In this document: positions 1 to 64,000 of the stretch, piece by piece
How positions within the stretch are numbered: position 1 is the stretch's first letter
How the letters are laid out: each line of letters begins with the position of its first letter
Source of the DNA: Candidatus Taylorbacteria bacterium RIFCSPLOWO2_12_FULL_43_20
Lineage (GTDB): Bacteria > Patescibacteriota > Minisyncoccia > Phycocordibacterales > HO2-43-120
Reading direction: 5' to 3'
NCBI GenBank assembly: GCA_001821295.1
Contig: MHSK01000017.1
Span: 31-64,030 of the forward strand
DNA length: 64,000 nucleotides
Notes under the pieces: model-generated
The model's database searches: none
What the model was told of the DNA's origin: nothing
What the model saw: the letters and a program-made list of their open reading frames with translations, nothing else
Translations under genes and position numbers: made by a program

Positions 1-1
1 T

Positions 2-334
2 TCAGGAGGAGACCCTCGCATTTCAATAACAGGAGGAACAGCCGGCTCAACGGCAAACGACGGTTTTGCTTTAATAAAGGCAAGCAATAACAATGCCTTT
101 CTGTGGAATTATGAGCTCAGAAACATCATTTTTGGCATTGGACCCAATCCCGCTGCTGATGAAAAAATGAGAATTACTACGACAGGAGTGGGCATAGGAA
201 CAGCCGCGCCTGAAACGAAGCTGGAGGTGGTGGGCGGCCCAATCAAGGCAACCGGAGGACTTATTATTGAGACCAGGAATGACGACCCGGATTCGCCGGA
301 AACGGGAAGAATGTGGTTGAGGACGGATATATAA
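2..334 (+). CDS. C-terminal fragment of a Gly/Thr-rich hypothetical protein (5' end outside window)
   Basis: Frame 2 is open from the window edge to TAA at 332-334 and is missed by the track because it has no Met. Translation reads ...GGTAGSTANDGFALIKASNNNAFLWNYELRNIIFGIGPNPAADEKMRITTTGVGIGTAAPETKLEVVGGPIKATGGLIIETRNDDPDSPETGRMWLRTDI*. Confidence 0.35.
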   Translation, partial: SGGDPRISITGGTAGSTANDGFALIKASNNNAFLWNYELRNIIFGIGPNPAADEKMRITTTGVGIGTAAPETKLEVVGGPIKATGGLIIETRNDDPDSPETGRMWLRTDI

Positions 335-339
335 ATTAT

Positions 340-1359
340 ATGATGATTAAAAAGACTTTTCTACATATCTTTGCTCCGCTGAGTGTTTTAGAACAATTAA
401 AATATCCGAGGATTTGGACCTTGTTTTTTATTTTAATCATAGGGATATTGATTCCGTCTTCTTCTCTTAAGGCGGAGGAAGCAACTGCTGACATTTACCC
501 ATATTATAAGGTGGATGGACCGGTTTTATTTGATTCAACATCTGCCGTAACTATTTTATGGACTTCAACACAGGTTTCGTCCTGTATTGTAACGAGAAAT
601 ACTGATAATAACCGGTGGACAGGAACTTCAGGTTCTTTATATTATCTTGGTGAGGTGTTGGGCAGTATTACTCCTCGTGTTACCTATACACTAACGTGTA
701 CAACTTTAACTGGTGACACCATACGCGATAGTGCTACAGCAATCCCGGTAAAACAATCTTTTCCCGTTCTTGACGTAAAAGCGTTTCAAAGTGGTGTCGA
801 AAAAGAAGTATTATCCTGGAATAGAGTGCCTGATGCTATAGGTTATAGCGTATATAGAAATGATTATCAAGATAATACTGATGCTTATAGCACCGACCGT
901 AATTGGGAATTGAATGGAACGGTACCTCAACCACCTGAAAGCGACGACAGAGTTCGTTTTGAAGATTCCCTGGTTCCTTATGAATATGTTGATTATAGAA
1001 TTCATCCTATTTACAATGATGGAGAATTGCTTGACGTGAGGAATTCAAAATGTTGCATTTACATAAGCAGAGCAACATCCTTCCCTATAGACATCGGCCT
1101 TAGAGTAAATGAAGGGACACCGGCCAGTCCGAGAGTGGTGGTTATTGCCGCATATCCGGAAGGCGATAGTTCATATGGTGCTCGCACATCGCCCGTTCGC
1201 GTAGCTAAAGACGGCAAGATCTACACTTTGGTAGTGGCGAAACTGGATCACCCGTTAGCGTCTAATGTTTTTATCAAACTGGATGATGGTTCCGTAAAGG
1301 CATTGATGAGGTTAGGTGAACCTGACTTCCGATTTGCAGCACCACCCACTTTTCAATGA
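340..1359 (+). CDS. hypothetical secreted/membrane-anchored protein with conserved C-terminal DGKIY...KLDDGSVKAL module
   Basis: The track ORF is 313..1359 with a GTG start; the first ATG is at 340 (MMIKKTF...). It has an N-terminal hydrophobic segment LFFILIIGILIPSSSL. The C-terminus ...KDGKIYTLVVAKLDHPLASNVFIKLDDGSVKALMRLGEPDF is shared with the out-of-frame module at 3757-3868. Confidence 0.55.
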   Translation: MMIKKTFLHIFAPLSVLEQLKYPRIWTLFFILIIGILIPSSSLKAEEATADIYPYYKVDGPVLFDSTSAVTILWTSTQVSSCIVTRNTDNNRWTGTSGSLYYLGEVLGSITPRVTYTLTCTTLTGDTIRDSATAIPVKQSFPVLDVKAFQSGVEKEVLSWNRVPDAIGYSVYRNDYQDNTDAYSTDRNWELNGTVPQPPESDDRVRFEDSLVPYEYVDYRIHPIYNDGELLDVRNSKCCIYISRATSFPIDIGLRVNEGTPASPRVVVIAAYPEGDSSYGARTSPVRVAKDGKIYTLVVAKLDHPLASNVFIKLDDGSVKALMRLGEPDFRFAAPPTFQ

Positions 1360-1419
1360 CAGATGTGAAAGAATATGGGTATTTTAAGTGGACAAAAGGG
1401 GTGTGCGGAAGTCAGGAAA

Positions 1420-1461
1420 CTGGGTGATGGTTCCGTAAAGGCATTGATGAGGTTAGGTGAA
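1420..1461 (+). repeat. 42-bp direct duplicate of the 3' coding end of the upstream gene (copy of 1279..1320, 1 mismatch)
   Basis: ctgggtgatggttccgtaaaggcattgatgaggttaggtgaa matches ctggatgatggttccgtaaaggcattgatgaggttaggtgaa at 1279-1320. Confidence 0.8.
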
Positions 1462-1571
1462 GCAAGATGAAGTTATCCTCCATAGAATAGTATTTGCATA
1501 CCTAGCACGCACTCAGTCTTTGCTGTTAGGGATACTTGCTATTTTAGGTATATATATTGTATACTATACCT

Positions 1572-2696
1572 ATGAATTACGATAGAACAATATACAATAC
1601 CTTATTAAAAAATATAGGCAAAAAGCCCATCATAATACTTTATGGGGCAAGACAGGTTGGGAAAACAACCCTTATCAAGACAATATTAAGAATTTTTACC
1701 AAAACTCTCTATTTACAAGGAGATGATCCCAAAGATGCTCTACTCCTCCAACATAGGTCTGCGGATGAGCTTTCCGAATTAGTGTCAGGATATGATCTCG
1801 TTGTCATTGACGAAGCTCAGAGAATAGAGGACATAGGAATTTCACTCAAACTGATCGCTGATAATGTCGAAAACGCCAAAGTTATCGCTTCGGGTTCTTC
1901 CTCCTTCGAATTGGCAAACAAGCTGAATGAGCCTCTGACGGGCAGAAACCGAAAGTTCTATCTTTATCCGTTATCAATAGGAGAATTAGTTTTGGCTCAT
2001 GGGAAAATAAATATACAAAAAGAACTTGAAACCTACATGACTTTCGGCATGTACCCGAAAATAGTCTCCGCGGAATCAAGAGAAGAAAAAGCGCTTCTGG
2101 TGAAAGAACTGGCGGGCGATTATTTATTCAAGGATTTATTTATGTTCGGGGATATAAGAAACTTCTTTGCTTTTGAAAAACTCATAAAGCTTCTGGCTCT
2201 TTGTATCGGAAATGAGATTTCTTATTCAGAATTGGCAAAAGAGGTCGGTATAAGCAGAAGTACGGTGTTAAATTATGTAAATTTGCTTGAACAGGCCTTC
2301 ATAATATTTAGGATGACTCCTCTTTACACAAACAAAACTAAGGAAATCAATAAAAGCCACAAAATCTATTTTTTTGACCTGGGTATCAGAAACGCAATTA
2401 TCAATAATACCGATCCTATGGAACTTCGTCTGGATAAAGGCGCAATTTTTGAAAATTTCTTTATCGCAGAAAAGATAAAACAGCGAGAATATTCCGGAAG
2501 AACGAGCGAAATTCATTTTTGGAAAAGCAGAAACGGAGCTGAAGTGGATTTTGTGGAAGTTTCGAGTGGACAAGTCGAAGCATTTGAATGTAAATGGAAA
2601 GAAAAGGTCAACGCGCCAAAGGCCTGGTCGGAAACATACCCAACATCAGTTTTTAAGTCCGTGAACACAGAGAACGTTATTGACTACACTTCTTAG
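1572..2696 (+). CDS. AAA+ ATPase of the COG1373/DUF4143 type
   Basis: Walker A motif GARQVGKTTL, a DEAQ-like Walker B (VVIDEAQ), and a C-terminal region typical of DUF4143-containing ATPases. The track ORF starts at TTG 1557; the first ATG is at 1572. Confidence 0.6.
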   Translation: MNYDRTIYNTLLKNIGKKPIIILYGARQVGKTTLIKTILRIFTKTLYLQGDDPKDALLLQHRSADELSELVSGYDLVVIDEAQRIEDIGISLKLIADNVENAKVIASGSSSFELANKLNEPLTGRNRKFYLYPLSIGELVLAHGKINIQKELETYMTFGMYPKIVSAESREEKALLVKELAGDYLFKDLFMFGDIRNFFAFEKLIKLLALCIGNEISYSELAKEVGISRSTVLNYVNLLEQAFIIFRMTPLYTNKTKEINKSHKIYFFDLGIRNAIINNTDPMELRLDKGAIFENFFIAEKIKQREYSGRTSEIHFWKSRNGAEVDFVEVSSGQVEAFECKWKEKVNAPKAWSETYPTSVFKSVNTENVIDYTS

Positions 2697-2766
2697 CTGT
2701 GGAATAACAGGGACAGCCATCATTCTTTTGCCTGCGGTTTACTTGGAGTTTTTGCAACCTAATCTT

Positions 2767-3744
2767 ATGAAGAAAATAATATTTAGTTTGGTAATCATTG
2801 GCTTTTGGATTGTTTCTTATGGCGCCGTTAATTTCGCAAATGCTTCTAATATGATTGAAGTTTGTAGACTTAATGGCCAGGTGGTTAAAATCACCGATGA
2901 TTATGTTTTTCTTGAAATAAAAAAAGCGTCATATGATGATCCTTTATCATTGGGTGGAGAATATTTTGAAGAATGTAAGAATATAATGAGAAGTGGAGCT
3001 TTGTATCGTTTTTCCACACGAATAAATGAATCCGGCAATTCGTTCTTTAGAGGGGATTTTCGCAATAGTTCTGTCGGTCAATCTATCGTAATTACAAAAG
3101 ATATTGGGAATGCCATGGGTCCTGAAGGAGAGGTCAACTGGGAACAGTGGGTATTGAGGAGAATCGGAAATGTGGAGGGAATCAGATATATAGAACTTGA
3201 AAAAGATACTGGTTCAGAAATCTCAGCAGAACCGGTTTATACGAATGATCCTTTAGTTAAAAATATTTTAAGTGATTCTCTAGTTGAAAACCGCACATAC
3301 ACCATTGCAAAACTGAACAAAAATACCTCCATAGCCCCGAGAAAGTTTTTCACGGAGGCGTATGTTTCGTATATTTACATATGCCCACCGTGTGGCGGAG
3401 AAGCATTATGTATGCCGTGTCTCGACAATTCCTTTATCATTCTTTCGGAAGACTTTGGTTTTAAATATTCACCGGGAAGTGCTTTAGACAAGGAAATATT
3501 AGTTTACACTAAATCTCTTGATTCTGAAAAGCTTGTGGAAGACCAAAAATATCGTTTTGAAGTTTCAATTCAAAATACTAGCAACACAAATGTTCCCCAA
3601 AACGAATTCACACTGATTTCGGTGAAAAATATTGACGGTAGTGTTGTTGCCCCTGAAACTACAGCTCCGCCAATTACCGATCAACCACCAAAGAAATCTT
3701 TCTTTGGTCGCATCTGGAACTGGTTTGCGAGATTGTTTGAGTAA
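2767..3744 (+). CDS. hypothetical secreted protein (signal peptide MKKIIFSLVIIGFWIVSYGAVNFANA)
   Basis: The track ORF is 2680..3744. An internal Met at 2767 gives a canonical signal peptide and avoids overlap with the preceding gene. It contains a Cys cluster (CPPCGGEALCMPC). No recognised domain. Confidence 0.5.
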   Translation: MKKIIFSLVIIGFWIVSYGAVNFANASNMIEVCRLNGQVVKITDDYVFLEIKKASYDDPLSLGGEYFEECKNIMRSGALYRFSTRINESGNSFFRGDFRNSSVGQSIVITKDIGNAMGPEGEVNWEQWVLRRIGNVEGIRYIELEKDTGSEISAEPVYTNDPLVKNILSDSLVENRTYTIAKLNKNTSIAPRKFFTEAYVSYIYICPPCGGEALCMPCLDNSFIILSEDFGFKYSPGSALDKEILVYTKSLDSEKLVEDQKYRFEVSIQNTSNTNVPQNEFTLISVKNIDGSVVAPETTAPPITDQPPKKSFFGRIWNWFARLFE

Positions 3745-3756
3745 TAGAGGAAGTAC

Positions 3757-3868
3757 AGATGGCAAGATCTACGCTTTGGTGCTGGTAGAGCCGAATGATC
3801 CGAACGCGTCAGACGTCATTCTCAAACTCGGCGATGGGTCGCTCAAGGCGTTGAGGAAGTATCCTTAA
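3757..3868 (+). other. out-of-frame C-terminal module homologous to the C-terminus of the 340..1359 protein (possible +1 frameshift or pseudogenised tail)
   Basis: Frame 2 encodes ...STDGKIYALVLVEPNDPNASDVILKLGDGSLKALRKYP*, aligning with DGKIYTLVVAKLDHPLASNVFIKLDDGSVKAL of ORF 340..1359. Frame 1 of the upstream gene stops at TAA 3742-3744, so joining the two requires a +1 shift. Confidence 0.45.
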
Positions 3869-3877
3869 TAGGACTTC

Positions 3878-3962
3878 CCTTTTGATGTGATTCCCGCTTT
3901 CCCCCCTTCGCTCTAAGAAGAGCTACTGGAGGGCGCAGCGCGGGAATGATAGATGAGAAATG
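3878..3962. repeat. MITE-like palindromic repeat (CCCCTTCGCTCTAAGAAGAGCTAC / GCGGGAATGA family)
   Basis: The motif ccccttcgctctaagaagagctac..gcgcagcgcgggaatga recurs at 31700-31760 and 44590-44650. Confidence 0.5.
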
Positions 3963-4022
3963 ATTTGAATAAGCAGAAAAAAAACCGCTCGCTGGGAACG
4001 GTTGTGAAAACGCAAATTGAGA

Positions 4023-4895
4023 CTATTCCGAAGACCTGGCAACAACTGATAGCCATAAACGGGGAATGAATTTATTTTCAAGACCCACGGCGTATTTTTC
4101 AAAAATCCGCTTTACGGACGCCTGCAGCGCGTCGGCCGCGTCCTCTTTGCCAAAGCCATGCAACGCTCCGCTAGCGTAATCGTAATACCCGCAAATATCA
4201 AGCCAGAATTGAAGATCGGTCTCCACCAGAGTTTCTTTGACGGCAATAATATCAAAGCCCGAGTTTCTTGCCGTGTCAGTATAATGCTCTATGGGTAGAA
4301 AAGAGCTCGCTTCAGGTTTGTGTTTGTCTTTATCTCTCACCACTCCTTTGTCCTTGAGAATCTGCATGGCAACTTTTACTTTTTCCTTGTAGAAAGCCAT
4401 GGTTTCCTCCGGCCGCGAATTTCCATAGAATGTCGTGTTGAAACAGAACCACCCCCCTGGACGAAGAATATTCTTAATTCCCTTCATCGTGTCAAGCTGA
4501 GACTCGGGAGTCATGTAATGTATAGCATTGCCGCAAACCGCAACATCTATTACTTCACTTACGTTTAATTCGCTGGATAGCTTGTCCGCTTCCGAACGGA
4601 TAAAGCGCATTTGTGAAGAAGACTGCCCCACGTTGTCTTTGGCTTGTTGGATGACATCCTCCGACGCATCTGCACAAATCCACTTGGGCTGCCACGTGGC
4701 AGGCATTTTTCTTTGAAACGACTGGACCATTGTGCCTGTCCCAGACGCTATATCCAAAACGCAGGAAACGCGTAGTGTCCCATGTTTTACCATGATATCC
4801 AGCCAATCTTTCACGTTTTGTTCGTTGATATCAACATATTTGGGGTTTCTCGCAAATACCTCAAATGTTCCACTGTTTTTTTGCTCGTTTTGCAT
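4023..4895 (-). CDS. class I SAM-dependent methyltransferase
   Basis: Motif I VLDIASGTGTMV, overall Rossmann-fold methyltransferase pattern, 290 aa. Confidence 0.6.
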   Translation of the reverse strand: MQNEQKNSGTFEVFARNPKYVDINEQNVKDWLDIMVKHGTLRVSCVLDIASGTGTMVQSFQRKMPATWQPKWICADASEDVIQQAKDNVGQSSSQMRFIRSEADKLSSELNVSEVIDVAVCGNAIHYMTPESQLDTMKGIKNILRPGGWFCFNTTFYGNSRPEETMAFYKEKVKVAMQILKDKGVVRDKDKHKPEASSFLPIEHYTDTARNSGFDIIAVKETLVETDLQFWLDICGYYDYASGALHGFGKEDAADALQASVKRIFEKYAVGLENKFIPRLWLSVVARSSE

Positions 4896-5031
4896 TTTAT
4901 TTTTTTGTTAAGTTGCTCCCAAGCGAAACTATATCACAATTGAATGAAAAGAAATCAACTGGTATGGAGTGGGGTTATTGAAATTTTGACTTTCATTTTG
5001 ACTTTCATATTCTCTATGCTATTCTAATGTT

Positions 5032-5262
5032 ATGAACACATTTTCCGCGGTATTGCCATATATTCAGATCGCCTTATCAATTCTTCTCATTATTGGAATA
5101 TTACTCCAGCAATCAAGCGCCGGTTTAGGCGGCGCATTCGGTGAGGGCAACAATTTTAGCGGTTTCAACACCAAAAGAGGATTTGAAAGAACTTTATTCA
5201 TTGCAACAATAATATTGGCTGTTCTATTCGGCGCAAGCGCGTTTATCGCACTTATTATTTAA
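5032..5262 (+). CDS. secG: preprotein translocase subunit SecG
   Basis: 76 aa with two TM helices. The motif LLQQSSAGLGGAFGEGNNFSGFNTKRGFERTL matches the SecG signature LLQ..KG.G.G..FG...F..RG.E..L. Confidence 0.7.
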   Translation: MNTFSAVLPYIQIALSILLIIGILLQQSSAGLGGAFGEGNNFSGFNTKRGFERTLFIATIILAVLFGASAFIALII

Positions 5263-5384
5263 ATTATCTAATTAATTTATTCTTCGAAACTTTTGCCGGA
5301 AATACAGGTCAGTTTTTTCAATTGCCCGAGCAAACATGAGTAAGAGCCTATCTCAATCTAACCGTAAAATATGAAGAAAAATCA

Positions 5385-5530
5385 CTACTTGCCTGCCGAA
5401 ATGTCCAAAATTCTGCTGCAAATTGCGTATTTCTCGTCAGCGTACCTCGGTATGCTTCCTCAAAATCCGCAATTTTCGCAAAGAATTTTGAACATTTCAG
5501 TTAGCCATTAGATTGTAGATAGCCTCTAAA
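5385..5530 (+). repeat. conserved ~140-bp intergenic leader repeat (copy 1 of 3)
   Basis: ctgccgaaatgtccaaaattctgctgcaaattgcgtatttctcgtcagcgtacctcggtatgcttcctcaaaatccgcaattttcgcaaagaattttgaacatttc..ccattagat is near-identical to 29140-29265 and partially to 28313-28365, each immediately 5' of a plus-strand gene start. Confidence 0.7.
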
Positions 5531-5536
5531 GCATTT

Positions 5537-7267
5537 ATGGATTTAAACAGAAGGATCTTTGGAACCCGCCGTACCGGCTTTTCCGAGCATATAGTCTCGC
5601 GTTTTTCTCTTACTGAAAGAGTTATTTTTTATATCTGCGCCATAACCATAACCATAAGCTCTATTGTGCTGTTGTGGGGGGTAAATAATAACTTTCTGGT
5701 TCCTGTGCCCGCCAGAGGCGGTACGCTTGTTGAAGGCATTGTAGGATACCCGAGGTTTATAAACCCGATTTTATATTATTCATCAGCCGGTGACGACCTT
5801 GAAAAATTGATCTATTCGGGATTAGTGAAATCCATGCCAGACGGAACGCTGGTACCGGATTTGGCCAAGTCGTACGACATATCAGAGGACGAGCTCACAT
5901 ATACCTTCGTCTTGAAAGACAACGTCAAATTCCACGACGGCGAGCCGGTCACCGCCGAGGATGTTGAATTCACAATCAAAAGAGCGGCTGATCCTGGCAT
6001 AAAAAGCCCAGAACGTGTAAAATGGGAAGGTGTGAATGTTGAGATAGTTGATCCTAAAACGATAAGATTTACCCTGAAAAATCCTTATACTCCTTTTCTT
6101 GAGAACGCAACTCTTGGAATTTTGCCCAAACATATCTGGAAAAACGCCGATATTGAGCAATTTACGTTCAGTAAATTCAACGCCGAGCCCATTGGCACGG
6201 GTCCGTACTTCATTGACATTATCAAAAGAGACGTTGAGGGAATACCCCGGTATTACGAATTGAGATCATTCAAGGACTACGCTCTCGGCGAGCCAATGAT
6301 AGAAAAAATAGTAGTTAAATTTTATCCTACCGAAACAGCTGTGATTGAGGCGTATAATAAGGGCGAAGTTGAGAGCATCAACGCGGTGTCCGGCAAAAAT
6401 GTAGCGGATTTTGCCTCTGTGAATGGAGAGGTCAACAAAACTCCTTTGCCGAGAGTTTTCGGAGTATTCTTCAACCAGAATCAGCAAAAAATTCTTTCAA
6501 ACAAGGAAGTCAGAGAGGCGCTCAGAATGAGCGTAAACAAAAAAGAAATAATTGATACTGTGCTCCACGGTTACGGAACTCGGATTGCCGGTCCTTTGCC
6601 GCCCGGTTTCCCTCTTGTAACAGACGACGATGAGGATCGCGCCGAGGCGGATATTGATGGCGCCAGAGAGCTTCTTTCATCCAACGGGTGGACGCTTGAC
6701 GAGAACGGTTTCTTTGAAAAAAAATCCAAAACAGATTCAACTGCTTTGAAATTTACAATCTCAACATCCGATACTCCGGAACTTTCAGCCACGGCAAACC
6801 TGCTCAAGGAACAGTGGAGAAAGATCGGCGCGGACGTTGATGTAAAAGTGTTTGAATCGGGTGATTTCAACCAATCAGTGCTGAGGCCGAGAAAGTACGA
6901 TGCGCTCCTGTTTGGTGAAATCATAGGACGAGATCTGGATCTTTACGCTTTTTGGCATTCCGGAGAACGCAACGATCCCGGCTTAAACATAGCCATGTAT
7001 GCCAACACATCAGTTGACAAAGCGCTCTCATCAATTCGCTCCACATCTCTTGCCGATGAGAGGGCCGAACAATTATTAATTATTCAAAAAGAAATCAAAG
7101 AGGATATTCCCGCCATATTCATATACTCACCCGACTATATTTACGTTCTCCCTAAAAAAATCAAAAATTTCAAAATGGGAAAACTTATGGGACCATCAGA
7201 GAGATTCGCTTCTGTCAGTGACTGGTATATTAACGAGGATAAAGTCTGGAACATATTCGCAAAATAA
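5537..7267 (+). CDS. ABC transporter substrate-binding protein, family 5 (oligopeptide/nickel type)
   Basis: N-terminal TM anchor. LVPDLAKSYDISEDELTYTFVLKDNVKFHDGEPVTAEDVEFTIKRA is the SBP_bac_5 signature region. 576 aa. Confidence 0.7.
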   Translation: MDLNRRIFGTRRTGFSEHIVSRFSLTERVIFYICAITITISSIVLLWGVNNNFLVPVPARGGTLVEGIVGYPRFINPILYYSSAGDDLEKLIYSGLVKSMPDGTLVPDLAKSYDISEDELTYTFVLKDNVKFHDGEPVTAEDVEFTIKRAADPGIKSPERVKWEGVNVEIVDPKTIRFTLKNPYTPFLENATLGILPKHIWKNADIEQFTFSKFNAEPIGTGPYFIDIIKRDVEGIPRYYELRSFKDYALGEPMIEKIVVKFYPTETAVIEAYNKGEVESINAVSGKNVADFASVNGEVNKTPLPRVFGVFFNQNQQKILSNKEVREALRMSVNKKEIIDTVLHGYGTRIAGPLPPGFPLVTDDDEDRAEADIDGARELLSSNGWTLDENGFFEKKSKTDSTALKFTISTSDTPELSATANLLKEQWRKIGADVDVKVFESGDFNQSVLRPRKYDALLFGEIIGRDLDLYAFWHSGERNDPGLNIAMYANTSVDKALSSIRSTSLADERAEQLLIIQKEIKEDIPAIFIYSPDYIYVLPKKIKNFKMGKLMGPSERFASVSDWYINEDKVWNIFAK

Positions 7268-7269
7268 AA

Positions 7270-7402
7270 TTAACTTAGGACTTACGCAGTTGGATGCAGT
7301 TCGAGGCGCAAGCGAGTATTGCGACCAAAATGTATGGACTTATACATTGCGGGAGCAAACGGAGCTTGCAACGAAGAAATGCGCCGACTGCGTAAGTCAT
7401 AT
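7270..7402. mobile_element. MITE-like element with GGACTTACG...CGTAAGTCC terminal inverted repeats (family 1, copy 1)
   Basis: About 125 bp with perfect TIRs gacttacgcagt...actgcgtaagtc, about 93% identical to 25775-25897. A right-end fragment also occurs at 57225-57275. Confidence 0.65.
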
Positions 7403-7406
7403 AACT

Positions 7407-9290
7407 ATGGAAAAAAATTATATAAGTAGAGAGAGAAGCTCAGGGAACGCTGATAGAAACCGCGCCCCGAGACGAGGACGGCCTGCCCAAAAACGAAGTT
7501 CGGTGTTTGGAGCGGGTGCGGGCATGAGAAAGGACGGAATGAGCGCAGATAGAAAGTATCCGCGACCCCGCTCGAACATGCGGCATAACGATGATGACAT
7601 CATTCCTCCCGCCGGCGATGCCATAAGAATCGTGCCGCTTGGCGGCGTGGAAGAGGTGGGTAAAAACATGACCGTCGTTGAGTATAAGGACGACATTATC
7701 ATCCTTGACGCTGGGTTCCAGTTTAAGGAGGAGGCCACGCCGGGGATAGACTATATATTGCCCAACACCAAATACTTGGAGGAACGGAAGCATAAAATAA
7801 AAGCACTCATAATCACACACGGCCACTTGGATCACGTGGGCGGCATTCCATACATTATGGATAGAATAGGAAACCCTCCAATATTCACCAGAAACCTTAC
7901 GTCAATAATGATCCGTAAAAGACAGACGGAGTTCCCTCACCTCCCCGAACTGAATTTGAAAGTGGTTGAAAAGAAGGACAGAATAAAAATCGGCAATTTG
8001 TACGTGAGGTTTTTCTCGGTTACTCATACTATTCCCGACTCTATGGGTGTCATTATAGAAACGCCTTACGGCAATATAGTCAATCCGGGTGATTTCAAAT
8101 TGGATCACGTTGAAGGAGTGCCGACCGAAGAAGAGGCGGAGGAATACGGTATTTTTGAAAAGGAAAAAACGCTCTTTTTCATGACTGACTCCACCAATGT
8201 GGAAAACCCCGGCTTTTCCACGCCGGAAAGAATCGTCCACAAAAATCTGGACGATATTATCAAGAACATCAAAGGCCGCTTGATAATCGGTACCTTCGCT
8301 TCTCAACTGGAACGAATGATAAAAATTATAGAAATCGCTGAAAAATACAACAAAAAAATCGTCGTTGAGGGAAGGAGTATGAAGAATAACATTGAGATCG
8401 CCATCCAAGCCGGAATATTGAAGACAAAGAAAGATACGATCATCGGCTCTGAGCGCGCGGAGGAATTTCCACCTGATAGAATTATCGTTCTCGCCACGGG
8501 AGCGCAAGGAGAAGAATTTGCCGCGCTTATGAGAATTTCAACGCAGGGTCATAAACACATCAAATTTACCAAGAGAGACACGGTCCTCTTGTCGTCATCA
8601 ATTATTCCAGGCAATGAAAAAACAGTTCAAAAACTTAAAGACAATATTTCAAGGCAGGGCGCTAAGATAATTCACTACAGAACATCTGACGTTTACATAC
8701 ACTCCACCGGTCACGGCAACCGAGGCGAGATAGAATGGCTGCATAAAAAAGTCCGGCCGAAATTCTTCATGCCCATCCACGGCAATCATTATATGCTCCG
8801 GCTTCACGCCGAATTGGCGACTCATCTAGGCATGCCCGAACAGAATATAATCGTGCCGGATAACGGAACAATTGTGGAAATTAGGGACAAGGGTGAAAAA
8901 ATGATCCGCCTGGACGTCAAAGCGCCTTCCGGAATAGTTATGGTGGACGGCTTCGCGATCGGAGACATACAAGAAGTGGTTATTCGCGATCGACAAATGC
9001 TCGCGCAAGACGGCATGTTTGTAATTGTAGCGACAATTGACGCTTCCACAGGCCGTCTGAAGAAGTCTCCTGATCTAATATCAAGAGGTTTTGTGTATTT
9101 GAGAGAATCCCAAGAATTGCTGCGACAAGCCAGATTCGTCATAAAAAAAACAGTGGAAGAATCGACGGAGGGTCTGAACCCGATAAATTTTGATTACGTG
9201 AAATCAAACTTAACAGATGCTGTCAGTAAATTTTTGTTTCAGAAAACCGCAAAACGTCCGATTGTAATACCGGTGCTTTTAGCAGTGTAA
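7407..9290 (+). CDS. rnj: ribonuclease J (metallo-beta-lactamase/beta-CASP family)
   Basis: MBL motif HGHLDHVGG, beta-CASP and RNase J C-terminal region, Arg-rich N-terminal extension. The track ORF 7218..9290 starts at GTG inside the MITE; the first ATG after the MITE is at 7407. Confidence 0.8.
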   Translation: MEKNYISRERSSGNADRNRAPRRGRPAQKRSSVFGAGAGMRKDGMSADRKYPRPRSNMRHNDDDIIPPAGDAIRIVPLGGVEEVGKNMTVVEYKDDIIILDAGFQFKEEATPGIDYILPNTKYLEERKHKIKALIITHGHLDHVGGIPYIMDRIGNPPIFTRNLTSIMIRKRQTEFPHLPELNLKVVEKKDRIKIGNLYVRFFSVTHTIPDSMGVIIETPYGNIVNPGDFKLDHVEGVPTEEEAEEYGIFEKEKTLFFMTDSTNVENPGFSTPERIVHKNLDDIIKNIKGRLIIGTFASQLERMIKIIEIAEKYNKKIVVEGRSMKNNIEIAIQAGILKTKKDTIIGSERAEEFPPDRIIVLATGAQGEEFAALMRISTQGHKHIKFTKRDTVLLSSSIIPGNEKTVQKLKDNISRQGAKIIHYRTSDVYIHSTGHGNRGEIEWLHKKVRPKFFMPIHGNHYMLRLHAELATHLGMPEQNIIVPDNGTIVEIRDKGEKMIRLDVKAPSGIVMVDGFAIGDIQEVVIRDRQMLAQDGMFVIVATIDASTGRLKKSPDLISRGFVYLRESQELLRQARFVIKKTVEESTEGLNPINFDYVKSNLTDAVSKFLFQKTAKRPIVIPVLLAV

Positions 9291-9312
9291 TGACTATCGG
9301 CTATATTTAGCA

Positions 9313-10488
9313 ATGCCTTACAAGTCAACACAAGATGATAGCGTCCGCTCCAAATTTTTCCTCATTTATATTATTGGTTTTTTATTCCATTTGCATGTGG
9401 CTCTTCCCACATATGTTAATTCAACGTTTCTAGCGGGTTTCTCCGGTGAAAAATTCGTGGGGTTAATATATACCCTGTCTTCAATTTTTACCATAGCATT
9501 TTTTGTATACATCCCGCATGTCCTGGAAAAAATCGGTAATTACAGGGCGATAATATCGCTTATGTCCTTGCAATTTGTGGCATTAATGGGCTTAGCTTTC
9601 GGTAATAATTTGATTGTAGTGGCCTCAGCTTTTATCGTAAGTTTCGTAACCATCTCCTTGTCGGCATTCAGCATAGATGTTTTCATTGAAGAATTTTCAC
9701 CCAATGAATCAGTGGGGAAGATCAGGGGGTTTTTCCTAACTATTGTTAACCTTGCCTGGATTCTCTCTCCTCTCCTGGTCGGTGTTATTCTTACGAACGG
9801 TGATTATTATAAAGTGTATCTGGCCGCGGCAATTCTCTTATTACCGGCAATCGGCATAGTCCATAAGTTCAAAAAATTCCGCGATCCTTTTTACAACAAA
9901 ACTCCGTATCTGAAAACAATGCTAGCGACATGGAAAGACAAAGACGTGCTCGGGTCTCTTATTATAAATTTCCTGCTTAATTTTTTCTTCGCTTGGATGG
10001 TTATATATACTCCGATCTATCTTTACCAGCATATAGGTTTCAGTTGGAGCCAAATAGGTATAATATTCAGCATAATGCTTGTGCCATTTGCCATATTGGA
10101 AATTCCTCTTGGCAAACTTGCGGACTCTAAGTACGGAGAGAAAGAAATACTGTCTATAGGGTTTATAATTATGTCTATCTCAACCGCTCTGATCTCGTTC
10201 ATTTCTAGCAACAATTTCATCATCTGGACCTTAATTCTTTTCACTACGAGAACAGGTGCGGCAATGGTAGAGATAATGATTGAGACTTATTTTTTTAAGA
10301 AAGTCCCCGACACTGAAGTTAACATCCTTAGTTTATTCCGAACAATGAGGCCATGGGCCTATCTTATTAGCCCAGTAGCCGCTTCCTTCTTGTTTGTTTT
10401 CGTAGACATCAGATATATATTTATATTTCTTGGTCTCCTGATGTTCTACGGCCTGCGATTCACTTTAGCGCTTAAAGATACTAAATAA
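9313..10488 (+). CDS. major facilitator superfamily-like transporter (about 12 TM helices)
   Basis: 391 aa, hydrophobic throughout with a central loop, typical MFS topology. No specific substrate motif recognised. Confidence 0.55.
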   Translation: MPYKSTQDDSVRSKFFLIYIIGFLFHLHVALPTYVNSTFLAGFSGEKFVGLIYTLSSIFTIAFFVYIPHVLEKIGNYRAIISLMSLQFVALMGLAFGNNLIVVASAFIVSFVTISLSAFSIDVFIEEFSPNESVGKIRGFFLTIVNLAWILSPLLVGVILTNGDYYKVYLAAAILLLPAIGIVHKFKKFRDPFYNKTPYLKTMLATWKDKDVLGSLIINFLLNFFFAWMVIYTPIYLYQHIGFSWSQIGIIFSIMLVPFAILEIPLGKLADSKYGEKEILSIGFIIMSISTALISFISSNNFIIWTLILFTTRTGAAMVEIMIETYFFKKVPDTEVNILSLFRTMRPWAYLISPVAASFLFVFVDIRYIFIFLGLLMFYGLRFTLALKDTK

Positions 10489-10520
10489 TTGAAGTATAAA
10501 ATACGCATATCGTCCCCGAC

Positions 10521-10551
10521 AAGAATGTCAACGCTTAGCGTTGACATTCTT
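10521..10551 (+). terminator. perfect hairpin aagaatgtcaacgcttagcgttgacattctt downstream of the MFS gene
   Basis: 13-bp stem. A near-identical hairpin gaatgtcaacactaagtgttgacattc follows the ABC permease at 48279-48307. There is no strong T-run, so this may be a repeat rather than an intrinsic terminator. Confidence 0.4.
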
Positions 10552-10576
10552 GGGAGAAAAAATAACTTCAAGACGC

Positions 10577-11440
10577 TTATGCGTTTTGCGCCACGCATTC
10601 ATTATAAACCCGAACTGATTCATTGAACTCCTCAACAACTTCCCTCAGCGCTCTCAGTATTTCATTATACTGTGATACTAAAATATTATATTCGTCTATT
10701 TTCGCGTTGTATTCGGCTCCCCTCTTTGGTTTATAAGATTCTATACTTTCCTTTTTTTGCTTAATTTCCATTTCAATGACTTGGAGCTCTTTTTCCGTAC
10801 TCGCTATTTTTCTTTTTATTTCCTTGTCGGGCCTCGCGCAAGAAGACGAAGGATTGGCGAATATTTGTACTCCCAGCCACACTTGTTCACCTTCGAATTC
10901 CCCCTTTTTCACAGATATTCCGATTTCTTTATAATTCTGATTCATTATATTAGCGCGATGACCGGGACTATCCATCCAAGCCCGCACCAGTTCCGAATCA
11001 TCCTTAAAATTACCCTGAGCGAGATTCTCCCCAATTATTATATATTCATATCCGACCTTCTTCGCAAAATCCGAAACAGCTAACCCCTGAGGAGAAACGT
11101 GCGCGAAATACTTTCCTGCGAACATATCGTCAACTTTTTCCTCCGCCGCTACATCAAGGGGGCTCGATTGAGTCAGTTCATTCAGTCCCTCCTTCGCGCG
11201 TTCATTGTTCGTATACAACAAGACTCCTTCTTTCGTTAGACGAGAAGATGGATGAGCTTTGCCCAAATACCTAAGCGGCTCCGGGGTAATAATTCTCTCC
11301 GGCAAAATCCATGAAACAAATTCCTCCGTGTGGCTTTCAATATTTTTTAAACTGCCTTTGGATTCCCATAAGACAATAAAAATAACAACAAGCGCCGCTA
11401 CTGTTACAAACCGCCAAAATGTGTAATTTGTGGATCTCAT
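10577..11440 (-). CDS. CAP/SCP (YkwD-like) domain protein with N-terminal TM anchor and C-terminal coiled coil
   Basis: GENLAQG...WMDSPGHRANIMNQNYKEIGISV...WLGVQIF matches the CAP superfamily signature. The C-terminal region is rich in E/K heptads. Confidence 0.6.
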   Translation of the reverse strand: MRSTNYTFWRFVTVAALVVIFIVLWESKGSLKNIESHTEEFVSWILPERIITPEPLRYLGKAHPSSRLTKEGVLLYTNNERAKEGLNELTQSSPLDVAAEEKVDDMFAGKYFAHVSPQGLAVSDFAKKVGYEYIIIGENLAQGNFKDDSELVRAWMDSPGHRANIMNQNYKEIGISVKKGEFEGEQVWLGVQIFANPSSSCARPDKEIKRKIASTEKELQVIEMEIKQKKESIESYKPKRGAEYNAKIDEYNILVSQYNEILRALREVVEEFNESVRVYNECVAQNA

Positions 11441-11465
11441 TTATACCGATTATCGTGTGAAAAAC

Positions 11466-12413
11466 TTATGGCTGAAGAATATCTTCCGTCCTGCCATTAA
11501 TGGAAATGACAACACTGTCAACGGTTTGAAATTGCTTTAATGTTTCGGCAATTTGGCTTCTTACGGCGGCGACTCGGCAAGACCCTCCAACATTCTCGTC
11601 TAAAGACTCGTCGAAATCAATATAGGCCGTACCATCGGCTATGGTGAGACGCTGTATTTTAACTCCGGTATTTAGCGACGTGAAATAACCTTCACTCAAT
11701 TCATTTTCCGTCGGACCGGTCAAAAGTTCTTCAATCGCCGCTCGTGCTGGAGCGGCCGTCTTCGGAACTCTACGCTTGACCGCAAATACCTCATCGCACT
11801 CAACCTGTTGTCCTGACTGTGAATCTTTTGAAAAATACACTTCCACAACCATACTTTCTTCGTTTTGTTTGAATTTTATTGGAAGAGAATATTCTGCTTG
11901 ATTTTCAGGTAATCCAGACGGATTGGCTTTCTCGAATATTACCCTGCCATTATCCGTAAGAGGTGCTTCAAAAACAGCCGTCGCGCTAAACGGTACAAGC
12001 TCTTCCGTCATCCACTCTCCCTCTGCTTGCGCTATAAATTCTGAAATCGTCGCTCCATTAGAATCAACAACGCGCCCGCTAAATGACCCCTCAAAGAACC
12101 ACGTTCCCTTTGCTTTTCCTCTGATATCAAGCGGGCTTGATACTGTGCCGTTATATTTTGGATTATCAACCTCTATCACACCATCAAAACTGACATCATC
12201 CTCCACGATATCCTTAATTTCCTCAATAAACAGTCGCCCATCTTCAGTCCTGCACATTCGCGGATAACTTTCCATAACAAGATTGCCTTCGTCAACGCAT
12301 TCTTCAAAACTGGAAATTTTTTCCTTTTTGCTCGCATCATATTGGTAAATACCAATAGCGATTGCTACCGCCACAACTATAACTATAGCCGATATTGCGA
12401 CTTTTTTACTCAT
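11466..12413 (-). CDS. GerMN domain protein (N-terminal TM anchor, Gmad2-like middle region, C-terminal GerMN)
   Basis: The C-terminal AAIEELLTGPTENELSEGYFTSLNTGVKIQRLTIADGTAYIDFDESL...VDSVVISINGR is a typical GerMN (sporulation/germination-like) domain. Confidence 0.55.
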   Translation of the reverse strand: MSKKVAISAIVIVVAVAIAIGIYQYDASKKEKISSFEECVDEGNLVMESYPRMCRTEDGRLFIEEIKDIVEDDVSFDGVIEVDNPKYNGTVSSPLDIRGKAKGTWFFEGSFSGRVVDSNGATISEFIAQAEGEWMTEELVPFSATAVFEAPLTDNGRVIFEKANPSGLPENQAEYSLPIKFKQNEESMVVEVYFSKDSQSGQQVECDEVFAVKRRVPKTAAPARAAIEELLTGPTENELSEGYFTSLNTGVKIQRLTIADGTAYIDFDESLDENVGGSCRVAAVRSQIAETLKQFQTVDSVVISINGRTEDILQP

Positions 12414-12424
12414 AGTTCCTCAGT

Positions 12425-12530
12425 TATTTATTTCGGCTAGCGAGGAGCGTGTGAATGATTCATATCATTCACGACGTCCGAGCGAAGACGAAACAAAGGT
12501 TCAATATCTCGGTAACTTCGTCCCGATGAA
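12425..12530. repeat. palindromic repeat family 6 (inverted copy of the tandem units at 33590-33800)
   Basis: cggctagcgaggagcgtgtgaatgattcatatcattcacgacgtccgagcgaagacgaaacaaaggttc is the reverse complement of the unit upstream of ftsZ. Confidence 0.7.
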
Positions 12531-12533
12531 GCA

Positions 12534-12908
12534 TTATTTCTTTTTTGGGGAAGATTTTTCAGCGGCGCTTATGCTCTTCTTTATGTTTTTCCACTGATTT
12601 TTAAGCTCATTCACAAACACGGCTATTTCTTCCGGATCCGCCTGTTTTAATTTCTTGTACTTGTCAGACACTTCATGCACTATCTTGTTGTACAAATTTT
12701 CATTAACTTCTTTTAAGTTTTCAATACGGTCCAGAACATCCGCTTTCGCTCTTAATGACCAGCTTCTGATTTTCTTTCTTTTTTTCTTTCCGCCTTCCGT
12801 GCCATAAAGCAAATAAGCTCCAGCAGCAGCGACCACCGCGATAGCGGTAACACTCCCGGCTATAATCTTCTTCTTTTTATTTGAATTATTGTTGTTATTT
12901 TTTGCCAT
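12534..12908 (-). CDS. hypothetical Lys-rich single-pass membrane protein
   Basis: 124 aa with one TM helix (AGSVTAIAVVAAAGAYLLY) and K/N/E-rich low-complexity flanks. Support is weak. Confidence 0.35.
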   Translation of the reverse strand: MAKNNNNNSNKKKKIIAGSVTAIAVVAAAGAYLLYGTEGGKKKRKKIRSWSLRAKADVLDRIENLKEVNENLYNKIVHEVSDKYKKLKQADPEEIAVFVNELKNQWKNIKKSISAAEKSSPKKK

Positions 12909-12947
12909 AATAATTTATTTTAGGACTTCTATATTTAATGATAATTT

Positions 12948-13241
12948 TCACACTTGATGATCATCCTTGCCTCGTTTGGCATAAGATCTGCGCTTAAAAA
13001 CACCTTTGAAAAATTTGTAGACATGCGCCGCACGGAAACCTTCTTCTTTGACTCTACCTCTTAAAGCTGTAATGTCCTCTATAATGTTATCGCTTTCATT
13101 CTTAATCTTTTCCGATATATATTTCATATTCTTCAGTATTTTGATCACATAGTAGATGGCAACTACCAAACCCAACGCCACAATTACAACCACAATGGTC
13201 GTCACAAAGAAAAATATATCCGCTTTTACTAATGTCTCCAT
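12948..13241 (-). CDS. hypothetical small single-pass membrane protein
   Basis: 97 aa, N-terminal TM helix then a charged coiled region. Confidence 0.35.
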   Translation of the reverse strand: METLVKADIFFFVTTIVVVIVALGLVVAIYYVIKILKNMKYISEKIKNESDNIIEDITALRGRVKEEGFRAAHVYKFFKGVFKRRSYAKRGKDDHQV

Positions 13242-13276
13242 GTTATCATTATATCATATTGTACTCTGCAGTACCT

Positions 13277-13978
13277 CTATTTTTCATCTACCATAACACT
13301 GATAATTTTGACTTCCTCAAGAGGACGATCCGCATCTCCCGTATCCAACGCGCCTATCTTGTCCACCACATCTTGTCCTTTTACGACTTTGCCGAAAATT
13401 GTGTAACTCGGCGGCAAAGGGTAATCTTCAAGCATAATGAAAAATTGGCTGCCGTTCGTGTTCGGTCCTCTGTTCGCCATAGCCACTACACCTTTCTTAT
13501 ATCCCCTTTTATAAGATTCGGTTTCAGGATTGAGCTCATCATCAAAAACATATCCGGGCCCACCAGAGCCTGTACCCGTAGGGTCTCCACCTTGGATCAT
13601 GAATCCTGCGATTACGCGATGAAAGATAGTACCGTTATAGAACCCCTTGCGAGCCAGGTCGGTAAAATTTTTTGAGGCTGTTGGCGCGTCCGCGTCAAAG
13701 GTCTCAAAAACTATTTCCCCATGATTCGTTTGCAATGTAACCATATGCTTAAGATTAACAGCTTGTTTAATATTACTCAATGCCTCCCCTGAAGAGAGCG
13801 GTGTCTCTGAAAGCAAAACCTCCTCCGTCTGTAACACATCGGTTGTTTTTTCCCTCAAAGAATAGTAATAAATAGCCCCTACGGCTACAACACAAATAAT
13901 GACCGATATAATAATATTTCTCACATGCATATATATTAAATTATAAACTAACAACTGGGGTTTTTCTCTTACTGTCAA
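13277..13978 (-). CDS. cyclophilin-type peptidyl-prolyl cis-trans isomerase, membrane-anchored
   Basis: GFYNGTIFHRVIAGFMIQGGDPTGTGSGGPGY...GVVAMANRGPNTNGSQFFIML is the cyclophilin signature. The true start is probably the internal Met giving a TM anchor (about 13930). Confidence 0.8.
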   Translation of the reverse strand: MTVREKPQLLVYNLIYMHVRNIIISVIICVVAVGAIYYYSLREKTTDVLQTEEVLLSETPLSSGEALSNIKQAVNLKHMVTLQTNHGEIVFETFDADAPTASKNFTDLARKGFYNGTIFHRVIAGFMIQGGDPTGTGSGGPGYVFDDELNPETESYKRGYKKGVVAMANRGPNTNGSQFFIMLEDYPLPPSYTIFGKVVKGQDVVDKIGALDTGDADRPLEEVKIISVMVDEK

Positions 13979-13985
13979 CCTTAAT

Positions 13986-15221
13986 CTAAACAGTGAACAT
14001 CCCCTCTTTGTATATGATTTTTTTGTCCCCGTTTTTCATATAAGCGGTAACCGTGCGAGGAGCAGTGGAAATAATATCGGTATGTACTGACGAATCATTA
14101 TACCCCAAACGTTCCCAATCTTCAGGCGACAGCTCGCCGGGATCACCGATGTAGCAGTCGTGGTACGACTTTCCAAGCGCCAGATGCGTATTACCGTCGG
14201 GCCCTCCGATGTTCTCATCAAACAAAGTCTCCGCCATAAATTTAGTAATTCTGGAAAAACGCTTATCCGTGAGCGAATATTCCCCTATTTTGTCAGCGTG
14301 CTCCGTTTTTATCATCTCTCGGAGGACATTTTCATTCTTAGAGGCGTTGGCTTTCACCACTCGCCCGTTCTTAAACTCCAGACGTATTCCCTCTATCAAT
14401 ACTCCATAGCGGTAAAGCGGTTGGTTGAACTTGATCCAGCCCTCCGTCCCCCGCCAGTCGGGCGACGTAAAAAGCTCAAAACTCGGAATGTTTCTTCCAG
14501 ATCCGCCCATCCAAGCGCGCTTATCTCCCAGATTGACCCAAAGGTCGGCATCCGGACCTAGAACATGCAGTTTGTCTATCGGCATCCGGTTCAAACGACC
14601 TCTTATTTTCTCCAATCCTTTATACAGCTTTTTCCATTCAGAAATGGGATTTTTTTTATCAAGAAGACACGCTTTAATGATTTGATCCCAATACTCCTCG
14701 AGGCCAAGTCTCGCCTCTTTTGCCATTGCCTCTGTGCCATACAATCCCAACGTCCAGGTATATTTGCCTTTGTTTTCTTTCGCGTTCCTCCAGTCCATAT
14801 ACGGCTTCCAAGCCAATCCTCTTCGCATTATTTTTTTCGGATTTATGCCTTCCAATTCATGTTTATCAATCTCACTAAGTATAAAAATCGTATGATCAAT
14901 TTCATCCACTAAACCTCTGGCAAATTTCTCCGGAAAAAAATCCAGCTGATGATCTTTTGCGTGTTCAAAAAAATCTCTATCAAACGGAAACCTATCGCCG
15001 CTATCGGGGCGGTAATCCCCGATCACATGCCCACCCGCTTTTAATATCGCGACCTTAAGTTCCCTGTATAGCGGCTTGGCTGCCTCATAGGCCACAAGGT
15101 GCACCACTTCACCTTTCTTTACTCCCCTGCCTCCGCCGAGAGCGAAATTGACGAGCACGTCGGCGTATTTTTCCAAAATTTTTTTTGACAGCGTATAACT
15201 CATTAAATCATGATACAACAA
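13986..15221 (-). CDS. M29-family aminopeptidase (AmpS/PepS-like)
   Basis: 411 aa. LVNFALGGGRGVKKGEVVHLVAYEAAKPLYRELKVAILKAGGHV and overall similarity to thermophilic-metalloprotease M29 aminopeptidases. Confidence 0.6.
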   Translation of the reverse strand: MLYHDLMSYTLSKKILEKYADVLVNFALGGGRGVKKGEVVHLVAYEAAKPLYRELKVAILKAGGHVIGDYRPDSGDRFPFDRDFFEHAKDHQLDFFPEKFARGLVDEIDHTIFILSEIDKHELEGINPKKIMRRGLAWKPYMDWRNAKENKGKYTWTLGLYGTEAMAKEARLGLEEYWDQIIKACLLDKKNPISEWKKLYKGLEKIRGRLNRMPIDKLHVLGPDADLWVNLGDKRAWMGGSGRNIPSFELFTSPDWRGTEGWIKFNQPLYRYGVLIEGIRLEFKNGRVVKANASKNENVLREMIKTEHADKIGEYSLTDKRFSRITKFMAETLFDENIGGPDGNTHLALGKSYHDCYIGDPGELSPEDWERLGYNDSSVHTDIISTAPRTVTAYMKNGDKKIIYKEGMFTV

Positions 15222-15279
15222 ACACGAGCCGAAGCAACCACATCAAGGTTAAACCTTGATATTATATGTACCGAGAAAA

Positions 15280-15423
15280 GTAACTGCTCACAAGACCGAG
15301 TGGTGTCATTCCCGCGAAGGCGGGAATCTAGGCCATATTTTGATCTGGATTCCCGTTTTCACGGGAATGACAGAAGAAAAGAAGGCTGTGGTGTGGCCAT
15401 TACTCGGTCTTGTGAGGAGTTAC
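15280..15423. mobile_element. MITE-A, full copy (TIR GTAACTSCTCACAAGACCGAGT; 8-bp TSD CGAGAAAA)
   Basis: TIRs flank two inverted gtcattcccgcgaa(a/g)gcgggaat hairpins. The flanking 8-mers cgagaaaa at 15272-15279 and 15424-15431 are identical. Spurious track ORFs 15210..15497 and 15256..15438 are translations of this element. Confidence 0.75.
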
Positions 15424-15506
15424 CGAGAAAATCATTGACAACTTTGTTTTTCTTTGTTATTATAACTGCAGATTTTCAGAGACGATTGTTCGCATGAAGC
15501 GACGAT

Positions 15507-16751
15507 TTGATCTTTGACATGAAAGGAAAGATGCCAAAAGCAAACTATGTGATTGATGAGAGTGAAATGATATCGCCGTCGGTTTTTTTCATCTGGGTGA
15601 TAATTATTGATACGATACTGGTAATAACCGGCCTCATATTGTTGAGCCAGACCGTGTGGGTAATCAATGTCGGAAAATACATGTTAACACTGCTTGCCAT
15701 TTACCACCTAATAAGTATAGGCAAGCAGGACGCCGACAAGGTGGGTGTTAAATTATTCATGGGAAGGAGACTGTATCGCCTAGAACCCGGAATAGTTTTC
15801 GTGCCACGCCTGATCTGCAAACAAGTAACAGCTGCCAGGAGACAGATTCTTGTATTAGCAGGAACAGCCAAATCAGCTGAAGAGAAAGCTATACTTGAGT
15901 CGGAGATTAAAGAAGCAGAAAAAAGAAACGTCGAAGTCATCAGAATGCCCGAGCCGCAAAGAATTACCTTCGCTGAAGGACAAGATGACAAAAACACAGA
16001 CGAATTGGACAGGCGTATAACCTCTGACCCGATAGTGATCCTCATTTTTGTAGTTGAGGACATGTGGCCGTTTTGGGTGAAGATGGGCAACGTGTACAAC
16101 GCCGCATATATTCTTATTGAAACAGCAATAACGGTTCTGCAAGAAAAATGCGCAAAACTCACTGCGGCAAAAGCGCTTGAGAAAATTAATAGGCTGAATG
16201 AAGGCATTACGGAAAGAATCGAGGAGCTCATAGGAGAAAGAGAAACAAAAAACAAAGATGGCACACGTGATATGTGTCCATGGTGGGGCATAGACCTGGT
16301 AAGTGCCCGTGTAAAAAGCATGGGGTTTCCGAGACGAGTCAACGAAGCAATTGCAAACAAAAGGCAAACGATTATCGGCTCGCAAGGTCAAAAACTAAAA
16401 CTCATAAACGAAGGCACAGGTACAGCAGAGGCGCGCAAAAAATGGTTAAACGCCGAAGCTGATGGTCTTAAAAGGCAGGGGGAAATCGCCGAGAGTGAAG
16501 GGGGAAAAGTCGCTTATCAGGCACAAATCATGCGCGAAGCTTTGGAAAGATCAAACTACACGATATTTTCCGGACCCGCGGCTGAGAGCTTGATCAACAT
16601 GCAAGATATTGCAAAAGGGCTAGCGGTAGCGCGGCAAGAAGGAAAAAATATCACCGACAAAAAAACAGATGTTTCTTCCACTGATAAAAAGAAAAACCCC
16701 AAAACCTCGGGAAAGCCAAAAGAGGAAAAAAAAGGGGGGGAGGAGAACTAA
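15507..16751 (+). CDS. SPFH/band-7-like membrane protein with Lys-rich C-terminus
   Basis: N-terminal TM helices, then KLFMGRRLYRLEPGIVFVPRLICKQV and a long Ala/Glu/Lys-rich helical region resembling stomatin/HflK-type proteins. The start is uncertain. Confidence 0.4.
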   Translation: MIFDMKGKMPKANYVIDESEMISPSVFFIWVIIIDTILVITGLILLSQTVWVINVGKYMLTLLAIYHLISIGKQDADKVGVKLFMGRRLYRLEPGIVFVPRLICKQVTAARRQILVLAGTAKSAEEKAILESEIKEAEKRNVEVIRMPEPQRITFAEGQDDKNTDELDRRITSDPIVILIFVVEDMWPFWVKMGNVYNAAYILIETAITVLQEKCAKLTAAKALEKINRLNEGITERIEELIGERETKNKDGTRDMCPWWGIDLVSARVKSMGFPRRVNEAIANKRQTIIGSQGQKLKLINEGTGTAEARKKWLNAEADGLKRQGEIAESEGGKVAYQAQIMREALERSNYTIFSGPAAESLINMQDIAKGLAVARQEGKNITDKKTDVSSTDKKKNPKTSGKPKEEKKGGEEN

Positions 16752-16754
16752 ACT

Positions 16755-17414
16755 ATGGACTGGTCTATATTTTTAGCATTCCTAACTGCAGCCATCGCAT
16801 TCGCCGTATATATTGTAATCAAGAAGCCCTACGCCACGTCAAAACTCAAGAGTGTAAACGTGGCTCAAGGTGTTTCTATTGCAAAAAATACGGGAAAGAT
16901 TGTCGCGAAATTGCCGAGGATCATATTTTTGGCACTCGTTGGCATCTTCATCCTCACCATTCTCGGGGCTTTCACCATAGCCACAACGAGATGGTTATTC
17001 GGGAAGCCGTTTGGTCACTCTGAGGTCTATAGGACTGGCCCACTTGAAAATACGTGGTGGGCAATGTGGAAAAGTCCGCCGGGTGTGGTGAGCGTACCAT
17101 CGGAAATGGTTTTTCCGAACGTCACAGTGACGAAGTATGACAGTCGCAATCTGGTCTTTCAGATTCCGTCCGTCAATGACGACGGCACACAGATCATTGG
17201 AATGTACACCGGCCTGTCTGAAAAGCAGGACGGGCAATATGTCGGAATGTGGGCAGCCGTTACCAACTTCACTGCGTCAAGCGGCCCCATCTCAAGGTGG
17301 CACCTGTCCGGCTCTGCTGAGACAGGGTTCGCCGGCCAAATAGAAAACCCGGTAGAGACAAACTACTACTGGGCGGCATTCACACTAGTGCCGAAGTTCA
17401 AGATCAACAAATAG
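16755..17414 (+). CDS. hypothetical membrane-anchored protein
   Basis: 219 aa with two N-terminal TM segments; 4 bp after the preceding gene, so possibly an operon partner. Confidence 0.4.
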   Translation: MDWSIFLAFLTAAIAFAVYIVIKKPYATSKLKSVNVAQGVSIAKNTGKIVAKLPRIIFLALVGIFILTILGAFTIATTRWLFGKPFGHSEVYRTGPLENTWWAMWKSPPGVVSVPSEMVFPNVTVTKYDSRNLVFQIPSVNDDGTQIIGMYTGLSEKQDGQYVGMWAAVTNFTASSGPISRWHLSGSAETGFAGQIENPVETNYYWAAFTLVPKFKINK

Positions 17415-17467
17415 CACACGCGCGAGGATGAGTTTACTCTCCTCGCGCTTTTTTATTTTATGAAATT

Positions 17468-17615
17468 ATAGGACTTACGCGTTTCGTCATAATTTAAAAC
17501 ATTTCCCATCTATCATTCCCACTTTCTTCTGTCATTCCCGCGAAAGCGGGAATCCAGTGTATGCAGATAAAAACCTGGATTCCCGCTTTCGCGGGAATGA
17601 CACCACTCGGGGTTG
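17468..17615. mobile_element. chimeric MITE-like element (family-1 left TIR, double GTCATTCCCGCGAAAGCGGGAAT hairpin core, MITE-A-like right end)
   Basis: ataggacttacgcg...tgtcattcccgcgaaagcgggaatccag..ctggattcccgctttcgcgggaatgacaccactcgggg. Confidence 0.55.
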
Positions 17616-17627
17616 TGGACAGATGCT

Positions 17628-17990
17628 TTATTGCGGTTTTACTCTTGGTACACCTATGGTTTTATCGTCCGATATTCCAAAATCCTTCCTTATGAACTCT
17701 ACTATTCCCCATATTGAAACCATGATAAATAATGCTATTATACCCCCCGTCATTATTCTTTTACCTCTTGCTTTGGCCTCCTCGCTTCCCGACAAAAAAA
17801 TGTATTTAGCCACCCCCCAGAAAAAAACCAAGAGGGCAACTGCAAATACTATAGTGGTTAATTTACCAACAAGATTTCCGAATTGCGGAATCAGTGTGCC
17901 CAGTAAGGGCAGGTCGCGAGCATCATTCTGTGCGAAAACGAACACAGGAGATATTAGAGCAAGTGTAATTAATATACAAACTTTTTTCAT
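17628..17990 (-). CDS. TrbC/VirB2-like (T4SS-pilin-like) small secreted two-helix protein, paralog 1 of 7
   Basis: Signal peptide, then LLVFFWGVAKYIFLSGSEEAKARGKRIMTGGIIALFIMVSIWGIVEFI, which is the hairpin core shared by the array. Confidence 0.6.
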   Translation of the reverse strand: MKKVCILITLALISPVFVFAQNDARDLPLLGTLIPQFGNLVGKLTTIVFAVALLVFFWGVAKYIFLSGSEEAKARGKRIMTGGIIALFIMVSIWGIVEFIRKDFGISDDKTIGVPRVKPQ

Positions 17991-18044
17991 TTTTTGCGTA
18001 TTTTAACACAAAAACCGCGCAAGGCGGTTTTTGTTAGTTGTAAC

Positions 18045-18311
18045 CTAGAATCCCAGATAACTCGGCAAAGGAATTCCGAAGCTGTTCAAAACAATTCTGA
18101 TAAGAGCATAAACAACCATCATCACGAACAACCCTTTTATTCCCCAATCCATAGCCGACTTGCCTTTTTGCCGCCCCTCCTCGCTTGCCGAATGCGCAAT
18201 AAACTGCAAAATACCCCAGAAAAAAACCAGAAGAGCGACAGTGAACAGGAGAATTATTATCGGATTCAGTATATACTGATTAATCCGATTTAATAGCGGC
18301 TCTATGGTCAT
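18045..18311 (-). CDS. TrbC/VirB2-like pilin paralog 2 of 7 (short N-terminus)
   Basis: LLVFFWGILQFIAHSASEEGRQKGKSAMDWGIKGLFVMMVVYALIRIV. Confidence 0.55.
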   Translation of the reverse strand: MTIEPLLNRINQYILNPIIILLFTVALLVFFWGILQFIAHSASEEGRQKGKSAMDWGIKGLFVMMVVYALIRIVLNSFGIPLPSYLGF

Positions 18312-18327
18312 TAGTTAAAACGCAAAA

Positions 18328-18762
18328 CTATCTTATATTTACACCGGGAGCGTTCACATCTTGCGGATCTGTATCAATACCTGTTGCCTCTCCGATAAAT
18401 GTCACAATACCCCAGATTGCCGACATTATAAACAGAGCTATTATACCGCCAATCATTATTCTCCTGCCTTCCGCTTTAGCCTCTTCGCTTCCAGCGGCCA
18501 AAATGTATTTTGCGAGCCCCCAGAAAAAGACGAGAAGCGCGATAGCAAAGACGACAGGTATCAATGTGTCAACAATTTCTCCGAATGAAGTAGCCAACCG
18601 TTGTAAATTGGATAAATCCTGAGCCAATGCAAGCGCGGGCGTTAATAATACTGCACTCAATACAAGAACTTTTTTCATTAATATATTTATAGTTATTAAT
18701 AATATATATAGACCTTTTGTCTTAGGACTCGTCCAGAAATAAATTCCTCGGATTGTGTTCAA
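18328..18762 (-). CDS. TrbC/VirB2-like pilin paralog 3 of 7
   Basis: Signal peptide ending ALALAQ, then LLVFFWGLAKYILAAGSEEAKAEGRRIMIGGIIALFIMSAIWGIVTFI. The start may be the internal MKKVLVLSAV. Confidence 0.6.
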   Translation of the reverse strand: MNTIRGIYFWTSPKTKGLYILLITINILMKKVLVLSAVLLTPALALAQDLSNLQRLATSFGEIVDTLIPVVFAIALLVFFWGLAKYILAAGSEEAKAEGRRIMIGGIIALFIMSAIWGIVTFIGEATGIDTDPQDVNAPGVNIR

Positions 18763-19064
18763 TGCGCAGAGAATACGGTCTTCGCGATTGAGAAAAATCT
18801 TGAGGCGTACTCTAAGTACGATGAAAGATTTTGCGATTGAGCGGAGATTGTAGTCTATGATGCAGTGGACGCAAGGCGGGGGAGTTATTTATGAACGAGT
18901 CCTTAGTGTCAATTATACATAATGCCGAGTAGATATAACAAGCTAAACTGTGGATAATATCACGCATATCCCCTCACGGGGTAACTAGATCATTCATGGC
19001 TTTGAATATGGGTCAATAATTGCAATTACCCCATCAAGGGATACACGTGGATAATATAGCCGGA

Positions 19065-19502
19065 TCAATAATCAGCGCGGTAGCGAATGGGAAGATCTTG
19101 CCTGACCGGCTGACCGAAAATATCAGACTGAAGAAATTTAACAATCCCCCAGATTGAAGCCATGCAAAATAGAGCGATTACTCCCCATGTAAGAATTCTT
19201 CTGCCTTCCGCTTTTCCCTCATCGCTATCCGCGTGATAAAGATATCTCACCCCCCGCCAAAAGAAAAACAAGAGCCCCATGCTAAAAGCTATGGGTATCA
19301 AAAGGTCAACATTAAAAGCAGTGAAGAGCTTGATGAGATCCTGCAATGAATTCACGCCGAACGTCCCTTGGGCAAGCGCGACCGCAGGCACAACAAACGC
19401 CACGAGACCAGCCGCAAACCCCGCAAATTTAATTTTTTTATTCTTGTTACTTTTCATAAATTTTTCCGACCTACTCGGGTAAAAGCGGTAATCCGAAGTC
19501 AA
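19065..19502 (-). CDS. TrbC/VirB2-like pilin paralog 4 of 7
   Basis: Signal peptide AVALAQ, then LFFFWRGVRYLYHADSDEGKAEGRRILTWGVIALFCMASIWGIVKFL. Confidence 0.6.
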   Translation of the reverse strand: MTSDYRFYPSRSEKFMKSNKNKKIKFAGFAAGLVAFVVPAVALAQGTFGVNSLQDLIKLFTAFNVDLLIPIAFSMGLLFFFWRGVRYLYHADSDEGKAEGRRILTWGVIALFCMASIWGIVKFLQSDIFGQPVRQDLPIRYRADY

Positions 19503-19905
19503 AGCCGAATCCTCGAGCCAAAATTTCCATAATCGCCCAAATGGAAAACATAACGAAAAGCCCGATAATCCCCCATTTCATTATCATCTTGCCGTCAGCC
19601 ACTTTCTCCTCGCTGCCCGAGCCCATGATAAACATTGATAACCCCCATATGAAAGCCAAGAGAGCGCTCGTCGCCACGTATGGAATGGCCAAATCAACAA
19701 TCTCAACCGATATGCATATAAAGTCAACAAAATTCTGCGGCGGCTTGACACACGGTCCAAACACGGTCTGCGCTGAAGTGGCCGGCCCCGTTTGATAGGA
19801 AGGTCTATTGGCTACTTGGGCTCCTATATAGCCGGGCACGGCATATACGGCAAGCATAAGTGACAAAATGAATATTGGGAAAACCCTTTTGATTTTGAAA
19901 GTCAT
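19471..19905 (-). CDS. TrbC/VirB2-like pilin paralog 5 of 7
   Basis: LLAFIWGLSMFIMGSGSEEKVADGKMIMKWGIIGLFVMFSIWAIMEIL. Overlaps its neighbours by 32 and 4 nt (tight operon). Confidence 0.6.
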   Translation of the reverse strand: MTFKIKRVFPIFILSLMLAVYAVPGYIGAQVANRPSYQTGPATSAQTVFGPCVKPPQNFVDFICISVEIVDLAIPYVATSALLAFIWGLSMFIMGSGSEEKVADGKMIMKWGIIGLFVMFSIWAIMEILARGFGFDFGLPLLPE

Positions 19906-20333
19906 TTTTTTGCGATAGATTCCCGATCTATCATAATATTATATGCCGGTTTTGAAATCTGTTTTATTGTCCGTTCAATGCCCTCGGCGATAACCCAAGC
20001 GCCAAGCAAAATTGCCGTGCCTATCAAGGTATACAAAAACGTCGTTTTGGCCTTCTTCAACCGCTCCTCATTGCCCCCGGCTGTAACCATGAGAAAACCG
20101 GAGTAAATGACAAAAAAGACGGCCAGAACAGCGCCTATAGGCAAGACCACTTCATTTATAATGAGCTTAATGAGAGCGTAGAGATCGCATCCCCCTTTAA
20201 GCGGGTTGGGTATTCCTTCAGATCCCGCCGGAGGACACCCTGACGAACCTGAACCTTGAATGGCTTGCGCTCCCGAGACCAAAGGTATAGACAGAGCGGC
20301 AATCATCAAAAATATAAGCAAGGATTTTTTCAT
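19902..20333 (-). CDS. TrbC/VirB2-like pilin paralog 6 of 7 (canonical subtype)
   Basis: Signal peptide LVSGAQA, then AVFFVIYSGFLMVTAGGNEERLKKAKTTFLYTLIGTAILLGAWVIAEGI, matching the small-pilin pattern xGxxxxTAGGxxxxxxKAKxxIxxxxIGxxxxxxAW that I recall being annotated as T4SS pilin in CPR genomes. Confidence 0.65.
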   Translation of the reverse strand: MKKSLLIFLMIAALSIPLVSGAQAIQGSGSSGCPPAGSEGIPNPLKGGCDLYALIKLIINEVVLPIGAVLAVFFVIYSGFLMVTAGGNEERLKKAKTTFLYTLIGTAILLGAWVIAEGIERTIKQISKPAYNIMIDRESIAKK

Positions 20334-20394
20334 ATTTGATATTTCTAAAAATTATTTATTATATCTGGGACATGCGTGATTCGGCTTATTTAGA

Positions 20395-20455
20395 CCGTTC
20401 CCATCTGTCATTCCCGCGAAAGCGGGAATGACAGGGAGCGCGGGAATGACATCAT
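20395..20455. repeat. double-hairpin repeat fragment (GTCATTCCCGCGAAAGCGGGAATGACA x2)
   Basis: tgtcattcccgcgaaagcgggaatgacagggagcgcgggaatgacatc, lying between pilin paralogs 6 and 7. Confidence 0.6.
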
Positions 20456-20478
20456 GCGCATATGTCCTGTCAAAGTCA

Positions 20479-20871
20479 TTAATTAAGCAACATGAAGTCA
20501 TCAGCAGTACCCGGTTTCAACAGAGCATTAGTAATAGTATATACGATAAGCCACGCGCTTAAAATGAACAAGAAACCGATAAGAACTTTGCCGAGCATTT
20601 CCTTCGCTTTTTTTATCTGCCCCTCATTCCCTCCCGCGGTTAGCATCATGTAGCCAGACGCGGCAAAGACAAGCGCGGATATCGCTATTGAAATTTTAAT
20701 CAGAAAAGTGATGATGTTTTGTATAAGAATCACAGCTTGCTCAAAATCGCATTCTTCAGGCCCGTCACAAGGCACGAGCCCTGCTCCCAGGGCGCTTGAA
20801 GCAAGCAAGAAAAATAGTAAGCACGCCAATACTACGCTCGGCCATAATATTTTTTTTGTCTTTGCAAACAT
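20479..20871 (-). CDS. TrbC/VirB2-like pilin paralog 7 of 7 (canonical subtype)
   Basis: Signal peptide, then ALVFAASGYMMLTAGGNEGQIKKAKEMLGKVLIGFLFILSAWLIVYTI. Confidence 0.65.
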   Translation of the reverse strand: MFAKTKKILWPSVVLACLLFFLLASSALGAGLVPCDGPEECDFEQAVILIQNIITFLIKISIAISALVFAASGYMMLTAGGNEGQIKKAKEMLGKVLIGFLFILSAWLIVYTITNALLKPGTADDFMLLN

Positions 20872-20890
20872 ATGAGATAAATCCCCAAAA

Positions 20891-22198
20891 TTAATTCTGG
20901 AGCATTGCTCCTATCTCTTGAGACGCCCTCAAGACAGCATCTGATATTTTCGATCTGCCCGCCGAGACATCTTCTACCATGTTCTCGAAGACGGCGTTGG
21001 TCCTAAGCCCATCAGGATCAAGCCACGACTTGGAAATTATGGCGGAATCATAAAAAATGCTTAAGTCAGGATCATCCGGCTTGTCTCTGAGCAGATCACG
21101 ACGAAGAGGGGGCAAAGCGGCATTTTCTGAAAACATGGAAGCGAAGTCCTTTCCCGCTAAGACTACCAAAGTGCTGAAGGTGCCGGAAATATCAGAAGAA
21201 GATTTTAATATCGCCAGCGAATAGACACGTGCGCTCGTCACATTGACCTTGGCGTCTTGAAGCTGAGGAAAAACGGCAACATCAAAATTTAAATTCGGAT
21301 TTTTCAAACGTATTTCCGCTAATTCGCTCGCGTAACCGAAATAAACGGCAAGGTCTCCAGCTATAAATCGCTGTTGGGATTCAGGTAAGGATCTATTCCA
21401 AGAATAAGATGCTTTATTGGGGTTGGAAAAATCTGTAAAAAAAGCGATGACAGACTGAGCAGGGTCAACCCCTCCCTGTCTTCCTTTGTTCAAAACACTC
21501 CTGTACTCCCCTCCCACCTCTTCCACTATGGGCGTGCCGGCTTGAAAAAAAAGTGCTGAGAGAATACCTTTGGCATTGCGGACATTGGAAAATTCCCCCA
21601 GTGCCACAGCGCTTCTCGTAATATTGCCGACGCTATCTTTACGCGACAAGCTCTCGGACAATGTGAAAAATTCGGTCCAATAGCGCGGCGGCTCCGCTAT
21701 GCCCTCGCTGGCAAAAATGTCCTTATTCCAATACATGACCAAAGGATCGGCGTATAACGGAAAACCCAGCGATCCCTTTTCCACTAGAAATATTTCGGCG
21801 GCATCAGCGTAAAGATCTTTATAATCCCTTAGCGACAAGCTTTCGAAAGAAACAGGGTAAATTTTATCCGCGTGCTTCACGATAAAATCCTCGGGCAAAA
21901 TTACGGCATCAGGACCCTTACCGCTCGCCAGCGCCTCTATAAGATCGCTTTCAAACTCTCCTTTTCTTTTCTCCACATATGTTACGTTAAGCTGACCCTC
22001 CTTCTTCGTCCTCTGGAGGTTCAAAGCGCCGTAAGCGACATCAAAAGATCTTTTCGGAGCCGTTCCCCATATAGTTACTTCGGGAAAAATCACTTCGGAG
22101 CCCGACCTGACAGTGGAAAAAACTATAACGCCCACCACTATAAAAAAAGCAAATGCCCCCACCAGAATTATTTGAAAAGAGTTTGTTTTATTATCCAT
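20891..22198 (-). CDS. putative extracellular solute-binding protein (ABC-type, family-1-like), membrane-anchored
   Basis: 435 aa with an N-terminal TM helix and the size and aromatic-rich pattern of periplasmic binding proteins. Heads the same-strand block containing the pilin array. The assignment is tentative. Confidence 0.4.
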   Translation of the reverse strand: MDNKTNSFQIILVGAFAFFIVVGVIVFSTVRSGSEVIFPEVTIWGTAPKRSFDVAYGALNLQRTKKEGQLNVTYVEKRKGEFESDLIEALASGKGPDAVILPEDFIVKHADKIYPVSFESLSLRDYKDLYADAAEIFLVEKGSLGFPLYADPLVMYWNKDIFASEGIAEPPRYWTEFFTLSESLSRKDSVGNITRSAVALGEFSNVRNAKGILSALFFQAGTPIVEEVGGEYRSVLNKGRQGGVDPAQSVIAFFTDFSNPNKASYSWNRSLPESQQRFIAGDLAVYFGYASELAEIRLKNPNLNFDVAVFPQLQDAKVNVTSARVYSLAILKSSSDISGTFSTLVVLAGKDFASMFSENAALPPLRRDLLRDKPDDPDLSIFYDSAIISKSWLDPDGLRTNAVFENMVEDVSAGRSKISDAVLRASQEIGAMLQN

Positions 22199-22204
22199 AT
22201 CATT

Positions 22205-22330
22205 ATAGGACTTACGTGTTTGATGTCATTCCCGCGAATGCGGGAATCCAGAGTATGCAGATAGATCCTAGATTCCCGCTTTCGCGGGAATGACAGAAGA
22301 AAGCGGGAATGACATCAAACGCGTAAGTAC
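22205..22330. mobile_element. MITE-like element with GTACTTACGCGTTTGATGTCATTCCCGC TIRs and a double-hairpin core
   Basis: ataggacttacgtgtttgatgtcattcccgcgaatgcgggaatccag..tagattcccgctttcgcgggaatgacag..gggaatgacatcaaacgcgtaagtact. Confidence 0.65.
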
Positions 22331-22340
22331 TATTATTATC

Positions 22341-22865
22341 TCATTTTTTGAATATCAGTCCATAGTGATGAGCGCCTGCCTTGAAATCCCTCTCAAATGT
22401 AAAACCTTCTTTAACAGCGAGTTCACGCGCCTCGTCCTCTTTGATCACATGGTCAGCCATAGGTCCGATGCCTCCAAATGAATCTGACCAGTCCACCACG
22501 GCCAACTTCCCTCCGGTCTTGATTATCCTTTTGGCTTCGCGCAGAAAAGCTTCTTTCTCGGCGATTTGAAACAAGATATTGGCGGCAATAGCCACGTCAA
22601 CCGATCCATCCGCCAGCCGCGCTCCACCCACTTTCTCCAAATCACCGGGAATTACTTCAACATTGGGCAAATGAGACGCGTTAGCGGCGTTTTTCAGCTT
22701 GGCCAAAAGATCTTTCTGCACATCTATGGCATATACTTTTCCACCGTCACCCACAACGCGCGCGGCTTCCAATGAATAAAATCCTGAACCGGAACCAAGA
22801 TCGGCAATTTTCATTCCGTGTTCAAGCTGCATCTGTTCAATGTTTTTTTTAGGATCGGAAAACAT
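22341..22865 (-). CDS. class I SAM-dependent methyltransferase (type 11-like)
   Basis: Motif I KIADLGSGSGFYSLEAA, plus the acidic motif II and the motif III region. Confidence 0.6.
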   Translation of the reverse strand: MFSDPKKNIEQMQLEHGMKIADLGSGSGFYSLEAARVVGDGGKVYAIDVQKDLLAKLKNAANASHLPNVEVIPGDLEKVGGARLADGSVDVAIAANILFQIAEKEAFLREAKRIIKTGGKLAVVDWSDSFGGIGPMADHVIKEDEARELAVKEGFTFERDFKAGAHHYGLIFKK

Positions 22866-22964
22866 TACAAGTTAAATTCGAAAATCGAAATTCGAAATTC
22901 GAAAAATTAGCTTCAAATCAATAATCCTTTCTTTCGTGCTTCGGATTTTTAATTTCGTGCTTAT

Positions 22965-25433
22965 CTACAAGCATACTGCGCTCGCCAAATTGTCGCCGTC
23001 TCTCAATCTCATTATTCTAACACCTTGAGTCTGTCTGCCCAAGAGCGGAATCTCGGAGATTGATACCCTTATCACCTGACTCTTCTTTGATATAGCCACT
23101 AGCTCGTCCGTCTCTTCAAACACAACGACTTTTGACGTAATAATTTTACCAGTCTTTGACGTGACTTTCGCCGTCTTAATGCCTGACCCTCCTCTATGCT
23201 GGACCTTGTATTCTTTGAGTGATGTTTTTTTACCAAAACCATTTTCGGAAATTACAAGAAGGGTGGCTTCTTTATGTTCTCTTTTCATAACATCGGCCCC
23301 CACAAGAGCGTCTCCTTTCTTGAGCTTCATGGCGCGAACCCCGGAAGCCCCTCTTCCCATAGCCCTAATGTCCGATTCTTTGAATCTTATTGATTGGCCA
23401 AGCGCGCTCACGGCCACCACCTCGTCTCCTTTCTCAACGAAATTAACTGAAATAAGCTCATCGCCGCTGTTCAAGCCAATGGCAATTATGCCGTTCCGTC
23501 GGACATCGTGAAATGATTCACCCAGCACTTTTTTGCCCATTCCCTCCTTGGTCAACATAAAAAGACTAAGGCCGGATTTTTTCACCTCTTTCGGCATTGG
23601 CAGTATGGACGTGATTTTTTCTTCCTGAGACAGAGAAAGAAAATTCATAATGGATTTGCCTCGTGTTGCCCTTTTGCCTTCGGGCAACTCATACATTTTT
23701 ATTTGATACGCCTTGCCTTTGTCGGTAAAAAATAGCAAATCGCTGTGCGTGCTGGCGCGCAGAAAATAAGTGACGAAATCCTCCTCCTTGGCGTCCATAC
23801 CCACCACTCCCATGCCTCCCCTCTTCTGCTGTTTGTACTCTGCCGGTTCTGTGCGCTTTACATATCCTCCCGACGTAAGCACGAGTACGCTCTCCGTGTC
23901 CGGAATAACATCCTCGGGAGAAAAATCTTTCGGACTTGATTTAATTATTCTTGATACTCGCTCATCGCTGTATTTGTTCTTGATTTCCAATAACTCATCC
24001 TTCACAACTTCTCGGATTTTTTTCTCGCTTCCGAGTATCTCTTTGAGCTCGGAAATAAGAAGCTGTACCGCTTTCAAATCGTCCTCAATTTTTTTTCTCT
24101 CCAGACCGGCCAAACGCTGCAGCTTCATTTCCAATATCGCCGACGCCTGTCTGTCTGAGAACTTAAATTCTTTCATTAAACCTGCATGGGCTTCGGCAAC
24201 ATCTTTGGCCGCTCTGATGAGCTTGATAATACGGTCAATGTGATCAAGAGCTTTTTTCAAACCGAGAAGAATATGTTCTTTATCCTCCGCCTTTCTCAAG
24301 TCAAATTCCGTCCTTTTTTTGACCACCACCAAGCGATGAATAATAAATTCCTCCAAGATCGATTTGAGTGAAAGCGTTTTGGGTACCCCGTTCACGAGAG
24401 CGACGATGTTGAAATGGAACATTTCTTCGAGCTGTGTATGCTTGTACAGATAATTGAGTATTGACTGAGGATAAGCTCCCTGTTTAAGGTCAATGGCGAT
24501 TCTAACGTCAGCGGTTGACTCATCGCGCAAAGCCTTTATTCCTTCAATTTTTTTCTCTCTGACAAGATCGGCGATGCTCATAATTAAGTCAGCTTTGTTG
24601 ACCCTGTAAGGTATGGACGTGATTATTATGGATGATGAACTTGAGGAATTTTCCACAATCTCCGCCTCACCGCGCACCAAAACACCCCCTCTTCCGTTGG
24701 CGTATGCGTGATGCAAATCTTTCTCTCCGTAAATAATACCTCCCGTTGGGAAGTCCGGGCCTTTTATGTGCTCCAGGAGATCTTCCAAAGAAGCTTCTTT
24801 ATCTTTAATAAGATGAATGGTAGCGTCAATAACTTCAGCTAAGTTGTGCGGCGGAATATTCGTTGCCATACCGACAGCGATACCGAGCGTGCCGTTCAAA
24901 AGAAGATTCGGCACGGCGGAGGGAAGCACTGACGGCTCTTTGCGAGTATTGTCATAGTTGGTCCTCCAATCAACGGTTTCTTTTTCTATGTCGCGAAGAA
25001 GTTCGCTGGCAATCTTTGACATTCTGGCTTCAGTGTACCTCATGGCGGCGGCAGTGTCCCCGTCAACATTGCCGAAGTTTCCCTGTCCAGAAACAAGAGG
25101 GTACCTCATGGCGAAATTTTGCGCCATTTTCACCATAGCGTCGTAGACAGAAACATCTCCGTGCGGATGATAATTACCAAGGACATCTCCTACCACCACC
25201 GCGGACTTTCTAAACTTCGCGGCGGCAGTCAAACCCTTCTCATGCATAGCGAAAAGAATACGCCTATGCACCGGTTTCAGGCCGTCTCTCACGTCCGGTA
25301 AAGCTCTTGACGTAATGACAGACATGGCATAGTCAAGATAGGACTCCTTCATCTCCGCGATAATGTTCCTCGGAATCACGTTCTTCGCTATCTTATTATT
25401 CTCGTCGTCATTGGGTTTGTTTGTGTTTTTCAT
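22965..25433 (-). CDS. gyrA: DNA gyrase subunit A
   Basis: N-terminal [23 protein letters not shown], the catalytic Tyr region [10 protein letters not shown], and C-terminal beta-pinwheel repeats. 822 aa. Confidence 0.92.
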
Positions 25434-25478
25434 TTTATATTTGATCGGACATCTTAGCTTATTCCGCGAACGATTGTT

Positions 25479-25766
25479 TTAATCTTCAGTGTTGAATCCG
25501 CTGAAATCCAAAGTAATTCCGGAAAAAACTTCCTTAGTGGCGGCTAGTGCGGACGCCATGTTACTTTTCAAATTATTGAGCGGCGATACCTTGGCGTAAT
25601 TTTCCACTTTGTTTTCCAGCCGCGCCGGAAGTGACACGAACCAGATCATGAATATGAAGGAAGTAATAACGGCCGCGCCTACTACCGATATCCTTCTGCG
25701 CACACGCCTCGGTTTTCTATGCAATTTTTCCAATATATCGGTCATGTTCATTGAAAAATCTATCAA
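25479..25766 (-). CDS. hypothetical small membrane protein
   Basis: 95 aa, basic N-terminus then one TM helix. Confidence 0.35.
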   Translation of the reverse strand: MIDFSMNMTDILEKLHRKPRRVRRRISVVGAAVITSFIFMIWFVSLPARLENKVENYAKVSPLNNLKSNMASALAATKEVFSGITLDFSGFNTED

Positions 25767-25774
25767 ATGTCTAA

Positions 25775-25897
25775 ATTGTAGGACTTACGCAGTTGGATGC
25801 AGTTCGAGGCGCGAGCGAGGATTGCGACCAAAATGTATGCTTATACATTGCGGGAGCAAACGGGGCTTGCAGAGAAGAAATGCGCCGACTGCGTAAG
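25775..25897. mobile_element. MITE-like element family 1, copy 2 (GGACTTACGCAGT...ACTGCGTAAGT TIRs)
   Basis: About 93% identical to 7270-7402. Spurious track ORF 25797..26054 starts inside it. Confidence 0.65.
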
Positions 25898-25909
25898 TTC
25901 TATTAATGT

Positions 25910-26539
25910 TCAACTGTTCGCTTCTAACACCACTATCTCCCCTTCTTTTCCTTCCAAATCCTTTTTCTTGAGAGTCAATTTGCTTTCCGGAGTTTTCTTC
26001 TCTTCACCTCCTTCTTTAAGGAATTTTTTTAAAGCGTCGCTTTTCTCATCATAATGCATGGGTATGATAATTTTGGGCTCCAGCTCAACTGCCATTTTAT
26101 AAGCCGCGGACGGGTCTAGCACGCCCTCGCCTCCTATAGGCACAAACAGCACGTCAACATCATCTAAAAGTGAAAGAGTTTCCTTGTCAATACTTTCACC
26201 AAGCGCTCCGAGAAAACATATATTCATGCCGTCAACGGTAAGCATGTATACGGTATTGATCCTTCCTTTGTCGCCGTAATTTGAAACCGTAGCAAACGAT
26301 TTTATAAAAATGTTGTTTATTTCATATTCACCGGGTCCCCGGATGACAAAGGGTTTTTTGCCGCCAAACTCCGAGTTCTCCGCTCCGTTCATATCCTTAT
26401 CATTCAGGCTTACGAGCACAATTTCAGCCCCAAACTTAGATGATTTAAATTTTGATTCTTTGGAAACCGGATCAAACGCCAACACCATATCGCCGTGTTG
26501 AACCTTAAAATGCTGTATTCCGTGATATGTAATTATCAT
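25910..26539 (-). CDS. MBL-fold metal-dependent hydrolase (UPF0173/COG2220-like)
   Basis: MIITYHGIQHFKVQHGDMVLAFDP ... IIIPMHYD pattern, about 209 aa. Confidence 0.55.
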   Translation of the reverse strand: MIITYHGIQHFKVQHGDMVLAFDPVSKESKFKSSKFGAEIVLVSLNDKDMNGAENSEFGGKKPFVIRGPGEYEINNIFIKSFATVSNYGDKGRINTVYMLTVDGMNICFLGALGESIDKETLSLLDDVDVLFVPIGGEGVLDPSAAYKMAVELEPKIIIPMHYDEKSDALKKFLKEGGEEKKTPESKLTLKKKDLEGKEGEIVVLEANS

Positions 26540-26673
26540 TAACAGATGATATCAAATCTCGCCAAAAAAGAGAATAGTACTTTTAAAGATCAAAGGTAAA
26601 AATTTAGCTAAAATATCAAATTTTTACTTTCTAAATATAGCAAACTTACGCCGTTTTGTCAAGGATATTGGAG

Positions 26674-26790
26674 GTATCTACTCACAAACCCGAGTGATGT
26701 CATTCCCGTAAAAACAGGAATCCAGCAAGTATTTTGATCTGGATTCCAGCCTGCGCGAGAATGACGCCACTCAAACTTGTGAGTAAATAC
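26674..26790. mobile_element. MITE-A variant copy (TIR GTATCTACTCACAAACCCGAGTG / CACTCAAACTTGTGAGTAAATAC)
   Basis: Degenerate hairpins gtcattcccgtaaaaacaggaatccag..ctggattccagcctgcgcgagaatgac. No clean TSD. Confidence 0.5.
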
Positions 26791-26890
26791 GGGTCAGTGT
26801 CTCTTGCTTTCTTCTTACCAATCTTGTAGAATGTGAAAATTATTTATTAATACAGGGCAATGGATTAACCCTGGCCGCTTTCGTATAATC

Positions 26891-28255
26891 TTGGCCGCGG
26901 CCGGCACTCTTGCTCTTAACAATTACATGGGATTATTCAGAATATTGAAAAGATCGGATGAAGATAGCTCATCCGCCAAAATAGACGAAGAATCTACAAA
27001 AAATGAGGTTGACTCTGTAAGCGAAGAAAAAGACGAGAATGCAACAGAGAAGCCTCCGGAGGAAAACTCAAGCGCAAAAAATGAAGAGGTTAAGGAAATT
27101 CAAGTAAACACTAATGCAGAAGTAACTAAGACTAAAAAAGAGTCCGGGCGCTCGGCAAAAAAAACTTTGCCGCCAGCCGTAAAAAATGAGGGTCTAATGT
27201 CAAAGGTGGTCAACGATAGCGCCACACCTCCGGATGTTGGAGATATTATGGAAGGCAGAGTAATTTCCAACGATCCTAAAACCGGCGTTTTTGTGGATTT
27301 GTCCCCTCTTGGAACCGGCGTTATTTATGGCAGAGAATATATAAATGCCAGAGACGTTATAAAAAAAATCAACAGTGGAGACATCATTGCCGCCAAAGTG
27401 GTGGATGTGGAAAATAAAGACGGCTATATAGAGCTGTCTCTCAAGGAGGCGCGACAAGCGCTAGTATGGAGCGAAGTGGAAAATATTATCAGAGATAAAC
27501 AAGTACTTGAATTGCCAGTAAAGGAGGCCAATAAAGGAGGGCTAATTATAGAATGGCAAGGCATATCCGGATTTTTGCCCGCTTCACAGCTTAAAGCGGA
27601 TCACTATCCCCGCGTTACAGATGGCGATAAGGACAAGATATTGGAAGAGTTAAGAAAATTAGTTGGCCAAAGGATATCCGTTTCCATAATCTCTGCTTCC
27701 CCTAAAGAGGGAAAGCTCATCTTTTCAGAAAAGAATCCGCAAGAAAAAGACAAGGATAAAATTATTGAAAAATACGACATAGGCGATGAATTTGAAGGAG
27801 AGGTTACGGGAGTGGTTGATTTCGGAGTATTCGTGAAAATTGAAGAAGGGCTTGAAGGTTTGGTGCACATTTCCGAAATTGATTGGGCGCTCGTGGAAGA
27901 TACGAAACAGCTTTATAAAGTACGAGACAAAGTAAGGGTGAAAATTATTGAAATAAAAGATGGCAAGATTTCCCTTTCAATAAAAGCGTTAAAAGTTAAC
28001 CCGTGGGTTGAGGCCGGTAAAAAATTCAAAAAGGACGACATCGTAAGCGGAGTAGTTATCAAATTCAACAGGCACGGCGCTCTCGCCAGTATAGAGGAAG
28101 GTATCGCAGGATTGGTGCATATCTCGGAATTCGGTTCGGAAGAGAAACTTCGCGAAAAACTTGAACTCGGTAAATCCTATAGTTTTCGCATCACTCTTTT
28201 TGACACAAAGGAACAAAAGATGGCTTTGTCCTTTCTTGACAAAGAAAAAAAATAG
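26891..28255 (+). CDS. rpsA: 30S ribosomal protein S1-like (four S1 domains) with acidic N-terminal extension
   Basis: Four S1 OB-fold repeats (e.g. GDEFEGEVTGVVDFGVFVKIEEGLEGLVHISEI and DIVSGVVIKFNRHGALASIEEGIAGLVHISEF). The start is uncertain; internal Mets exist. Confidence 0.7.
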   Translation: MAAAGTLALNNYMGLFRILKRSDEDSSSAKIDEESTKNEVDSVSEEKDENATEKPPEENSSAKNEEVKEIQVNTNAEVTKTKKESGRSAKKTLPPAVKNEGLMSKVVNDSATPPDVGDIMEGRVISNDPKTGVFVDLSPLGTGVIYGREYINARDVIKKINSGDIIAAKVVDVENKDGYIELSLKEARQALVWSEVENIIRDKQVLELPVKEANKGGLIIEWQGISGFLPASQLKADHYPRVTDGDKDKILEELRKLVGQRISVSIISASPKEGKLIFSEKNPQEKDKDKIIEKYDIGDEFEGEVTGVVDFGVFVKIEEGLEGLVHISEIDWALVEDTKQLYKVRDKVRVKIIEIKDGKISLSIKALKVNPWVEAGKKFKKDDIVSGVVIKFNRHGALASIEEGIAGLVHISEFGSEEKLREKLELGKSYSFRITLFDTKEQKMALSFLDKEKK

Positions 28256-28361
28256 CTAGGCCAAAATACAGCCATAATTAAACACATTTCCGGCCAAAGG
28301 GAGGGTTTGGACGGAAAGAATTTTGAACATCTCGGCTAGCCATTAGATAATGGATGGGCTC

Positions 28362-28955
28362 TTAGTTGAAATCAGTCATCGCTTTTTCTTTTCCCTCCAT
28401 GATTATCGCGGCAACCGCCTCGGCGGATTTTTTTGCCTGTTTTTCCAAAAGTTTCAAATCATCGGCTTTAAGCTGTTTGAGAATATAGTTGTTTATTTTA
28501 TCTTCGCCATGCGGTTTTTTTGCCCTCCCCTTCTTGTCAGCTGGCGAGATGCCGACCCTTATTCTCATAAACTTTTCGGTGCCGAGTGCCCTCATGACGC
28601 TCTCTACGCCTTTGTGACCACCCGAGCTTTTATTGTAAGATACTTTGATCTTATCAAGGGATAAATCCAAATCATCGTGAATAATGACGGTTCTCTCCAG
28701 CTCTCCCGCGCTTGAAATTACTCCCTTCATGCTATTGCCGGATTTGTTCATGAAAGTTTCTGGCATAACGACAAGGACATCTTTGCCCTTAGCCAGCGAC
28801 CCTTTGGATATAAGCGCGTTCATTCTCTTATCGTATGCAAATGCGGCGAAATTATTTTTTTTTCTGAAAATTTCAGCGACTATCCTTCCCGCGTTATGTC
28901 TGGTTTTTTCATATTCAGGTCCTGGGTTTCCCAGCCCAACGATTATGTATTTCAT
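28362..28955 (-). CDS. pth: peptidyl-tRNA hydrolase
   Basis: MKYIIVGLGNPGPEYEKTRHNAGRIVAEIF is the Pth N-terminal signature. The track ORF extends to 28979, but the consensus start is the MKYIIVGLGNPG Met. Confidence 0.85.
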   Translation of the reverse strand: MKYIIVGLGNPGPEYEKTRHNAGRIVAEIFRKKNNFAAFAYDKRMNALISKGSLAKGKDVLVVMPETFMNKSGNSMKGVISSAGELERTVIIHDDLDLSLDKIKVSYNKSSGGHKGVESVMRALGTEKFMRIRVGISPADKKGRAKKPHGEDKINNYILKQLKADDLKLLEKQAKKSAEAVAAIIMEGKEKAMTDFN

Positions 28956-29139
28956 GTCAACAATATAACATAAACGCAAAAAATCAGCACAAACAAAACC
29001 ATTCTCTATCTCTGACTGCTTGTGCCGATAAGCAATCCATATTAATATTTAGTTGCGAAATTACCACACCTCTCCTAACAAGACTTGGAGCCCATCCACA
29101 ATCTAACCGCCAGATATAAAGCAAGACATGGCTTGCCTG

Positions 29140-29265
29140 CCGAAATGTCCAAAATTCTGCTGCAAATTGCATATTTCTCGTCAGCGTACCTCGGTATGCT
29201 TCCTCAAAATCCGCAATTTTCGCAAAGAATTTTGAACATTTCGGCTAGTCATTAGATCGTGGATG
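29140..29265 (+). repeat. conserved ~140-bp intergenic leader repeat (copy 2 of 3), overlapping the lepB start
   Basis: Near-identical to 5385-5530. A partial copy at 28313-28365 follows rpsA. Confidence 0.7.
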
Positions 29266-29918
29266 GGCTCTTAAAAAATCATATGAATTTTTTTTCAGAG
29301 AATTCTTCGGCAGAAAACGAAGTTAACGCGGAAGCCGCGGCATTCAAGGAAAAACGAACCCAAAAGAAAGGCGAATCATGGGCAGATCTATTAAAATTCG
29401 CAGTTATCGCTCTCATTATAGTTGTGCCCATAAGAATGTTTATCGCCAAACCGTTTGTCGTAAGCGGCTCTTCAATGGTGCCTACTTTTGAAAACGGCGA
29501 TTATTTGATAGTTGACCAGCTTACATACAAATTTGAAGATCCTGCGCGCGGAGATGTTGTAATTTTCAGATATCCTAATGACAGAACCAAATTTTATATA
29601 AAAAGGATAATAGGATTGCCCGGAGACACGATTAAATCGGAAGATGGCAAAGTAATAATATACAACAAGCATTATCCGGACGGTTTGTTTTTGGACGAGC
29701 CGTACTTGGAAAATATATCGTTAGATAATTTTACAGTCACCTTGCGCGAAAAGTACTTCGTGATGGGCGACAACAGACCGCAAAGCTCCGATTCAAGAGA
29801 ATGGGGTCCGTTGGAAGAGAGTTATATTATAGGCAGACCGGTTTTGCGTCTGCACCCCGTGCAAAATATAAACTTTTTTCCCGGCGAATATCACTTCATA
29901 GATTCACCACAGCAATAA
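29259..29918 (+). CDS. lepB: signal peptidase I
   Basis: VVSGSSMVPTFENGDYLIVD (catalytic Ser region), K of the dyad in YIKRIIGLPGD, and GDNRPQSSDSREWGP (S26 box E). Confidence 0.85.
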   Translation: MDGLLKNHMNFFSENSSAENEVNAEAAAFKEKRTQKKGESWADLLKFAVIALIIVVPIRMFIAKPFVVSGSSMVPTFENGDYLIVDQLTYKFEDPARGDVVIFRYPNDRTKFYIKRIIGLPGDTIKSEDGKVIIYNKHYPDGLFLDEPYLENISLDNFTVTLREKYFVMGDNRPQSSDSREWGPLEESYIIGRPVLRLHPVQNINFFPGEYHFIDSPQQ

Positions 29919-29920
29919 GC

Positions 29921-31150
29921 ATGGAAATCAAGACGCCAAAAAAAGAAAAGGAATCTGCATTAAAACTTAACGCTGTTTTGGAATATAGCGCCAAAAAACC
30001 CGCAGAAATTGCTTGTTATTATGGTTTCAGCCCGATAGGTACAGTCAAGGTTGAACAAGAAGATACCCTCAAAGTTAAAGAGCTGCTGAATTTAGAAATT
30101 GATCGACAGACTCGAAAACATGTAGAAATATATCCGGAAGAAAAAATCGCTCTATTAAGGAACTATATAGAAAGAAATGGGTCAAGAATTAAGCTGGAGA
30201 TGCTGTATGAAGATGGCGACACCGGCGCTGGACGCAGGCACATGAGCAATGAAATATCTTTCCACCTTGATATTATCGGTACAACCCGAAGCATCGCAGA
30301 AGCAACAATAATAAAAACCTGTCTGCAGATATTAAATGAGGAAGGGTATGAAAATTTGCTTGTGGAGATTAATACGATTGGAGATAAAGATTCAATTGCA
30401 AGATTCACCCGCGAATTGACTGTTTTCTTCAAAAAAAATATCTCTCTTCTTTCTCCACATTGCCGAGCCAAGATGAAGACTGACCCCTTTGACGTGCTAC
30501 TGTGTGAAAATCGAAAGTGCTTAAAAATAAAAAAGGAGGAGGGTCCTGATCCCATATCCTGTCTTTCTGAAAACGCCAGAAAACATTTTTCGGAAATACT
30601 GGAATACTTTGAAGAACTGGGGGTTCCGTACAGAATCAATTCCAAGGTCGTCGCGTCAAAGAAAATCTGCACCGGAGCCGTATTTGAGATCAAAGACAGT
30701 TCTAGCGAGACCGTACTGGCGAGAGGAATACGATACAACGGCCTATCAAAGAAATTGGGGTACAAAAAAGACATTGGCGCTGTGGGAATATTCGCTTGCT
30801 TCAAAAAAACAGAAACCGGGACTCGCGGTCGCGCGAGCAAAATTTCGCCAGCGCTTATAAAGACACCCAAAATTTATTTCATACAGCTCGGAGTCGTGGC
30901 GAAGCAAAAAAGTCTGGAAATAATTGAAACATTGCGCAAGGTGAAAATCCCGGTGCTTCAAAGTATTTCTGACGACAAGCTGGCGCCACAACTTGAACAG
31001 GCGGAAAATATGCACGCGACATTCGTAATCATCATGGGTCAGAAGGAAGCCATGGAAAATTCCATTATCGTAAGGAACATGCTGACCAGATCTCAAGAAA
31101 CCATAGAAATATCGAAACTTGGAGAATACCTGAAAAAGATCAAATTTTAA
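29921..31150 (+). CDS. histidine--tRNA ligase-like protein (divergent; HisS/HisZ family)
   Basis: A motif-3-like RGIRYNGLSKKLGYKKDIGAVGIFA, and a C-terminal HisRS anticodon-binding domain (KIYFIQLGVVAKQKSLEIIETLRKVKIP...TFVIIMGQKE). Class II motifs 1 and 2 are poorly conserved. The track ORF 29801.. overlaps lepB; the start is taken as the Met at 29921. Confidence 0.5.
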   Translation: MEIKTPKKEKESALKLNAVLEYSAKKPAEIACYYGFSPIGTVKVEQEDTLKVKELLNLEIDRQTRKHVEIYPEEKIALLRNYIERNGSRIKLEMLYEDGDTGAGRRHMSNEISFHLDIIGTTRSIAEATIIKTCLQILNEEGYENLLVEINTIGDKDSIARFTRELTVFFKKNISLLSPHCRAKMKTDPFDVLLCENRKCLKIKKEEGPDPISCLSENARKHFSEILEYFEELGVPYRINSKVVASKKICTGAVFEIKDSSSETVLARGIRYNGLSKKLGYKKDIGAVGIFACFKKTETGTRGRASKISPALIKTPKIYFIQLGVVAKQKSLEIIETLRKVKIPVLQSISDDKLAPQLEQAENMHATFVIIMGQKEAMENSIIVRNMLTRSQETIEISKLGEYLKKIKF

Positions 31151-31189
31151 ACAACCTTCGTTGTCCTCCCTTCTTCTCCCCATTCGTAT

Positions 31190-31245
31190 TCATCCCCGAC
31201 GTTTCGGTTGGGGCTCCGACCGAAACGTCGGAGTCGTATATTCGT
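31190..31245. repeat. perfect palindrome family 2 (CCGACG(C/T)TTCGGTYGG-N4-CCGACCGAA(A/G)CGTCGG)
   Basis: ccccgacgtttcggttggggctccgaccgaaacgtcggag. Further copies at 56762, 58982, 61778 and 63388. Confidence 0.7.
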
Positions 31246-31354
31246 ATAATTAGTATGCATTAGTACCGTGTCCCGCCGTAGCTTCTTGGCGAAGGGGGGT
31301 ATCGGCATCGCTATAGCCCTTGTTCAGACCGCGCTCATGTGCTATATTGCAAAT

Positions 31355-31594
31355 ATGAAAAACATCCAAGTTGAAAAGAACGCAAGTGAAACAAATGTAA
31401 ATCTTTTACGCAGGTTCACAAAACGTGTTCAAGGTTCAGGCGTCTTGAGCAAAGTCCGGTCATTGAGGTACGCGACCAGAAAGCAATCGCCTTATAACGT
31501 TAAGAAAAAAGCGCTGAAGAATTTGCGGCGAAAAGAAGAAATCGCGGAACTGATAAAACAAGGAAAAATGTCTGAGAAACCTGGCAGGAGATAA
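31355..31594 (+). CDS. rpsU: 30S ribosomal protein S21
   Basis: MKNIQVEKNASETNVNLLRRFTKRVQGSGVLSKVRSLRYATRK matches the S21 pattern IKV.ENE...ALRRFKR...G+L.EVR.R.FYEKP. The track ORF 31268.. begins inside a repeat. Confidence 0.6.
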   Translation: MKNIQVEKNASETNVNLLRRFTKRVQGSGVLSKVRSLRYATRKQSPYNVKKKALKNLRRKEEIAELIKQGKMSEKPGRR

Positions 31595-31649
31595 AAATCT
31601 TCTAGTTTAACACTAGGCCTAATTGTCATGCACTTTGGTTTGTAAAGTA

Positions 31650-31795
31650 CATAGGACTTATCCGTTTGATGCCGTTTGGCGCCTGCCAAACCATGGATTC
31701 CCGCTTTCCCTCCTTCGCTCTAAGAAGAGCTACGGGAGGGCGTAGCGCGGGAATGACAGATGGAGAATAGTTTAAATAAACGGTATTACGTAAGT
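31650..31795. mobile_element. MITE-like element (GGACTTATCCG...TACGTAAGTCC ends with CCTTCGCTCTAAGAAGAGCTAC core)
   Basis: ataggacttatccgtttgatgccg...ggattcccgctttccctccttcgctctaagaagagctacgggagggcgtagcgcgggaatgacag...attacgtaagtcctgg. Confidence 0.55.
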
Positions 31796-31805
31796 CCTGG
31801 AACAA

Positions 31806-32198
31806 ATGTCTCCATTTTCTGATAATTTTCAAGTGACAAATACAACAAAAGGCAAGCTGCCACGCTTGCCTTTCTTACAAATGAAAAACGCCGTGCTGGG
31901 AAAAAAATATTCATTGAGTTTAGTTTTCACCGACAACAAACTTTCGCGAAAGTTAAATCTAAAATTCAGAAACAAAAATAAGCCGGCGAATATCTTGAGT
32001 TTCGCCCTTGAAAAGAATCTCGGCGAAATTTTTCTTGACTTGACTCAAGTTAGATGCGAAGCGCCTGAATTTGAAAGATCATATACAAATTTCGCCGCGT
32101 TTCTCTTTATCCACGGTCTCATGCATTTGAAAGGTTTCGTGCATAGTAGTAAAATGGAAGATGAAGAAAAGAAAATCCGTTCAAAATTTGGAGTCTGA
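31806..32198 (+). CDS. ybeY: endoribonuclease YbeY (rRNA maturation factor)
   Basis: LVFTDNKLSRKLNLKFRNKNKPANILSFAL and the zinc-binding FLFIHGLMHLKGFVH (HGxLHLxGYDH-type). Confidence 0.75.
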   Translation: MSPFSDNFQVTNTTKGKLPRLPFLQMKNAVLGKKYSLSLVFTDNKLSRKLNLKFRNKNKPANILSFALEKNLGEIFLDLTQVRCEAPEFERSYTNFAAFLFIHGLMHLKGFVHSSKMEDEEKKIRSKFGV

Positions 32199-32277
32199 AC
32201 TATTTTGTTAAACTCATTACTTATCGGTTTGCGTTTTTATCTCTCAAGGAGCATCTTAAAATTTAAATGTACACACA

Positions 32278-33462
32278 ATGTCTAAAAGCGTCTCGGTAGG
32301 AATAGATGTAGGCACGCATGAGGTTAAAGTGGCCGTAGCCGAATCAACCGAAACAAAGGACAAAATTTTGCCCAAGATATTGGGGGTGGGTGTTGCTGAA
32401 GCAAAAGGTATCCGAAGAGGATATATTGTCAACTCAGATGATGTGACACGAAGTATCGCGCAAGCGGTAAGAAAATGCGAGAAGAGTTCAGGTGTAAAAA
32501 TAAAGAGGGCTTACTTATCTGTAGGCGGCATTGGCCTGCAGAGCGTAATGTCCACGGGTAGCATTATTATTTCCAGAGCCGACAGCGAAATAACTGACCT
32601 AGATGTGTCAAAGGCCATAGCAAACAGCGAGAAGGATATTCCGAAACAATTATCAATCAATAAGAAGGTCATCCACACTATCCCTGTCCAATACAGAATT
32701 GACGGTAAACTTGTCTTCGGTCGTCCGCACGGAATGAAGGCCATGAAGTTGGAAGTCAAGACGCTTTTTATTATTTGCACTGAACAACATATAAACGATC
32801 TCATCCAATGCGTTGAAGAGCTGGGCATTGAAGTGGAGGATGTTATAGCTTCACCTATAGCTGCCAGTCTTGTGGCGCTTAATAAACTTCAAAAAGTGGC
32901 GGGGTGCGTATTGGCCAATATAGGATCGGAGACGGTCTCAATAGTGGTTTTTGAAAACAATATTCCAATTTCACTTGAAGTCTTCCCGATCGGCAGCACT
33001 GACATAACGAACGATATCGCTCTTGGGTTGAAGACTTCACTGGAAGAGGCGGAGGATATCAAAAGACAGAAAATATCCGAATACCCTTATTCAAAGAAAA
33101 AAATTGATGAAATAATAGAAGCGCGGCTTTCGGATATTTTTGAATTGATTGATTCTCATTTGAAAAAAATCGGAAGAAGCCAGCTGTTGCCCGCGGGGAT
33201 CGTTCTCATCGGAGGAGGTTCACTTGAGAAAGACATGGAGGACTTTGCCAAATCTGAACTTAAGCTTCCGTCAAAAATCGGAAAGGTTGAAAACGGGGGT
33301 AACACGCCTGTAAATGATTTAAGTTTTGCCGTAGCTTACGGACTTTGTCTCGTCGGCTATACCAATACCGAGGAAAATGAGATGGGGCTTAAGCGCGGCT
33401 TGCGATTCGCGAAGACCGGCGGACGCCGCGTTATTTCATGGATAAAACAATTTTTGCCATAA
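32278..33462 (+). CDS. ftsA: cell division protein FtsA
   Basis: Actin-fold ATPase with N-terminal VSVGIDVGTHEVKVAVAE. Sits immediately upstream of ftsZ. Confidence 0.8.
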   Translation: MSKSVSVGIDVGTHEVKVAVAESTETKDKILPKILGVGVAEAKGIRRGYIVNSDDVTRSIAQAVRKCEKSSGVKIKRAYLSVGGIGLQSVMSTGSIIISRADSEITDLDVSKAIANSEKDIPKQLSINKKVIHTIPVQYRIDGKLVFGRPHGMKAMKLEVKTLFIICTEQHINDLIQCVEELGIEVEDVIASPIAASLVALNKLQKVAGCVLANIGSETVSIVVFENNIPISLEVFPIGSTDITNDIALGLKTSLEEAEDIKRQKISEYPYSKKKIDEIIEARLSDIFELIDSHLKKIGRSQLLPAGIVLIGGGSLEKDMEDFAKSELKLPSKIGKVENGGNTPVNDLSFAVAYGLCLVGYTNTEENEMGLKRGLRFAKTGGRRVISWIKQFLP

Positions 33463-33589
33463 CGCCGATTTCGCCCTATTAAATGCAGTACACTCGCCCT
33501 TTTCTTTTTCTGAGCATCTGATAACATATAGGTTAATTATTCCATAATTTATTGACAACCGGCGGAATCAAAAATGGCTTAAATAAAGG

Positions 33590-33800
33590 ACCATCGGGGC
33601 TAGCCCGGAGATATTGAACCTTTGTTTCGTCTTCGCTCGGACGTCGTGAATGATATGAATCATTCACACGCTCCTCGCTAGCCGAAATAAAGGTTCCTCG
33701 GGACGAAGTTACCGAGATATTGAACCTTTGTTTCGTCTTCGCTCGGACGTCGTGAATGATAAGAATCATTCACACGCTCCTCGCTAGCCGAAATAAACGT
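33590..33800 (+). repeat. tandem duplication (2 x ~105 bp) of palindromic repeat family 6 upstream of ftsZ
   Basis: The unit ...accgagatattgaacctttgtttcgtcttcgctcggacgtcgtgaatgatatgaatcattcacacgctcctcgctagccgaaataaaggttc occurs twice head-to-tail. An inverted third copy lies at 12425-12530. Confidence 0.75.
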
Positions 33801-33827
33801 TATTTAGTTATTACAAATATAAAAATG

Positions 33828-35030
33828 CCGACGGTTGCAAAAAAAATAATGCCAAACATATCACCAGAAGTAGAGGCTTTCGCTCGTATCAAGGTTATCG
33901 GTATTGGGGGATCAGGCAAGAATGCCGTTAATCACATGGTAAGTTCAAAGGTGAGAGGGGTGGAATTCATAGCCATCAATACAGACGCTCAGGATTTGCA
34001 CAATTCACAGGCAAAACGAAAAATCCACATAGGAAAAAATCTAACGCGAGGCCTTGGAACAGGAATGAACCCGGAGCTTGGAAAACGAGCGGCCGAAGAA
34101 ACCAAAGAAGAAATCCAAGAAGCCATCAAAGGGGCCGACATGGTATTTATCGCGGGAGGTGAAGGCGGCGGCACCGGTACCGGTGCAAGTCCGATAGTCG
34201 CGAAGGTAGCAAAAGAAATGAACATATTAACTGTAGCTGTTGTTACGAAACCTTTTTTCTTTGAAGGTCAACAGAGAATGAAATTTGCAGAGCAAGGATT
34301 GGACGAGCTTCGCAAATCCGTAGACGCTCTCATTGTGATCCCAAACGACAGAATTTTAAATATTGTGGACAAAGAAACAACAGCCAAGGCGGCATTCGCG
34401 ATGTCCGATGAAATCTTGAAACAGGCGGTAGAGGGTATCTCGGATTTGATCACTCATCCGGGCATCATAAATGTGGACTTCGCCGATGTGAGATCAATAC
34501 TGGACAATGCCGGATCAGCGCTTATGGGAATTGGCAGTGCTACCGGAGAAAAAAGAGCCGAAGAAGCGGCTAAAATGGCTATCAACTCTCCCCTTCTGGA
34601 TCTTTCAATTCATGGAGCTAAGGGAGTTCTTTTCTCTATTGCGGGCGGAGACGATCTTACCATGTTTGAGATTCAAGACGCCGCGAAAATTATTACTGAG
34701 TCCATTGATCCCAATTCCAAAGTCATATTCGGAACCGTCAGAGATGATAAATTGCGTAAGAATGAAATTAAAGTTACAGTGATTGCTTCCGGATTTCCCG
34801 ACACCATGTTCAAGAAATCATTATTTCCTCAGTCTCAAACTCAAACAGGAGCCGAAGAAAAGGAAGATAAAAAAGGGAAAATTTATAACATGATACCCGG
34901 CAACAGCGTGAACACGGTAAATTTGAAAGACCAGAAGATTGATGAAAAGAAGTCAGAACCGGCTGTAGACGACAGTGATGATGACTGGGGAGCAGTTCCG
35001 GCATTCTTGAGGAGGTCAAAACTTAAATAA
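33828..35030 (+). CDS. ftsZ: cell division GTPase FtsZ
   Basis: Tubulin signature GGGTGTGASPIVA, with IKVIGIGGSGKNAVNHM at the N-terminus. The track ORF 33756.. starts inside the repeat; the start is taken as MPTVAKK. Confidence 0.9.
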   Translation, partial: PTVAKKIMPNISPEVEAFARIKVIGIGGSGKNAVNHMVSSKVRGVEFIAINTDAQDLHNSQAKRKIHIGKNLTRGLGTGMNPELGKRAAEETKEEIQEAIKGADMVFIAGGEGGGTGTGASPIVAKVAKEMNILTVAVVTKPFFFEGQQRMKFAEQGLDELRKSVDALIVIPNDRILNIVDKETTAKAAFAMSDEILKQAVEGISDLITHPGIINVDFADVRSILDNAGSALMGIGSATGEKRAEEAAKMAINSPLLDLSIHGAKGVLFSIAGGDDLTMFEIQDAAKIITESIDPNSKVIFGTVRDDKLRKNEIKVTVIASGFPDTMFKKSLFPQSQTQTGAEEKEDKKGKIYNMIPGNSVNTVNLKDQKIDEKKSEPAVDDSDDDWGAVPAFLRRSKLK

Positions 35031-35100
35031 TTTTGAATTACAAGCAAATTAAAGCCCTTCAAGAACGGAAACGTTTTTAGTCTACTAATTTTTTCACTTA

Positions 35101-36024
35101 ATGATTTATGATCTCGCGATTATAGGCGGCGGCCCAGCGGCGGTAGCGGCTGGAGTATACGCATCCAGAAAAAAACTAAAAACAGTTTTTGTTACAAAAG
35201 ACTTTCAAAGCCAAAGCGCTGTATCGTCCGATATTCAAAACTGGATAGGAACTATAAGTATAACCGGCCAGGATTTTGCAAAAAATCTTGAAGGTCACCT
35301 CCGCGCCTATGCCAGCGACACCTTAGACATTATAACCGGCGAGGAAATAGTTTCCGTTGAAAGAAAAGATTTCGGGTTTACAGTTGTTTCAAAAAATAAT
35401 TCGTATGATGCTAATACATTACTCATAGCTACCGGCAGCAAGAGAAAAAAACTGAATGTACCGGGAGCGGATCTGTTTGAAAACAAAGGTATTACTTACT
35501 GCGCCTCGTGCGACGGTCCGCTTTTTGGCGGTCAGGATGTCGCAATAATAGGAGGGGGTAATTCCGGATTTGAATCGGCGGCCCAGCTATTGGCATACGC
35601 GAAAAGTGTGACATTACTATCCAGAAGCGAACTGTTAAAAGCCGATCCGGAAACAGTGGAAAAAATCGTCGCGGATCCCAAATTCATTTTAATAAAAAAC
35701 GTAAATATACGAGAGATAAAAGGGGACAAATTCGTGTCGTCACTAATATATGAGAAAAAAAATACCGGTGGAAGCCATGAAATTTTTGTATCGGGTGTTT
35801 TTGTGGAAATAGGATCAGTACCGGCAACTGAATTCGTAAAGGATTTGGTTGACATAGACGATTGGGGTCAGGTCATGGTGGACCCAAAAACGCAACGGAC
35901 TTCCCTTCCTGGTGTTTGGGCTGCCGGCGATTGCACGGACGGTCTATATCACCAGAACAACATTGCTGCGGGAGACGCCGTAAAAGCTTTGGAAGATATC
36001 TATGTAAAACTGCGCGCAAGCTGA
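35101..36024 (+). CDS. trxB: thioredoxin-disulfide reductase
   Basis: FAD motif DLAIIGGGPAA, redox-active CASCDG, NADPH motif GGGNSG. 307 aa. Confidence 0.85.
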   Translation: MIYDLAIIGGGPAAVAAGVYASRKKLKTVFVTKDFQSQSAVSSDIQNWIGTISITGQDFAKNLEGHLRAYASDTLDIITGEEIVSVERKDFGFTVVSKNNSYDANTLLIATGSKRKKLNVPGADLFENKGITYCASCDGPLFGGQDVAIIGGGNSGFESAAQLLAYAKSVTLLSRSELLKADPETVEKIVADPKFILIKNVNIREIKGDKFVSSLIYEKKNTGGSHEIFVSGVFVEIGSVPATEFVKDLVDIDDWGQVMVDPKTQRTSLPGVWAAGDCTDGLYHQNNIAAGDAVKALEDIYVKLRAS

Positions 36025-36350
36025 TAATCGTAATTCATCTTTATTTAATGCTTTCACCGCATACTTACAGTTAAGCGGTGTTTTTTTGCGCAGCCATTAA
36101 TAAGTCAATTAAAGCTAAAGAAATTATGGTGAAAAAAATGCCCATAATGTCGCGGTTTTGTTGCTGGCAAATTGTGAAATACATTGCGGCGCATGGATAT
36201 TTTCAAACCATATATTGATGTAAGTTTTATTGTGGAAAAGTGTCTATAGCAACGGAGGCGCAATAAACAGTAGGTCGAATGCGTTTGAACATTCATACCA
36301 TAAAAATAATTGTGGGTAGCAAATTATAAAGTATATAAAAATTAATTATC

Positions 36351-38477
36351 ATGAACATTATAAGTAATAAATCGGAAAAAAGTTTAAGTAAACGATTAAC
36401 GGTAGTAGTGCTCGGTCTCGCGCTTATAGCATCCGGTTTTGTTGTTCCAGCGAACACTGAAGCTCAAAGTGCTACAAGCGTTCTTGTACAATTTAACCGA
36501 GATTTGACCATGGGCAGTACGGGCACTGACGTAGCCGCCTTACAGACAATCCTGATCGAAAAAGGTTTTCTTAATATTCCTCCAGGTGTGGCGAAGGGAT
36601 ATTTCGGACCTCTTACCAGAAGCGCGCTAGCGAGGTACCAGGCCTCTGTAGGCATTATGCCGTCAGTAGGATATTTCGGACCGATTACCAAAGCGCACTT
36701 TAACTCTATGGCGGGAGTTACTCCCCAGGTCCCAGGATGTCCTCCGGGAGCAATATTCAATTTCTTGACAGGCGCGCGATGCGACGCTGTTCAAGTTCCG
36801 GGTTGCCCGCCGGGAGCGATATTCAACTTCCTGACGGGTGTAAGATGCGACTTGGCAAGTCCGTCCCCTTCCCCTTCGCCAACGCCTGATGGTGATGGTG
36901 ATGATGATGATGAGTTAAGTGGCGGTGCGGGATCAATATCCAGCTATAAACTTATCTCTGCCCTAAACAACGAAAGAGTCGGGGAAGATGAAAAAGATGT
37001 AAATATCGCCGGCTTAGAGATTGAAGCATCCCAAGGATCAGATATTGAAATTAGCGCGATACGACTCGTATTTGATGGGGGCACAGCAACAAGCGATTTT
37101 GACAGATATGCGGATGACGTTTCAATCTGGCTTGACGGTGAAGAAGTGGCTAGAGTAGATGCCAGTGAATTTGACGACGACAATGACTGGAGCTCTACCG
37201 TGACATTAGACAGAGGAGCAATTATCCGTAGAGGCGATAAAGGAGAAGTCATTGTGGCAATTTCAGGCATCAGGAATCTAGACTCGGCAGATGAAGGAGA
37301 CACCTGGACGGTAGATTTCAGAAGTGTGAGATTCAGAGACGCTCAAGGAGCAACCATCAGTGAAGATCCGGGTACCGCAGTAAGAACATTGTCTTTTGAG
37401 TCGTTCGCGGCGGCGCGTAACGCGGAGCTAAGAATCAGAGCCGATGATGATAGTATTAATCAAGAAAGAGTGATTGACGTGCACGCGACAGACGACACGG
37501 ACAACGTAGCCATAACATCCTTTACTCTTGAGGCAAGAGGAAATTCTGACTTAGAGATCACAAAATTCGGAGTGAACGTTGATGTTACAGGTGCGGCTCA
37601 CGTAGATGATGCTATCTCTGCAATATACCTTTGGATAGACGGTGAAAGAGTGGCTACAGGAGTCGCGTTTGACGATGCCGACGGGGTAAATGTGGGACAG
37701 GATGAAGATTACCTATTTGACGACATTGACTTCATCATAGAAGCCGGCGATACGGTTAACGCTGAAATAAGAGTGGACTTTAATTCAACAGCCGGCGATC
37801 TTGATGAAGGCGATACTATTATGGTAACTCTTGGGGAGACCGAAACGGACCAGGCAAATCTGGTAGACGTGGAGGATGAGTCGGGTACGCAACTTCAAGA
37901 TGCCGATATAAGCGGACAAGTTACCGCGGGACCGCATTCACTGTTTGCCGCCGGTATAAATGTTACGTTTGTAAGCTCAAACGCGACAACAGACGGAGCG
38001 TCCGCGGGAACGGCAACCGGAGATGATACGGGAATCTATGAAATTGTCTTTGACGTAACATCATTCGGTGACGATGTCTTCATTGACGGAGACGTAATTG
38101 CTTCCACCACCGCAAATGCCATAGTAGCCGGAGCGGACGGTATAATCTGGGGAACAACCACAAATTCCAGCGCTACGACGACATTTGACAGCATAGTATC
38201 CTTTGCGATTCTTGAAGCGGAAGGGTTTGAAGGATCCAGTAGTTCAGCTCCCGACGTGACAACAACCGGCGCTCTATCTTACGGAGTTCCGGAGGGAGAA
38301 ACCCGCAGATTCAAACTCAAGATAAATCTCGGTCCTGTTACGGGAGACGTCCAAGCGGGCATAAGGTTGCGTGGCATCAGCTGGGACACAGACAGCGGTG
38401 ATACTCATGACAATCTATACAACTTTAATCTTGGACGATTCAGGACAGATACAATATTCTTGAATCAACAAGATTAA
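36351..38477 (+). CDS. large secreted acidic surface protein with peptidoglycan-binding (PG_binding_1-like) domain and tandem PGCPPGAIFNFLTGxRCD repeats
   Basis: Signal peptide, then GSTGTDVAALQTILIEKGF...GYFGPLTRSALARYQ (PGBD-like). Two 63-bp tandem units at 36727-36852 encode VPGCPPGAIFNFLTG(A/V)RCD. An SPSPSPSPTPDGDGDDDDE linker precedes an approximately 500-aa D/E/T/G-rich domain. Confidence 0.6.
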   Translation: MNIISNKSEKSLSKRLTVVVLGLALIASGFVVPANTEAQSATSVLVQFNRDLTMGSTGTDVAALQTILIEKGFLNIPPGVAKGYFGPLTRSALARYQASVGIMPSVGYFGPITKAHFNSMAGVTPQVPGCPPGAIFNFLTGARCDAVQVPGCPPGAIFNFLTGVRCDLASPSPSPSPTPDGDGDDDDELSGGAGSISSYKLISALNNERVGEDEKDVNIAGLEIEASQGSDIEISAIRLVFDGGTATSDFDRYADDVSIWLDGEEVARVDASEFDDDNDWSSTVTLDRGAIIRRGDKGEVIVAISGIRNLDSADEGDTWTVDFRSVRFRDAQGATISEDPGTAVRTLSFESFAAARNAELRIRADDDSINQERVIDVHATDDTDNVAITSFTLEARGNSDLEITKFGVNVDVTGAAHVDDAISAIYLWIDGERVATGVAFDDADGVNVGQDEDYLFDDIDFIIEAGDTVNAEIRVDFNSTAGDLDEGDTIMVTLGETETDQANLVDVEDESGTQLQDADISGQVTAGPHSLFAAGINVTFVSSNATTDGASAGTATGDDTGIYEIVFDVTSFGDDVFIDGDVIASTTANAIVAGADGIIWGTTTNSSATTTFDSIVSFAILEAEGFEGSSSSAPDVTTTGALSYGVPEGETRRFKLKINLGPVTGDVQAGIRLRGISWDTDSGDTHDNLYNFNLGRFRTDTIFLNQQD

Positions 38478-38521
38478 ACGATCAGCTAAGGCAAAAAAGA
38501 ACAGCAAGATAGAAAAACACA

Positions 38522-38556
38522 AAGAACCCCCTCAAGGGGGTTCTTTGTGTTTTTCT
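38522..38556 (+). terminator. rho-independent terminator (agaaccccctcaagggggttct + T-run)
   Basis: 9-bp G/C-rich stem followed by ttgtgtttttc, 45 bp after the stop of the 36351..38477 gene. Confidence 0.75.
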
Positions 38557-38756
38557 ATTCTCAGTTAACTTTAATAACTGTGTCGCAAAACATTACACCC
38601 CGCAGTCCCGTCCCTATTCAAACTGTGAAAAGCAAGACCTCCGCCCAACTGACAAAAAAAACAGCGCGTTTGCGCCGTTTGTAAATTTTAAGAGCGGCAC
38701 CACAGACCGTTCCCCATTCGTGTGCGCTTTTCGTTAAGCGGTATCTACTATGATCG

Positions 38757-39401
38757 CTACCTCTCAACGAACATACGTCCAATCCCCCTCCTGACACGAT
38801 TATCGGATGCATATTCCAAAATACACCGTCTTGCATTTCTATATTCAGACGATTGCTGGGATGATAGCGTTCGGCCAAATTCTTCTTCTGCCAACACTAC
38901 GGATTGGATATTGTAAAATTTGCACCAATAGTATACCCACCGGCAAGTAAGGGATATATCCCATCCCGACACAAAATAGACAACATCAGGCCTGAGCCGT
39001 GCTAGTATATTTTGGTAAAAATGCCTCAGAACAGGCATGCAACGAGGACGGTCATGCCGTTTCGTCAATGATTCCTCGTAGCTTCTTATCCACTGAGCGA
39101 ACTCAGCCAGCGGCACCACAGATTCATTGCGTTCCAGCAGTCTATCCGTAAAATGCTTGGCAGACGGTAATTTCAAATCATAATTGGTATATTCGGCTTC
39201 ACTTACTCCCATGACCATGCATAAAGGTCTTCCGACTCGCTTTGCCACTATTTCTGCTATCTTGTACAACTGTCCCGGTTGTTTGGCCCGCTTCAGCATA
39301 ATTCTCTCTTGCTCCGTCCAATTTTGCTTGTGCATAATTAAGCGTGTGTATGATGTAAAGATCTGGACAAATACTACTACAGCTTGTTGCCGAGTCAACA
39401 C
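38757..39401 (-). CDS. hypothetical protein (possibly a degraded or foreign gene)
   Basis: 214-aa ORF with no recognisable domain, in a compositionally atypical stretch (38.56-39.41 kb) between a terminator and a MITE. Competing short ORFs lie on the plus strand. Confidence 0.25.
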   Translation of the reverse strand: MLTRQQAVVVFVQIFTSYTRLIMHKQNWTEQERIMLKRAKQPGQLYKIAEIVAKRVGRPLCMVMGVSEAEYTNYDLKLPSAKHFTDRLLERNESVVPLAEFAQWIRSYEESLTKRHDRPRCMPVLRHFYQNILARLRPDVVYFVSGWDISLTCRWVYYWCKFYNIQSVVLAEEEFGRTLSSQQSSEYRNARRCILEYASDNRVRRGIGRMFVER

Positions 39402-39409
39402 ACTTACTT

Positions 39410-39512
39410 GTATCTGCTCACAAGACTGAGTAATCTGCTAACTACAGCCTTCTTTTCTTCTGTCATACCCGCGAAAGCGGGAATGACACCACTCGGCCTT
39501 ATGAGCAGATAC
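39410..39512. mobile_element. MITE-A, short single-hairpin copy (TIR GTATCTGCTCACAAGACTGAGT; 8-bp TSD ACTTACTT)
   Basis: Identical 8-mers acttactt at 39402-39409 and 39513-39520 flank the element. Confidence 0.75.
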
Positions 39513-39720
39513 ACTTACTTCGCGTAAACGAACACACATAAGGATTGCAATCTCCTAACACGCCTACATACGCTCTGTCAAGCACCACCGAGGCTTTGCG
39601 AGGTGAGAAGCGAATACATGGAGCTTCGCAAGACCTTGAGCATTTTGTCTTCAAAATGCGAAAGGTTTACCGCGTCTGTAAGACGGCAGGCGGGGCGTTC
39701 ATCCGTTCCGTTTCCGTTCG

Positions 39721-40065
39721 TGTAAAATTCGAGCGAATGATATAATTAGTTCACCAAGAGAAACATTGGTCGGAAGTAAGAAAGCGGAGCGATTTTGCGG
39801 AAGCCGTTAAGTTCTGTATTGGTGAACTAATTATATCATTCGCTCGAATTTTACACGAGAAAAAAGGATAGCCAACGCGCCAAGCGCGTGGTAACTTGAA
39901 ACTTAATCGTACGCTCCGATTAAACGCCACCGGCCGCCGAGTACGGCGGCTTTGCCTCGCAGAAAATTTTCCTTGCATTTCTGATTTTGCGCGCGCCCGT
40001 CTTTTTTAAAATATGGAAAGGAAATTTTCTGCTCGGCTTCCGCGAAACGTGGTGGCGGCTACATA
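39721..40065. repeat. left boundary repeat of tRNA-Glu-associated cassette (direct-repeat unit A + inverted unit B')
   Basis: 39721-39830 (35-bp IR + 68-bp core, ending TGGTGA) is a direct copy of 42006-42112. 39826-40065 is the reverse complement of 41803-42040. Spurious track ORF 39751..39978 lies inside. Confidence 0.8.
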
Positions 40066-40128
40066 CAATATAGAAAATAGAAAACCCGTGACCATATTTC
40101 AGATCACGGGCGAGATTTTTCTCTCGGA

Positions 40129-40710
40129 TTAGACTTGCAGCTCACCAGTCCAAGGACTCTTGCGCGAAATTACGGCAAACAAGGTACCCGGCGGAAATCC
40201 TTTCTCCTTTGACCCAGGAATGCGCTCGATCTCATGCCTCTGTAATTTCGCCCTCCCATCACCGTCGAGGACGATAGCTAGTGTCCAACCAGGTTTGTCG
40301 CTAGCTTTCGAATGACCTCCAATGGCGACTATTGGGTACTGACAGTGACATTGTTCGTGTACCTTTGTATGCCATTTAGCTGCCCATTGCGCGTATAGTG
40401 CGTTTATCCAAGCATCTGACGCGGGCTTTCCTAGGCCAATGAGTCGGTCATGAGCTTCCTCTTCCTCAACCCAGGAGTTTTGAGAAAAACACAGGAATTG
40501 CACATACCCCATTTCTTTATTACTAACACCGACCCACAATCCCGTTTCCGTGTAGGTTTGCACCTTGTCGATAACTGAGCAGAGTAACTCTTTGGAGTGA
40601 GGTTGAACCAGCGCTTTCCAGAAGCGCTCGTTGGCTCCGTGTTTCCTGGCCAACATTATTAATTGGTGAATGAGACCGATCTCTTTACCGAATTCAGACT
40701 CGCCATTCAT
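40129..40710 (-). CDS. hypothetical protein (cassette cargo; Trp/His/Cys-rich, higher GC than surroundings)
   Basis: 193-aa ORF, divergently oriented from the toxin-antitoxin pair, with no recognisable domain and a codon composition visibly more GC-rich than flanking genes. Confidence 0.5.
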   Translation of the reverse strand: MNGESEFGKEIGLIHQLIMLARKHGANERFWKALVQPHSKELLCSVIDKVQTYTETGLWVGVSNKEMGYVQFLCFSQNSWVEEEEAHDRLIGLGKPASDAWINALYAQWAAKWHTKVHEQCHCQYPIVAIGGHSKASDKPGWTLAIVLDGDGRAKLQRHEIERIPGSKEKGFPPGTLFAVISRKSPWTGELQV

Positions 40711-40905
40711 GGCATGTCCTTTCTCGTTTGTGCCTCGTCGTTTAAGACATGGCGTTTAACTTTTTGCTAGATGACTTGGCCAAAGGTTTCGTCATAGCAG
40801 AGAATTACCAAAGATTTAGCAACTCTCTACTATGACAAAACAGTAAGTGGTTTCAAGGTGCTTTTACTGCCGACAGTGTACACTATATGACTATATATGT
40901 CAAGC

Positions 40906-40935
40906 TTGAATTTTTTCATCGTTTAACCGTTATAT
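40906..40935 (+). promoter_or_regulatory. candidate sigma70-like promoter (TTGAAT-18 nt-TTATAT) and AT-rich palindrome upstream of the antitoxin gene
   Basis: ttgaat tttttcatcgtttaaccg ttatat lies 16 nt before ATG 40952. An upstream imperfect palindrome cactatatgactatatatgtca is a possible operator. Confidence 0.3.
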
Positions 40936-40951
40936 GGTAATATAAACAACA

Positions 40952-41449
40952 ATGGCTAGGATAAACCAAAAAAAATACAAAAACGCCGTTCTTTTCTTTG
41001 CAAGAAAAATTCAGAACGGCACTTTGGGTAAGCTCAAAATGATGAAGCTTCTCTATTTTCTTGATTTTGATTTCTTTGAAAAATTCGGCCGTTCAATCAC
41101 CGGCGATGAATATCTCCGATTTGAAAATGGACCCGTGCCACATATGGGAGAAAAAATCCTCAAGGAGATGAACGGAAAAGAAATCAAAATCACCAAGCGA
41201 AAAGTTGGCGAGGGTTACAATGACCAAATGCATATTGAAGCGTTGGCTGATTTTGACGTAAATGTTTTTGAGAAAGAGGAGCTGCTCATGCTTGAAGAAA
41301 TTGCGAGCAAGTGGGAGAAATTTACTGGATCAGAAATGAAAAATGCCAGTCATGGCGAAGCCCCGTGGATTGCCACGAAACCGGATGATGTAATTGATTA
41401 TAATCTCGCGCTCTATCGGAACAAATACGGAGAGATGGCGAAAGTATGA
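40952..41449 (+). CDS. Panacea-domain (DUF4065, GepA/SocA-like) antitoxin-type protein
   Basis: LGKLKMMKLLYFLDFDFFEKFGRSITGDEYLRFENGPVPHMGEKILKEMNG matches the DUF4065 core pattern (L.KL.KLLYY.....L...G.PLF.E...AW.HGPV). Confidence 0.6.
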   Translation: MARINQKKYKNAVLFFARKIQNGTLGKLKMMKLLYFLDFDFFEKFGRSITGDEYLRFENGPVPHMGEKILKEMNGKEIKITKRKVGEGYNDQMHIEALADFDVNVFEKEELLMLEEIASKWEKFTGSEMKNASHGEAPWIATKPDDVIDYNLALYRNKYGEMAKV

Positions 41450-41459
41450 TTAACTCGCT

Positions 41460-41801
41460 ATGGAACTTTCTCGGCATGACGATCTTGAAAAAGATCTACG
41501 AAATCTAAAACGCTTTCCAACTCCACGAGAATCTTTAGAGGCATGGGAACGCCTCTTTAGTCTGAAAGGACTCCGAGAAACTCCGGGTGTTGACCCATTC
41601 CGAGGATTTGGTAATGCGAAAATTTACAAAGGGCGAGTCGTGCCGTTGAAAGAGAACATGGGAAAGTCAAAAGGTTATCGGGTCATCGTCCAAATAATTT
41701 CCCATGATTGTTTTAAGATTCTCGTATTTTCTCGTCACGGAATTTATCACGACGAGCAAGATTTGATTGATATTGTCAAAGCTCGTTTGATTATTTGTTA
41801 G
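41460..41801 (+). CDS. HigB-like / RelE-ParE superfamily toxin
   Basis: 113 aa. GKSKGYRVIVQIISHDCFKILVFSRHGIYHDE matches the HigB/RelE core (GK..GGYRIIY......I.LL.I..K.E). Starts 11 bp after the Panacea gene. Confidence 0.6.
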   Translation: MELSRHDDLEKDLRNLKRFPTPRESLEAWERLFSLKGLRETPGVDPFRGFGNAKIYKGRVVPLKENMGKSKGYRVIVQIISHDCFKILVFSRHGIYHDEQDLIDIVKARLIIC

Positions 41802-41802
41802 C

Positions 41803-42112
41803 CTCCACCGCGCTTTCGCGCGGAAGCCGAGCAGAAAATTTCCTTTCCATATTTTAAAAAAGACGGGCGCGCGCAAAATCAGAAATGCAAGGAAAATTTT
41901 CTGCGAGGCAAAGCCGCCGTACTCGGCGGCCGGTGGCGTTTAATCGGAGCGTACGATTAAGTTTCAAGTTACCACGCGCTTGGCGCGTTGGCTATCCTTT
42001 TTTCTCGTGTAAAATTCGAGCGAATGATATGATTAGTTCACCAAGAGAAACATTGGTCGGAAGTAAGAAAGCGGAGCGATTTTGCGGAAGCCGTTAAGTT
42101 CTGTATTGGTGA
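41803..42112. repeat. right boundary repeat of cassette (inverted unit B + direct-repeat unit A ending in the tRNA-Glu 3' tail)
   Basis: B begins at the toxin stop codon. Unit A ends tggtga at 42107-42112, which is the reverse complement of the tRNA CCA end plus discriminator. Spurious track ORF 41885..42097 lies inside. Confidence 0.8.
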
Positions 42113-42181
42113 CCCTACCGGGAATCGAACCCGGATTACCGGCTTGAAAAGCCGATGTCCTAACCGTTAGACGATAGGGCC
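42107..42181 (-). tRNA. tRNA-Glu (anticodon UUC), CCA encoded
   Basis: The reverse complement GGCCCTATCGTCTAACGGTTAGGACATCGGCTTTTCAAGCCGGTAATCCGGGTTCGATTCCCGGTAGGGTCACCA folds as a cloverleaf with anticodon loop TTTTCAA. Confidence 0.85.
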
Positions 42182-42292
42182 TTGCGCAGAACGCGGAATT
42201 TCTAATTTCTAATTTTTAGAAAATTGAAAAGGTAAAAAAATACTAGCATTTATTGGAAAATTGGCAAAAAAATCTTTTTCATCCACTGACTC

Positions 42293-42505
42293 TTATTTTT
42301 TTGCATCCGGTCCAAATTTTCCTTCAAACTGATCTGCGTATTTTTCTTGTTTCCCCTCATGGCTGTCTATCCAGCCGCCGCTTTTGTCATCCGGCTTTTT
42401 ACCTTGCGCTTCCATGTCATATTTCCGTGTATTTTTTATCTCTCCCTCCCCCGCATCCACGGCGCGGCGCATCATTTCAAAAGGATTTTCTTTTTCTATT
42501 GACAT
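42293..42505 (-). CDS. hypothetical small acidic Lys/Gly/Asp-rich protein
   Basis: 70 aa, a low-complexity hydrophilic protein reminiscent of small stress proteins, with no clear RBS. The plus-strand alternative 42253..42528 looks non-coding. Confidence 0.25.
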   Translation of the reverse strand: MSIEKENPFEMMRRAVDAGEGEIKNTRKYDMEAQGKKPDDKSGGWIDSHEGKQEKYADQFEGKFGPDAKK

Positions 42506-42730
42506 GTATTGATCATACTATTTTTTGAAGAAAACGCAAAGAATGCTAGGATTGTATATACAACAACCCAAGGGTTGCCTTCCCCACCCACTACGCTCCT
42601 CATTCGCCAAAGGATACGGAAGGACAAGCACCTACTTCGCTAAAGCTACGAAGGTCAAGGAAAGCTACGCGGGTCAAGAAGAGCTACGGCAACCCGATGG
42701 GTGCCTGCGCGTAAAGCTACAGCAACCCAA

Positions 42731-42818
42731 GGGAGGAGTGCCAGAGTGGTCGAATGGGCCGCACTCGAAATGCGGTGTGCTCGTAAGGGTACCGTGAGTT
42801 CGAATCTCACCTCCTCCG
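42731..42818 (+). tRNA. tRNA-Ser (anticodon CGA), long variable arm, no encoded CCA
   Basis: GGAGGAGTGCCAGAGTGGTCGAATGGGCCGCACTCGAAATGCGGTGTGCTCGTAAGGGTACCGTGAGTTCGAATCTCACCTCCTCCG, anticodon loop CTCGAAA. Confidence 0.85.
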
Positions 42819-42994
42819 TAATTCAGGATTTTGCAAGTGGAAAGACGATGCCTCGCGGCGCGAAACGCGCCGCTCGGCTAGGATGTGAAAGGGGTTTTTT
42901 GAGTAAAAACGAAAAGGATTTATCAATGAAGGGCAAAAGAAATTTTTTCATCAATTTTATAAAATCGAAATAATTAACCGTCAATTTTAATATT

Positions 42995-43315
42995 ATGAAC
43001 TCGAAAGGATTTTCTAAAAATGGATTAATTTTGATAATCGTTGGAGTTTTAATTGTAGTCGGTGGAATTTATTGGTGGCAGAAAGAAACAATAAACGCAA
43101 TAATTTTTGATAGTAGTAATATCAATCACGCCCCCGAGTATTGTAATTGGCGACCAGAAAAAGCAGACTACGGTCCATGTGCTGTAGAATGGGGAGCATA
43201 TTTTGACGGAGAAAGATGTATTGGCATAGGTGGTTGCGGTCCGGTACCAGAAGTTCCTTTTACTTCAGTAGAAAATTGTAATAACATATGCGAAGTGAAG
43301 ACCGACAGATTTTGA
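42995..43315 (+). CDS. small secreted six-Cys protein with Kunitz/BPTI-like cysteine pattern
   Basis: TM/signal segment LILIIVGVLIVVGGIYWW, then C-x11-GPC-A-x5-YF-x4-C-x5-C-x13-C-x3-C (EYCNWRPEKADYGPCAVEWGAYFDGERCIGIGGCGPVPEVPFTSVENCNNIC). Compare BPTI: C..P..GPCKA...RYFY.....C..F.YGGC...NNF.S.EDC...C. Confidence 0.5.
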   Translation: MNSKGFSKNGLILIIVGVLIVVGGIYWWQKETINAIIFDSSNINHAPEYCNWRPEKADYGPCAVEWGAYFDGERCIGIGGCGPVPEVPFTSVENCNNICEVKTDRF

Positions 43316-43584
43316 AGTAATTTTCCGCCAAGAAAAATTCGGCAAAATATCTTTTGTCTTTTTTATAAAAAACCCTGCCGTAAGGACGACAGGGTATTTC
43401 TCTCTTTATATTTTGTGAGCAAACGTCACAGCAAATTCTTTAACACAGCGTAGATACCCCCTTTTTCTTCGACAGAAGATCAAGCTGAGACATCCGTCGC
43501 CTGATTGCATCCGGAAATCTTCTCTCCACTCGCCCTCGATCAGCAGCTTCCATCTTTGGCGACAGATTCTCTCTCTTTGAATTC

Positions 43585-43626
43585 AGAAAAAGAAAGTGGC
43601 CGTCATTCAATTAAGGATTGACGGCC
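43585..43626 (-). terminator. rho-independent terminator for the minus-strand gene 43654..43947
   Basis: Hairpin ggccgtca-N13-tgacggcc with an A-run on the plus strand (a T-run on the minus strand). Confidence 0.55.
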
Positions 43627-43653
43627 ATGATGATGGAAGTTAGCGGCAATGAG

Positions 43654-43947
43654 TCAACGACGTTGTTTCCGTCCCCACCATATAAAAAAGGTCTCGATGT
43701 TTGGAAGACCAAGGTCGTCCAGTACCATCGAAATGAATACGATGGCGTAAACGAATTTATAGCCAAGATCTATACCGACGAAGTTCGTGATCTTCTGCGC
43801 CACTTCGTCACCAACAATGAACGTAACTGGGATCATGGCGAAGACAAAGGCAATCGCAAGGATGAAGTAGAAAATCAGGGCGACAAAGATAGCGAAGAAT
43901 CCGTTCCTTACAACTATCATAAAGAACTCAGAAGCTTTCCCACGCAT
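43654..43947 (-). CDS. hypothetical small multi-pass membrane protein
   Basis: 97 aa, strongly hydrophobic, with a good RBS (AAAGGAGAGAAACC-ATG on the minus strand). Preferred over the overlapping plus-strand ORF 43618..43965, which is hydrophilic and lacks an RBS. Confidence 0.5.
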   Translation of the reverse strand: MRGKASEFFMIVVRNGFFAIFVALIFYFILAIAFVFAMIPVTFIVGDEVAQKITNFVGIDLGYKFVYAIVFISMVLDDLGLPNIETFFIWWGRKQRR

Positions 43948-44146
43948 GGTTTCTCTCCTTTCTAGGAACTGTTTGAGTACTTCTGAACGTCATGTTCAGA
44001 CTGCCGTATATTCTAATATAACTTAACAAATACGTCAAAAGTACCTAGTCGTACGTACCATCTCGCCACTTGGTTTATGCGCTTGATTTAAGGTTCAGTA
44101 GGTATAAAATCTGTATCAGAGATCACAATCAACAAAACTTTACAAA

Positions 44147-44467
44147 ATGCACACTCGAGCAGTCATATATGTGGTAAAGGCAGAAAACACCTTTGACAAA
44201 CTTAGGCGCGTAGCGTTAACGGACCAATGTCAGTATTGTATTCAGCAGACACAAATGCTTATTTCTCACATCCGGTCATTAGCGCAAGCAGTTGAAGCGT
44301 ACGGAGATGACAACAGAAGATACGCGGCACTCCGCCTTGAATGTCCGGTATCGGACGTCACCGAGGAACAAGCCATGGCACATTATATTGAAAAGGGAGG
44401 CGCCGAGGGTTTCCGCAAAAGACAAGAAGAGGCAAAAAAGGAACAACAAACGGCTCAATTTGGATGA
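44147..44467 (+). CDS. hypothetical protein
   Basis: 106 aa with no recognised domain. Followed immediately by a strong terminator. Divergent from the 43654..43947 gene. Confidence 0.4.
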   Translation: MHTRAVIYVVKAENTFDKLRRVALTDQCQYCIQQTQMLISHIRSLAQAVEAYGDDNRRYAALRLECPVSDVTEEQAMAHYIEKGGAEGFRKRQEEAKKEQQTAQFG

Positions 44468-44493
44468 CAAGACATACGTCTTGTCTTTTTTTA
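44466..44493 (+). terminator. rho-independent terminator (gacaagacatacgtcttgtc + TTTTTTT)
   Basis: 8-bp stem followed by a 7-T run, directly after stop 44467. Confidence 0.8.
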
Positions 44494-44778
44494 TGGTAGA
44501 TACCGCTTAACGAAAAGCGCACACGAATGAGAAACACCCCATCCCCAGCATCTTCTTTTACCCGATAAAAGAAGATGCTGGGACTTCCCCTCTAACTCCC
44601 CTTCGCTCTAAGAAGAGCTTCGGCGGAGCATGAGAGGGGAAGAGTGGGGGCACCTATTCCTCTCCTCGCTAGCTGAAACAAACGCGCCGGACGAGTGGCG
44701 TATTTATAAATATGTAAGATTATTAAAGGGGTTTACTTTATTTAGATAATGTGTTAATATAGCATTAAATCACAAATT

Positions 44779-46317
44779 ATGCTTAAAACAAAGAAAAAGA
44801 GAATTTTCGTCATCATAGCCGCGCTCAGCATCATCGCGCTCGCCGTTTTCTTCGTATCCAGAGAGGAGGATCCTCTATCGCGCTATGAACTGGAGAACGC
44901 GCAACGTGGCGATATTGTTGAAGTCGTGAGCATAACCGGCACAGTGAAGCCCTCAAAGGAAGTTTCGCTCGGGTTTGTAAGGGCAGGCAAAATCAACGCG
45001 ATCAGCGTCAAAGTCGGCGATAAGGTCAACAAAGGTAAAGTGTTGGTCTCTATGGATGACTCTGATATTCGCGCCGAATTGTCACGCGCCAAAATCGCAT
45101 TAGAGGCGGAGAAAATCAACCTGGAAAATATAAAAAGGGCGGGAGCCAGAATAGCGAAAAACGGCAATAACATCTCACCCGATGAAGCCGCCGTTTTGAG
45201 CGCGCTCAATCAATACACAGAAAGTTTGAAGGAAGCGTATACGAAAACCGATAATACTGTAAGAACATACGTTGACAAGTTTTTCGGTGACTCGCGACAA
45301 TCCCCACATTTTGGCATAGAAATCCATGACGGAAACGCTAAATATTTTGTCAGTGGCTTACCTGATCAGCAGATCAGCATCAACCGCGAAAAGAGAATGC
45401 TCAACTCCGATTTAAAAATCTGGCGCGAAAGCACAGCGGAAAATTTTTCTTCCGATGTTGACGAAGTATTCGACATCGCTGAAACAACACTGATGAATGC
45501 CGATAGTATGGTCCAAGGCATCGGTGACATTTTGGATTCCAAAACATACACTTCCGCGACTGAAGAAAGCATATATAAAGGACTGCGGTCGGATTTGCAC
45601 ACCGCCCGCTCTGCCATAGTAAACGAATTATCGGCAATACGTCTCACAAAAAATAATTATCTTAAAACGTCGGCAAATTCAAGCCCGGAGGAAATCCGCC
45701 TTGCTGATCTCCAGGTGAAATCCGCTCTAGCAAACATCGCTAGCATTGAAGACCGCCTGAGCGAAACATGGATAGCATCGCCATTTAGCGGTACGGTGGT
45801 TGCCGTAAACGCCGAAACTGGAGAGATAGCTTCAACAAATTCCCCTATCGTAAAAATGATATCATCAGGGCAATACGAGATTGAAGCATTTGTTCCTGAA
45901 TCCGACATCGCAAAAGTCAAAGTAAAAGACACCGCCGAAGTTACACTTGACGCTTATGGAGAAGATGAGATTTTTGAAGCTTTTGTGGCAAGCATTGATC
46001 CTGCCGAAACCGCTCAAGAAGGCATTTCTACATATAAAATCAAATTGGTATTCGTCTCCGATGACTCAAGAATCTTATCCGGAATGACGGCCAACATAGA
46101 CATCTCCACGGAAAAGAAAGAAGACGTTATCAAGATTCCCGAGCGGGCTGTAATACGAGAAAAAGGGGAATATTTCGTAAGAGTTGTAACAGCGTCGGGA
46201 ACCGATGTGGAAAAAAAGAAAGTTGTTCCCGGTATAAGAGGCGCGGACAGTTATAGAGAGATCATTTCCGGAATCAAAGAAGGAGAACAGATTGTCGTGT
46301 TTGATAAACAAGAATAA
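44779..46317 (+). CDS. efflux periplasmic adaptor (membrane fusion protein, MacA/HlyD family) with long coiled-coil insertion
   Basis: N-terminal TM helix, a biotinyl/lipoyl-like hairpin VKPSKEVSLGFVRAGKINAISVKVGDKVNKGKVLVSMDD, and C-terminal beta-barrel/MP domains. 512 aa. Confidence 0.7.
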   Translation: MLKTKKKRIFVIIAALSIIALAVFFVSREEDPLSRYELENAQRGDIVEVVSITGTVKPSKEVSLGFVRAGKINAISVKVGDKVNKGKVLVSMDDSDIRAELSRAKIALEAEKINLENIKRAGARIAKNGNNISPDEAAVLSALNQYTESLKEAYTKTDNTVRTYVDKFFGDSRQSPHFGIEIHDGNAKYFVSGLPDQQISINREKRMLNSDLKIWRESTAENFSSDVDEVFDIAETTLMNADSMVQGIGDILDSKTYTSATEESIYKGLRSDLHTARSAIVNELSAIRLTKNNYLKTSANSSPEEIRLADLQVKSALANIASIEDRLSETWIASPFSGTVVAVNAETGEIASTNSPIVKMISSGQYEIEAFVPESDIAKVKVKDTAEVTLDAYGEDEIFEAFVASIDPAETAQEGISTYKIKLVFVSDDSRILSGMTANIDISTEKKEDVIKIPERAVIREKGEYFVRVVTASGTDVEKKKVVPGIRGADSYREIISGIKEGEQIVVFDKQE

Positions 46318-46318
46318 T

Positions 46319-47038
46319 ATGCCCCCGCTGATTGAGACAAGAAATATCTGTAAAGAGTACAGAGACGGGCAAACAGTTACGCCTGTTCTTGATAACATAT
46401 CACTTCAGATAAGGAAAGGAGAATTTGTGGCAATCATGGGTCCGTCAGGATCAGGCAAATCAACACTGCTTCATATTCTCGGTTTCCTTGACGCGTACTC
46501 GTCCGGAGATTATCTTTTTGAAGGAAAAGAGACATCATCTTACACGGAAGAAGAATCGGCAAAAGTGCGAAACCGGAAAATCGGCTTTGTTTTCCAGGCC
46601 TTCAATCTTCTTGCGCGCGCGAGCGTACTGGACAATGTTAAACTGCCCTTGCTCTATTCAGAAATAGACGAGAAAGAATGGGATGAACGGGCGAGAAAAT
46701 CATTGGAGTCCGTAGGGCTTTCGCATAGGATAAACCACGAACCGAACGAATTATCGGGAGGTGAAAAACAAAGAGCGGCAATCGCAAGAGCTTTGGTCGC
46801 AAACCCTGAAGTGATATTCGCCGATGAGCCGACAGGAAACCTTGATTCCAAATCGGGACAAATGGTCATGGAAACCCTCGAACAGGTCCACCAGAAAGAA
46901 GGGCGGACAATTATCCTCATTACACATGAGACAGAAACGGCGGAACACGCGGAAAGAATTATCAATATCAGAGACGGCAAGATTGAAAAAGACGAAAAAA
47001 TCGCGACGAGACGACTCGCCAAGACTTTCATAAAGTAA
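46319..47038 (+). CDS. ABC transporter ATP-binding protein (MacB/LolD-type)
   Basis: Walker A GPSGSGKST, signature LSGGEKQRAAIARAL, Walker B VIFADEPTGNLD. The track ORF 46292.. overlaps the adaptor gene; ATG 46319 follows its stop. Confidence 0.85.
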   Translation: MPPLIETRNICKEYRDGQTVTPVLDNISLQIRKGEFVAIMGPSGSGKSTLLHILGFLDAYSSGDYLFEGKETSSYTEEESAKVRNRKIGFVFQAFNLLARASVLDNVKLPLLYSEIDEKEWDERARKSLESVGLSHRINHEPNELSGGEKQRAAIARALVANPEVIFADEPTGNLDSKSGQMVMETLEQVHQKEGRTIILITHETETAEHAERIINIRDGKIEKDEKIATRRLAKTFIK

Positions 47039-47043
47039 CACGC

Positions 47044-48279
47044 ATGAGAACAGCCCATACATTCAAATCAGCGTTTAAATCCTTGAGGGCCAATAAAACC
47101 AGATCGGCCCTTACCATACTCGGTATCGTTATCGGAATAACGGCTATCATAATAGTGGTCTCAGTAAGCGAGGGAGCAAAAGGACTGATATTGAGCCAGA
47201 TCAAAGGGCTGGGCGCTAACATAATTTTTATTGAACCCGGCAGAGAACCCGAGGGACCTTCCGATTTCACTCAGATATTGTCAGACTCATTGAAAGATCG
47301 CGAGCTGAAAGCCCTGAACAAAAGAAACATACCCGATCTCAAAGATCTGGCTCCGGCCGTCATGGTGCCTGCCATATTGAGCCGCGGCGGAGAAACAAAA
47401 AACACAAACGTGCTCGGCACTTCTCCGCTTTATGCGGAAATGCTGTCCATTTTCCCGGAACAAGGCGTCTTTTTATCAGATGATGATGTTTTATCAGGAT
47501 CCAACTCCGTGGTTATCGGCTACAATGTCAAAGAAGAGCTTTTCGGCCCGTCCGACGCGCTAGGTGAGAATATAAAAATCAAAAATAAAAATTTCAGGGT
47601 CATCGGCGTCTTTCCGAAGAAAGGGCAAGTGGCTTTTTTTGACGTAGACAACGTGGCAATTATTCCATACACAACAGCCCTGAACTACATATCGGGTTCG
47701 CGGCATTACAATCTGATCATGGCCGAGATCAGCACCGACGAGGCAGTACCCAGAGCCGCCAAGGACATTGAAATAACACTCCGCAATCTGCACTCTATCA
47801 CCGATCCTGAAAAAGACGATTTTCACATTACGACGCAGGAAGATATAGTAGACAGAGTAGGCACGATCACGGGCGTATTGCAGACTCTTCTCGGATCGGT
47901 AGCGGCAATTTCTCTCATAGTGGGAGGTATAGGAATAATGAACATCATGCTCGTGTCTGTAACTGAAAGAACCAGAGAAATAGGACTGAGAAAGGCCCTA
48001 GGCGCTAGACCGGCTGACATACTTTATCAATTTCTTCTTGAAGCAGTGATGCTTACGATCATAGGCGGAGTCATAGGAATTATCTTGGGCGCTTTGTTTT
48101 CATTTACGGTATCCATTGTCTTGAGCAAAACACTTAACCTTGACTGGTCATTTGTTTTTTCCACGAAAGCCGCGGCTCTAGGAATAGCAGTGTCCGGAGG
48201 AATCGGCCTCATTTTCGGAATTTTCCCCGCCCGACGCGCATCCAAGAAAAGCCCTATTGAGGCGCTTAGATACGAATAG
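47044..48279 (+). CDS. ABC transporter permease, FtsX/MacB family
   Basis: Four TM helices with a large periplasmic domain between TM1 and TM2, C-terminal FtsX-like region. 411 aa. Confidence 0.8.
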   Translation: MRTAHTFKSAFKSLRANKTRSALTILGIVIGITAIIIVVSVSEGAKGLILSQIKGLGANIIFIEPGREPEGPSDFTQILSDSLKDRELKALNKRNIPDLKDLAPAVMVPAILSRGGETKNTNVLGTSPLYAEMLSIFPEQGVFLSDDDVLSGSNSVVIGYNVKEELFGPSDALGENIKIKNKNFRVIGVFPKKGQVAFFDVDNVAIIPYTTALNYISGSRHYNLIMAEISTDEAVPRAAKDIEITLRNLHSITDPEKDDFHITTQEDIVDRVGTITGVLQTLLGSVAAISLIVGGIGIMNIMLVSVTERTREIGLRKALGARPADILYQFLLEAVMLTIIGGVIGIILGALFSFTVSIVLSKTLNLDWSFVFSTKAAALGIAVSGGIGLIFGIFPARRASKKSPIEALRYE

Positions 48280-48566
48280 AATGTCAACACTAAGTGTTGA
48301 CATTCTTGCACGCTCCGGGACTTTCAAGTCCCTACGCAAGCAAAGCAGTTTGCTTGCTCAGCGCTTCAAATTTCGCAGACTCAATTTGTGCGCGCTGAGG
48401 GACTTGGTCACCTCAAAAACTTGCCGCCGCAAGTTTTTTCCTCGACCCCGGATTTTTGGTTTTTTCTGCTGAAAAAACATCAAAAATCCCTTCAAGTCCC
48501 TCGCGCAAAGCACGCAGGTGCTTTGCTAGCGCGTCACAAAATATATTCGCTCCGCTCATTATTTTG

Positions 48567-48639
48567 TGCGCGCTGAGGGACTTGAACCCCCGGCCCTCTC
48601 AACGTCAATGAGATGCTCTACCAACTGAGCTAAGCGCGC
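48567..48639 (-). tRNA. tRNA-Val (anticodon GAC)
   Basis: The reverse complement GCGCGCTTAGCTCAGTTGGTAGAGCATCTCATTGACGTTGAGAGGGCCGGGGGTTCAAGTCCCTCAGCGCGCA has anticodon loop TTGACGT. No CCA encoded. Confidence 0.8.
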
Positions 48640-48916
48640 ATCAATACTATTCCGAATACCTACAATCTACCAAAAAACGAAACGGTTTACCACCTCGCCG
48701 TACGCGATGACGCCAGCAACGCCCTCAAGGTCTGGATTTATATAACAGACTACGAAGATCGGTTTAAAATTATAATTTTCCAGTCTGAATAATTTTCAAT
48801 ATTTCATTGTGAAGTATACCGTTGGAAACTAAACACCCCCCTCAGGCTCGAACGAGGTGAGGTGGATTCTCTCATACTGAGTCTGGGTAGGAATTCCGCC
48901 CACCGAGCCCAGCCAG

Positions 48917-50218
48917 TTATCGCTTTTTCCATGCCGCGTCTTGGCGCACGAGAATTTTTTCCTTATCTCGGGGAAAAGCCATTATCTCCTCCACTATTTT
49001 TTCAAGCCGCGCCGTCTGCGAACCCTTCACTAATACGATATCCCCTTCCCCTATGATTCCATCCATGTACTTAGCCGCCTGCATGACATTATCAAACTGC
49101 AATATGTTTTTTTCACTCATACCGCCGGAAAGAGCGCCACTCGCGATATCCCTGGCCCTCAAACCGACTGTAATCAAAGTATGGCATATCGCTGAAGTCA
49201 TTTTTCCCGCGTTTACGTGAGCCTCCTTTGAATACGCTCCGAGCTCCATCATGTCTCCGAACACGGCAATTTTCCTCTTCTTTACGGAAATATCCCGCAG
49301 GGTTTTAAGCGCCTCTTCAAGAGCTACAGGCGATGAGTTGTAGGAGTCATCAATAATTATTGAATTTCTTATTCCGGGTACAAGACGCATTCTCCCCGGC
49401 GCGGCGGTGAATTTACTGAATGAATCGCACACGGAAAGCACGCTTAATCCGGATGAAATTCCAGTGGCAATGCCAAAAAGCGCGGGATAGATATGCTGCG
49501 CGCCCAGTACCCCGGTAAGAGATACAGGGATGCTATTGCCTAAAAAATTTGCTTTAAAATTCAATCCTACCGGACACTCCTCGCCCTTATCGTCTTTCCT
49601 ATAACTCATCATCGCGTGAGACGCCGTAATATCGCTTTGATTTTCTATGCCGACTGTCAATTTGCCATTGAATTCGGAACCGAGCTTTCGGGCGTCCGGA
49701 TCATCATTGTTCACAATCAAAACTCCTTCTTTTTTTAATGCCCATACCAAATAACTTTTTTCCTCTATTAATTGTTTTTTTGAATTGAAAAACTCAATGT
49801 GAACCGGCAGGTCGCCGAAACGCGTGATAATGGCAATATCGGGCTTAATCCATCTTGTTATATTCTTTATGTCATTCGGACGATCCGCGCCAATCTCTAA
49901 TATAAGCCATGTTGGATAGTCCATCGGTAATAAAACAAGCGCGGCTCCTCTCACGATATTACCCAACCAGACAAAAGGGTTGTTCCAGCCGTTCGGTAAT
50001 CCCAACACGGTAAGCGGGACACCTATTTCGCTATTGAAACTTTTCGCGCTTTTACGGACGAAATATTGCCTTGCCAGCACCTGATAAACTGCGTCTTTCG
50101 CCGATGTCTTCCCCACACTGCCGGTTATACCGATTATTTTCGGCTTATATTTTTTAATAGCAAGCTTCGCTTCAAAAGTCAGAATGTTTATTATGGTTTC
50201 TTTTAGAATGTTTTTCAT
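48917..50218 (-). CDS. murF: UDP-N-acetylmuramoyl-tripeptide--D-alanyl-D-alanine ligase
   Basis: ATP-binding loop KIIGITGSVGKTS, Mur ligase middle and C-terminal domains. 433 aa. Sits at the end of the dcw block. Confidence 0.8.
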   Translation of the reverse strand: MKNILKETIINILTFEAKLAIKKYKPKIIGITGSVGKTSAKDAVYQVLARQYFVRKSAKSFNSEIGVPLTVLGLPNGWNNPFVWLGNIVRGAALVLLPMDYPTWLILEIGADRPNDIKNITRWIKPDIAIITRFGDLPVHIEFFNSKKQLIEEKSYLVWALKKEGVLIVNNDDPDARKLGSEFNGKLTVGIENQSDITASHAMMSYRKDDKGEECPVGLNFKANFLGNSIPVSLTGVLGAQHIYPALFGIATGISSGLSVLSVCDSFSKFTAAPGRMRLVPGIRNSIIIDDSYNSSPVALEEALKTLRDISVKKRKIAVFGDMMELGAYSKEAHVNAGKMTSAICHTLITVGLRARDIASGALSGGMSEKNILQFDNVMQAAKYMDGIIGEGDIVLVKGSQTARLEKIVEEIMAFPRDKEKILVRQDAAWKKR

Positions 50219-50282
50219 ACCTATTGACTTTGAATTACAAAACTCGTCGAAGGCAGAGCTTTTGCGAAAATCTCCAACGAAA

Positions 50283-50425
50283 TAGGGAGCACCCCATCGC
50301 CTCGGAAACCTCCCCCTTCGCTAATAAGCTACGGCGGGACACAGTCGGCACTTCCTCTTTAATGAACACCCCATCGCCTCGGAAACCTCGGCACTTCCCC
50401 TCTAAAGAGGGGAAGAGGAGGGCAC
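50283..50425. repeat. palindromic repeat family 3 (~140 bp; CACCCCATCGCCTCGGAAACCTC...CCCCTCTAAAGAGGGGAAGAGG), nested inside the dcw cluster
   Basis: An inverted near-copy lies at 61620-61760 and a partial copy at 63243-63300. Flanked by family-8 arms (ttgaattacaaaactcgtcgaaggcagagcttttgcg / gcaatgttccgc). Confidence 0.7.
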
Positions 50426-50487
50426 ACATTGTCTGACGCAATGTTCCGCTAAAGTCCGGCCAAGATAAAGAGTTTTGTAATTCATGA

Positions 50488-52209
50488 TTATTGATTATAT
50501 TCTTGCCGGTCCGGGGGTATTTCATAATAATTAATCAAAAAGTCCGTAATGTCAAAGAACGGATGGGTAAGCGTTTCTGAAGAGTACCTCGCTCCGATCG
50601 GATTCACTGTATACAAAAAGACCATAAACTTCGGATCGTAGGCCGGAAAATAGCCAAAGAAAGAATGCAGAAAGCGGTTATCATAGTAACCTTTGGTAAT
50701 TTTGTCCGGAATTTGCGCCGTTCCCGTCTTTGCCGCTACGCTATAATTGTCCAGCTTTACGGTACCTTCAAGGAGAGATGTATCAACCACTTCAACAAGC
50801 ATTCTTGTTATCTCTTCAGCTGTTTCTTTTTTTAAAACTCTGTTGCTGTTTTCCGCGGATAATTTTTTGGAAAAACCGATTTTATAATCAATTTCACTGA
50901 CGACGCGAGGCCGCGGCAAGATACCGCCATTGGCCAACGCTGACAGAGCTCTGGCTGTAGCAATAGGTGTCATGGCAATGCCTTGGCCGAACGAGGCATT
51001 AGCATATTCAATATCCCTGGGGCTGTGCAAATTTTCCACAAGACCGGAAGACTCGTTGGGCAAATCTATACCCGTTCTTTCGCCAAGACCGTAATTGAAC
51101 ATGTACTCGGCAAATTTCTCTTTTCCCATCTTTTTTACGACAAAAGCGACTCCCGTGTTGAGTGATTGATTCAATACTTCTTGCATGGAAACCCACCCGC
51201 GGCCAACTCCGTCATAGTTTGAAAATCTGGTGTTGTTTAAGATACCGAATCCAGTGTCTTCATAAAACGTGTCGGCGGTAACAGCTCCGGAGTCCAGACC
51301 GGCCGCCATGGTTAAGGGCTTAATTATTGATCCCATTTCGTAGACATTTTCCACTATTGGATTTGAGAATATGTCCGAGGTTTTTTCGTTTTGAAAAGCG
51401 TTGGGATCAAAAGTCGGATATACAGCCATGGCGTAAATTTCTCCGGTTTGTGGATTCATGATAATTCCGCCGGTGATTTCGGAATGCCATTTTTCTGAAA
51501 TTTTTTCCAGTTGCCGTTCCAGAGTTATTTCAACATTGGGCTCGATTGACGTCACGATATTACCTTCAAGATCATCGTGTTTAACTATTGCTTTGTTTAC
51601 ATTTGAAAATATCTCCGCAAAAAAATTCACGTACAGATTCTCATTCCTTCTCCTCAATATATTTTCGTAGTGACTTTCCAAACCATACCGCCCCGCGAGT
51701 TCATCGCCTTTATATCCCACAATGCCCAAAACATGGGCGGCAAGTCTGTCTCCCGGATAAATGCGCCATTTATCTTTGTGCAAATATACCCCATCAATAC
51801 CAAAATCGGCTATGTCGAGCCCCTTCTCTTCCTCAACCTTCTTCGCGATTATTTCGTAGGGATCGTTTTCTATGGATGCTCGAGCGATGAAATTGTCATA
51901 GCCAATCGGTAATATTGAATTTATTTTTTGATACGCATCCTCTGCGTTTTCAAGCAAACTCGGATTTATCGCCAGCGTAAAACCGACTCTCTGCGTCGCG
52001 GCAGATACCAGTTTTCCTTCCTTGTCAGTGAAATATATATTTCCCCTATCGGAAAGATTTCTCTCAGGATTATAGTATTGCCTCTCGGCGCTTTCGCTGT
52101 ACATTTCGCCCCGTACTACCTGCACCATATAAAGTTTTGAACTCAAAACCAGCGCAAACAGTACAATTCCTATTGAGAGAATCCTGATCCTTACAAGTGA
52201 AGTTCCCAT
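50488..52209 (-). CDS. ftsI: peptidoglycan D,D-transpeptidase FtsI (class B PBP, divisome)
   Basis: N-terminal TM helix, SxxK (GSIIKP), SxN and KTGTAQ motifs. Lies between ftsL and murF. Confidence 0.8.
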   Translation of the reverse strand: MGTSLVRIRILSIGIVLFALVLSSKLYMVQVVRGEMYSESAERQYYNPERNLSDRGNIYFTDKEGKLVSAATQRVGFTLAINPSLLENAEDAYQKINSILPIGYDNFIARASIENDPYEIIAKKVEEEKGLDIADFGIDGVYLHKDKWRIYPGDRLAAHVLGIVGYKGDELAGRYGLESHYENILRRRNENLYVNFFAEIFSNVNKAIVKHDDLEGNIVTSIEPNVEITLERQLEKISEKWHSEITGGIIMNPQTGEIYAMAVYPTFDPNAFQNEKTSDIFSNPIVENVYEMGSIIKPLTMAAGLDSGAVTADTFYEDTGFGILNNTRFSNYDGVGRGWVSMQEVLNQSLNTGVAFVVKKMGKEKFAEYMFNYGLGERTGIDLPNESSGLVENLHSPRDIEYANASFGQGIAMTPIATARALSALANGGILPRPRVVSEIDYKIGFSKKLSAENSNRVLKKETAEEITRMLVEVVDTSLLEGTVKLDNYSVAAKTGTAQIPDKITKGYYDNRFLHSFFGYFPAYDPKFMVFLYTVNPIGARYSSETLTHPFFDITDFLINYYEIPPDRQEYNQ

Positions 52210-52221
52210 AATCCGTACCGG

Positions 52222-52542
52222 CTACCGGCCGGTTTTCAAAGACAGCTCATCAGCATTGTCTTTCTTAGATATGAAATTTTGGTTCTTTACATCATGAAAA
52301 CCCAAGGAATAGGCATATTCGGGACTGATTTCGTTCTTGAGAGCTATATATTTGAATTCTATCTCACCCAGTTTTGAGTTTAACGCGCTGATTTTGGTTT
52401 CAATTTTCTCGCGTTCCGCCACTGCATAAACGGCCTGATTTACAAAATAGGCATACGTAGAAACGGCAACGACTATCGCCATGAGGAGATACCAAAAAAG
52501 TTTTTTATTGTTTTGAAATTTTTTTAATCCGGCGTTTGTCAT
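52222..52542 (-). CDS. ftsL: cell division protein FtsL-like (septum formation initiator)
   Basis: 106 aa, one TM helix plus coiled coil, canonical position between rsmH and ftsI. Confidence 0.6.
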   Translation of the reverse strand: MTNAGLKKFQNNKKLFWYLLMAIVVAVSTYAYFVNQAVYAVAEREKIETKISALNSKLGEIEFKYIALKNEISPEYAYSLGFHDVKNQNFISKKDNADELSLKTGR

Positions 52543-53441
52543 AAATGCTTTTCTATGATTCTTAATTTTGCGCTTCGCGCCCTTCGATTTGACTTGACTT
52601 CTTGAACGGAGGGCGTAATCGGTTTTTTGTTGACCAAGACATGCTTTCGGTCCGAAGATAACTCTTTGAAAAATCTTTTTACCACGCGGTCTTCCGAGCT
52701 ATGAAATGAAATTACCGCTAACCTGCCCTCCGGCCTTAGTACTTCAAACGCCCCGCTCAGGGCTTCCTTCAGAGCCGGCAGTTCATCATTGACCGCCATA
52801 CGCAGTGCCTGAAAGGTTTTTGTGGCAAAATGTATTTTCCCCCCGCGGTAAGCCGCAGGTATTGCTCGGTAAATAATCTCTACGAACTCAAATGTGGTGT
52901 TTATGGGGTTTCTCTGCCTCTCCTCGGCTATGGCTTTGGCTATCCTTTTGGCGTAACGCTCTTCGCCAAAACCGTAAATTATGTCAGCGATATTTTCTTC
53001 ATCCCAACTGTTCAGTATTTCCCGAGCCGTGACCGCTTCGCCATCGCTCTCCTTTGAGTATGTCATCCGAAGCGGCTCATCCTTTTGGAATGAAAACCCG
53101 CGACCTGATTCCATTTGATCTGAACTCCATCCGAGATCAAACAATATCTTATCCGGCGCTGATCCGATTTCGCCGACAACCGTGCGTATATCTCGGAAAT
53201 TTGCTCTCTTCAGCATAAAATCAGCTCCACCGGCTTCGAGCCGTTTCCCGGCGCGTTCCAGAGCGTCACCATCCAGATCAATGCCGATAATTTTTACCGA
53301 TCCGGCAAATCTTCTGGCCACCTCGGCGCTATGCCCGCCTCCGTTTATGGTCGCGTCCAGAAAGACCTCCCCCACTTTGAGCCGAAGTCCGTCTATTGAT
53401 TCGTTTAAAAGAACTGTTTTGTGAATGGTCTCGGCGTTCAT
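52539..53441 (-). CDS. rsmH: 16S rRNA (cytosine1402-N4)-methyltransferase
   Basis: SAM-binding region with DATINGGGHS. Lies downstream of mraZ. 300 aa. Confidence 0.85.
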   Translation of the reverse strand: MNAETIHKTVLLNESIDGLRLKVGEVFLDATINGGGHSAEVARRFAGSVKIIGIDLDGDALERAGKRLEAGGADFMLKRANFRDIRTVVGEIGSAPDKILFDLGWSSDQMESGRGFSFQKDEPLRMTYSKESDGEAVTAREILNSWDEENIADIIYGFGEERYAKRIAKAIAEERQRNPINTTFEFVEIIYRAIPAAYRGGKIHFATKTFQALRMAVNDELPALKEALSGAFEVLRPEGRLAVISFHSSEDRVVKRFFKELSSDRKHVLVNKKPITPSVQEVKSNRRARSAKLRIIEKHL

Positions 53442-53465
53442 GCTTGTGTTTTTTCACCATACGGC

Positions 53466-53903
53466 TCACAATACACTGCCGAAACTTCCCAGCTTTTCCG
53501 CCAATGAGTCAGCCTGCTTTTCTACCATTTTTTTGTATTCCTTCCACGCGTCCTCGTTCCAAATTTCAACTCTGTCCTGCACTCCGATAATGATCACTTT
53601 TTCTCCCAAACCCGCCCTGTCCTTTAAAAAATCCGGCACGAGCACTCTGCCAATTGAATCAATTTCAGCTTCCACCGCTCCTCCAAACATAAACCTGTTG
53701 AAACTTCTGGAGTCTGACTGCAAGAAACTGCCTTGGGAAAGTTTGCCAGAAATGTGTTCCCATTGTTTGGCCGTAAAAACGAACAGACATCCGTCAAGAC
53801 CGGGGGTTAAAACTACATTTTTCCCCATTTCTTTTCTGAATTTCGAAGGCATTGATAGACGATTCTTGCCATCAATGCTGTGTGTGTACTCTCCTATGAG
53901 CAT
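53466..53903 (-). CDS. mraZ: transcriptional regulator MraZ
   Basis: Duplicated DGKNRLSMP / IDSIGRVLVP motifs. 145 aa. First gene of the dcw block. Confidence 0.85.
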   Translation of the reverse strand: MLIGEYTHSIDGKNRLSMPSKFRKEMGKNVVLTPGLDGCLFVFTAKQWEHISGKLSQGSFLQSDSRSFNRFMFGGAVEAEIDSIGRVLVPDFLKDRAGLGEKVIIIGVQDRVEIWNEDAWKEYKKMVEKQADSLAEKLGSFGSVL

Positions 53904-54194
53904 GCTTCCTCCTCCCCTTTTTGACGATTATTCGCCTTAGCGGGAAGTTCATTGTTGACTATAGGCACACGTACAAGCTCTCTGACTTTCAAGTCAGAGA
54001 GCAAGATTTCTAATTCATAAGAAAGATTCCCGCAAATTACATGGTATTTTTCTAGATATATTTTCATATTTTTTCTTCTATGCCACTTTTTCCCACTTGT
54101 ATACATTTTATAACACTTTATACCACTTGCAAGCACAAAAACCCGATTTTTGACAGTAGAATATAAAAAAACAAAATTGTCCAGCAAAACAAAA

Positions 54195-54338
54195 GTAACT
54201 CCTCACAAGACCGAGTAATGGCCACACCACAGCCTTCTTTTCTTCTGTCATTCCCGTGAAAACGGGAATCCAGATCAAAATATGGCCTAGATTCCCGCCT
54301 TCGCGGGAATGACACCACTCGGTCTTGTGAGCAGTTAC
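54195..54338. mobile_element. MITE-A, full copy in inverse orientation (8-bp TSD AAACAAAA)
   Basis: TIRs gtaactcctcacaagaccgagt / actcggtcttgtgagcagttac. Identical 8-mers aaacaaaa at 54187-54194 and 54339-54346. Spurious track ORFs 54108..54356 and 54118..54318 translate it. Confidence 0.8.
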
Positions 54339-54394
54339 AAACAAAAAACCAAACACTGGTGTTTGGCTTTTTTCAGGAAAAACCGCTTACTCGT

Positions 54395-55858
54395 TCATCC
54401 TTTGGGCTTGAGCGTGGGGAAAAGGATCACCTCCTTGATATTTTTTACATCGGTTAACAGCATGGCAAATCTATCCAAGCCGATTCCTATACCCCCGTTT
54501 GGAGGCATACCATGTTCCATTGCCTCCAAATAATCGGCATCAGATGGAGAAATCTCCGGCTCACCTTCCCTTTTCTTCCTTTCCTCATCCTCATACCTTT
54601 CTTTCTGATCAATTGGATTGTTGAGCTCTGAAAAAGCGTTGACTAGCTCAAGTCCTCCCGCGATAAGCTGGAATCTGTCTATGAGTGACGGGTTATCGTG
54701 CTTACGCTTTGCGAAAGGGTTGAACTCCACGGGATAATCAATAATAAAAGTCGGCTGAATCAATTTTGGCCGAACTGCTTTCTTATAAATGCCGTCCAAA
54801 AACGCCTGGCGAGTATTCCGGTTTTCCATCTTAACTCCCATGTTTAAAGCTTCCGCTTTGAGCTCATCGTTGCTTGCTTGCTCCGGATTGTTGAGTCCCG
54901 AATGCTCTCTAATAAGGCCGAAAAAAGTTTTGACCGCGAACGGCTTGTCAAAATTCACCGTATTGCCACCATAGACAACCTCCGGCTTGCCGATCACATT
55001 TCGCGTCACTTCGCGAAACAACTCCTCTATGAATTTCATCTGTCCCGCGGCGTCCGCGTACGCCTCATTGGACTCCAGCATAGTAAACTCCGGATTATGC
55101 GTAACGTCTATTCCCTCGTTGCGGAATTTTCTGCCTATTTCGTACACCTTGTTAAATCCCGCGACAATGAGCTTTTTAAGATATAGCTCTTGGGCGATAG
55201 TCAAATAAAAATCTGTTTCCAGAGCGTTGTGACGAGTCTTAAAAGGCAGAGCGGTAGCGCCGCCAGCAAGCGGCTGGAGAACAGGAGTCTCAACTTCCAT
55301 ATATCCCGCCCGGTCGTAAAACTCTCTGATACGCTTAACCATCAATGATCGTATTTCAAATCTTCGACGGACATCGGGGCTGGAAAGTATGTCTAGATAT
55401 CGCTTACGAAACCTTTCCTCCACGTCTTTCAGACCGTGCCATTTCTCAGGCAAAGGCATCAAGCTTTTGGCGAGCATCTTCCATTCTTTCACCTTAAGAG
55501 TTTTTTCCTCTCGTTTAGTGAGAAACAAATCTCCTTTTATTTCCACAAAATCACCTATGTCCGCCGTTTTTATAAACAAATCAAACGAAGCTTCCTCAAT
55601 TTCATCTTTTTTTATCAATGCTTGAAAGGAAGATGTGCCGTCATAAATATTGAAAAAAACCAGACCGCCCTGCGCCCTTTCCGACATTATCCTCCCTGCC
55701 AGAATAATTTCTTTTCCGGCAAGTTTATCAAAATCATCAATCGCTTTTATATTGGACGTATTTCTTTCTGTTGAGGAGGGATACGGTTGAATACCCTGAC
55801 TTTTTAAATACTCAAGTTTTTCAAGCCGAGTTTTTCTTATTTCTTCTATGGATGCCAT
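54395..55858 (-). CDS. lysS: lysine--tRNA ligase (class II)
   Basis: N-terminal OB anticodon-binding domain and class II catalytic core with motifs 1-3 (e.g. FRNEGIDVTHNPEFT, GGIGIGLDR). 487 aa. Confidence 0.88.
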   Translation of the reverse strand: MASIEEIRKTRLEKLEYLKSQGIQPYPSSTERNTSNIKAIDDFDKLAGKEIILAGRIMSERAQGGLVFFNIYDGTSSFQALIKKDEIEEASFDLFIKTADIGDFVEIKGDLFLTKREEKTLKVKEWKMLAKSLMPLPEKWHGLKDVEERFRKRYLDILSSPDVRRRFEIRSLMVKRIREFYDRAGYMEVETPVLQPLAGGATALPFKTRHNALETDFYLTIAQELYLKKLIVAGFNKVYEIGRKFRNEGIDVTHNPEFTMLESNEAYADAAGQMKFIEELFREVTRNVIGKPEVVYGGNTVNFDKPFAVKTFFGLIREHSGLNNPEQASNDELKAEALNMGVKMENRNTRQAFLDGIYKKAVRPKLIQPTFIIDYPVEFNPFAKRKHDNPSLIDRFQLIAGGLELVNAFSELNNPIDQKERYEDEERKKREGEPEISPSDADYLEAMEHGMPPNGGIGIGLDRFAMLLTDVKNIKEVILFPTLKPKG

Positions 55859-55904
55859 GTGGTATGTAGAGACGACCTAGCGTTTAATTTACAAGACTTG
55901 CGAG

Positions 55905-55985
55905 TTTTATGTCATTCCCGCGAAAGCGGGAATCCAGGGTTTTATCTGCATACTCTGGATTCCCGCTTTCGCGGGAATGACAGAT
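55905..55985. repeat. double-hairpin MITE-B element (TGTCATTCCCGCGAAAGCGGGAATCCAG - spacer - CTGGATTCCCGCTTTCGCGGGAATGACA)
   Basis: Perfect inverted pair. The spacer ggttttatctgcatactc is the reverse complement of the spacer in the 17.55-kb copy. Confidence 0.75.
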
Positions 55986-56019
55986 AAGGAATGGTTTGAA
56001 TAAGTCGAAACGCGTGGTC

Positions 56020-56490
56020 TTATTCTATTTCCAATATTTTATAATTCATTTTGCCTTTTGGCGATACGAAAGAAAACATGTCTCCTTTTTTCCTTCCTAT
56101 CATCGCTTCACCCATGGGAGAATGCACGGAAAGCCGGCCGGCAGAAATGTCCGACTCCTCGGAACCGACCATTTCAAACTTAAACGGTTTTTTTTCCTCG
56201 CCCTCTTTCGCCACTGTCACCGTAGATCCAATTCCCGCGATTTCCGTGTGATGCAAAGTCATGATCACCGCGGTGCTTAAAATATTTTCAAGCTTCAGTA
56301 TTCTGTCTTCTATACTCGCCTGAAGCTCTCTCGCCTCATGATATTCCGCGTTCTCGGACAAATCACCCAGGGATTTGGCATACTCAAGGTCTTCCGCCAC
56401 CTCTTTCCTTTTGACCTTTTTTAAATGCTCCAGCTCTTCGCGTAACTCTTGAAATTTCTGCTTTGATAAGTATTCTTTTTGATCTGGCAT
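56020..56490 (-). CDS. greA: transcription elongation factor GreA
   Basis: The N-terminal coiled coil carries the acidic tip LGDLSENAEYHEARE. A C-terminal FKBP-like domain follows. Confidence 0.85.
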   Translation of the reverse strand: MPDQKEYLSKQKFQELREELEHLKKVKRKEVAEDLEYAKSLGDLSENAEYHEARELQASIEDRILKLENILSTAVIMTLHHTEIAGIGSTVTVAKEGEEKKPFKFEMVGSEESDISAGRLSVHSPMGEAMIGRKKGDMFSFVSPKGKMNYKILEIE

Positions 56491-56909
56491 GTTTATATAA
56501 AAGCTATTAATGACAACAGAACGTTTTAACTTCGTTTCCGCTTTTCGTTAAGCGATATCTACTATAAACGGCTAAACTCCACCCATTTTGGAGAAGTCAA
56601 TAAATATACCCCACAGCAGAACTGTGGGGAATTCTGCGTAATTATAAAACAATAACAGCTTAATACTATATTTATAAACCGGAAGAGTCAATGCAACCAC
56701 AGGGTTACAACCCTACGGTAAGCACCAAGCACCAAATAACAATACCAATATACGAATTAATACGAATATACAACTCCGACGCTTCGGTCGGAGCCCCGAC
56801 CGAAGCGTCGGGGATGGATACGAATCACCCCATCCCTCGTACCCCTACGCTCGAAGCGAGCTTCGGCGGAGCAAGGGAGGGGAAGAGGAAGTCGTGTAAA
56901 ATTTTAGCC

Positions 56910-56946
56910 GCGATCACCAGAGGTGACCGCGGCATTTTTCGCAGCC
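56910..56946 (+). terminator. strong hairpin + T-run (gccgcgatcacc aga ggtgaccgcggc atttttc) in GC-rich noncoding segment
   Basis: 12-bp stem with 1 mismatch, oriented for plus-strand termination although no plus-strand CDS lies upstream. Possibly the 3' end of an ncRNA or a bidirectional element. Confidence 0.4.
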
Positions 56947-57276
56947 CAGAACACTAGTCGGAGGCTGGGCAACGGGGTTGACGGTTAAGGCGAACAGAGG
57001 CGCGAATACTCCGATAGGAGCTTGCATCCACAACTCTGGCCTGTTCCTTCGCTTCACTGATCACGACCGGACCAGCTCTGTTTTGTTTCATACTGCGCCT
57101 TTCGATTTGCGCCACCTTAATGCGTGCCGTTGTGTAGCCACACACAACTTAACATTTATAAGCACACACAGGTCTAGCACTTCTGTTGTATATATTAAAC
57201 ATCCGGCATAATTTCGCAACCAGAGCTGTGGATAACCAAAGCAACGAAGAAATGCGCCGACTACGTAAGTCCTATA

Positions 57277-58968
57277 TTATTCAAACAGGTCAGGGCGGTA
57301 TATTGAAGCCCAGTCAAAAAATCTGCGAGCGACCGCCGAGGCGCCTACCGTATTGGCTCTCGGCCCTTTTTCCATAATAACGACAAATGCGTATTTCGGC
57401 TCATCATAAGGAAAAAAACCGGTAACCCACGAATTGACATACTGTTTTGCCGCGCCCAACTCAGCCGTTCCCGTCTTTCCCGCGAACTTCACATATGGAA
57501 CATTCAGAGCGGACGCGGTGCCAATGACGACAGACAACCGCATTCCATCTTTCGCCACTTCAAAATAACTTTTATCCAGATCAATTTGGCCGGATTCACC
57601 CGACGTTACGCCTTTTAAAATCTCGGGATAAACAATCCTTCCGTTATTGGCAACGGCGGCGGTAGCCACAAGCGCCTGCATGGGAGTAACAAGAAAACCG
57701 TACTGTCCAATAGATGTGTGATACGTATTCCCCACCGTCCACTCCTCTCCCTCAAAATTTTCCGCTTTCCACTTTGGGTTGGGAATGGTTCCTGCCATTC
57801 CGCCGAAATACGGAACGGGCAGTTCCCTGCCGAAACCGAACAGGCGCATGTATTTATCAATCAAGGTAATGCCGAGACCTTTTTGTTCTTCATACCCCCC
57901 GCCAATTTCGTAGAAATACACGTCGGAAGACACGGCTATCGCCTCTCTCATATCAACCGCCCCATGAGCTTTCCAGTCTCTAAACACAGTGCTTTTGGTC
58001 TCGTCGTAGATATTGGGCAAGGTTATAGATCCGGTGCTTACGATCTTCTTTGAAGGGTCTATGACCCCCTCCGCAAGCGCGGCTATGGCGATAAAGGGCT
58101 TAATGATGGAACCAGGTGTGTATAGCCCGCGGCTAAGCCGATCCAAAAAGGGATTATTGCCGTCATTAATAAAACTTTCTATTGTTTTCTTGTCCTTACC
58201 TTGCGACAAGACATCGGAAGAATATTCAGGATAACTGGTCATAGCGACAACTTCCCCGTTGGTTATGTCCATAATGGCGGCGGCCCCGCCTTTGAATCCT
58301 ATTTCCAGAGCCAATTTCTCAATCTCCACAAAAAAGGCCTCACTCAACTCTGAATCTATGGAGAGGTGGAGTGTTTTGCCGGAGACCGGAGGATCAATAA
58401 TATTCTCGGAGACAACTCGTCCCACCGCGTCTGTCTCAATGATTTTCAAGCCATTTTTGCCTGAAAGCTCCGCGTTGAAATATTTCTCAACCCCATCCTT
58501 GCCGTCATATTGATCGCTGTAATAAAACCCGGCGCTGTCCTTGCCTGGATATTTCACATAGCCCAATAATAAGGAAACACCAGCCGCGTCCGTATATTGT
58601 CGGATGGAAAACTGCTCACCTTCCGGATGACTGGCATTCCACGCCATAAGTTTGTCCCGCCTGTCATAAACCACCCCCCTTTCCGCGAAAATATAACTGT
58701 GGCGCAACCTGTTATTCTCAGACAAAGACCTTAGAATTTCACCCTTGTTTATTTGAAGATAAACCAGTCTAGATAGAAAAACCAGGGCTATCAATAAGAA
58801 AACCGCGCCGATAAAAACATGCATGCGAGTGGAAATAGGCCGCTCTATTCTTCCTTCAAATTGGTAAGTGTCAAACTCGGGTAAATTTCTAGAGTCCAAA
58901 AAAATCTCATCCGGATGAATTTCGGTTTCTTGTTTTCTGAAATGCTTTTTTATTTTTTTCCAAAACAT
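57277..58968 (-). CDS. mrdA: peptidoglycan D,D-transpeptidase MrdA (class B PBP2, elongasome)
   Basis: N-terminal TM helix, SxxK (GSIIKP), KTGTAE. Lies downstream of mreBCD on the same strand. Confidence 0.75.
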   Translation of the reverse strand: MFWKKIKKHFRKQETEIHPDEIFLDSRNLPEFDTYQFEGRIERPISTRMHVFIGAVFLLIALVFLSRLVYLQINKGEILRSLSENNRLRHSYIFAERGVVYDRRDKLMAWNASHPEGEQFSIRQYTDAAGVSLLLGYVKYPGKDSAGFYYSDQYDGKDGVEKYFNAELSGKNGLKIIETDAVGRVVSENIIDPPVSGKTLHLSIDSELSEAFFVEIEKLALEIGFKGGAAAIMDITNGEVVAMTSYPEYSSDVLSQGKDKKTIESFINDGNNPFLDRLSRGLYTPGSIIKPFIAIAALAEGVIDPSKKIVSTGSITLPNIYDETKSTVFRDWKAHGAVDMREAIAVSSDVYFYEIGGGYEEQKGLGITLIDKYMRLFGFGRELPVPYFGGMAGTIPNPKWKAENFEGEEWTVGNTYHTSIGQYGFLVTPMQALVATAAVANNGRIVYPEILKGVTSGESGQIDLDKSYFEVAKDGMRLSVVIGTASALNVPYVKFAGKTGTAELGAAKQYVNSWVTGFFPYDEPKYAFVVIMEKGPRANTVGASAVARRFFDWASIYRPDLFE

Positions 58969-59059
58969 AAATACTAATATACGACTCCGACGCTTCGGTC
59001 GGAGCCCCGACCGAAGCGTCGAGGATGAATACGAATAGGCGCAATGCTAATATATTGTG

Positions 59060-59200
59060 AATTACGAAACTCTTTTCTCGGCAGGGCTTTTGCGGAACAC
59101 GGGTATTTTTTTGCTAAAAAATCCCTATGCTCGCCCGTCGGCTTGCGCAATGTTCCGCAAAAGCCCTGCCTGCGACGAGTTTCGTAATTCAAAGTAATAT
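59060..59200. repeat. long inverted repeat (family 8; ~45-bp arms ttgaattacgaaactc(g/t)t..ggcagggcttttgcggaaca) between mreD and mrdA
   Basis: 59060-59107 and 59150-59200 are reverse complements. Related arms flank the family-3 repeat at 50220-50487. A family-2 palindrome lies adjacent at 58982-59030. Confidence 0.65.
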
Positions 59201-59429
59201 ACGAATGCATACTAATTATACAAATGGGGAGAAGAAGAGAAGACACCTCATCTTTAGATAAGCACGAAGCACGAAATCCTGGTTCGACCCCTTCGACTTC
59301 GCTCAGGGTAAAAAGCTCACCATCCTGAAGAATTTGAAGGAGAAATACGAAAAAATCGTAAATTCAAAAAAGGAGAAAAAGGGGGAGAAGAGGAAACCTT
59401 CCGGTCTATGACAAAGTACGCGTGTAAAT

Positions 59430-59714
59430 CTAATCATAAAAGACAAGCCGATTTTTGACTACAGCAACCAAAGCAAAGGCCAGAGCCGCGATAACTGATA
59501 TCACATAGCCCATTCCGTAATAAGCGGAAACAGGAGCGCCGTATAAAAGATCCAAAAGAAAACCGAAAATCAGAATTTCAAAATAATTTTTAAAATAAAA
59601 AAGAAATAAAACGGCCACAGACATGACAATCCACCAAGGCGCGATAAACAACAGAGCGAGAAGAATCAAATTCGCGGCTACTCGTTTCTTTATTTTATTC
59701 TTCTTATTCCTCAT
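59430..59714 (-). CDS. mreD: rod shape-determining protein MreD-like
   Basis: 94-aa polytopic membrane protein immediately downstream of mreC (11-nt overlap). Confidence 0.5.
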   Translation of the reverse strand: MRNKKNKIKKRVAANLILLALLFIAPWWIVMSVAVLFLFYFKNYFEILIFGFLLDLLYGAPVSAYYGMGYVISVIAALAFALVAVVKNRLVFYD

Positions 59715-60516
59715 CTTTTATGGAGATGAACACTTTGTCTATCTCCTGCACGTTAACCAAGCTTCTGATAACAGCCAGCTGAAGCGACTGGGTGATATCT
59801 GAATCAACGGTACCTACGGCCCCAAGAATGGGATTGCCATATCCGGGTAAGCCGACCAGATCACCGGCGGCCACGCGAACATTCTTTGGCAGTTTAACTT
59901 CAAAATTACCTCCGCCTCTGCCTTCCAGAGTCACGATCAGATTGGCAGAAATAAGCTCCGCCTCCATCTTTTCACCGGGCGAAGAGTATAACCGCGCCAA
60001 GGATGTGCCAAAAAAAACCTCCTCAATATATCCGAGCGCCGCGTTTGACCCCCATAGATAAACTTTATCGCCTTTTTTCACTCCGTGTTTTTCACCGGTA
60101 TCCAGAATGAAAGTATCATACGGCGAATGACCGGGAGATTTCAAAACGTAAGCGAGTATCCTTTTTCCCGACTTTTCTCTTCCGAACTCTTCTTTCAACG
60201 CCAAATTTTCTTCCTTAAGTGTTTCCAATTCCGCGAAATTCAAATAAATCCTTTCCAAGTCGCGCTTCAATTTTATGTTTTCGGAAGCAAGTTTGCGCTT
60301 TGAAGCCATATAGTGTCCGAATCCCTGAAACAGCTTCGCTGTTTTATTTTTCAAAACCAAAAAAGGTTTGGCCGCCGTCTGGGCCGCGGGACGCAATAGA
60401 TTGGGCGCTGTAAAATTCAGTACCGCGACAAAGACCAAAAATAAAACGGCAATAAAAAGCGAGTATCCGGCTTTCGGTCTTTTTTCTTTACTTTTGAGGG
60501 GGTAACTCATCTTCAT
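59704..60516 (-). CDS. mreC: rod shape-determining protein MreC
   Basis: N-terminal TM helix, coiled coil (NIKLKRDLERIYLNFAELETLKEENLALKEE), and a C-terminal beta-domain. Overlaps the mreB end. Confidence 0.75.
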   Translation of the reverse strand: MKMSYPLKSKEKRPKAGYSLFIAVLFLVFVAVLNFTAPNLLRPAAQTAAKPFLVLKNKTAKLFQGFGHYMASKRKLASENIKLKRDLERIYLNFAELETLKEENLALKEEFGREKSGKRILAYVLKSPGHSPYDTFILDTGEKHGVKKGDKVYLWGSNAALGYIEEVFFGTSLARLYSSPGEKMEAELISANLIVTLEGRGGGNFEVKLPKNVRVAAGDLVGLPGYGNPILGAVGTVDSDITQSLQLAVIRSLVNVQEIDKVFISIKDEE

Positions 60517-61543
60517 CTTGTATTAGAGCGTCTTTGTAAACTTCCATGTTTTCGAGAATTATACCGGTGCCAATCGCAACAGCAGTCAACGGATCTTCGG
60601 CTATGTGGATGGGAATTTTGACATTTTCAACCAAAAGCTCCTTCATACCGGGAAATTTCGCTCCTCCGCCGACTATATGTATCCCTCTTTGCATTATGTC
60701 AGAGACGATTTCAGGCGGTGTAATTTCCAAAACTTCCTTAACCGCGTCAATAATCGTCTCTATGGACTGCGATATCGCTTCCCTGACATCTGAATCGGTT
60801 ATCACCACCTCTCTCGGAAGGCCTGTCACCAGATCGCGCCCTTTAATAGTCATTTCTTGATGCTCCTCCGGGGGAACAACGGAACCAATAGTGACTTTAA
60901 TCATTTCAGCAGTTTTCTCCCCTATCAAAATTTTAAACTCTCCTCGTATGTATGAAATAATATCGGCGTTCATTTTCTCACCCGCGACTTTCAAAGTCTT
61001 TGCTCTTACAATTCCGCCTAGTGATATGACGGCGATATCCGCCGTTCCTCCCCCTATATCAATAATCATATTGCCGACCGGCTCCATCACGGGCAATCTT
61101 ATGCCTACCGCGGCCGCCATCGGCTCTTCCACAATATATACTTCCCGCGCCCCGCTGTTTTTCGTGGCGTCTTTGACAGCTCTCGTCTCCACATTGGTAA
61201 TGCCATAAGGAACACCCACCACTACTCTCGGCCCGAGAAATTTTCTGGAGCTTTTGCCCGCCTTATTCAGAAGATAAAGTATCATTTCCTCCGCGATCTC
61301 AAAATCGGAGATAACCCCTTCCACCAAGGGTTTGACCGCTTGAATATGAGCGGGAGTACGGCCCAGCATGGCCTTGGCAGGCCCGCCCACTGCCACGACT
61401 TGCCCTGTTTTCTGATTGACAGCGACCACCGACGGTTCGTTCAATACCACACCCTGTCCTCGCAAATAGACCAGCGTATTGGTCGTGCCTAAATCTATCC
61501 CCACATCATGCGATAGCCAATTGTAAATTTTTTCTTTATTCAT
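60488..61543 (-). CDS. mreB: rod shape-determining protein MreB
   Basis: Actin-fold motif VGIDLGTTNTLVY, 351 aa. First gene of the mreBCD block. Confidence 0.9.
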   Translation of the reverse strand: MNKEKIYNWLSHDVGIDLGTTNTLVYLRGQGVVLNEPSVVAVNQKTGQVVAVGGPAKAMLGRTPAHIQAVKPLVEGVISDFEIAEEMILYLLNKAGKSSRKFLGPRVVVGVPYGITNVETRAVKDATKNSGAREVYIVEEPMAAAVGIRLPVMEPVGNMIIDIGGGTADIAVISLGGIVRAKTLKVAGEKMNADIISYIRGEFKILIGEKTAEMIKVTIGSVVPPEEHQEMTIKGRDLVTGLPREVVITDSDVREAISQSIETIIDAVKEVLEITPPEIVSDIMQRGIHIVGGGAKFPGMKELLVENVKIPIHIAEDPLTAVAIGTGIILENMEVYKDALIQDEDELPPQK

Positions 61544-61619
61544 TTTGAATTTACAATTTTCTGTAATTTGTTATTTGGCGCTTCTCTAATGATGAGGTGT
61601 CCCTTCTTCCATTAGAAAT

Positions 61620-61760
61620 TTTTTAATCCCCTCTTCCCCTCTTTAGAGGGGAAGTGCCGAGGTTTCCGAGGCGATGGGGTGTTCATTAAAGAGGAAGTGC
61701 CGACTGTGTCCCGCCGTAGCTTCTTAGCGAAGGGGGAGGTTTCCAAGGCGATGGGGTGTC
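61620..61760. repeat. palindromic repeat family 3, inverted copy of 50283-50425
   Basis: cccctcttcccctctttagaggggaagtgccgaggtttccgaggcgatggggtgttcattaaagaggaagtgccgactgtgtcccgccgtagcttcttagcgaagggggaggtttccaaggcgatggggtg. It is followed by a family-2 palindrome at 61778-61830. Confidence 0.7.
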
Positions 61761-61905
61761 TTCTCTTATTCGTATTCATCCCCGACGCTTCGGTCGGGAC
61801 TCCGACCGAAGCGTCGGAGTAGTACCATTCGTACTGTGTCCCTCCGAAGTTTCTTAGCGAAGGGGGATATTGGTATCGATCATTAGCATCGCACTAGAGT
61901 AGTTC

Positions 61906-63156
61906 TTACGCGTTGTTTAAAAACTCCGCCAACGCCAATCTTTTTATTTCACCGCTTGTCCTATCTTTCGTCTCAACAATTTTTTGGCTCTCTGTTTTTT
62001 CGCTTACCACAACCCTCATAGGGATACCAATGAGATCGCTTTCCATAAATTTCTCTCCCGCTCGGAGGTCCCTGTCATCGTATAGAACTTCAACTCCCCT
62101 GTCGACTAGCTTTTTATATATTTCTTCGGCATAGTTTGTGACTTTTTGATCTTTGCCGATAAGCGCGACCAGATGAACTGAAAATGGGGCTATTTCCTTG
62201 GGCCATATTAAGCCGTTTTTATCGGATTTTACCTCGGCCACAGCGCCCATCAATCTGCTCACACCTATGCCGTAACTGCCCATAACGACGGGGCAATCTC
62301 TGCCATCTTTATCTTTATACATGAGGCCGAGCGGGACGGAATAAAAAGTGCCTAATTTATAAATATTGGCAATTTCTATTGATTTTTCTTCCACCAGATC
62401 TTCTTTTGTCACACCCAGTCTATTTAAAGCTTCGTCATTATAAATTTCCTTATTAATCGCTATTTTTTTCTGCTTATGAAGATAAATCGTGTCTTCGCCC
62501 GATGATGTTAGTGTCTGAAATTCGTGGGAATATTGAGTGCCGAAAGTCCCTCCGCTGGCCAGCGTCAAAAAAGTCATATCGCCTATTTCAATCCTGTTAA
62601 ATATCCGATTGTAGGCAAGTATCATTTTTTCATAAAATTCGCCAAGCTCCTCCTCGTTTTTGGAAAAAGAATAAAGGTCCTTCATGGGAAACTCGCGTCC
62701 TCTGAAAAGCCCGCTCTTGGCCCTGAGCTCATTTCTAAATTTTGTCTGAAATTGATAAGCGTAGAAAGGCAAATTTTGGTAGGAAGAAACATATTCTTTC
62801 ATCATTGAAGCGATTGCCGGCTCATGAGTATATGCCAGCCCCAGCTCTACATCATTCTTAAGTTTGGTCTTGAACCAATTATCAACCGCTTCATCCGACC
62901 ATCTGCCAGTCTTTTCCCACGCTTCTTTTTCCTGAAGAGCAGTCAATAACAATTCCTGTCCGCCGACAGCGTCCATCTCCTCACGAATTATTTTCTGAAT
63001 TTTATTGAGCACCCTGAAACCGAGAGGCAAATAGGAGTACACTCCGGCCATCTCCTTGTGGATATATCCGGCGCGTATCAAAAGAGAAGCGTTTACTGAT
63101 ATCTCATCGCGAGGAGCCTCCTTTCTGCTTTTTGTAAATAATATTGACTGTCTCAT
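61906..63156 (-). CDS. proS: proline--tRNA ligase (archaeal/eukaryotic-type class II)
   Basis: 416 aa with class II motifs and a short architecture lacking the bacterial-type editing insertion. The C-terminal end is characteristic of ProRS. Confidence 0.8.
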   Translation of the reverse strand: MRQSILFTKSRKEAPRDEISVNASLLIRAGYIHKEMAGVYSYLPLGFRVLNKIQKIIREEMDAVGGQELLLTALQEKEAWEKTGRWSDEAVDNWFKTKLKNDVELGLAYTHEPAIASMMKEYVSSYQNLPFYAYQFQTKFRNELRAKSGLFRGREFPMKDLYSFSKNEEELGEFYEKMILAYNRIFNRIEIGDMTFLTLASGGTFGTQYSHEFQTLTSSGEDTIYLHKQKKIAINKEIYNDEALNRLGVTKEDLVEEKSIEIANIYKLGTFYSVPLGLMYKDKDGRDCPVVMGSYGIGVSRLMGAVAEVKSDKNGLIWPKEIAPFSVHLVALIGKDQKVTNYAEEIYKKLVDRGVEVLYDDRDLRAGEKFMESDLIGIPMRVVVSEKTESQKIVETKDRTSGEIKRLALAEFLNNA

Positions 63157-63242
63157 TTTATTTTAGTTTTTAGAAGGCCTTAGAGAATGTTCATAATCTA
63201 ACCGTAATATTATTAGTAAATTTTAAGTGTGGCACCGCAGGG

Positions 63243-63440
63243 CGTCCCCCCTCTTCCCCTCTTTAGAGGGGAAGTGCCGAGTCTACGAGGCGATGGGGTG
63301 TCTTCTCTTCTTCATCTTCCTCTTTTTCGAATTTGTAATTTGGTACTTAGTGCTTATCTAAAGATGGGGTGTTCCCCATTCGTATCTATCCCCGACGCTT
63401 CGGTCGGGGCTCCGACCGAAGCGTCGGAGTCGTTAAGCGG
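63243..63440. repeat. cluster of family-3 partial copy (63243-63300) and family-2 palindrome (63388-63433)
   Basis: cccctcttcccctctttagaggggaagtgccgag... and ccccgacgcttcggtcggggctccgaccgaagcgtcgg. Spurious track ORF 63229..63483 translates them. Confidence 0.65.
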
Positions 63441-63466
63441 TATTGCTATCAAACGCGTATACACCC

Positions 63467-64000
63467 CTAGAAAAGCCGAATAATATCTCTATACGTTACC
63501 ACCAACATTAAAAGAAGCAAAAGGGCAAAGCCGACAGAATTAACGAGATGCATCACCTTGGGGTTGACAGGTCTTCTTATTACGGCTTCAATGAGCACAA
63601 ATAGGAGTCTGCCTCCATCCAAAGCCGGAAAAGGTATGAGGTTCAAAACCGCTAGATTGAGAGAAATAAAGGCGGTAAAAGACATGAGATAAACTATTCC
63701 AAGTTTGGACGCGTCACCGACAAGACCGGCGATCCCCACCGGACCGGTAACATCCGACAATTTCGCCTGACCTGTAACGGCGCTAGCGATAAAATCAGCC
63801 ACTCCTACGGTTATAGCTTTTAAGAGCCCGCCCGTAAGCTTGGCGCCTTCATAGAAAGCAAGATGAGGAGGAAGAGTCATAATTCCCACCATGTCCATTG
63901 ATATGCCGAGAGCCGGTTTACCCTCAACTATGCCAAATTCGGGCATAGCGGATATCACCTCCTCAACATCTCCCCTTTTGACCCTCGCCTCTATTTCAGT
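63467..64000 (-). CDS. rseP: site-2 protease RseP-like zinc metalloprotease, C-terminal part (N-terminus beyond window)
   Basis: The C-terminal membrane region ...GGRLLFVLIEAVIRRPVNPKVMHLVNSVGFALLLLLMLVVTYRDIIRLF is typical of RseP family ends. The frame stays open to the window edge. Confidence 0.55.
   Translation of the reverse strand, partial: TEIEARVKRGDVEEVISAMPEFGIVEGKPALGISMDMVGIMTLPPHLAFYEGAKLTGGLLKAITVGVADFIASAVTGQAKLSDVTGPVGIAGLVGDASKLGIVYLMSFTAFISLNLAVLNLIPFPALDGGRLLFVLIEAVIRRPVNPKVMHLVNSVGFALLLLLMLVVTYRDIIRLF

Follow-up and report, generated by a model that had tools for sequence, protein, structure and literature searches.

The question raised by this locus is why the end of one secreted protein recurs in the non-coding DNA behind its own gene and, out of frame, behind a second secreted protein. 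The locus lies in a 64-kb stretch of a groundwater Candidatus Taylorbacteria genome, which was analysed as a whole and is called the window below. An earlier note had proposed a C-terminal sorting or anchoring tag, a cassette-like recombination hotspot that shuffles C-termini, or a recent frameshift pseudogenisation. The first two proposals are retained here in part and the third is rejected.

Layout of the locus

The two secreted proteins are designated P1 and P2, the C-terminal domain of P1 the module, and the two displaced pieces remnants A and B. The features are the following.

1..334, +: 3′ part of a gene for a fibre-like secreted protein (full gene: L033, 5053..5655)
340..1359, +: P1, module-bearing secreted protein, identical to OHA17413.1
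1081..1314, +: module within P1, profile match
1276..1320, +: first copy of the direct repeat, within coding sequence (KLDDGSVKALMRLGE), from the repeat comparison
1321..1416, +: single-copy 96-nt segment that separates the two repeat copies, with a perfect 11-nt inverted repeat at its ends
1417..1470, +: remnant A, consisting of the second copy of the direct repeat and a stop codon (KLGDGSVKALMRLGEAR, stop), from the repeat comparison and the alignment with strain L003
1572..2696, +: AAA_14 ATPase with DUF4143, domain match; right flank of slot A
2767..3744, +: P2, complete secreted protein without the module; 13 homologues with a common C-terminus
3758..3868, +: remnant B, 3′ end of a module, profile match; out of frame with P2
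4023..4895, −: convergent methyltransferase gene, conserved right flank of the locus, from gene calls and the compared contigs

The arrangement is identical in ~20 independent contigs (JGI, ENA, Logan and NCBI assemblies), which excludes a read or assembly error and also the indel at position 3742 that had been suspected. A profile search of the whole window revealed no copies beyond the P1 module and the remnants, and P1 is the sole intact module-bearing gene of the window. The fibre-like protein encoded upstream has a full length of 200 aa and is secreted. PHROG tail-fibre families match the allele of its gene in the sister strain L003; no similarity was found between this neighbour and the neighbour in L044. 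The AAA+ ATPase gene reported between the two loci was confirmed as encoding AAA_14 with a winged HTH, together with DUF4143.

P1 and the module family

P1 consists of 339 aa and comprises a signal peptide or anchor, a beta-rich N-terminal part and the C-terminal module (IDIGLRVNEGTP...KLDDGSVKAL); its C-terminus reads ...DGKIYTLVVAKLDHPLASNVFIKLDDGSVKALMRLGEPDFRFAAPPTFQ. It is invariant across the ~20 contigs and gave no match to Pfam, PHROG or NCBIfam. That P1 ends in the module was borne out by the translation and by a profile of 51 module sequences, which matches at positions 4–74 (E = 4e-23). The stretch 'DGKIY...KL.DGS.KAL' described earlier corresponds to the last two-thirds of a domain of ~70 residues with the consensus IDIGLRVxDGT..V.IA.EP.GTLTSPLRIAKNG.IYG..LVDP.DP.AS..RI.TSSG.KALRK[YFL]. 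The final residues ALRK[YFL], optionally followed by P, are conserved; P1 is atypical in carrying a tail of 13 residues past the module.

A profile search of 1.84 billion cluster representatives yielded 173 module matches at E ≤ 1e-3. The protein ends within four residues of the module in 108 of 145 cases (~75%). More than 15 residues follow it in 29 of the 145; in 13 of these it directly follows the signal peptide and falls within the first 60 residues, and in 16 it is internal. The notion of a C-terminal tag thus holds insofar as the module is a widespread, mostly terminal domain, but it is not always terminal. A hydrophobic N-terminal run is present in 114 of 136 full-length module proteins. 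Comparison of their N-terminal parts, as had been suggested, revealed very diverse partners, including NosD/beta-helix, fn3, LamG, subtilase, M6 and M10 protease, Kelch, PQQ and PKD domains. The hosts belong to many bacterial phyla, CPR and DPANN, among them Pirellulales, Phycisphaerae, Verrucomicrobia, Elusimicrobia, Omnitrophota, Spirochaetaceae, Saccharibacteria, Peribacteria, Woese- and Nanoarchaeia and a Clostridia-labelled MAG. Monoderm, diderm and archaeal lineages are all represented, and in L047 the module gene stands in an archaeal gene context.

No Pfam or NCBIfam model matched the module of P1, of the L003 protein P0002 or of eight other members, and among 124 members no Pfam model covers it. 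Comparison with PHROGs and with PDB sequences gave no match either. The module is therefore a genuine, widespread and uncatalogued domain family. Four short 'stand-alone' module proteins were considered as further orphaned ends and rejected: L043, inspected at sequence level, is a scaffold-gap artefact, and the other three are apparently split gene calls or lie near a contig end.

Structure prediction with AlphaFold2 produced a model of six strands and no helix (pLDDT 81; averages of 87–91 in most 10-residue blocks and ~72 in an insertion loop). According to this model the module is a folded all-beta domain rather than a peptide signal and is predicted to form three beta-hairpins; a threefold internal repeat of these hairpins is weakly indicated by hhalign (E = 0.03–0.2). 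Foldseek retrieved nothing from PDB, and its matches in BFVD were weak and confined to uncharacterised proteins from uncultured phages (best E = 2.7e-4, TM 0.60). A phage origin of the module was rejected, as tblastn with two divergent members against 50,697 phage records gave no match and IMG/VR gave none.

Among known systems the C-terminal domain of type IX secretion (Por_Secre_tail, TIGR04183) is similar in being all-beta, ~70–100 residues long and located at the extreme C-terminus of unrelated secreted proteins. However, the module has no match to the TIGR04183 or PF18962 profiles, is found in hosts without type IX secretion (CPR, DPANN, Planctomycetota, Verrucomicrobiota, Elusimicrobiota and others), is N-terminal or internal in about one-fifth of cases, and is predicted as three hairpins instead of a 7-strand sandwich. 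Hairpin modules that bind walls or surfaces (choline-binding/CW_binding_1 and, in concept, SLH, LysM and GW) are likewise short, stand at either protein end and serve as portable handles without catalytic function. The module differs from them by its fixed number of three hairpins in one compact unit and its occurrence in archaea; there is no Pfam match to choline-binding repeats (PF01473), which are tandem hairpins of ~20 residues with conserved aromatic residues, and the three hairpins of the module resemble one another only weakly. Tripartite sorting signals such as LPXTG, PEP-CTERM and PGF-CTERM consist of a motif, a hydrophobic helix and a basic tail, whereas the module has six predicted strands and no helix, and the NCBIfam sorting-signal models did not match it. 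The module is most likely a non-covalent handle through which the payload domain fused to it would attach or bind. It is confidently predicted as a compact unit and ends hundreds of secreted proteins that are unrelated in other respects, such as proteases, propellers and lectin-like and beta-helix proteins. Its definition would annotate a recurrent part of 'hypothetical' surface proteins in many uncultivated lineages and offers a way to test how these hosts hold proteins at the surface or bind partners.

P2, the two remnants and the sister strain

P2 (325 aa, secreted) belongs to a separate family. All 13 homologues end at the same terminus (...SFFGRIWNWFAGLFKR / ...KKSFFGRIWNWFAGLFKR, stop), a conserved C-terminal helix, and P2 is thus complete without the module. 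The module is consequently not shared by two unrelated secreted proteins, as first described, but belongs to P1 only. Behind P2, frame +1 past the TAA (3742–3744) encodes DGKIYALVLVEPNDPNASDVILKLGDGSLKALRKYP and a stop codon. The position of this displaced copy was given correctly, but it is not a full module: it comprises the last 36 codons plus stop and matches the profile at positions 40–74 only (E = 6e-12), and the first half is absent upstream of 3758 in every frame. This frame is already free of stop codons from 3632 on, a 113-nt overlap with the end of P2.

The direct repeat behind P1, first noted as 42 bp (1279–1320 and 1420–1461), is real and has an actual length of 45 nt (1276–1320 and 1417–1461; 44/45 identical, BLAST E = 7e-17 within 6 kb). 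The single difference is a G in the non-coding and an A in the coding copy. The 96-nt segment between the copies provides the 13-residue tail of P1 and its stop codon, followed by 57 nt of spacer, and is bounded by the inverted repeat at 1321–1331 and 1406–1416. A MITE was ruled out for this segment, as neither the window nor any of the retrieved loci contains it a second time. A known RNA element in repeats or spacer was likewise dismissed (no Rfam match, fold z-score 0.09).

Strain L003 carries the same upstream gene, then the gene for P0002, then the same ATPase gene. P0002 is a weakly PQQ-like repeat protein of 492 aa ending KALRKYP; it is unlike P1 and occupies the slot of P1 between flanks that are ~98–99.5% identical to those of the window. 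On the left, 201 of 202 nt are identical up to position 69, inside the gene for the fibre-like protein, after which identity falls to ~70%; on the right, identity is 98.3% over 292 nt from position 1479. Between these positions identity is low or absent. The locus thus contains a strain-variable island from ~70 to ~1479 and, beyond the ATPase gene, a second slot. The L003 contig breaks off within the ATPase gene and so does not extend to this second slot.

The module of P0002 is a mosaic, with 84% identity to the 5′ half of the P1 module and 91% nucleotide identity between its 3′ end and remnant B. The 3′ half-module of P1 is only ~67% identical to remnant B. Within codons 2–36, remnant B and P0002 differ by 10 synonymous and no non-synonymous changes (p ~7e-7 under neutrality), which implies that remnant B still belonged to a functional gene when it diverged. 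In remnant B the 3′ end of a module gene of the P0002 type persists as non-coding debris. Such an end stands before the ATPase gene in L003 and after P2 in the window. Remnant A stems from the 3′ terminus of a module gene, either a former or a duplicated one. It is too short for scoring against the module profile; it lies exactly where the 3′ end of P0002 sits in L003, and from ~1470–1490 onward the sequence is again homologous to the end of the L003 gene (AAGTATCCATAG). The allelic replacement in L003 and the restriction to synonymous changes identify the extra copies as remnants of replaced family members, and they indicate that module genes turn over between co-existing strains.

Proposed gene exchange and alternative explanations

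Taken together, a domain acting as a handle, a strain-variable island with gene exchange, and remnants A and B probably account for the locus. We infer the order of events as follows. Whole genes of the module family would be exchanged or inserted at the locus by recombination, and in the sister strain the unrelated P0002 stands in the slot of P1 between near-identical flanks. Each incoming segment would carry its own stop codon, so that of the previous gene the 3′ end would remain as non-coding debris, seen as remnant A (1417–1470) and remnant B (3758–3868). P2 would now stand where the gene that ended in remnant B used to lie. The proposal of a cassette-like hotspot is upheld by the slot swap in L003, the mosaic module and the 3′ remnants, but C-termini are not what is shuffled; the N-terminal payload or the whole gene would be exchanged. 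The simple replacement model does not explain the 44/45 identity of remnant A to the end of P1 itself, the 11-nt inverted ends of the 96-nt segment, or the different position of the remnant-B-type end in L003 and in the window.

A single integrative event offers a different account, which we consider improbable although less so than the others discussed here. A block from 1210 to 3757, containing the 3′ half-module of P1, the spacer, remnant A, the ATPase gene and P2, would have inserted itself at the G-K-I-Y codons of an ancestral module gene. The surrogate 3′ half brought by the block would have kept the module gene intact and pushed the native half, remnant B, downstream, and the DUF4143 domain of the ATPase, a member of the PD-(D/E)XK nuclease superfamily (PMC3424549), might have supplied the DNA cut. 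The collinearity of the P0002 module with the P1 5′ half and then remnant B agrees with this, as do an identical 12-nt core (GGCAAGATCTAC) at both junctions (1213 and 3761), a lower G+C inside the block than at its edges and the mobility of the region in another respect, an IS truncating the ATPase gene in L036 and L038. The core, however, simply represents those codons of the module that are conserved best. Neither inside the block nor within ~8 kb is there an integrase, a transposase or a reverse transcriptase, and AAA_14 and DUF4143 were not found as recurrent neighbours of module genes elsewhere. Moreover, the ATPase gene directly follows a remnant-B-type end in L003, which one insertion at GKIY does not predict. 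Far less credible is that remnant B is the own tail of P2, separated by a recent frameshift, a sequencing error or programmed +1 frameshifting. The open frame overlapping the P2 end and the lack of non-synonymous change against P0002 would fit, but the latter is accounted for if an allele that had been functional was orphaned recently, and the common C-terminal helix of the P2 homologues, the missing first half-module and the identical sequence in ~20 assemblies contradict it. Programmed diversification, by a diversity-generating retroelement pair or by silent cassettes for C-terminal switching, is the least plausible reading of the repeats. Diversity-generating retroelements are common in CPR genomes, and a near-identical non-coding copy of the coding 3′ end does lie 96 nt downstream. 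Yet the repeat is short with one difference, whose direction (non-coding G, coding A) is the opposite of adenine-directed mutagenesis; the 64 kb contain no reverse-transcriptase-like YxDD ORF, no reverse transcriptase is called within ~8 kb, and Rfam gives no match. The three module copies also differ in the point at which they stop within the module, and P1 does not vary among the contigs.

Two further readings concern the role of the module, and both appear doubtful to us to the same degree. One takes it as a true C-terminal sorting signal, comparable to the C-terminal domain of type IX secretion and read by a dedicated machine that cleaves or attaches it, in agreement with its predominance at the extreme C-terminus, its conserved last residues and the secreted cargo with diverse N-terminal domains. 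The modules in N-terminal or internal position, the extension past the module in P1 and the lack of matches to NCBIfam or Pfam sorting domains speak against this. So do hosts with unrelated envelopes, as an occurrence in monoderm, diderm and archaeal lineages argues against one dedicated machine, and no recurrent partner or sorting enzyme was found among 77 neighbours of module genes at 24 genome loci. According to the other, the module would be an unrecognised portable domain for surface display or attachment in Bacteria and DPANN Archaea whose coding sequence doubles as a recombination handle. Module gene ends would then be preferred landing sites for new payload genes or for blocks such as that of the nuclease-bearing ATPase and P2, and incoming DNA would be spliced in with a replacement gene end, leaving a trail of 3′ remnants. 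If true, episymbionts with small genomes would have in this a general means of renewing the set of proteins at their surface.

Under the favoured reading, gene exchange in a strain-variable surface-protein island, the locus itself is ordinary evolutionary debris and the novelty rests in the domain. The remnants resemble the orphan ends of Rhs/CdiA polymorphic toxins, where an incoming cassette leaves the old end as a promoter-less fragment downstream and alleles are mosaic. The polarity is reversed here, with a conserved C-terminus and a variable N-terminal payload; there is no toxin/immunity pair, and fragments of 15–37 codons are too short for reuse. Integrative elements with a surrogate 3′ end (attL/attR, in tRNA or protein genes) also show an intact end on one side, a diverged displaced copy on the other and a short identical core. 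As putative direct repeats of the target gene end, the P1 3′ half and remnant A lie at the left border and remnant B at the right; no integrase is present, and the L003 arrangement does not fit a single insertion. A comparable arrangement was observed in a Peribacteria locus, where an analogous module remnant lies ~100 nt behind an intact gene and the module paralogues form a mosaic of 72–94% identity.

Gene order and module copies

The window, from a CPR bacterium of the Rifle aquifer (Candidatus Taylorbacteria), begins with four genes in the same direction, the 3′ part of a fibre-like gene, P1, an ATPase gene and P2, followed by a convergent methyltransferase gene:

1–334, +, gene of a fibre-like secreted protein, 3′ part (200 aa in full)
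340–1359, +, P1 gene
1572–2696, +, ATPase gene
2767–3744, +, P2 gene
4023–4895, −, methyltransferase gene, convergent

The secreted proteins P1 and P2 correspond to OHA17413.1 and OHA23119.1, respectively. The ATPase combines AAA_14, a winged HTH and DUF4143 (COG1373), the last being a member of the PD-(D/E)XK nuclease superfamily (PMC3424549). The fibre-like protein, whose full gene is present in another locus (L033, 5053–5655), is secreted, carries GIGTAAP..KLEV motifs and gave matches to phage tail-fibre PHROGs.

P1 ends in the module, and its C-terminus is as the earlier note gave it. The near-perfect repeat described downstream of P1 is real and comprises 45 nt (1276–1320 vs. 1417–1461, one mismatch, BLAST E = 7e-17). 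Equally real is the off-frame copy behind P2: directly past the TAA of this gene, positions 3758–3868 code DGKIYALVLVEPNDPNASDVILKLGDGSLKALRKYP* in a frame offset by +1 from that of P2. Regular-expression and profile scans of all six frames revealed no further module copies in the 64 kb. Since the arrangement recurs in ~20 contigs assembled independently (JGI, ENA, Logan, NCBI), identical base for base where compared, a read or assembly error is excluded.

The 96-nt segment between the 45-nt repeats (1321–1416) is unique, with no second copy in the window or any fetched locus. Its two termini are perfect 11-nt inverted repeats of each other, CCTGACTTCCG at the start and the exact reverse complement at the end, and it supplies the atypical 13-residue tail of P1. 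The segment resembles an insertion accompanied by a long duplication, or else the product of a template switch.

The two proteins had been taken to share a C-terminal tag, which holds for P1 but, as the termini of its homologues show, not for P2. P2 has 13 homologues (33–61% identity), none with the module; a Pro/Thr-rich linker and a conserved terminus, ...KKSFFGRIWNWFAGLFKR*, close all of them but one, a truncated sequence. Behind P2, the module is represented by profile positions 40–74 only, and its first half is not encoded in any frame upstream of 3758. Thus, the copy is not the frameshifted tail of P2; the frameshift proposed earlier was a misreading, and frameshifting, programmed or not, is highly improbable. 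Proteins of the small P2 family consist of a signal peptide, two beta domains with Foldseek matches to OB folds (RPA, Cdc13, CST), the Pro/Thr linker and, at the C-terminus, an amphipathic helix (KKSFFGRIWNWFAGLFKR*) that is conserved and may represent another type of C-terminal anchor.

The module as a terminal domain

The module is a widespread, previously undescribed terminal domain. In a search of 1.84 billion cluster representatives, 173 proteins matched its profile at E ≤ 1e-3 (consensus IDIGLRVxDGT..V.IA.EP.GTLTSPLRIAKNG.IYG..LVDP.DP.AS..RI.TSSG.KALRK[YFL]). No model in Pfam, NCBIfam or PHROG and no PDB sequence covers it. Position was counted among the 145 matches extending to the model end: the protein ends at most 4 residues past the module in 108, has a 5–15-residue tail in 8 (P1 included), carries the module start within the first 60 residues, right behind the signal peptide, in 13, and contains it internally in 16. 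A hydrophobic N-terminal run is present in 114 of the 136 full-length matches. The partner domains are extracellular and highly diverse (NosD/beta-helix, fn3, LamG, GLUG, subtilase, M6 and M10 proteases, Kelch, PQQ, PKD, FG-GAP).

An AlphaFold2 model from 31 sequences predicts six strands in three hairpins with a mean pLDDT of 81, most 10-residue blocks averaging 87–91. Foldseek found no match to this model in PDB; in BFVD only uncharacterised proteins of uncultured phages were hit (best E = 2.7e-4, TM 0.60). The module itself was found neither in 50,697 phage genomes by tblastn nor in an IMG/VR scan. The GTDB species genomes encoding it belong to Pirellulales, Sedimentisphaerales, Phycisphaerae, Verrucomicrobiota, Elusimicrobiota, Omnitrophota, Spirochaetaceae, Saccharibacteria, Peribacteria, Woesearchaeia and Nanoarchaeia, and one is a MAG labelled as Clostridia; one member is surrounded by archaeal genes, e.g. 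Spt4 and S27e. Among 77 neighbours in 24 loci no family occurs in more than three proteins, and the glycoside-hydrolase neighbours (GH127, GH43, CBM6) all come from three related Planctomycete loci.

The module would be a self-folding terminal unit, fusable to any payload at either end. It occurs at either end, its hosts have unrelated envelopes, and no dedicated partner gene lies nearby; a handle for binding, attachment or oligomerisation therefore fits better than a machine-specific sorting signal. On these grounds a true sorting signal is quite unlikely, and we tentatively regard the module as a putative non-covalent anchoring or binding handle.

In locus L044 (488–4351), type IV pilin-like genes stand in a row that finishes with the gene of a WRIEKR-repeat protein with the module at its end (two overlapping ORF calls, 185 and 118 aa); this hints at a link of module proteins to pili in this lineage. 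Locus L006 (909–3032), from a MAG labelled Clostridia, encodes three tandem ~210-aa paralogues with the module directly behind the signal peptide. An apparent stand-alone 72-aa module protein (P0154, L043 3960–4040) is artefactual, a scaffold gap of 10 N having split a ~516-aa gene, and caution is advised with database entries of short module-only proteins.

Origin of the non-coding module ends

Sequence searches gave a single relative of P1, P0002 (full form P0191, 492 aa), which shares only the last ~75 residues. In its N-terminal part P0002 is unlike P1: there it is a repeat protein, and its PQQ-like signals are weak. P0002 is encoded on L003, a 2.3-kb metagenome contig of a sister strain, syntenic with the window (same fibre-like gene, P0002, same ATPase gene). 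The two strains are identical at 201 of 202 positions (99.5%) up to window position 69, within the fibre-like gene; identity is ~70% beyond 69/70 and is back to 98.3% from position 1479. The different DNA between 69 and 1479 is therefore an allelic, strain-variable island. The last two-thirds of the fibre-like gene lie within it.

In the mosaic module of P0002, the 5′ half matches that of the P1 module at 84% identity and the 3′ half matches the fragment 3761–3864 at 91%; the 3′ half of P1's own module shows only about 67% identity to this fragment. The non-coding module end behind P2 (remnant B) differs from P0002 in codons 2–36 by 10 synonymous and 0 non-synonymous changes, the synonymous share expected from random changes being ~24% (p ~7e-7). 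Thus, the divergence of remnant B took place within a functional gene, and it became an orphan only recently. Remnant A (1417–1470), coding KLGDGSVKALMRLGEAR*, occupies exactly the position of the P0002 3′ end, just before the conserved ATPase flank, and at ~1470–1490 the sequence still shows some homology with the end of the L003 gene (AAGTATCCATAG). From the comparison with L003 we infer that both remnants are 3′ ends of earlier family members. These would have occupied two slots, and incoming DNA would have brought its own stop codon, the old 3′ ends staying as fragments. Apart from the module domain, the locus is ordinary debris of gene turnover. Of the three readings in the earlier note, the recombination hotspot accords best with the L003 allele, the mosaic modules and the left-over 3′ ends.

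The main rival, a single inserted block at 1210–3757 with a surrogate gene end, draws on the collinearity of the P0002 module with the 5′ half of P1's module and then remnant B. Nevertheless, the L003 ATPase gene directly follows an end of the remnant B type and no recombinase was found inside the block or nearby, so that we consider it unlikely. Least probable is a diversity-generating retroelement or a set of silent cassettes: the single difference has the wrong direction for adenine mutagenesis, no reverse transcriptase was found, and P1 is invariant across contigs. A known RNA element was also rejected, as Rfam gave no match and folding is not unusual.

The same pattern is found in a Candidatus Peribacteria genome. 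There, in locus L024 (6204–6480), the last position of an intact module gene is 6204, and ~100 nt further on a 23-codon remnant (6308–6379) codes DDPFASGIRIKTPGGVKALLKMN*, just before a terminator (hairpin and T-run); the paralogue of this gene in L026 (3600–3900) is a 72–94% mosaic. The P1–P2 region of the window is unstable in general: in its population variants L036 (71–2057) and L038 (125–556), a DDE_Tnp_1 IS truncates the AAA_14-DUF4143 ATPase gene to its DUF4143 part.

Follow-up and report, generated by a model that had tools for sequence, protein, structure and literature searches.

MITE-A, a recently active miniature transposon of Candidatus Taylorbacteria with a REP dimer core and probable IS66-family ancestry

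MITE-A copies in the window

The window, by which the whole 64-kb stretch of DNA analyzed here is meant, comes from Candidatus Taylorbacteria, a Parcubacteria/CPR lineage of the Rifle aquifer. Its GyrA and LysS match proteins of Candidatus Taylorbacteria bacterium RIFCSP*_FULL_43_* exactly. It has a GC content of about 43% and is about 87% coding, with some 8.5 kb of non-coding sequence. Four copies of a small element bounded by terminal inverted repeats (TIRs), named MITE-A, are found in this window, all of them intergenic (Table 1). With a length of 103-144 bp and no coding content, they fit the generic size of a MITE. Copy 1, in an intergenic region between divergent genes, stands 3 bp upstream of a promoter-like site (TTGACA-17-TATTAT), and copy 3 is placed just past the terminator-like hairpin of lysS, with the mraZ promoter region on its other side.

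The TIRs of MITE-A are about 22 bp long and follow the pattern GTAWCTSCTCACAAGACYGAGT. When up to three mismatches are allowed, this pattern is matched seven times in the window, against 0.00 matches expected from shuffled sequences, and the matches fall exactly at 15280/15423, 39410/39512, 54195/54338, and 26674. Copies 1 and 3, which are inserted in opposite orientations, are identical at 144 of 144 positions. A preliminary description of this DNA had reported three copies with TIRs of about 22 bp and 8-bp target-site duplications (TSDs), and direct reading of the sequence returned exactly the same coordinates and duplications, the latter being perfect and unique in all three intact copies. 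These 8-mers would have lost their meaning as part of a longer conserved repeat. The bases beyond them differ between the two sides of each insertion and from copy to copy and, since these outer flanks are unrelated, the 8-mers represent target duplications and are not part of any longer repeat. The short variant is found as the same insertion in a related contig (L047).

The fourth copy had already been described as degenerate, and rightly so: both of its TIRs can be recognized, with three mismatches each, and its flanks hold no TSD. It is found in the same state in two further loci (L001 and L002). The creation of spurious open reading frames, also foreseen, is seen twice, as an ORF at 15210-15497 that covers copy 1 and as a 97-aa gene called beside copy 3 in public assemblies. 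The statement that the window lacks a transposase holds for IS66-type genes, the sole type checked (tblastn, best E = 0.03).

Table 1. MITE-A copies, their target-site duplications, and REP-bearing loci in the window
Feature	Position	Strand	Description
MITE-A copy 1	15280-15423	+	144 bp; TIRs 15280-15301 and 15402-15423; REP dimer core 15302-15373
TSD of copy 1	15272-15279 and 15424-15431		CGAGAAAA
Short MITE-A variant (copy 2)	39410-39512	-	103 bp; one REP unit
TSD of short variant	39402-39409 and 39513-39520		ACTTACTT
MITE-A copy 3	54195-54338	-	144 bp; TSD AAACAAAA at 54187-54194 and 54339-54346
Degenerate MITE-A	26674-26790	+	117 bp; three mismatches in each TIR; hairpins decayed
MITE-A relic	17528-17626	+	REP dimer; decayed right TIR at 17605-17626, left TIR gone
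REP dimer locus	22206-22332	+	Dimer at 22222-22295; enclosed by another inverted repeat, TAGKACTTACGYGTTTGATG
Solo REP dimer	55908-55982	+	Between greA and lysS; no MITE-A TIR
Single REP unit and half unit	20404-20451	+	No TIR
Loop-interrupted REP-like hairpin	3889-3972	+	About 32 nt of another repeat inside the loop
Second loop-interrupted REP hairpin	31696-31779	+	Within element 31652-31806, bounded by TAGGACTTA inverted repeats

The hairpin payload and the solo hairpins

The interior of MITE-A is built from a hairpin that can be searched for as ATTCCC-N8-GGGAAT, which occurs 13 times in the window, against an expected 0.27. The complete unit reads TGTC-ATTCCCGC-GAAA/GAAG-GCGGGAAT-CCA, with an 8-bp stem and a 4-nt loop. 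All 13 units exhibit the features of CGTC-1 REPs, that is, the tag, a stem starting with AT, the 4-nt loop, the CCA tail, and the arrangement in dimers. Judged by these features, the payload is a CGTC-1-type REP dimer, of the class of Neisseria dRS3. A BLAST search of a plasmid collection additionally gave a match to a Neisseria gonorrhoeae record, with 89.5% identity over 38 nt. The predicted fold of the whole element is very stable (-90 kcal/mol, z = -13), because of its palindromic design.

Hairpins of this type standing on their own had been grouped as "MITE-B", and they are indeed present at all the loci listed for that group, which is heterogeneous and does not represent one family. The idea that all solo hairpins are decayed MITE-A copies was considered and rejected, as a TIR remnant is found solely in the relic at 17528-17626. 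This remnant has six mismatches to the TIR, in a comparison where the null never fell below seven, and the internal flanks of the relic are MITE-A-like. No MITE-A TIR was detected at the other three loci with REP dimers or units (22206-22332, 55908-55982, and 20404-20451). The two loop-interrupted hairpins are 88% identical to each other. The insert in their loops is related to sequences at 44588-44623, 31265, 61703, and 61833, forming a nested mosaic of small repeats.

In total, about 10 hairpin-bearing loci are found in 64 kb, which amounts to roughly one every 6 kb of genome. The density first estimated, one element per 4-5 kb of intergenic space, has to be corrected to one per about 0.9 kb of non-coding sequence.

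Other repeats in the window

Besides MITE-A and the REP units, several other repeats are found in the window. A second family, with the inverted-repeat ends TA(T)AGGACTTACGC..., is located at 7276-7400, 25779-25903, 22206-22332, 31652-31806, and 17469-17486. Its cargo is the same REP dimer at 22206-22332 and, between the same inverted repeat (TAGKACTTACGYGTTTGATG), an unrelated sequence in the first two copies, which are 92% alike. The copy at 7276-7400 perhaps has a 5-bp TSD (TAACT), and none is shown by the other copies. One end of this family forms, together with a hairpin arm, an outward promoter-like sequence (ATGACA-N16-TATAAT) directed towards the gene at 20891-22198 (minus strand), and a weaker promoter-like end points at lysS. 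As a lead only, the end of this family resembles the palindrome TATAGGAnTnnnATTTGATT found around Anabaena REP dimers (PMC3733652).

A double palindrome of about 62 nt, consisting of ACTCCGACGCTTCGGTCGGAG followed by CCCCGACCGAAGCGTCGGGG, is present in five copies at 31176-31245, 56756-56825, 58967-59036, 61762-61831, and 63372-63441. The octamer ATACGAAT flanks most of these copies on both sides (exactly in two of them), and is always present on the 3' side. Since it recurs, it belongs to the element or represents a specific target, and is no random TSD.

Two direct repeats of 108 nt at 39718-39825 and 42005-42112, which are 99% identical, bracket 2.2 kb beside a tRNA gene at 42110-42181 (minus strand). 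The corresponding region of contig L047 (8587-10183) has a single copy of the 108-nt repeat and different content there, in comparison with 38208-42112 of the window. Identity to L047 is 96-99.8% over the stretch at 38208-39805, in which the short MITE-A variant and its TSD are included, and falls to only about 70% in the flanks. This pattern suggests that the region 38208-42112 is a hot spot of recombination or horizontal transfer. The remaining repeats include a 143-nt pair at 5388-5530 and 29132-29274 (94% identical) with a third, partial copy at 28312-28364, a tandem 88-nt duplication (98%) at 33608-33801, and a 183-nt coding repeat in three diverged copies (62-72%) at 17701-19323, within the region 17557-19502 and near a gene with the Pfam domain T4SS_pilin (19902-20333).

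Empty sites and assembly behavior

Copy 3 is present in all of the 41 contigs selected by their LysS, 21 of which encode the exact protein and 20 a variant with at least 90% identity. The search for empty sites in relatives, proposed as a check on the TSDs, gave no exact one, as every near-identical strain carries the insertion. Across all collected loci no empty junction was found either, and the single match, in locus L008, comes from a 12-nt TIR end that is duplicated together with the TSD. The alleles predicted for the empty sites are TATTATATGTACCGAGAAAATCATTGACAACTTTG for copy 1, ATTGTCCAGCAAAACAAAAAACCAAACACTGG for copy 3, and CCGAGTCAACACACTTACTTCGCGTAAACGAAC for copy 2, and that of copy 1 would hold one copy of the 8-mer, TATTATATGTACCGAGAAAATCATTGACAA. 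In the next relative (L090), with a LysS that is 67% identical, the gene order greA-lysS-mraZ-rsmH is kept, and both the MITE and the REP dimer are absent from the two orthologous intergenic regions, which cannot be aligned. This fits a gain in the Taylorbacteria_43 lineage, without being an exact empty site.

Many public contigs stop inside the MITE (L074-L079 and L086-L089, in the region of 54195-54338), and in scaffold L076 the REP dimer upstream of lysS is interrupted by an N-gap. Repeats of this kind thus fragment CPR assemblies.

The MITE-A family beyond the window

The preliminary description had suggested listing further copies and a possible transposase gene by means of the TIR. In public genomes and metagenomes, such a search gave both a TIR-bounded transposase ORF (L040, described in the next section) and a set of 32 distinct TIR-bounded sites with both flanks present, deduplicated from the window, 12 GTDB loci, and 48 metagenome loci. 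The GTDB scan covered one genome per species and used the 22-nt TIR as query.

Perfect TSDs (8/8) are found at 20 of the 32 sites and 7/8 matches at two more, in agreement with the claim that these are transposase-mobilized MITEs with 8-bp TSDs. When the right flank was shifted by 1-8 nt, no TSD match was obtained at any of the 32 sites. The TSDs of this set are all different and have a GC content of 36%. The 10 sites without TSD are mostly copies with diverged TIRs, which suggests that these are older, and additionally include L007 and L059, the latter with chimeric flanks. The 144-bp subfamily is present at about eight different sites with 97-100% identity, which indicates a recent burst of activity.

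The GTDB matches comprise five 167-bp copies in Parcubacteria group bacterium Greene1014_15, a 144-bp copy identical to that of the window in a Paceibacterota MAG, matches in two Saccharibacteria MAGs, and a 134-bp element with a different cargo in the unclassified MAG bin C13_metabat.bin.52. Between the same TIRs, at least eight unrelated cargos are found in Parcubacteria and Saccharibacteria, each of them a long palindrome. Besides the CPR MAGs and the one unclassified bin, the GTDB species set gave only chance matches in a Desulfobacterota gene. The Desulfobacterota matches to the TIR (L005, L010, L038, L043, L049, and L057) were rejected as MITEs, as they lie inside a conserved coding sequence, interpreted as that of a NodT-like outer-membrane efflux gene (peptide ...SLGLVSSYELDL...). 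The TIR was not found in viral contigs, where the transposase described below has no relative, and the phage collection gave only a 29-nt match to the hairpin. An Rfam search of the window returned nothing but tRNAs above the gathering threshold, with sub-threshold noise on the MITE.

Two individual loci show unusual arrangements. In L008 (6656-6850), a 12-nt TIR end and the 8-bp TSD (GTGAGCAGATAC-AACGAGTG) are duplicated directly upstream of a full 167-bp MITE, an element that may have inserted right beside an older TIR remnant. In L059 (1840-1983), a 144-bp MITE has its left flank from the site GGCATTTG and its right flank from the site TTTTTTAG (compare L019 and L056), the product of either recombination between copies or a chimeric assembly.

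Full-length elements of the IS66 family

An autonomous partner with the same kind of ends had been predicted to exist elsewhere, and elements answering to it were found in CPR contigs as IS66-family elements of 1.43-1.47 kb with homologous TIRs and 8-bp TSDs. The first of them, found by means of the TIR, is a 1471-bp element in L040 (81-1551) with the ends GTATCTGCTCACCATCCCGAGTG and GTATCTGCTCACAAGACCGAGTG. It contains one ORF of 453 aa with the Pfam domain PF03050 (DDE_Tnp_IS66, E = 7.7e-35). Among the candidates scored in a protein search with the transposase, 2469 were homologues with E <= 1e-20, of 426-468 aa (mostly 448-456) and mostly on contigs of about 1.4-2 kb. One of them, from Candidatus Zambryskibacteria, is annotated as a transposase of the IS66 family.

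Five more distinct elements, of 1434-1448 bp, were retrieved by protein alone, independently of the TIR. Their ends follow GTAWC[T/A]NCTCAC....YGAGT and have at most five mismatches to the MITE TIR, while random 75-nt windows never fell below seven. Taken together, the ends of MITE and IS share the consensus GTA.CT.CTCACAA..C.GAGT. All six full-length elements (1434-1471 bp) have a single ORF of 448-456 aa, with no tnpA/tnpB of the canonical IS66, and the stop codon of this ORF falls inside the right TIR. Where both flanks belong to one copy, clean 8-bp TSDs are seen, namely CTTGGACG (L064) and TTTATAAA (L069/L071). The transposases reach 202-211 bits against the NCBIfam model NF033517 (IS66 family), which has a cut-off of 180, and in the plasmid collection the annotated genes nearest to them are those of haloarchaeal ISH10 and of ISNpe25, with about 29-30% identity.

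The homology between MITE and IS is limited to the ends of about 22 bp. The IS TIR closest to that of the window matches it at 21 of 22 positions (L068/L080). The L068 element was considered as a partner from the same organism and rejected, as its flanks cluster with Candidatus Kaiserbacteria and not with Taylorbacteria. Neither the window nor any MITE-bearing locus was found to contain an IS66 transposase. The match to the TIR of ISDge4 and the IS66-family transposases with the same ends are the grounds on which MITE-A can be assigned to the single-ORF (ISBst12-like) branch of this family.

Proposed mechanism and alternative explanations

MITE-A is real and recently active, represents a familiar kind of mobile DNA, and is part of a superfamily, defined by its TIRs, that is widespread in CPR. 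It is very probably a non-autonomous miniature transposon of the IS66 family, of the single-ORF, ISBst12-like lineage, in Candidatus Taylorbacteria. Under the mechanism proposed here, the two TIRs of about 22 bp would be its sole IS-derived parts, with the palindromic REP dimer as cargo between them. A DDE transposase of about 450 aa, supplied by a full-length IS of 1.43-1.47 kb, would bind these TIRs in trans and make staggered cuts 8 bp apart at targets with no strong consensus, giving rise to the 8-bp TSD. The source transposase presumably is, or once was, in this Taylorbacteria genome. In ageing copies, the TSD would disappear first and the TIRs later, finally leaving bare REP dimers, a course that is visible at one locus.

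A wider reading, which is possible and on balance doubtful, is that IS66/ISBst12-type TIR pairs serve as a general palindrome shuttle in CPR, where CGTC REPs would be dispersed as passengers of MITEs and persist bare once the TIRs have decayed. Near-identical TIRs are found in Taylorbacteria, Kaiserbacteria-like genomes, Zambryskibacteria, other Parcubacteria, and Saccharibacteria, and as part of the shuttle reading this distribution would imply horizontal spread among very small genomes.

Among the alternatives to an IS66-family MITE, the one that survives best, improbable as it is, holds that the copies are fixed, immobile relics now exapted as structured elements, such as RNA hairpins, terminators, or promoter-proximal modulators. 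The intergenic position of the copies next to promoter-like or terminator-like sites and the fixation of copy 3 in all sampled strains would agree with such a role, as would the sRNA yielded by the Coxiella analogue QMITE2 (PMC5896051). The stability of the fold also counts in its favor, yet it is a trivial consequence of the palindromic design, and the complete identity of copies 1 and 3, together with the 97-100% identity at about eight sites, argues for very recent movement. Exaptation is compatible with the transposon explanation and not exclusive of it.

TSDs of 8 bp are made by several IS families. MITE-A could accordingly be moved by another DDE family with such duplications (IS6/IS26, IS256, ISL3, or IS1595), the match to IS66 ends being coincidental, and the fact that the partner IS in this genome is inferred, with none in the 64-kb window, leaves some room for this view. 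It is nevertheless quite unlikely, as six distinct IS66-family elements end exactly in the same TIR consensus, five of which were found without using the TIR, the first 11 nt are those of the published TIR of ISDge4 (ISBst12 group), and no other type of transposase lies beside any TIR in about 90 loci.

Slightly less likely still is a spread as REP/REPIN repeats by a RAYT (HUH tyrosine) transposase, in which the outer inverted repeats would simply be part of a larger palindrome. Transposition by HUH/RAYT enzymes makes no TSD, in conflict with the perfect 8-bp duplications at 20 of 32 sites, and the same TIRs also bound REP-free cargos and a DDE transposase gene. It is true that the REP dimer in the core belongs to a recognized superfamily and that the window has solo dimers without MITE-A TIRs; the tag, however, is TGTC and not GTAG, and the CGTC/TGTC class has been reported without a link to RAYT (PMC3733652). 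Finally, an assembly artefact, in which repeat-induced chimeric joins in a MAG would have produced the identical copies, can practically be dismissed: many contigs do end inside the MITE and the two flanks of the element in L059 do come from different sites, but perfect site-specific TSDs cannot come from mis-joins, and the lysS-MITE-mraZ junctions are identical in independent ENA, JGI, NCBI, and Logan assemblies, the same flanks in 21 independent assemblies meaning that the insertion is no artefact.

With the IS66-family reading, a MITE in a CPR genome is now given a concrete transposase family, and genomes of about 1 Mb can be seen to still host a recently active IS/MITE system. It also offers one plausible vehicle for CGTC-type REPs, whose spread is an open question (PMC3733652). 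For the annotation of CPR MAGs, the effects are broken assemblies and spurious ORF calls.

Comparison with known systems

In the literature searched, neither IS66-derived MITEs nor CPR MITEs nor a prior report of these sequences were found, an absence that is no proof of novelty.

CGTC-1 REPs are defined by a CGTC tag that is often TGTC, an 8-bp stem starting with AT, a 4-nt loop, a CCA tail, and their arrangement in dimers (PMC3733652). CGTC REPs have been reported in five phyla, CPR not being among them, and as repeats without a dedicated transposase, in a class not tied to RAYT genes (PMC3733652). The units of the window share with CGTC-1/dRS3 the tag, the stem ATTCCCGC, the loop, and the CCA tail, and mostly form inverted dimers, the difference being that in MITE-A the dimer is enclosed by IS66-type TIRs and accompanied by a TSD.

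In its architecture, MITE-A is most like QMITE2 from Coxiella burnetii, an element of 150-190 bp with TIRs of 23-29 bp, variable direct repeats (7-11 bp), and a core with a REP palindrome (PMC5896051). Its "small" versions have neither TIRs nor direct repeats and resemble plain REPs (PMC5896051). The comparison covers the architecture, in which the two share the TIRs, the REP core, the intergenic location, and the very stable fold; a BLAST search against Coxiella plasmids gave no match. QMITE2 differs from MITE-A in that it belongs to a host of another phylum, its REP is of the GTAG type and an IS1111 target, and its parent IS is unnamed (PMC5896051).

As for the ends, the relevant system is the ISBst12 group of the IS66 family, whose members include ISBst12, haloarchaeal ISH10, and ISDge4 from Deinococcus geothermalis. 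The TIR of ISDge4 is GTAACTGCTCAGCA, its transposase has 449 aa, and its direct repeat, CCTCGATG, is 8 bp long (PMC12898284). The elements of the window are non-coding and merely 103-144 bp long, and the identity of the CPR transposases to those of ISH10 and ISNpe25 reaches only about 29-30%. The ends of MITE-A start with GTAACTGCTCA, equal to ISDge4 over 11 nt, both begin with 5'-GTA(A) and come with 8-bp TSDs, and the CPR relatives of about 1.45 kb carry one ORF of about 450 aa (PF03050, NF033517), as does this group.

Follow-up and report, generated by a model that had tools for sequence, protein, structure and literature searches.

The seven small pilin-like genes on the minus strand of this Candidatus Taylorbacteria MAG from the Rifle aquifer, together with the two genes preceding them, are probably the Taylorbacteria version of an operon conserved in Parcubacteria/Paceibacteria. 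This operon encodes a SAM methyltransferase, a membrane-anchored solute-binding protein (SBP), and five to seven PF18895 pilin-like proteins, and its products would form a heteromeric envelope structure. The whole stretch of DNA analyzed, 64,000 nucleotides in length, is referred to as the window. As an earlier note on this DNA had described, seven consecutive ORFs (g7 to g1) were present at 17628–20871. An HMM built from the seven proteins detected no eighth copy in the window, and the next-best ORF had an E-value of 0.15.

A tandem array of VirB2-like pilin genes is not new in itself, since arrays of 2–11 divergent members are known in Patescibacteria (Wang 2023; Quinonero-Coronel 2025). The earlier note had called the array unusual, which does not hold: a published survey, which does not mention an SBP, lists 441 arrays of 2–11 genes from 383 Patescibacteria assemblies, most abundantly in Microgenomatia and Saccharimonadia (PMC12102498), and the SBP–pilin arrangement recurs in 76 of 80 species of the clade. 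In the searchable literature, we found neither the link between an SBP and a pilin array, nor a methyltransferase upstream of the SBP, in-frame fusions of the SBP with g7-type pilins, subtilase or cadherin/Ig adhesin domains on the pilin hairpin, or a DnaA-box-like motif at the internal promoter that precedes the g3-type gene.

Predicted family and topology of the array proteins

All seven genes are on the minus strand. The position-1 protein g7 (20479..20871; 130 aa) scored 26.1 bits against PF18895 (T4SS_pilin, VirB2-like), 0.5 bit short of the cut-off of 26.6 bits, and contains an N-terminal Cys pair, PCDGPEECDF, and a GGNE..KKAK loop. The position-2 protein g6 (19902..20333; 143 aa; PF18895, 30.8 bits; TrbC, 18.3 bits) contains a conserved NPL motif and a TAGGNE..KKAK loop. 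The middle A-type proteins are g5 (19471..19905; 144 aa; 30.9 bits) and g4 (19065..19457; 130 aa from ATG; PF18895, 36.4 bits; TrbC, 19.1 bits). They are followed by the penultimate-type g3 (18328..18678; 116 aa; 36.5 bits), which has its own promoter, the short terminal-type g2 (18045..18311; 88 aa; 33.0 bits), and g1 (17628..17990; 120 aa; 39.6 bits), an extra g3-like copy. The lengths of 144 and 145 aa given previously for g3 and g4 correspond to the longest TTG-started ORFs. The ATG start of g3 gives MKKVLVL... and 116 aa. The start of g4 is ambiguous, as ATG (MKSNKNKK...) gives 130 aa, the longest ORF extends to 19502, and public gene calls give 145 aa. Of the overlaps proposed in the earlier note, the 4-nt ATGA overlap of g6 and g5 is the only certain one in the array, and the 32-nt overlap of g5 and g4 becomes a 13-nt gap with the ambiguous ATG start.

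Six of the seven proteins exceeded the PF18895 cut-off (30.8–39.6 bits), whereas none reached that of canonical TrbC (PF04956; best score 19.1 versus 27.9 bits). Sub-threshold matches were to TrbC and the Mbov_0395 pilin-like conjugal transfer protein, and the top PDB profile match was the pKM101 pilin TraM (8cw4, E=0.015). In one relative (L085), the position-2 protein exceeds the TrbC gathering score with 36.3 bits. The motif split noted before was reproduced, with LLVFFWG...GSEE... in five proteins and ...TAGGNE..KKAK in g6 and g7. Hydropathy analysis predicted an N-terminal signal-like segment and two hydrophobic helices in six proteins, in agreement with the architecture first proposed for all seven, and two helices only in g2. 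The leaders are of the Sec type with an AxA|Q-like site, and the terminal g2-type lacks a leader. The AF2 model of g3 (pLDDT 85.9) showed a hairpin, H23-60/H65-98, and fold searches with the predicted hairpin gave non-specific matches. Judged by these profiles and predictions, the proposed TrbC/VirB2-like assignment is upheld: the seven genes encode pilin-like proteins of this superfamily and belong to PF18895, a family typical of Patescibacteria.

The solute-binding protein, its neighbors, and hairpin-fused proteins

The gene preceding the array (20891..22198, minus strand) encodes a 435-aa SBP of the oligosaccharide-binding (MalE/CUT1-like) type with matches to PF01547 (SBP_bac_1) and PF13416 (SBP_bac_8), and its best solved relative is the mannobiose-binding protein 4r9f. 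The previously noted linkage of SBP and array was borne out in related species, in 76 of 80 of which the SBP gene lies directly 5′ of two to eight pilin genes; the remaining four contigs stop within about 570 nt past the SBP gene. The median gap between SBP and first pilin gene in relatives is 4 nt. The first gene of the cassette (22341..22865, minus strand) encodes a class I SAM-dependent methyltransferase of 174 aa (Pfam Methyltransf_31/11/25), for which no specific NCBIfam equivalog was found, and it lies directly 5′ of the SBP gene in 65 related loci with a median gap of 9 nt. Since the conserved upstream genes also include gyrA (67 loci) and a metallo-beta-lactamase-fold gene (50 loci), the whole block is syntenic, and the gyrA–methyltransferase–SBP–pilin order could partly mirror general synteny of the clade. 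In L085 and L086, where groES/groEL replaces the gyrA surroundings, the cassette is intact and retains the methyltransferase gene.

In several divergent lineages, 39–65% identical among themselves, one reading frame encodes the SBP and the g7-type pilin as a single polypeptide. The fusions L020/P0233, P0234, P0236, P0303, and P0307 lack the pilin's own signal peptide. Two long proteins among the 50% representatives, P0353 (586 aa) and P0357 (579 aa, with an end-to-end match), are likely to be fusions as well. In the AF2 model of one fusion (pLDDT 86.8), confidence was high for the SBP domain and the hairpin and low for the linker between them. Both ends of a fused protein would be membrane-bound, because the N-terminal segment of the SBP, about 21 hydrophobic residues, looks like an uncleaved anchor; this would be hard to square with extrusion of a long pilus. 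In relatives, the pre-hairpin segment also bears subtilase or cadherin/Ig adhesin domains, and the hairpin is the C-terminal module of a 2170-aa adhesin and a subtilase.

The earlier note had reported no assembly ATPase or secretin in the window and placed the partner machinery elsewhere. Both statements are supported: a Pfam scan of the 40 larger window ORFs, which left out gyrA and a few shorter ORFs (e.g., 53466–53903, 56020–56490, and 63467–63958), detected neither an ATPase of a T4SS or T4P nor VirB6 or a secretin. VirB4, VirB6, and VirD4 were found neither among the scanned ORFs of the 64-kb window nor in the gene clusters that recur in the flanks of the 80 related loci, sampled over 10 kb on each side where the contig allowed. 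They were also not found in the 10 scanned of 43 non-recurrent large flank ORFs (at least 430 aa), of which 3 had no Pfam match.

These features would also suit a membrane-resident scaffold or uptake complex without a pilus, in which the VirB2-like hairpins form a heteromeric platform or pore in the cytoplasmic membrane. Such a platform could tether the SBP, or proteases or adhesins in relatives, at the cell surface, and could serve as an SBP-dependent host-glycan receptor or importer independent of a T4SS. The anchor-like hydrophobic N-terminus of the SBP, the three-helix topology of the fusions anchored at both ends, the hairpin-bearing adhesin and subtilase, and the lack of T4SS genes in the sampled flanks of 80 species are consistent with this arrangement, as is the orphan state of the SBP, which has no adjoining CUT1-type ABC permease or ATPase gene. 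We nevertheless consider it rather unlikely. The family shares homology with VirB2/TrbC pilins, and we know of no precedent for a transporter formed by VirB2-like proteins. The arrays of Saccharibacteria lie within an essential T4SS locus, and those of Southlakia epibionticum belong to an essential T4SS (PMC10633639); moreover, a pilin gene is located near virB4 in 1,135 of 1,948 assemblies (PMC12102498).

Positional conservation of the array genes

The array genes follow a fixed order, starting with the g7-type and then the g6-type, continuing with one to four g3-like copies, and ending with the g3-type and then the g2-type. The best matches of g7, g6, g3, and g2 were at position 1, position 2, the penultimate position, and the last position in 61, 59, 48, and 51 of 62 species, respectively, and g5 mostly corresponds to position 3. 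The terminal type has a median length of 90 aa, and the gap between the g7- and g6-type genes has a median of 11 nt in other species. The extra gene g1 is 57% identical to g3, is closest to penultimate-type genes, and is located beyond the usual end of the array; a gene beyond the short terminal type occurs in only 1 of 62 arrays. These results indicate that the paralogs are ancient, non-redundant, and positionally orthologous.

The earlier note had taken the pre-hairpin segments as hypervariable and the genes as antigenic or host-range variants. Interchangeable major pilins diversified in this way have been proposed for the Bartonella/Anaplasma VirB2 paralogs, and the same idea was put forward for Patescibacteria arrays (PMC12102498). 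It agrees with the low identity within the array (22–57% over local alignments), with the varying middle of one to four copies and the lineage-specific g1, and with the lower identity of orthologs in the mature N- and C-terminal segments (approximately 20–30%) than in the hairpin (36–42%). However, the fixed order and the position-specific orthology across 62 species speak against it. Free variation of the N-termini is not supported either, as every position has a characteristic N-terminal motif that it retains: conservation is approximately 90% for the g7-type Cys pair, GLVxCxGxxxCxF, and the NPL motif of the g6-type is also conserved. Pilin orthologs are 35–43% identical and SBP orthologs approximately 45%; therefore, the pilins evolve only slightly faster. 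In addition, architectures differ within one array (leader or none, SBP fusion), and we saw no sign of recombination or silent cassettes. We therefore regard a set of interchangeable variants as improbable. That the methyltransferase, SBP, and pilin genes are adjacent through inherited synteny with no functional link, the SBP serving an ABC importer encoded elsewhere, is highly improbable: the conserved upstream genes and the closest solved SBPs, which are ordinary sugar-ABC binding proteins, would suit it, but the in-frame fusions, the intergenic gaps of just 4–9 nt, and the cassette retained beside groES/groEL argue against it.

Promoters, terminators, and repeat elements

The gap upstream of the g3-type gene is conserved at approximately 104 nt and is 386 nt in the window because of a window-specific 186-nt inverted-repeat element with 45-nt arms within the g3 leader (18721..18906), which occurs only once in the window. 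Before g3, an internal promoter region (18912..19054, minus strand) contains a −35 TTGTTA (18936–18941), a −10 TATAAT (18912–18917), and DnaA-box-like sequences TTATCCACA (18949–18957) and TTATCCACG (19046–19054). A DnaA-like box with at most one mismatch occurs in the equivalent gap in 35 of 59 species, versus 2.6 expected, and is located in relatives 15–32 nt upstream of the −10. The motif is found in both orientations, and a factor other than DnaA may bind it. The g3 leader folds as one long hairpin (−61.2 kcal/mol, z −6.5). A conserved leader motif, AAAGGTC...ATTATTA (18697..18717, minus strand), lies upstream of the g3 start codon, and GGTCGT precedes the start by 30–53 nt in 19 of 60 species, compared with 25 of 603 control upstream regions; no consensus RNA structure was found. 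After g2, an intrinsic-terminator-like hairpin (18003..18040, minus strand; −15.2 kcal/mol, z −4.5) is overlapped by an extended −10 for g1 (TGTGTTAAAAT). Because of the internal promoter, this terminator, and the extended −10, the single transcription unit proposed in the earlier note is unlikely. The promoter placement, and this only, makes g3 a candidate major subunit.

Palindromic elements, annotated without strand, were found at three further sites. A paired REP/MITE-like element between the methyltransferase and SBP genes (22200..22300) carries the best sigma70-like promoter match of the region (ATGACA-16-TATAAT, 22229–22202), and Rfam gave only a weak sub-threshold match to it that is not meaningful. 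A single REP-like hairpin lies between g7 and g6 (20395..20455; perfect 13-bp stem, −30.9 kcal/mol, z −5.0), and a paired REP/MITE-like element closes the locus (17468..17615); its hairpin spans approximately 70 nt (−57.8 kcal/mol, z −10.6) and precedes a U-run. The MITEs said to break the array are real. They are not array-specific, because the family is dispersed, with 10 hairpin units across the window, all intergenic; the interruption is incidental, since the elements are genome-wide.

Proposed structure and comparison with known systems

We propose that the array proteins assemble into one heteromeric envelope structure, in which the g3-type would be the abundant core subunit and the other types would be low-copy specialized subunits whose extracellular N-termini display binding or enzymatic modules. 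The g7-type subunit would carry the SBP as its module, by attachment or docking. Assembly would probably proceed via a VirB4-type T4SS, which most Patescibacteria encode elsewhere. The structure may serve host contact and/or the capture of host-derived glycans, and DnaA may couple core-subunit expression to the replication state. T4SS pilins were among the highest-expressed unknown genes in enrichment-culture metatranscriptomes of three Patescibacteria (Ca. Yanofskyibacterium, Ca. Microsyncoccus; PMC10936435).

The array proteins share with TrbC/VirB2/TraA/TraM conjugative pilins (PF04956) a long Sec-type leader, a two-helix hairpin, and a short polar loop, and their profile matches are weak but consistent, with one ortholog over the PF04956 cut-off. 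Unlike those systems, none of the seven reaches that cut-off, the host is monoderm, neither an adjacent VirB3–B11 set nor a relaxase is present, the paralogs are multiple and non-redundant, and some relatives carry large N-terminal cargo domains. As in CUT1 importers (MalEFGK2, UgpBAEC), the SBP belongs to SBP_bac_1/8, and its nearest structures bind manno- or malto-oligosaccharides. In contrast to these importers, no permease or ATPase gene adjoins it, pilin-like genes follow it and are sometimes fused to it, and, from its sequence, it appears to be anchored by a transmembrane helix and not a lipobox.

Type IV pili and type II secretion pseudopili combine an abundant core subunit with low-copy, conserved, non-interchangeable subunits, some with bulky adhesive domains. 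The proposed structure would share this logic with their minor pilins, whereas fold and biogenesis would be unrelated: the array proteins have Sec-type A|Q leaders, lack a class III leader (G|FxxxE), and would not depend on PilD. Like the T4SS arrays of Patescibacteria (S. epibionticum ML1 SEML1_0006-0019; PMC10633639, PMC12102498, PMC12857230), the present array is a chromosomal tandem set of small VirB2-like PF18895 proteins that are divergent in sequence and alike in structure, and the published within-array identity (mean 25%, maximum 54%) is comparable to the range found here. Whereas the S. epibionticum array lies inside a T4SS gene cluster, no T4SS gene was found in the window or sampled flanks. 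Unlike the published Patescibacteria arrays, this array is preceded by methyltransferase and SBP genes, and its relatives include SBP–pilin fusions.

The seven pilin-like genes and their family

Seven minus-strand genes, numbered in transcription order from g7 down to g1, were present within 3.3 kb, together with the upstream gene for a 435-aa solute-binding protein (SBP; 20891–22198, minus strand), as the earlier note had described: g7 (20479–20871; 130 aa), g6 (19902–20333; 143 aa), g5 (19471–19905; 144 aa), g4 (19065–19457; 130 aa), g3 (18328–18678; 116 aa), g2 (18045–18311; 88 aa), and g1 (17628–17990; 120 aa). The lengths given there for g3 and g4 referred to the longest TTG-started ORFs and were revised; the first ATG yields typical leaders (MKKVLVL... 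and MKSNKNKK..., respectively). With the ATG start of g4, the reported 32-nt overlap of g5 and g4 becomes a 13-nt gap. Public gene calls agree on the ATG start of g3 and retain the long form of g4, so the start of g4 is ambiguous. An HMM built from the seven proteins detected no additional pilin gene in the window.

The pairwise local identity among the seven proteins was 22–57%. In the alignment, five shared LLVFFWG...GSEE... and two shared TAGGNE..KKAK, and g7 aligned with the others. Hydropathy analysis gave the anticipated topology, a signal peptide and two hydrophobic helices with a short polar loop between them, for six proteins; g2 has the two helices only, and its orthologs in 62 species are also leaderless. 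PF18895 (T4SS_pilin), a VirB2-like family typical of Patescibacteria with a gathering score of 26.6 bits, matched g1, g2, g3, g4, g5, and g6 with 39.6, 33.0, 36.5, 36.4, 30.9, and 30.8 bits, respectively, and g7 fell short of the cut-off by 0.5 bit (26.1 bits). The TrbC/VirB2 family PF04956 (cut-off, 27.9 bits) was reached by none of the seven, the best scores being 19.1 bits for g4 and 18.3 bits for g6. The protein at position 2 of a related locus (L085) scored 36.3 bits against PF04956, which indicates homology at the superfamily level only. NCBIfam searches with the seven proteins gave only sub-threshold matches, to a mycoplasma ICE pilin-like protein.

For a profile built from g3 and homologous proteins, the best solved relative was the pKM101 pilin TraM (PDB 8cw4), with a weak match (E=0.015). 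More than 100 homologs of g3 were found, nearly all with PF18895, and several are called "pilin" in Parcubacteria MAGs. AlphaFold2 predicted a leader helix (H2–18) and a long hairpin of two helices (H23–60 and H65–98) for g3, with a mean pLDDT of 85.9. Fold searches with this model returned nothing informative because a two-helix model is so simple. Taken together, the Pfam, profile, and structure-model evidence upholds the proposed family assignment at the superfamily level. Type IV pilins and T2SS pseudopilins were rejected on leader and topology, since the leaders here are of the Sec type, ending in ...ALA↓Q or ...SGA↓Q, and precede two hydrophobic helices, not a class III leader (G↓F/M-x-x-x-E) with a single helix. 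Split ABC permeases were also excluded, as Pfam assigns the proteins to a pilin family.

A conserved methyltransferase–SBP–pilin cassette

The window originates from a groundwater metagenome of the Rifle aquifer, and NCBI assigns the lineage to the Parcubacteria group of Patescibacteria. The SBP corresponds to locus tag A3G52_00265 (identical protein sequence, Candidatus Taylorbacteria). Using an alignment of SBP homologs (approximately 45% identical) as the query against one genome per species, we found 581 genome stretches encoding an SBP relative, and the best 80 of the 581 were taken with 10-kb flanks. In 76 of these best 80 loci, two to eight ORFs matching the pilin HMM lay directly 3′ of the SBP gene on the same strand; the remaining four contigs stop within about 570 nt past it. 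The linkage of the array to a binding protein, which had been regarded as unusual, is therefore the rule among related loci. Sixty-two arrays contained at least five genes (five in 25 loci, six in 20, seven in 16, and eight in one). The median gap between the SBP gene and the first pilin gene was 4 nt.

The first gene of the conserved cassette encodes a SAM-dependent methyltransferase (22341–22865, minus strand). In 65 loci, a gene for a 174-aa class I SAM methyltransferase lay directly 5′ of the SBP gene, the gap having a median of 9 nt. No specific family or function could be assigned to it, its best NCBIfam matches being far below the cut-offs. Further upstream, gyrA was present in 67 loci (GyrA of the window was identified from public gene calls). 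In two loci, L085 and L086, the upstream context consisted of groES/groEL and LemA, and the methyltransferase–SBP–pilin cassette was unbroken, indicating that the conserved unit is the cassette and not the gyrA neighbourhood. Downstream genes were variable and included those for IF-2, RbfA, SPFH-like proteins, and MurJ. In the window, a 414-aa membrane protein with a weak SPFH/Band 7 match (15507–16751, plus strand) and a 219-aa membrane protein of no family (16755–17414, plus strand) converge on the array end; about 36 related loci also have SPFH-like genes in this convergent position.

The gene content of the window is otherwise housekeeping, comprising RNase J, S1, Pth, signal peptidase, HisRS, FtsA/FtsZ, MreB/MreC, PBPs, and aminoacyl-tRNA synthetases, as revealed by a Pfam scan of the 40 larger ORFs (a few shorter ones, e.g., 53466–53903, 56020–56490, and 63467–63958, were left out). 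Rfam detected only three tRNAs in the whole window. The sole ABC ATPase belongs to a MacB/FtsX–HlyD set (44779–48279). Another solute-binding protein (SBP_bac_5, 576 aa; 5537–7267, plus strand) is encoded directly upstream of RNase J, with no permease or ATPase genes adjoining. Downstream of a SocA/Panacea-domain antitoxin-like gene (40952–41449, plus strand) comes a 113-aa ORF that matched no family, and the two may form a toxin–antitoxin pair. A CUT1 sugar ABC importer, defined by an SBP, two BPD_transp_1 permease genes, and an ABC ATPase, was rejected: the SBP domain is present, but no permease gene adjoins the SBP gene in the related loci.

Consistent with the earlier statement that the window contains no assembly ATPase or secretin, the 40 larger ORFs included no T4SS or T4P ATPase, VirB4, VirB6, or secretin. 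No T4SS component was found in the recurrent gene clusters of the flanks of the 80 related loci, or in the 10 scanned by Pfam of the 43 non-recurrent flank ORFs of at least 430 aa; seven of the 10 were unrelated to T4SS (P-type ATPase, ClpB, tRNA synthetase, RNase J, and three surface or phage-tail-like proteins), and three had no match. Neither the 40 window ORFs nor the sampled flanks showed the pilin genes encoded together with VirB4- and VirB6-type machinery; functional T4SS membership is defined by such linkage or by dependence on this machinery. This lack of T4SS genes nearby, together with the anchor-like N-terminus of the SBP, speaks for the main rival explanation, in which the pilin hairpins form a membrane-resident scaffold and not an extruded pilus; the homology to pilins and the precedent of Saccharibacteria speak against it. 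In our preferred interpretation, the subunits would be assembled through a T4SS encoded elsewhere in the genome.

Order and age of the paralogs

To establish positional orthology, the best match of each window gene was determined in every one of the 62 arrays. The best match of g7 was at position 1 in 61 of the 62 arrays and that of g6 at position 2 in 59, whereas g5 matched position 3 in 40. The best match was the penultimate gene for g3 (48/62) and the last gene for g2 (51/62). For g1, it was also the penultimate gene (37/62), suggesting that g1 is a g3-like duplicate. The usual pattern is g7–g6–(one to four g3-like copies)–g3–g2. The N-terminal signatures of the end positions are specific to each: g7-type proteins carry GLVxCxGxxxCxF with each Cys approximately 90% conserved, g6-type proteins carry NPL, g3-type proteins have the leader MKK..P..AFA↓Q, and g2-type proteins are leaderless with a median length of 90 aa.

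The identity between orthologs was 36–42% in the hairpin and 20–30% in the mature N-terminal segment, so the exposed ends evolve faster. The expected conservation of the hairpin over the N-terminal segment was confirmed, but the latter retains its signatures position by position. The N-terminal differences between paralogs accordingly reflect the great age of the paralogs and not hypervariability of the segments. The idea that these segments are antigenic or host-range variants is countered by the fixed order and the position-specific signatures across the 62 arrays. As judged from these comparisons, the pilin paralogs are old, ordered, and non-redundant, which argues for a multi-subunit structure over antigenic variation.

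Fusions of the hairpin to extracellular cargo

In one related locus (L020), the SBP and the g7-type pilin are encoded in one frame with no stop codon between them, and the pilin signal peptide is lost. The linker of about 30 residues runs from "...LDLSLQN" to "FVKCDG...C-DF". Database searches with the L020 protein identified further full-length fusions, P0234 (568 aa; 65% identical to the L020 fusion), P0303 (597 aa), and P0307 (594 aa; both 46% identical), and a partial fusion, P0236. Among the 50%-identity representatives, P0353 (586 aa) and P0357 (579 aa; 39% identical, with an end-to-end match) are long enough to be putative further fusions. The fused topology is as expected, with the SBP outside, helix 1 running out-to-in, and helix 2 in-to-out. 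AlphaFold2 modelled both domains of the SBP–pilin fusion confidently, with a disordered linker between them, and the nearest solved structures of the SBP domain were binders of manno- or malto-oligosaccharides.

In the arrays of other species, two larger proteins also end in the hairpin as their C-terminal module: a subtilase (Peptidase_S8; L040, 4710–6344) and an adhesin-like He_PIG/cadherin/PKD/fn3 protein of 2170 aa (L048, 9747–16259). The fusions with the SBP, the subtilase, and the adhesin-like protein mark the segment preceding the hairpin as an attachment site of extracellular cargo.

Internal promoter, DnaA-box-like motif, and palindromic elements

Genes in the 62 arrays are separated by gaps with medians of 5–18 nt, except that the penultimate, g3-type gene is preceded by a longer one (median, 104 nt; IQR, 87–124). 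In the window, the insertion of a 186-nt inverted-repeat element (18721–18906) into the g3 leader extends this gap to 386 nt. This element has 45-nt inverted arms and no second copy in the window, and the leader folds as one long hairpin (−61 kcal/mol). The gap contains TTATCCACA at 18949–18957, followed by TTGTTA, an 18-nt spacer, and TATAAT. The 9-mer TTATCCACA, the classical DnaA-box consensus, has two exact copies in the 64 kb, including this one. With at most one mismatch, the box was found in the equivalent gap of 35 of 59 species, compared with 2.6 in shuffles (maximum 8 of 200) and with 33 of 439 other intergenic regions as a control, and it was positioned 15–32 nt upstream of a −10 element. 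A conserved 9-mer matching TTATCCACA beside a promoter marks the site as a putative DnaA-regulated promoter. Along the loci, the box density had its main peak at the gap before the g3-type gene and a weaker one upstream of the methyltransferase gene (−1000 to −500 bin; 0.31 per locus against a background of about 0.14). In the window, a DnaA-box-like TTATCTACA lies at 22961–22969 within the region upstream of the methyltransferase gene (22866–22969).

A linear motif, AAAAATGGTCGTT...ATTATTA (18697–18717, minus strand), was located approximately 20–50 nt 5′ of the g3-type start. It also occurred in the leaders of L005–L084 and was enriched about 8-fold relative to other upstream regions, with no Shine–Dalgarno sequence evident. 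RNAalifold predicted no base pairs in an alignment of 23 g3 leaders. Downstream of g2 lies a strong hairpin, and g1 is preceded by an extended −10 of its own. Given the g3 promoter region, the post-g2 hairpin, and the g1 −10, the array probably comprises several transcription units and not the single one proposed earlier. From these signals, g3–g2 are probably expressed separately and perhaps strongly. T4SS pilins were among the most expressed genes of unknown function in enrichment-culture metatranscriptomes of other Patescibacteria (PMC10936435).

The "MITEs" described as breaking the array proved to be real palindromic elements, but they are dispersed over the window and not confined to the array. 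They form a family of palindromic units, TCATTCCCGCGAAAGCGGGAATGA, with ten in the window and none in shuffles, always intergenic, occurring singly or as inverted pairs (15306–15329, 17532–17600, 20408–20431, 22226–22293, 39463–39486, 54289–54312, and 55912–55980). The pilin locus contains three such insertions (22200–22300, 20395–20455, and 17468–17615). The units fold as very stable hairpins, paired copies reaching about −58 kcal/mol, and Rfam matches in the pilin locus were all sub-threshold and caused by these repeats. The strongest promoter-like match in the region falls within the copy upstream of the SBP gene. Some copies (22200–22230 and 17470–17490) have an outward-facing ACGCGTAAGTCCTATAAT promoter-like end.

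Proposed function and comparison with known arrays

We propose that the products of the array would assemble into one heteromeric envelope structure, in which the g3-type protein is the core subunit and the remaining proteins have specialised roles. The SBP would be a glycan-binding module of this structure, either docking on the g7-type subunit or fused with it, and control may be linked to DnaA. A more general proposal, which we put forward tentatively and consider rather unlikely, is that the VirB2-like hairpin of Parcubacteria is more than a pilin of the conjugative type and acts as a general assembly or anchor module. It would display extracellular cargo (the SBP here; in relatives, a subtilase or giant cadherin/Ig adhesins) on a surface organelle of heteromeric make-up. 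The methyltransferase–SBP–pilin operon would then be a device for host-glycan capture or adhesion whose core subunit is switched on by DnaA, tying host attachment or feeding to the replication cycle of these obligate epibionts.

The locus gives testable leads for the largest class, Paceibacteria/Parcubacteria: one specific subunit is genetically coupled to an oligosaccharide-type binding protein, and covalently fused to it in several lineages; the same hairpin bears proteases and adhesins in relatives; and the promoter of the probable core subunit carries a putative DnaA-box-like operator. If these leads hold, they would indicate that the structure makes contact with host glycans and that its production follows the replication state, and heterologous expression, binding assays, and cryo-ET would gain well-defined targets. 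The T4SS and a pilin array are essential in the sole genetically tested Patescibacterium, with unknown function (PMC10633639, PMC11665869, PMC12857230), and these leads would turn the open question of their role into specific experiments. Extracellular polymerisation of a pilus is unproven for any Patescibacteria (PMC12857230).

The searchable literature contained nothing on the coupling to an SBP and a methyltransferase, the fixed gene order, the cargo fusions, or the DnaA-box promoter. Arrays of this kind, however, are already on record (Wang et al. 2023). Quinonero-Coronel et al. (2025, PMC12102498) surveyed 3,035 genomes with PF18895 and PF04956 and reported 441 arrays, each of 2–11 pilin genes, spread over 383 assemblies, with a mean identity of 25% and a maximum of 54%; a 2025 review repeats these findings (PMC12857230). 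The published "VirB2 arrays of Patescibacteria" are defined by at least two VirB2-like genes in tandem or one non-pilin gene apart, with high divergence within the array (PMC12102498). With seven tandem genes of 22–57% identity, the present array is a member of this class, and since a divergent seven-gene array lies within the published range, the array as such is not new.
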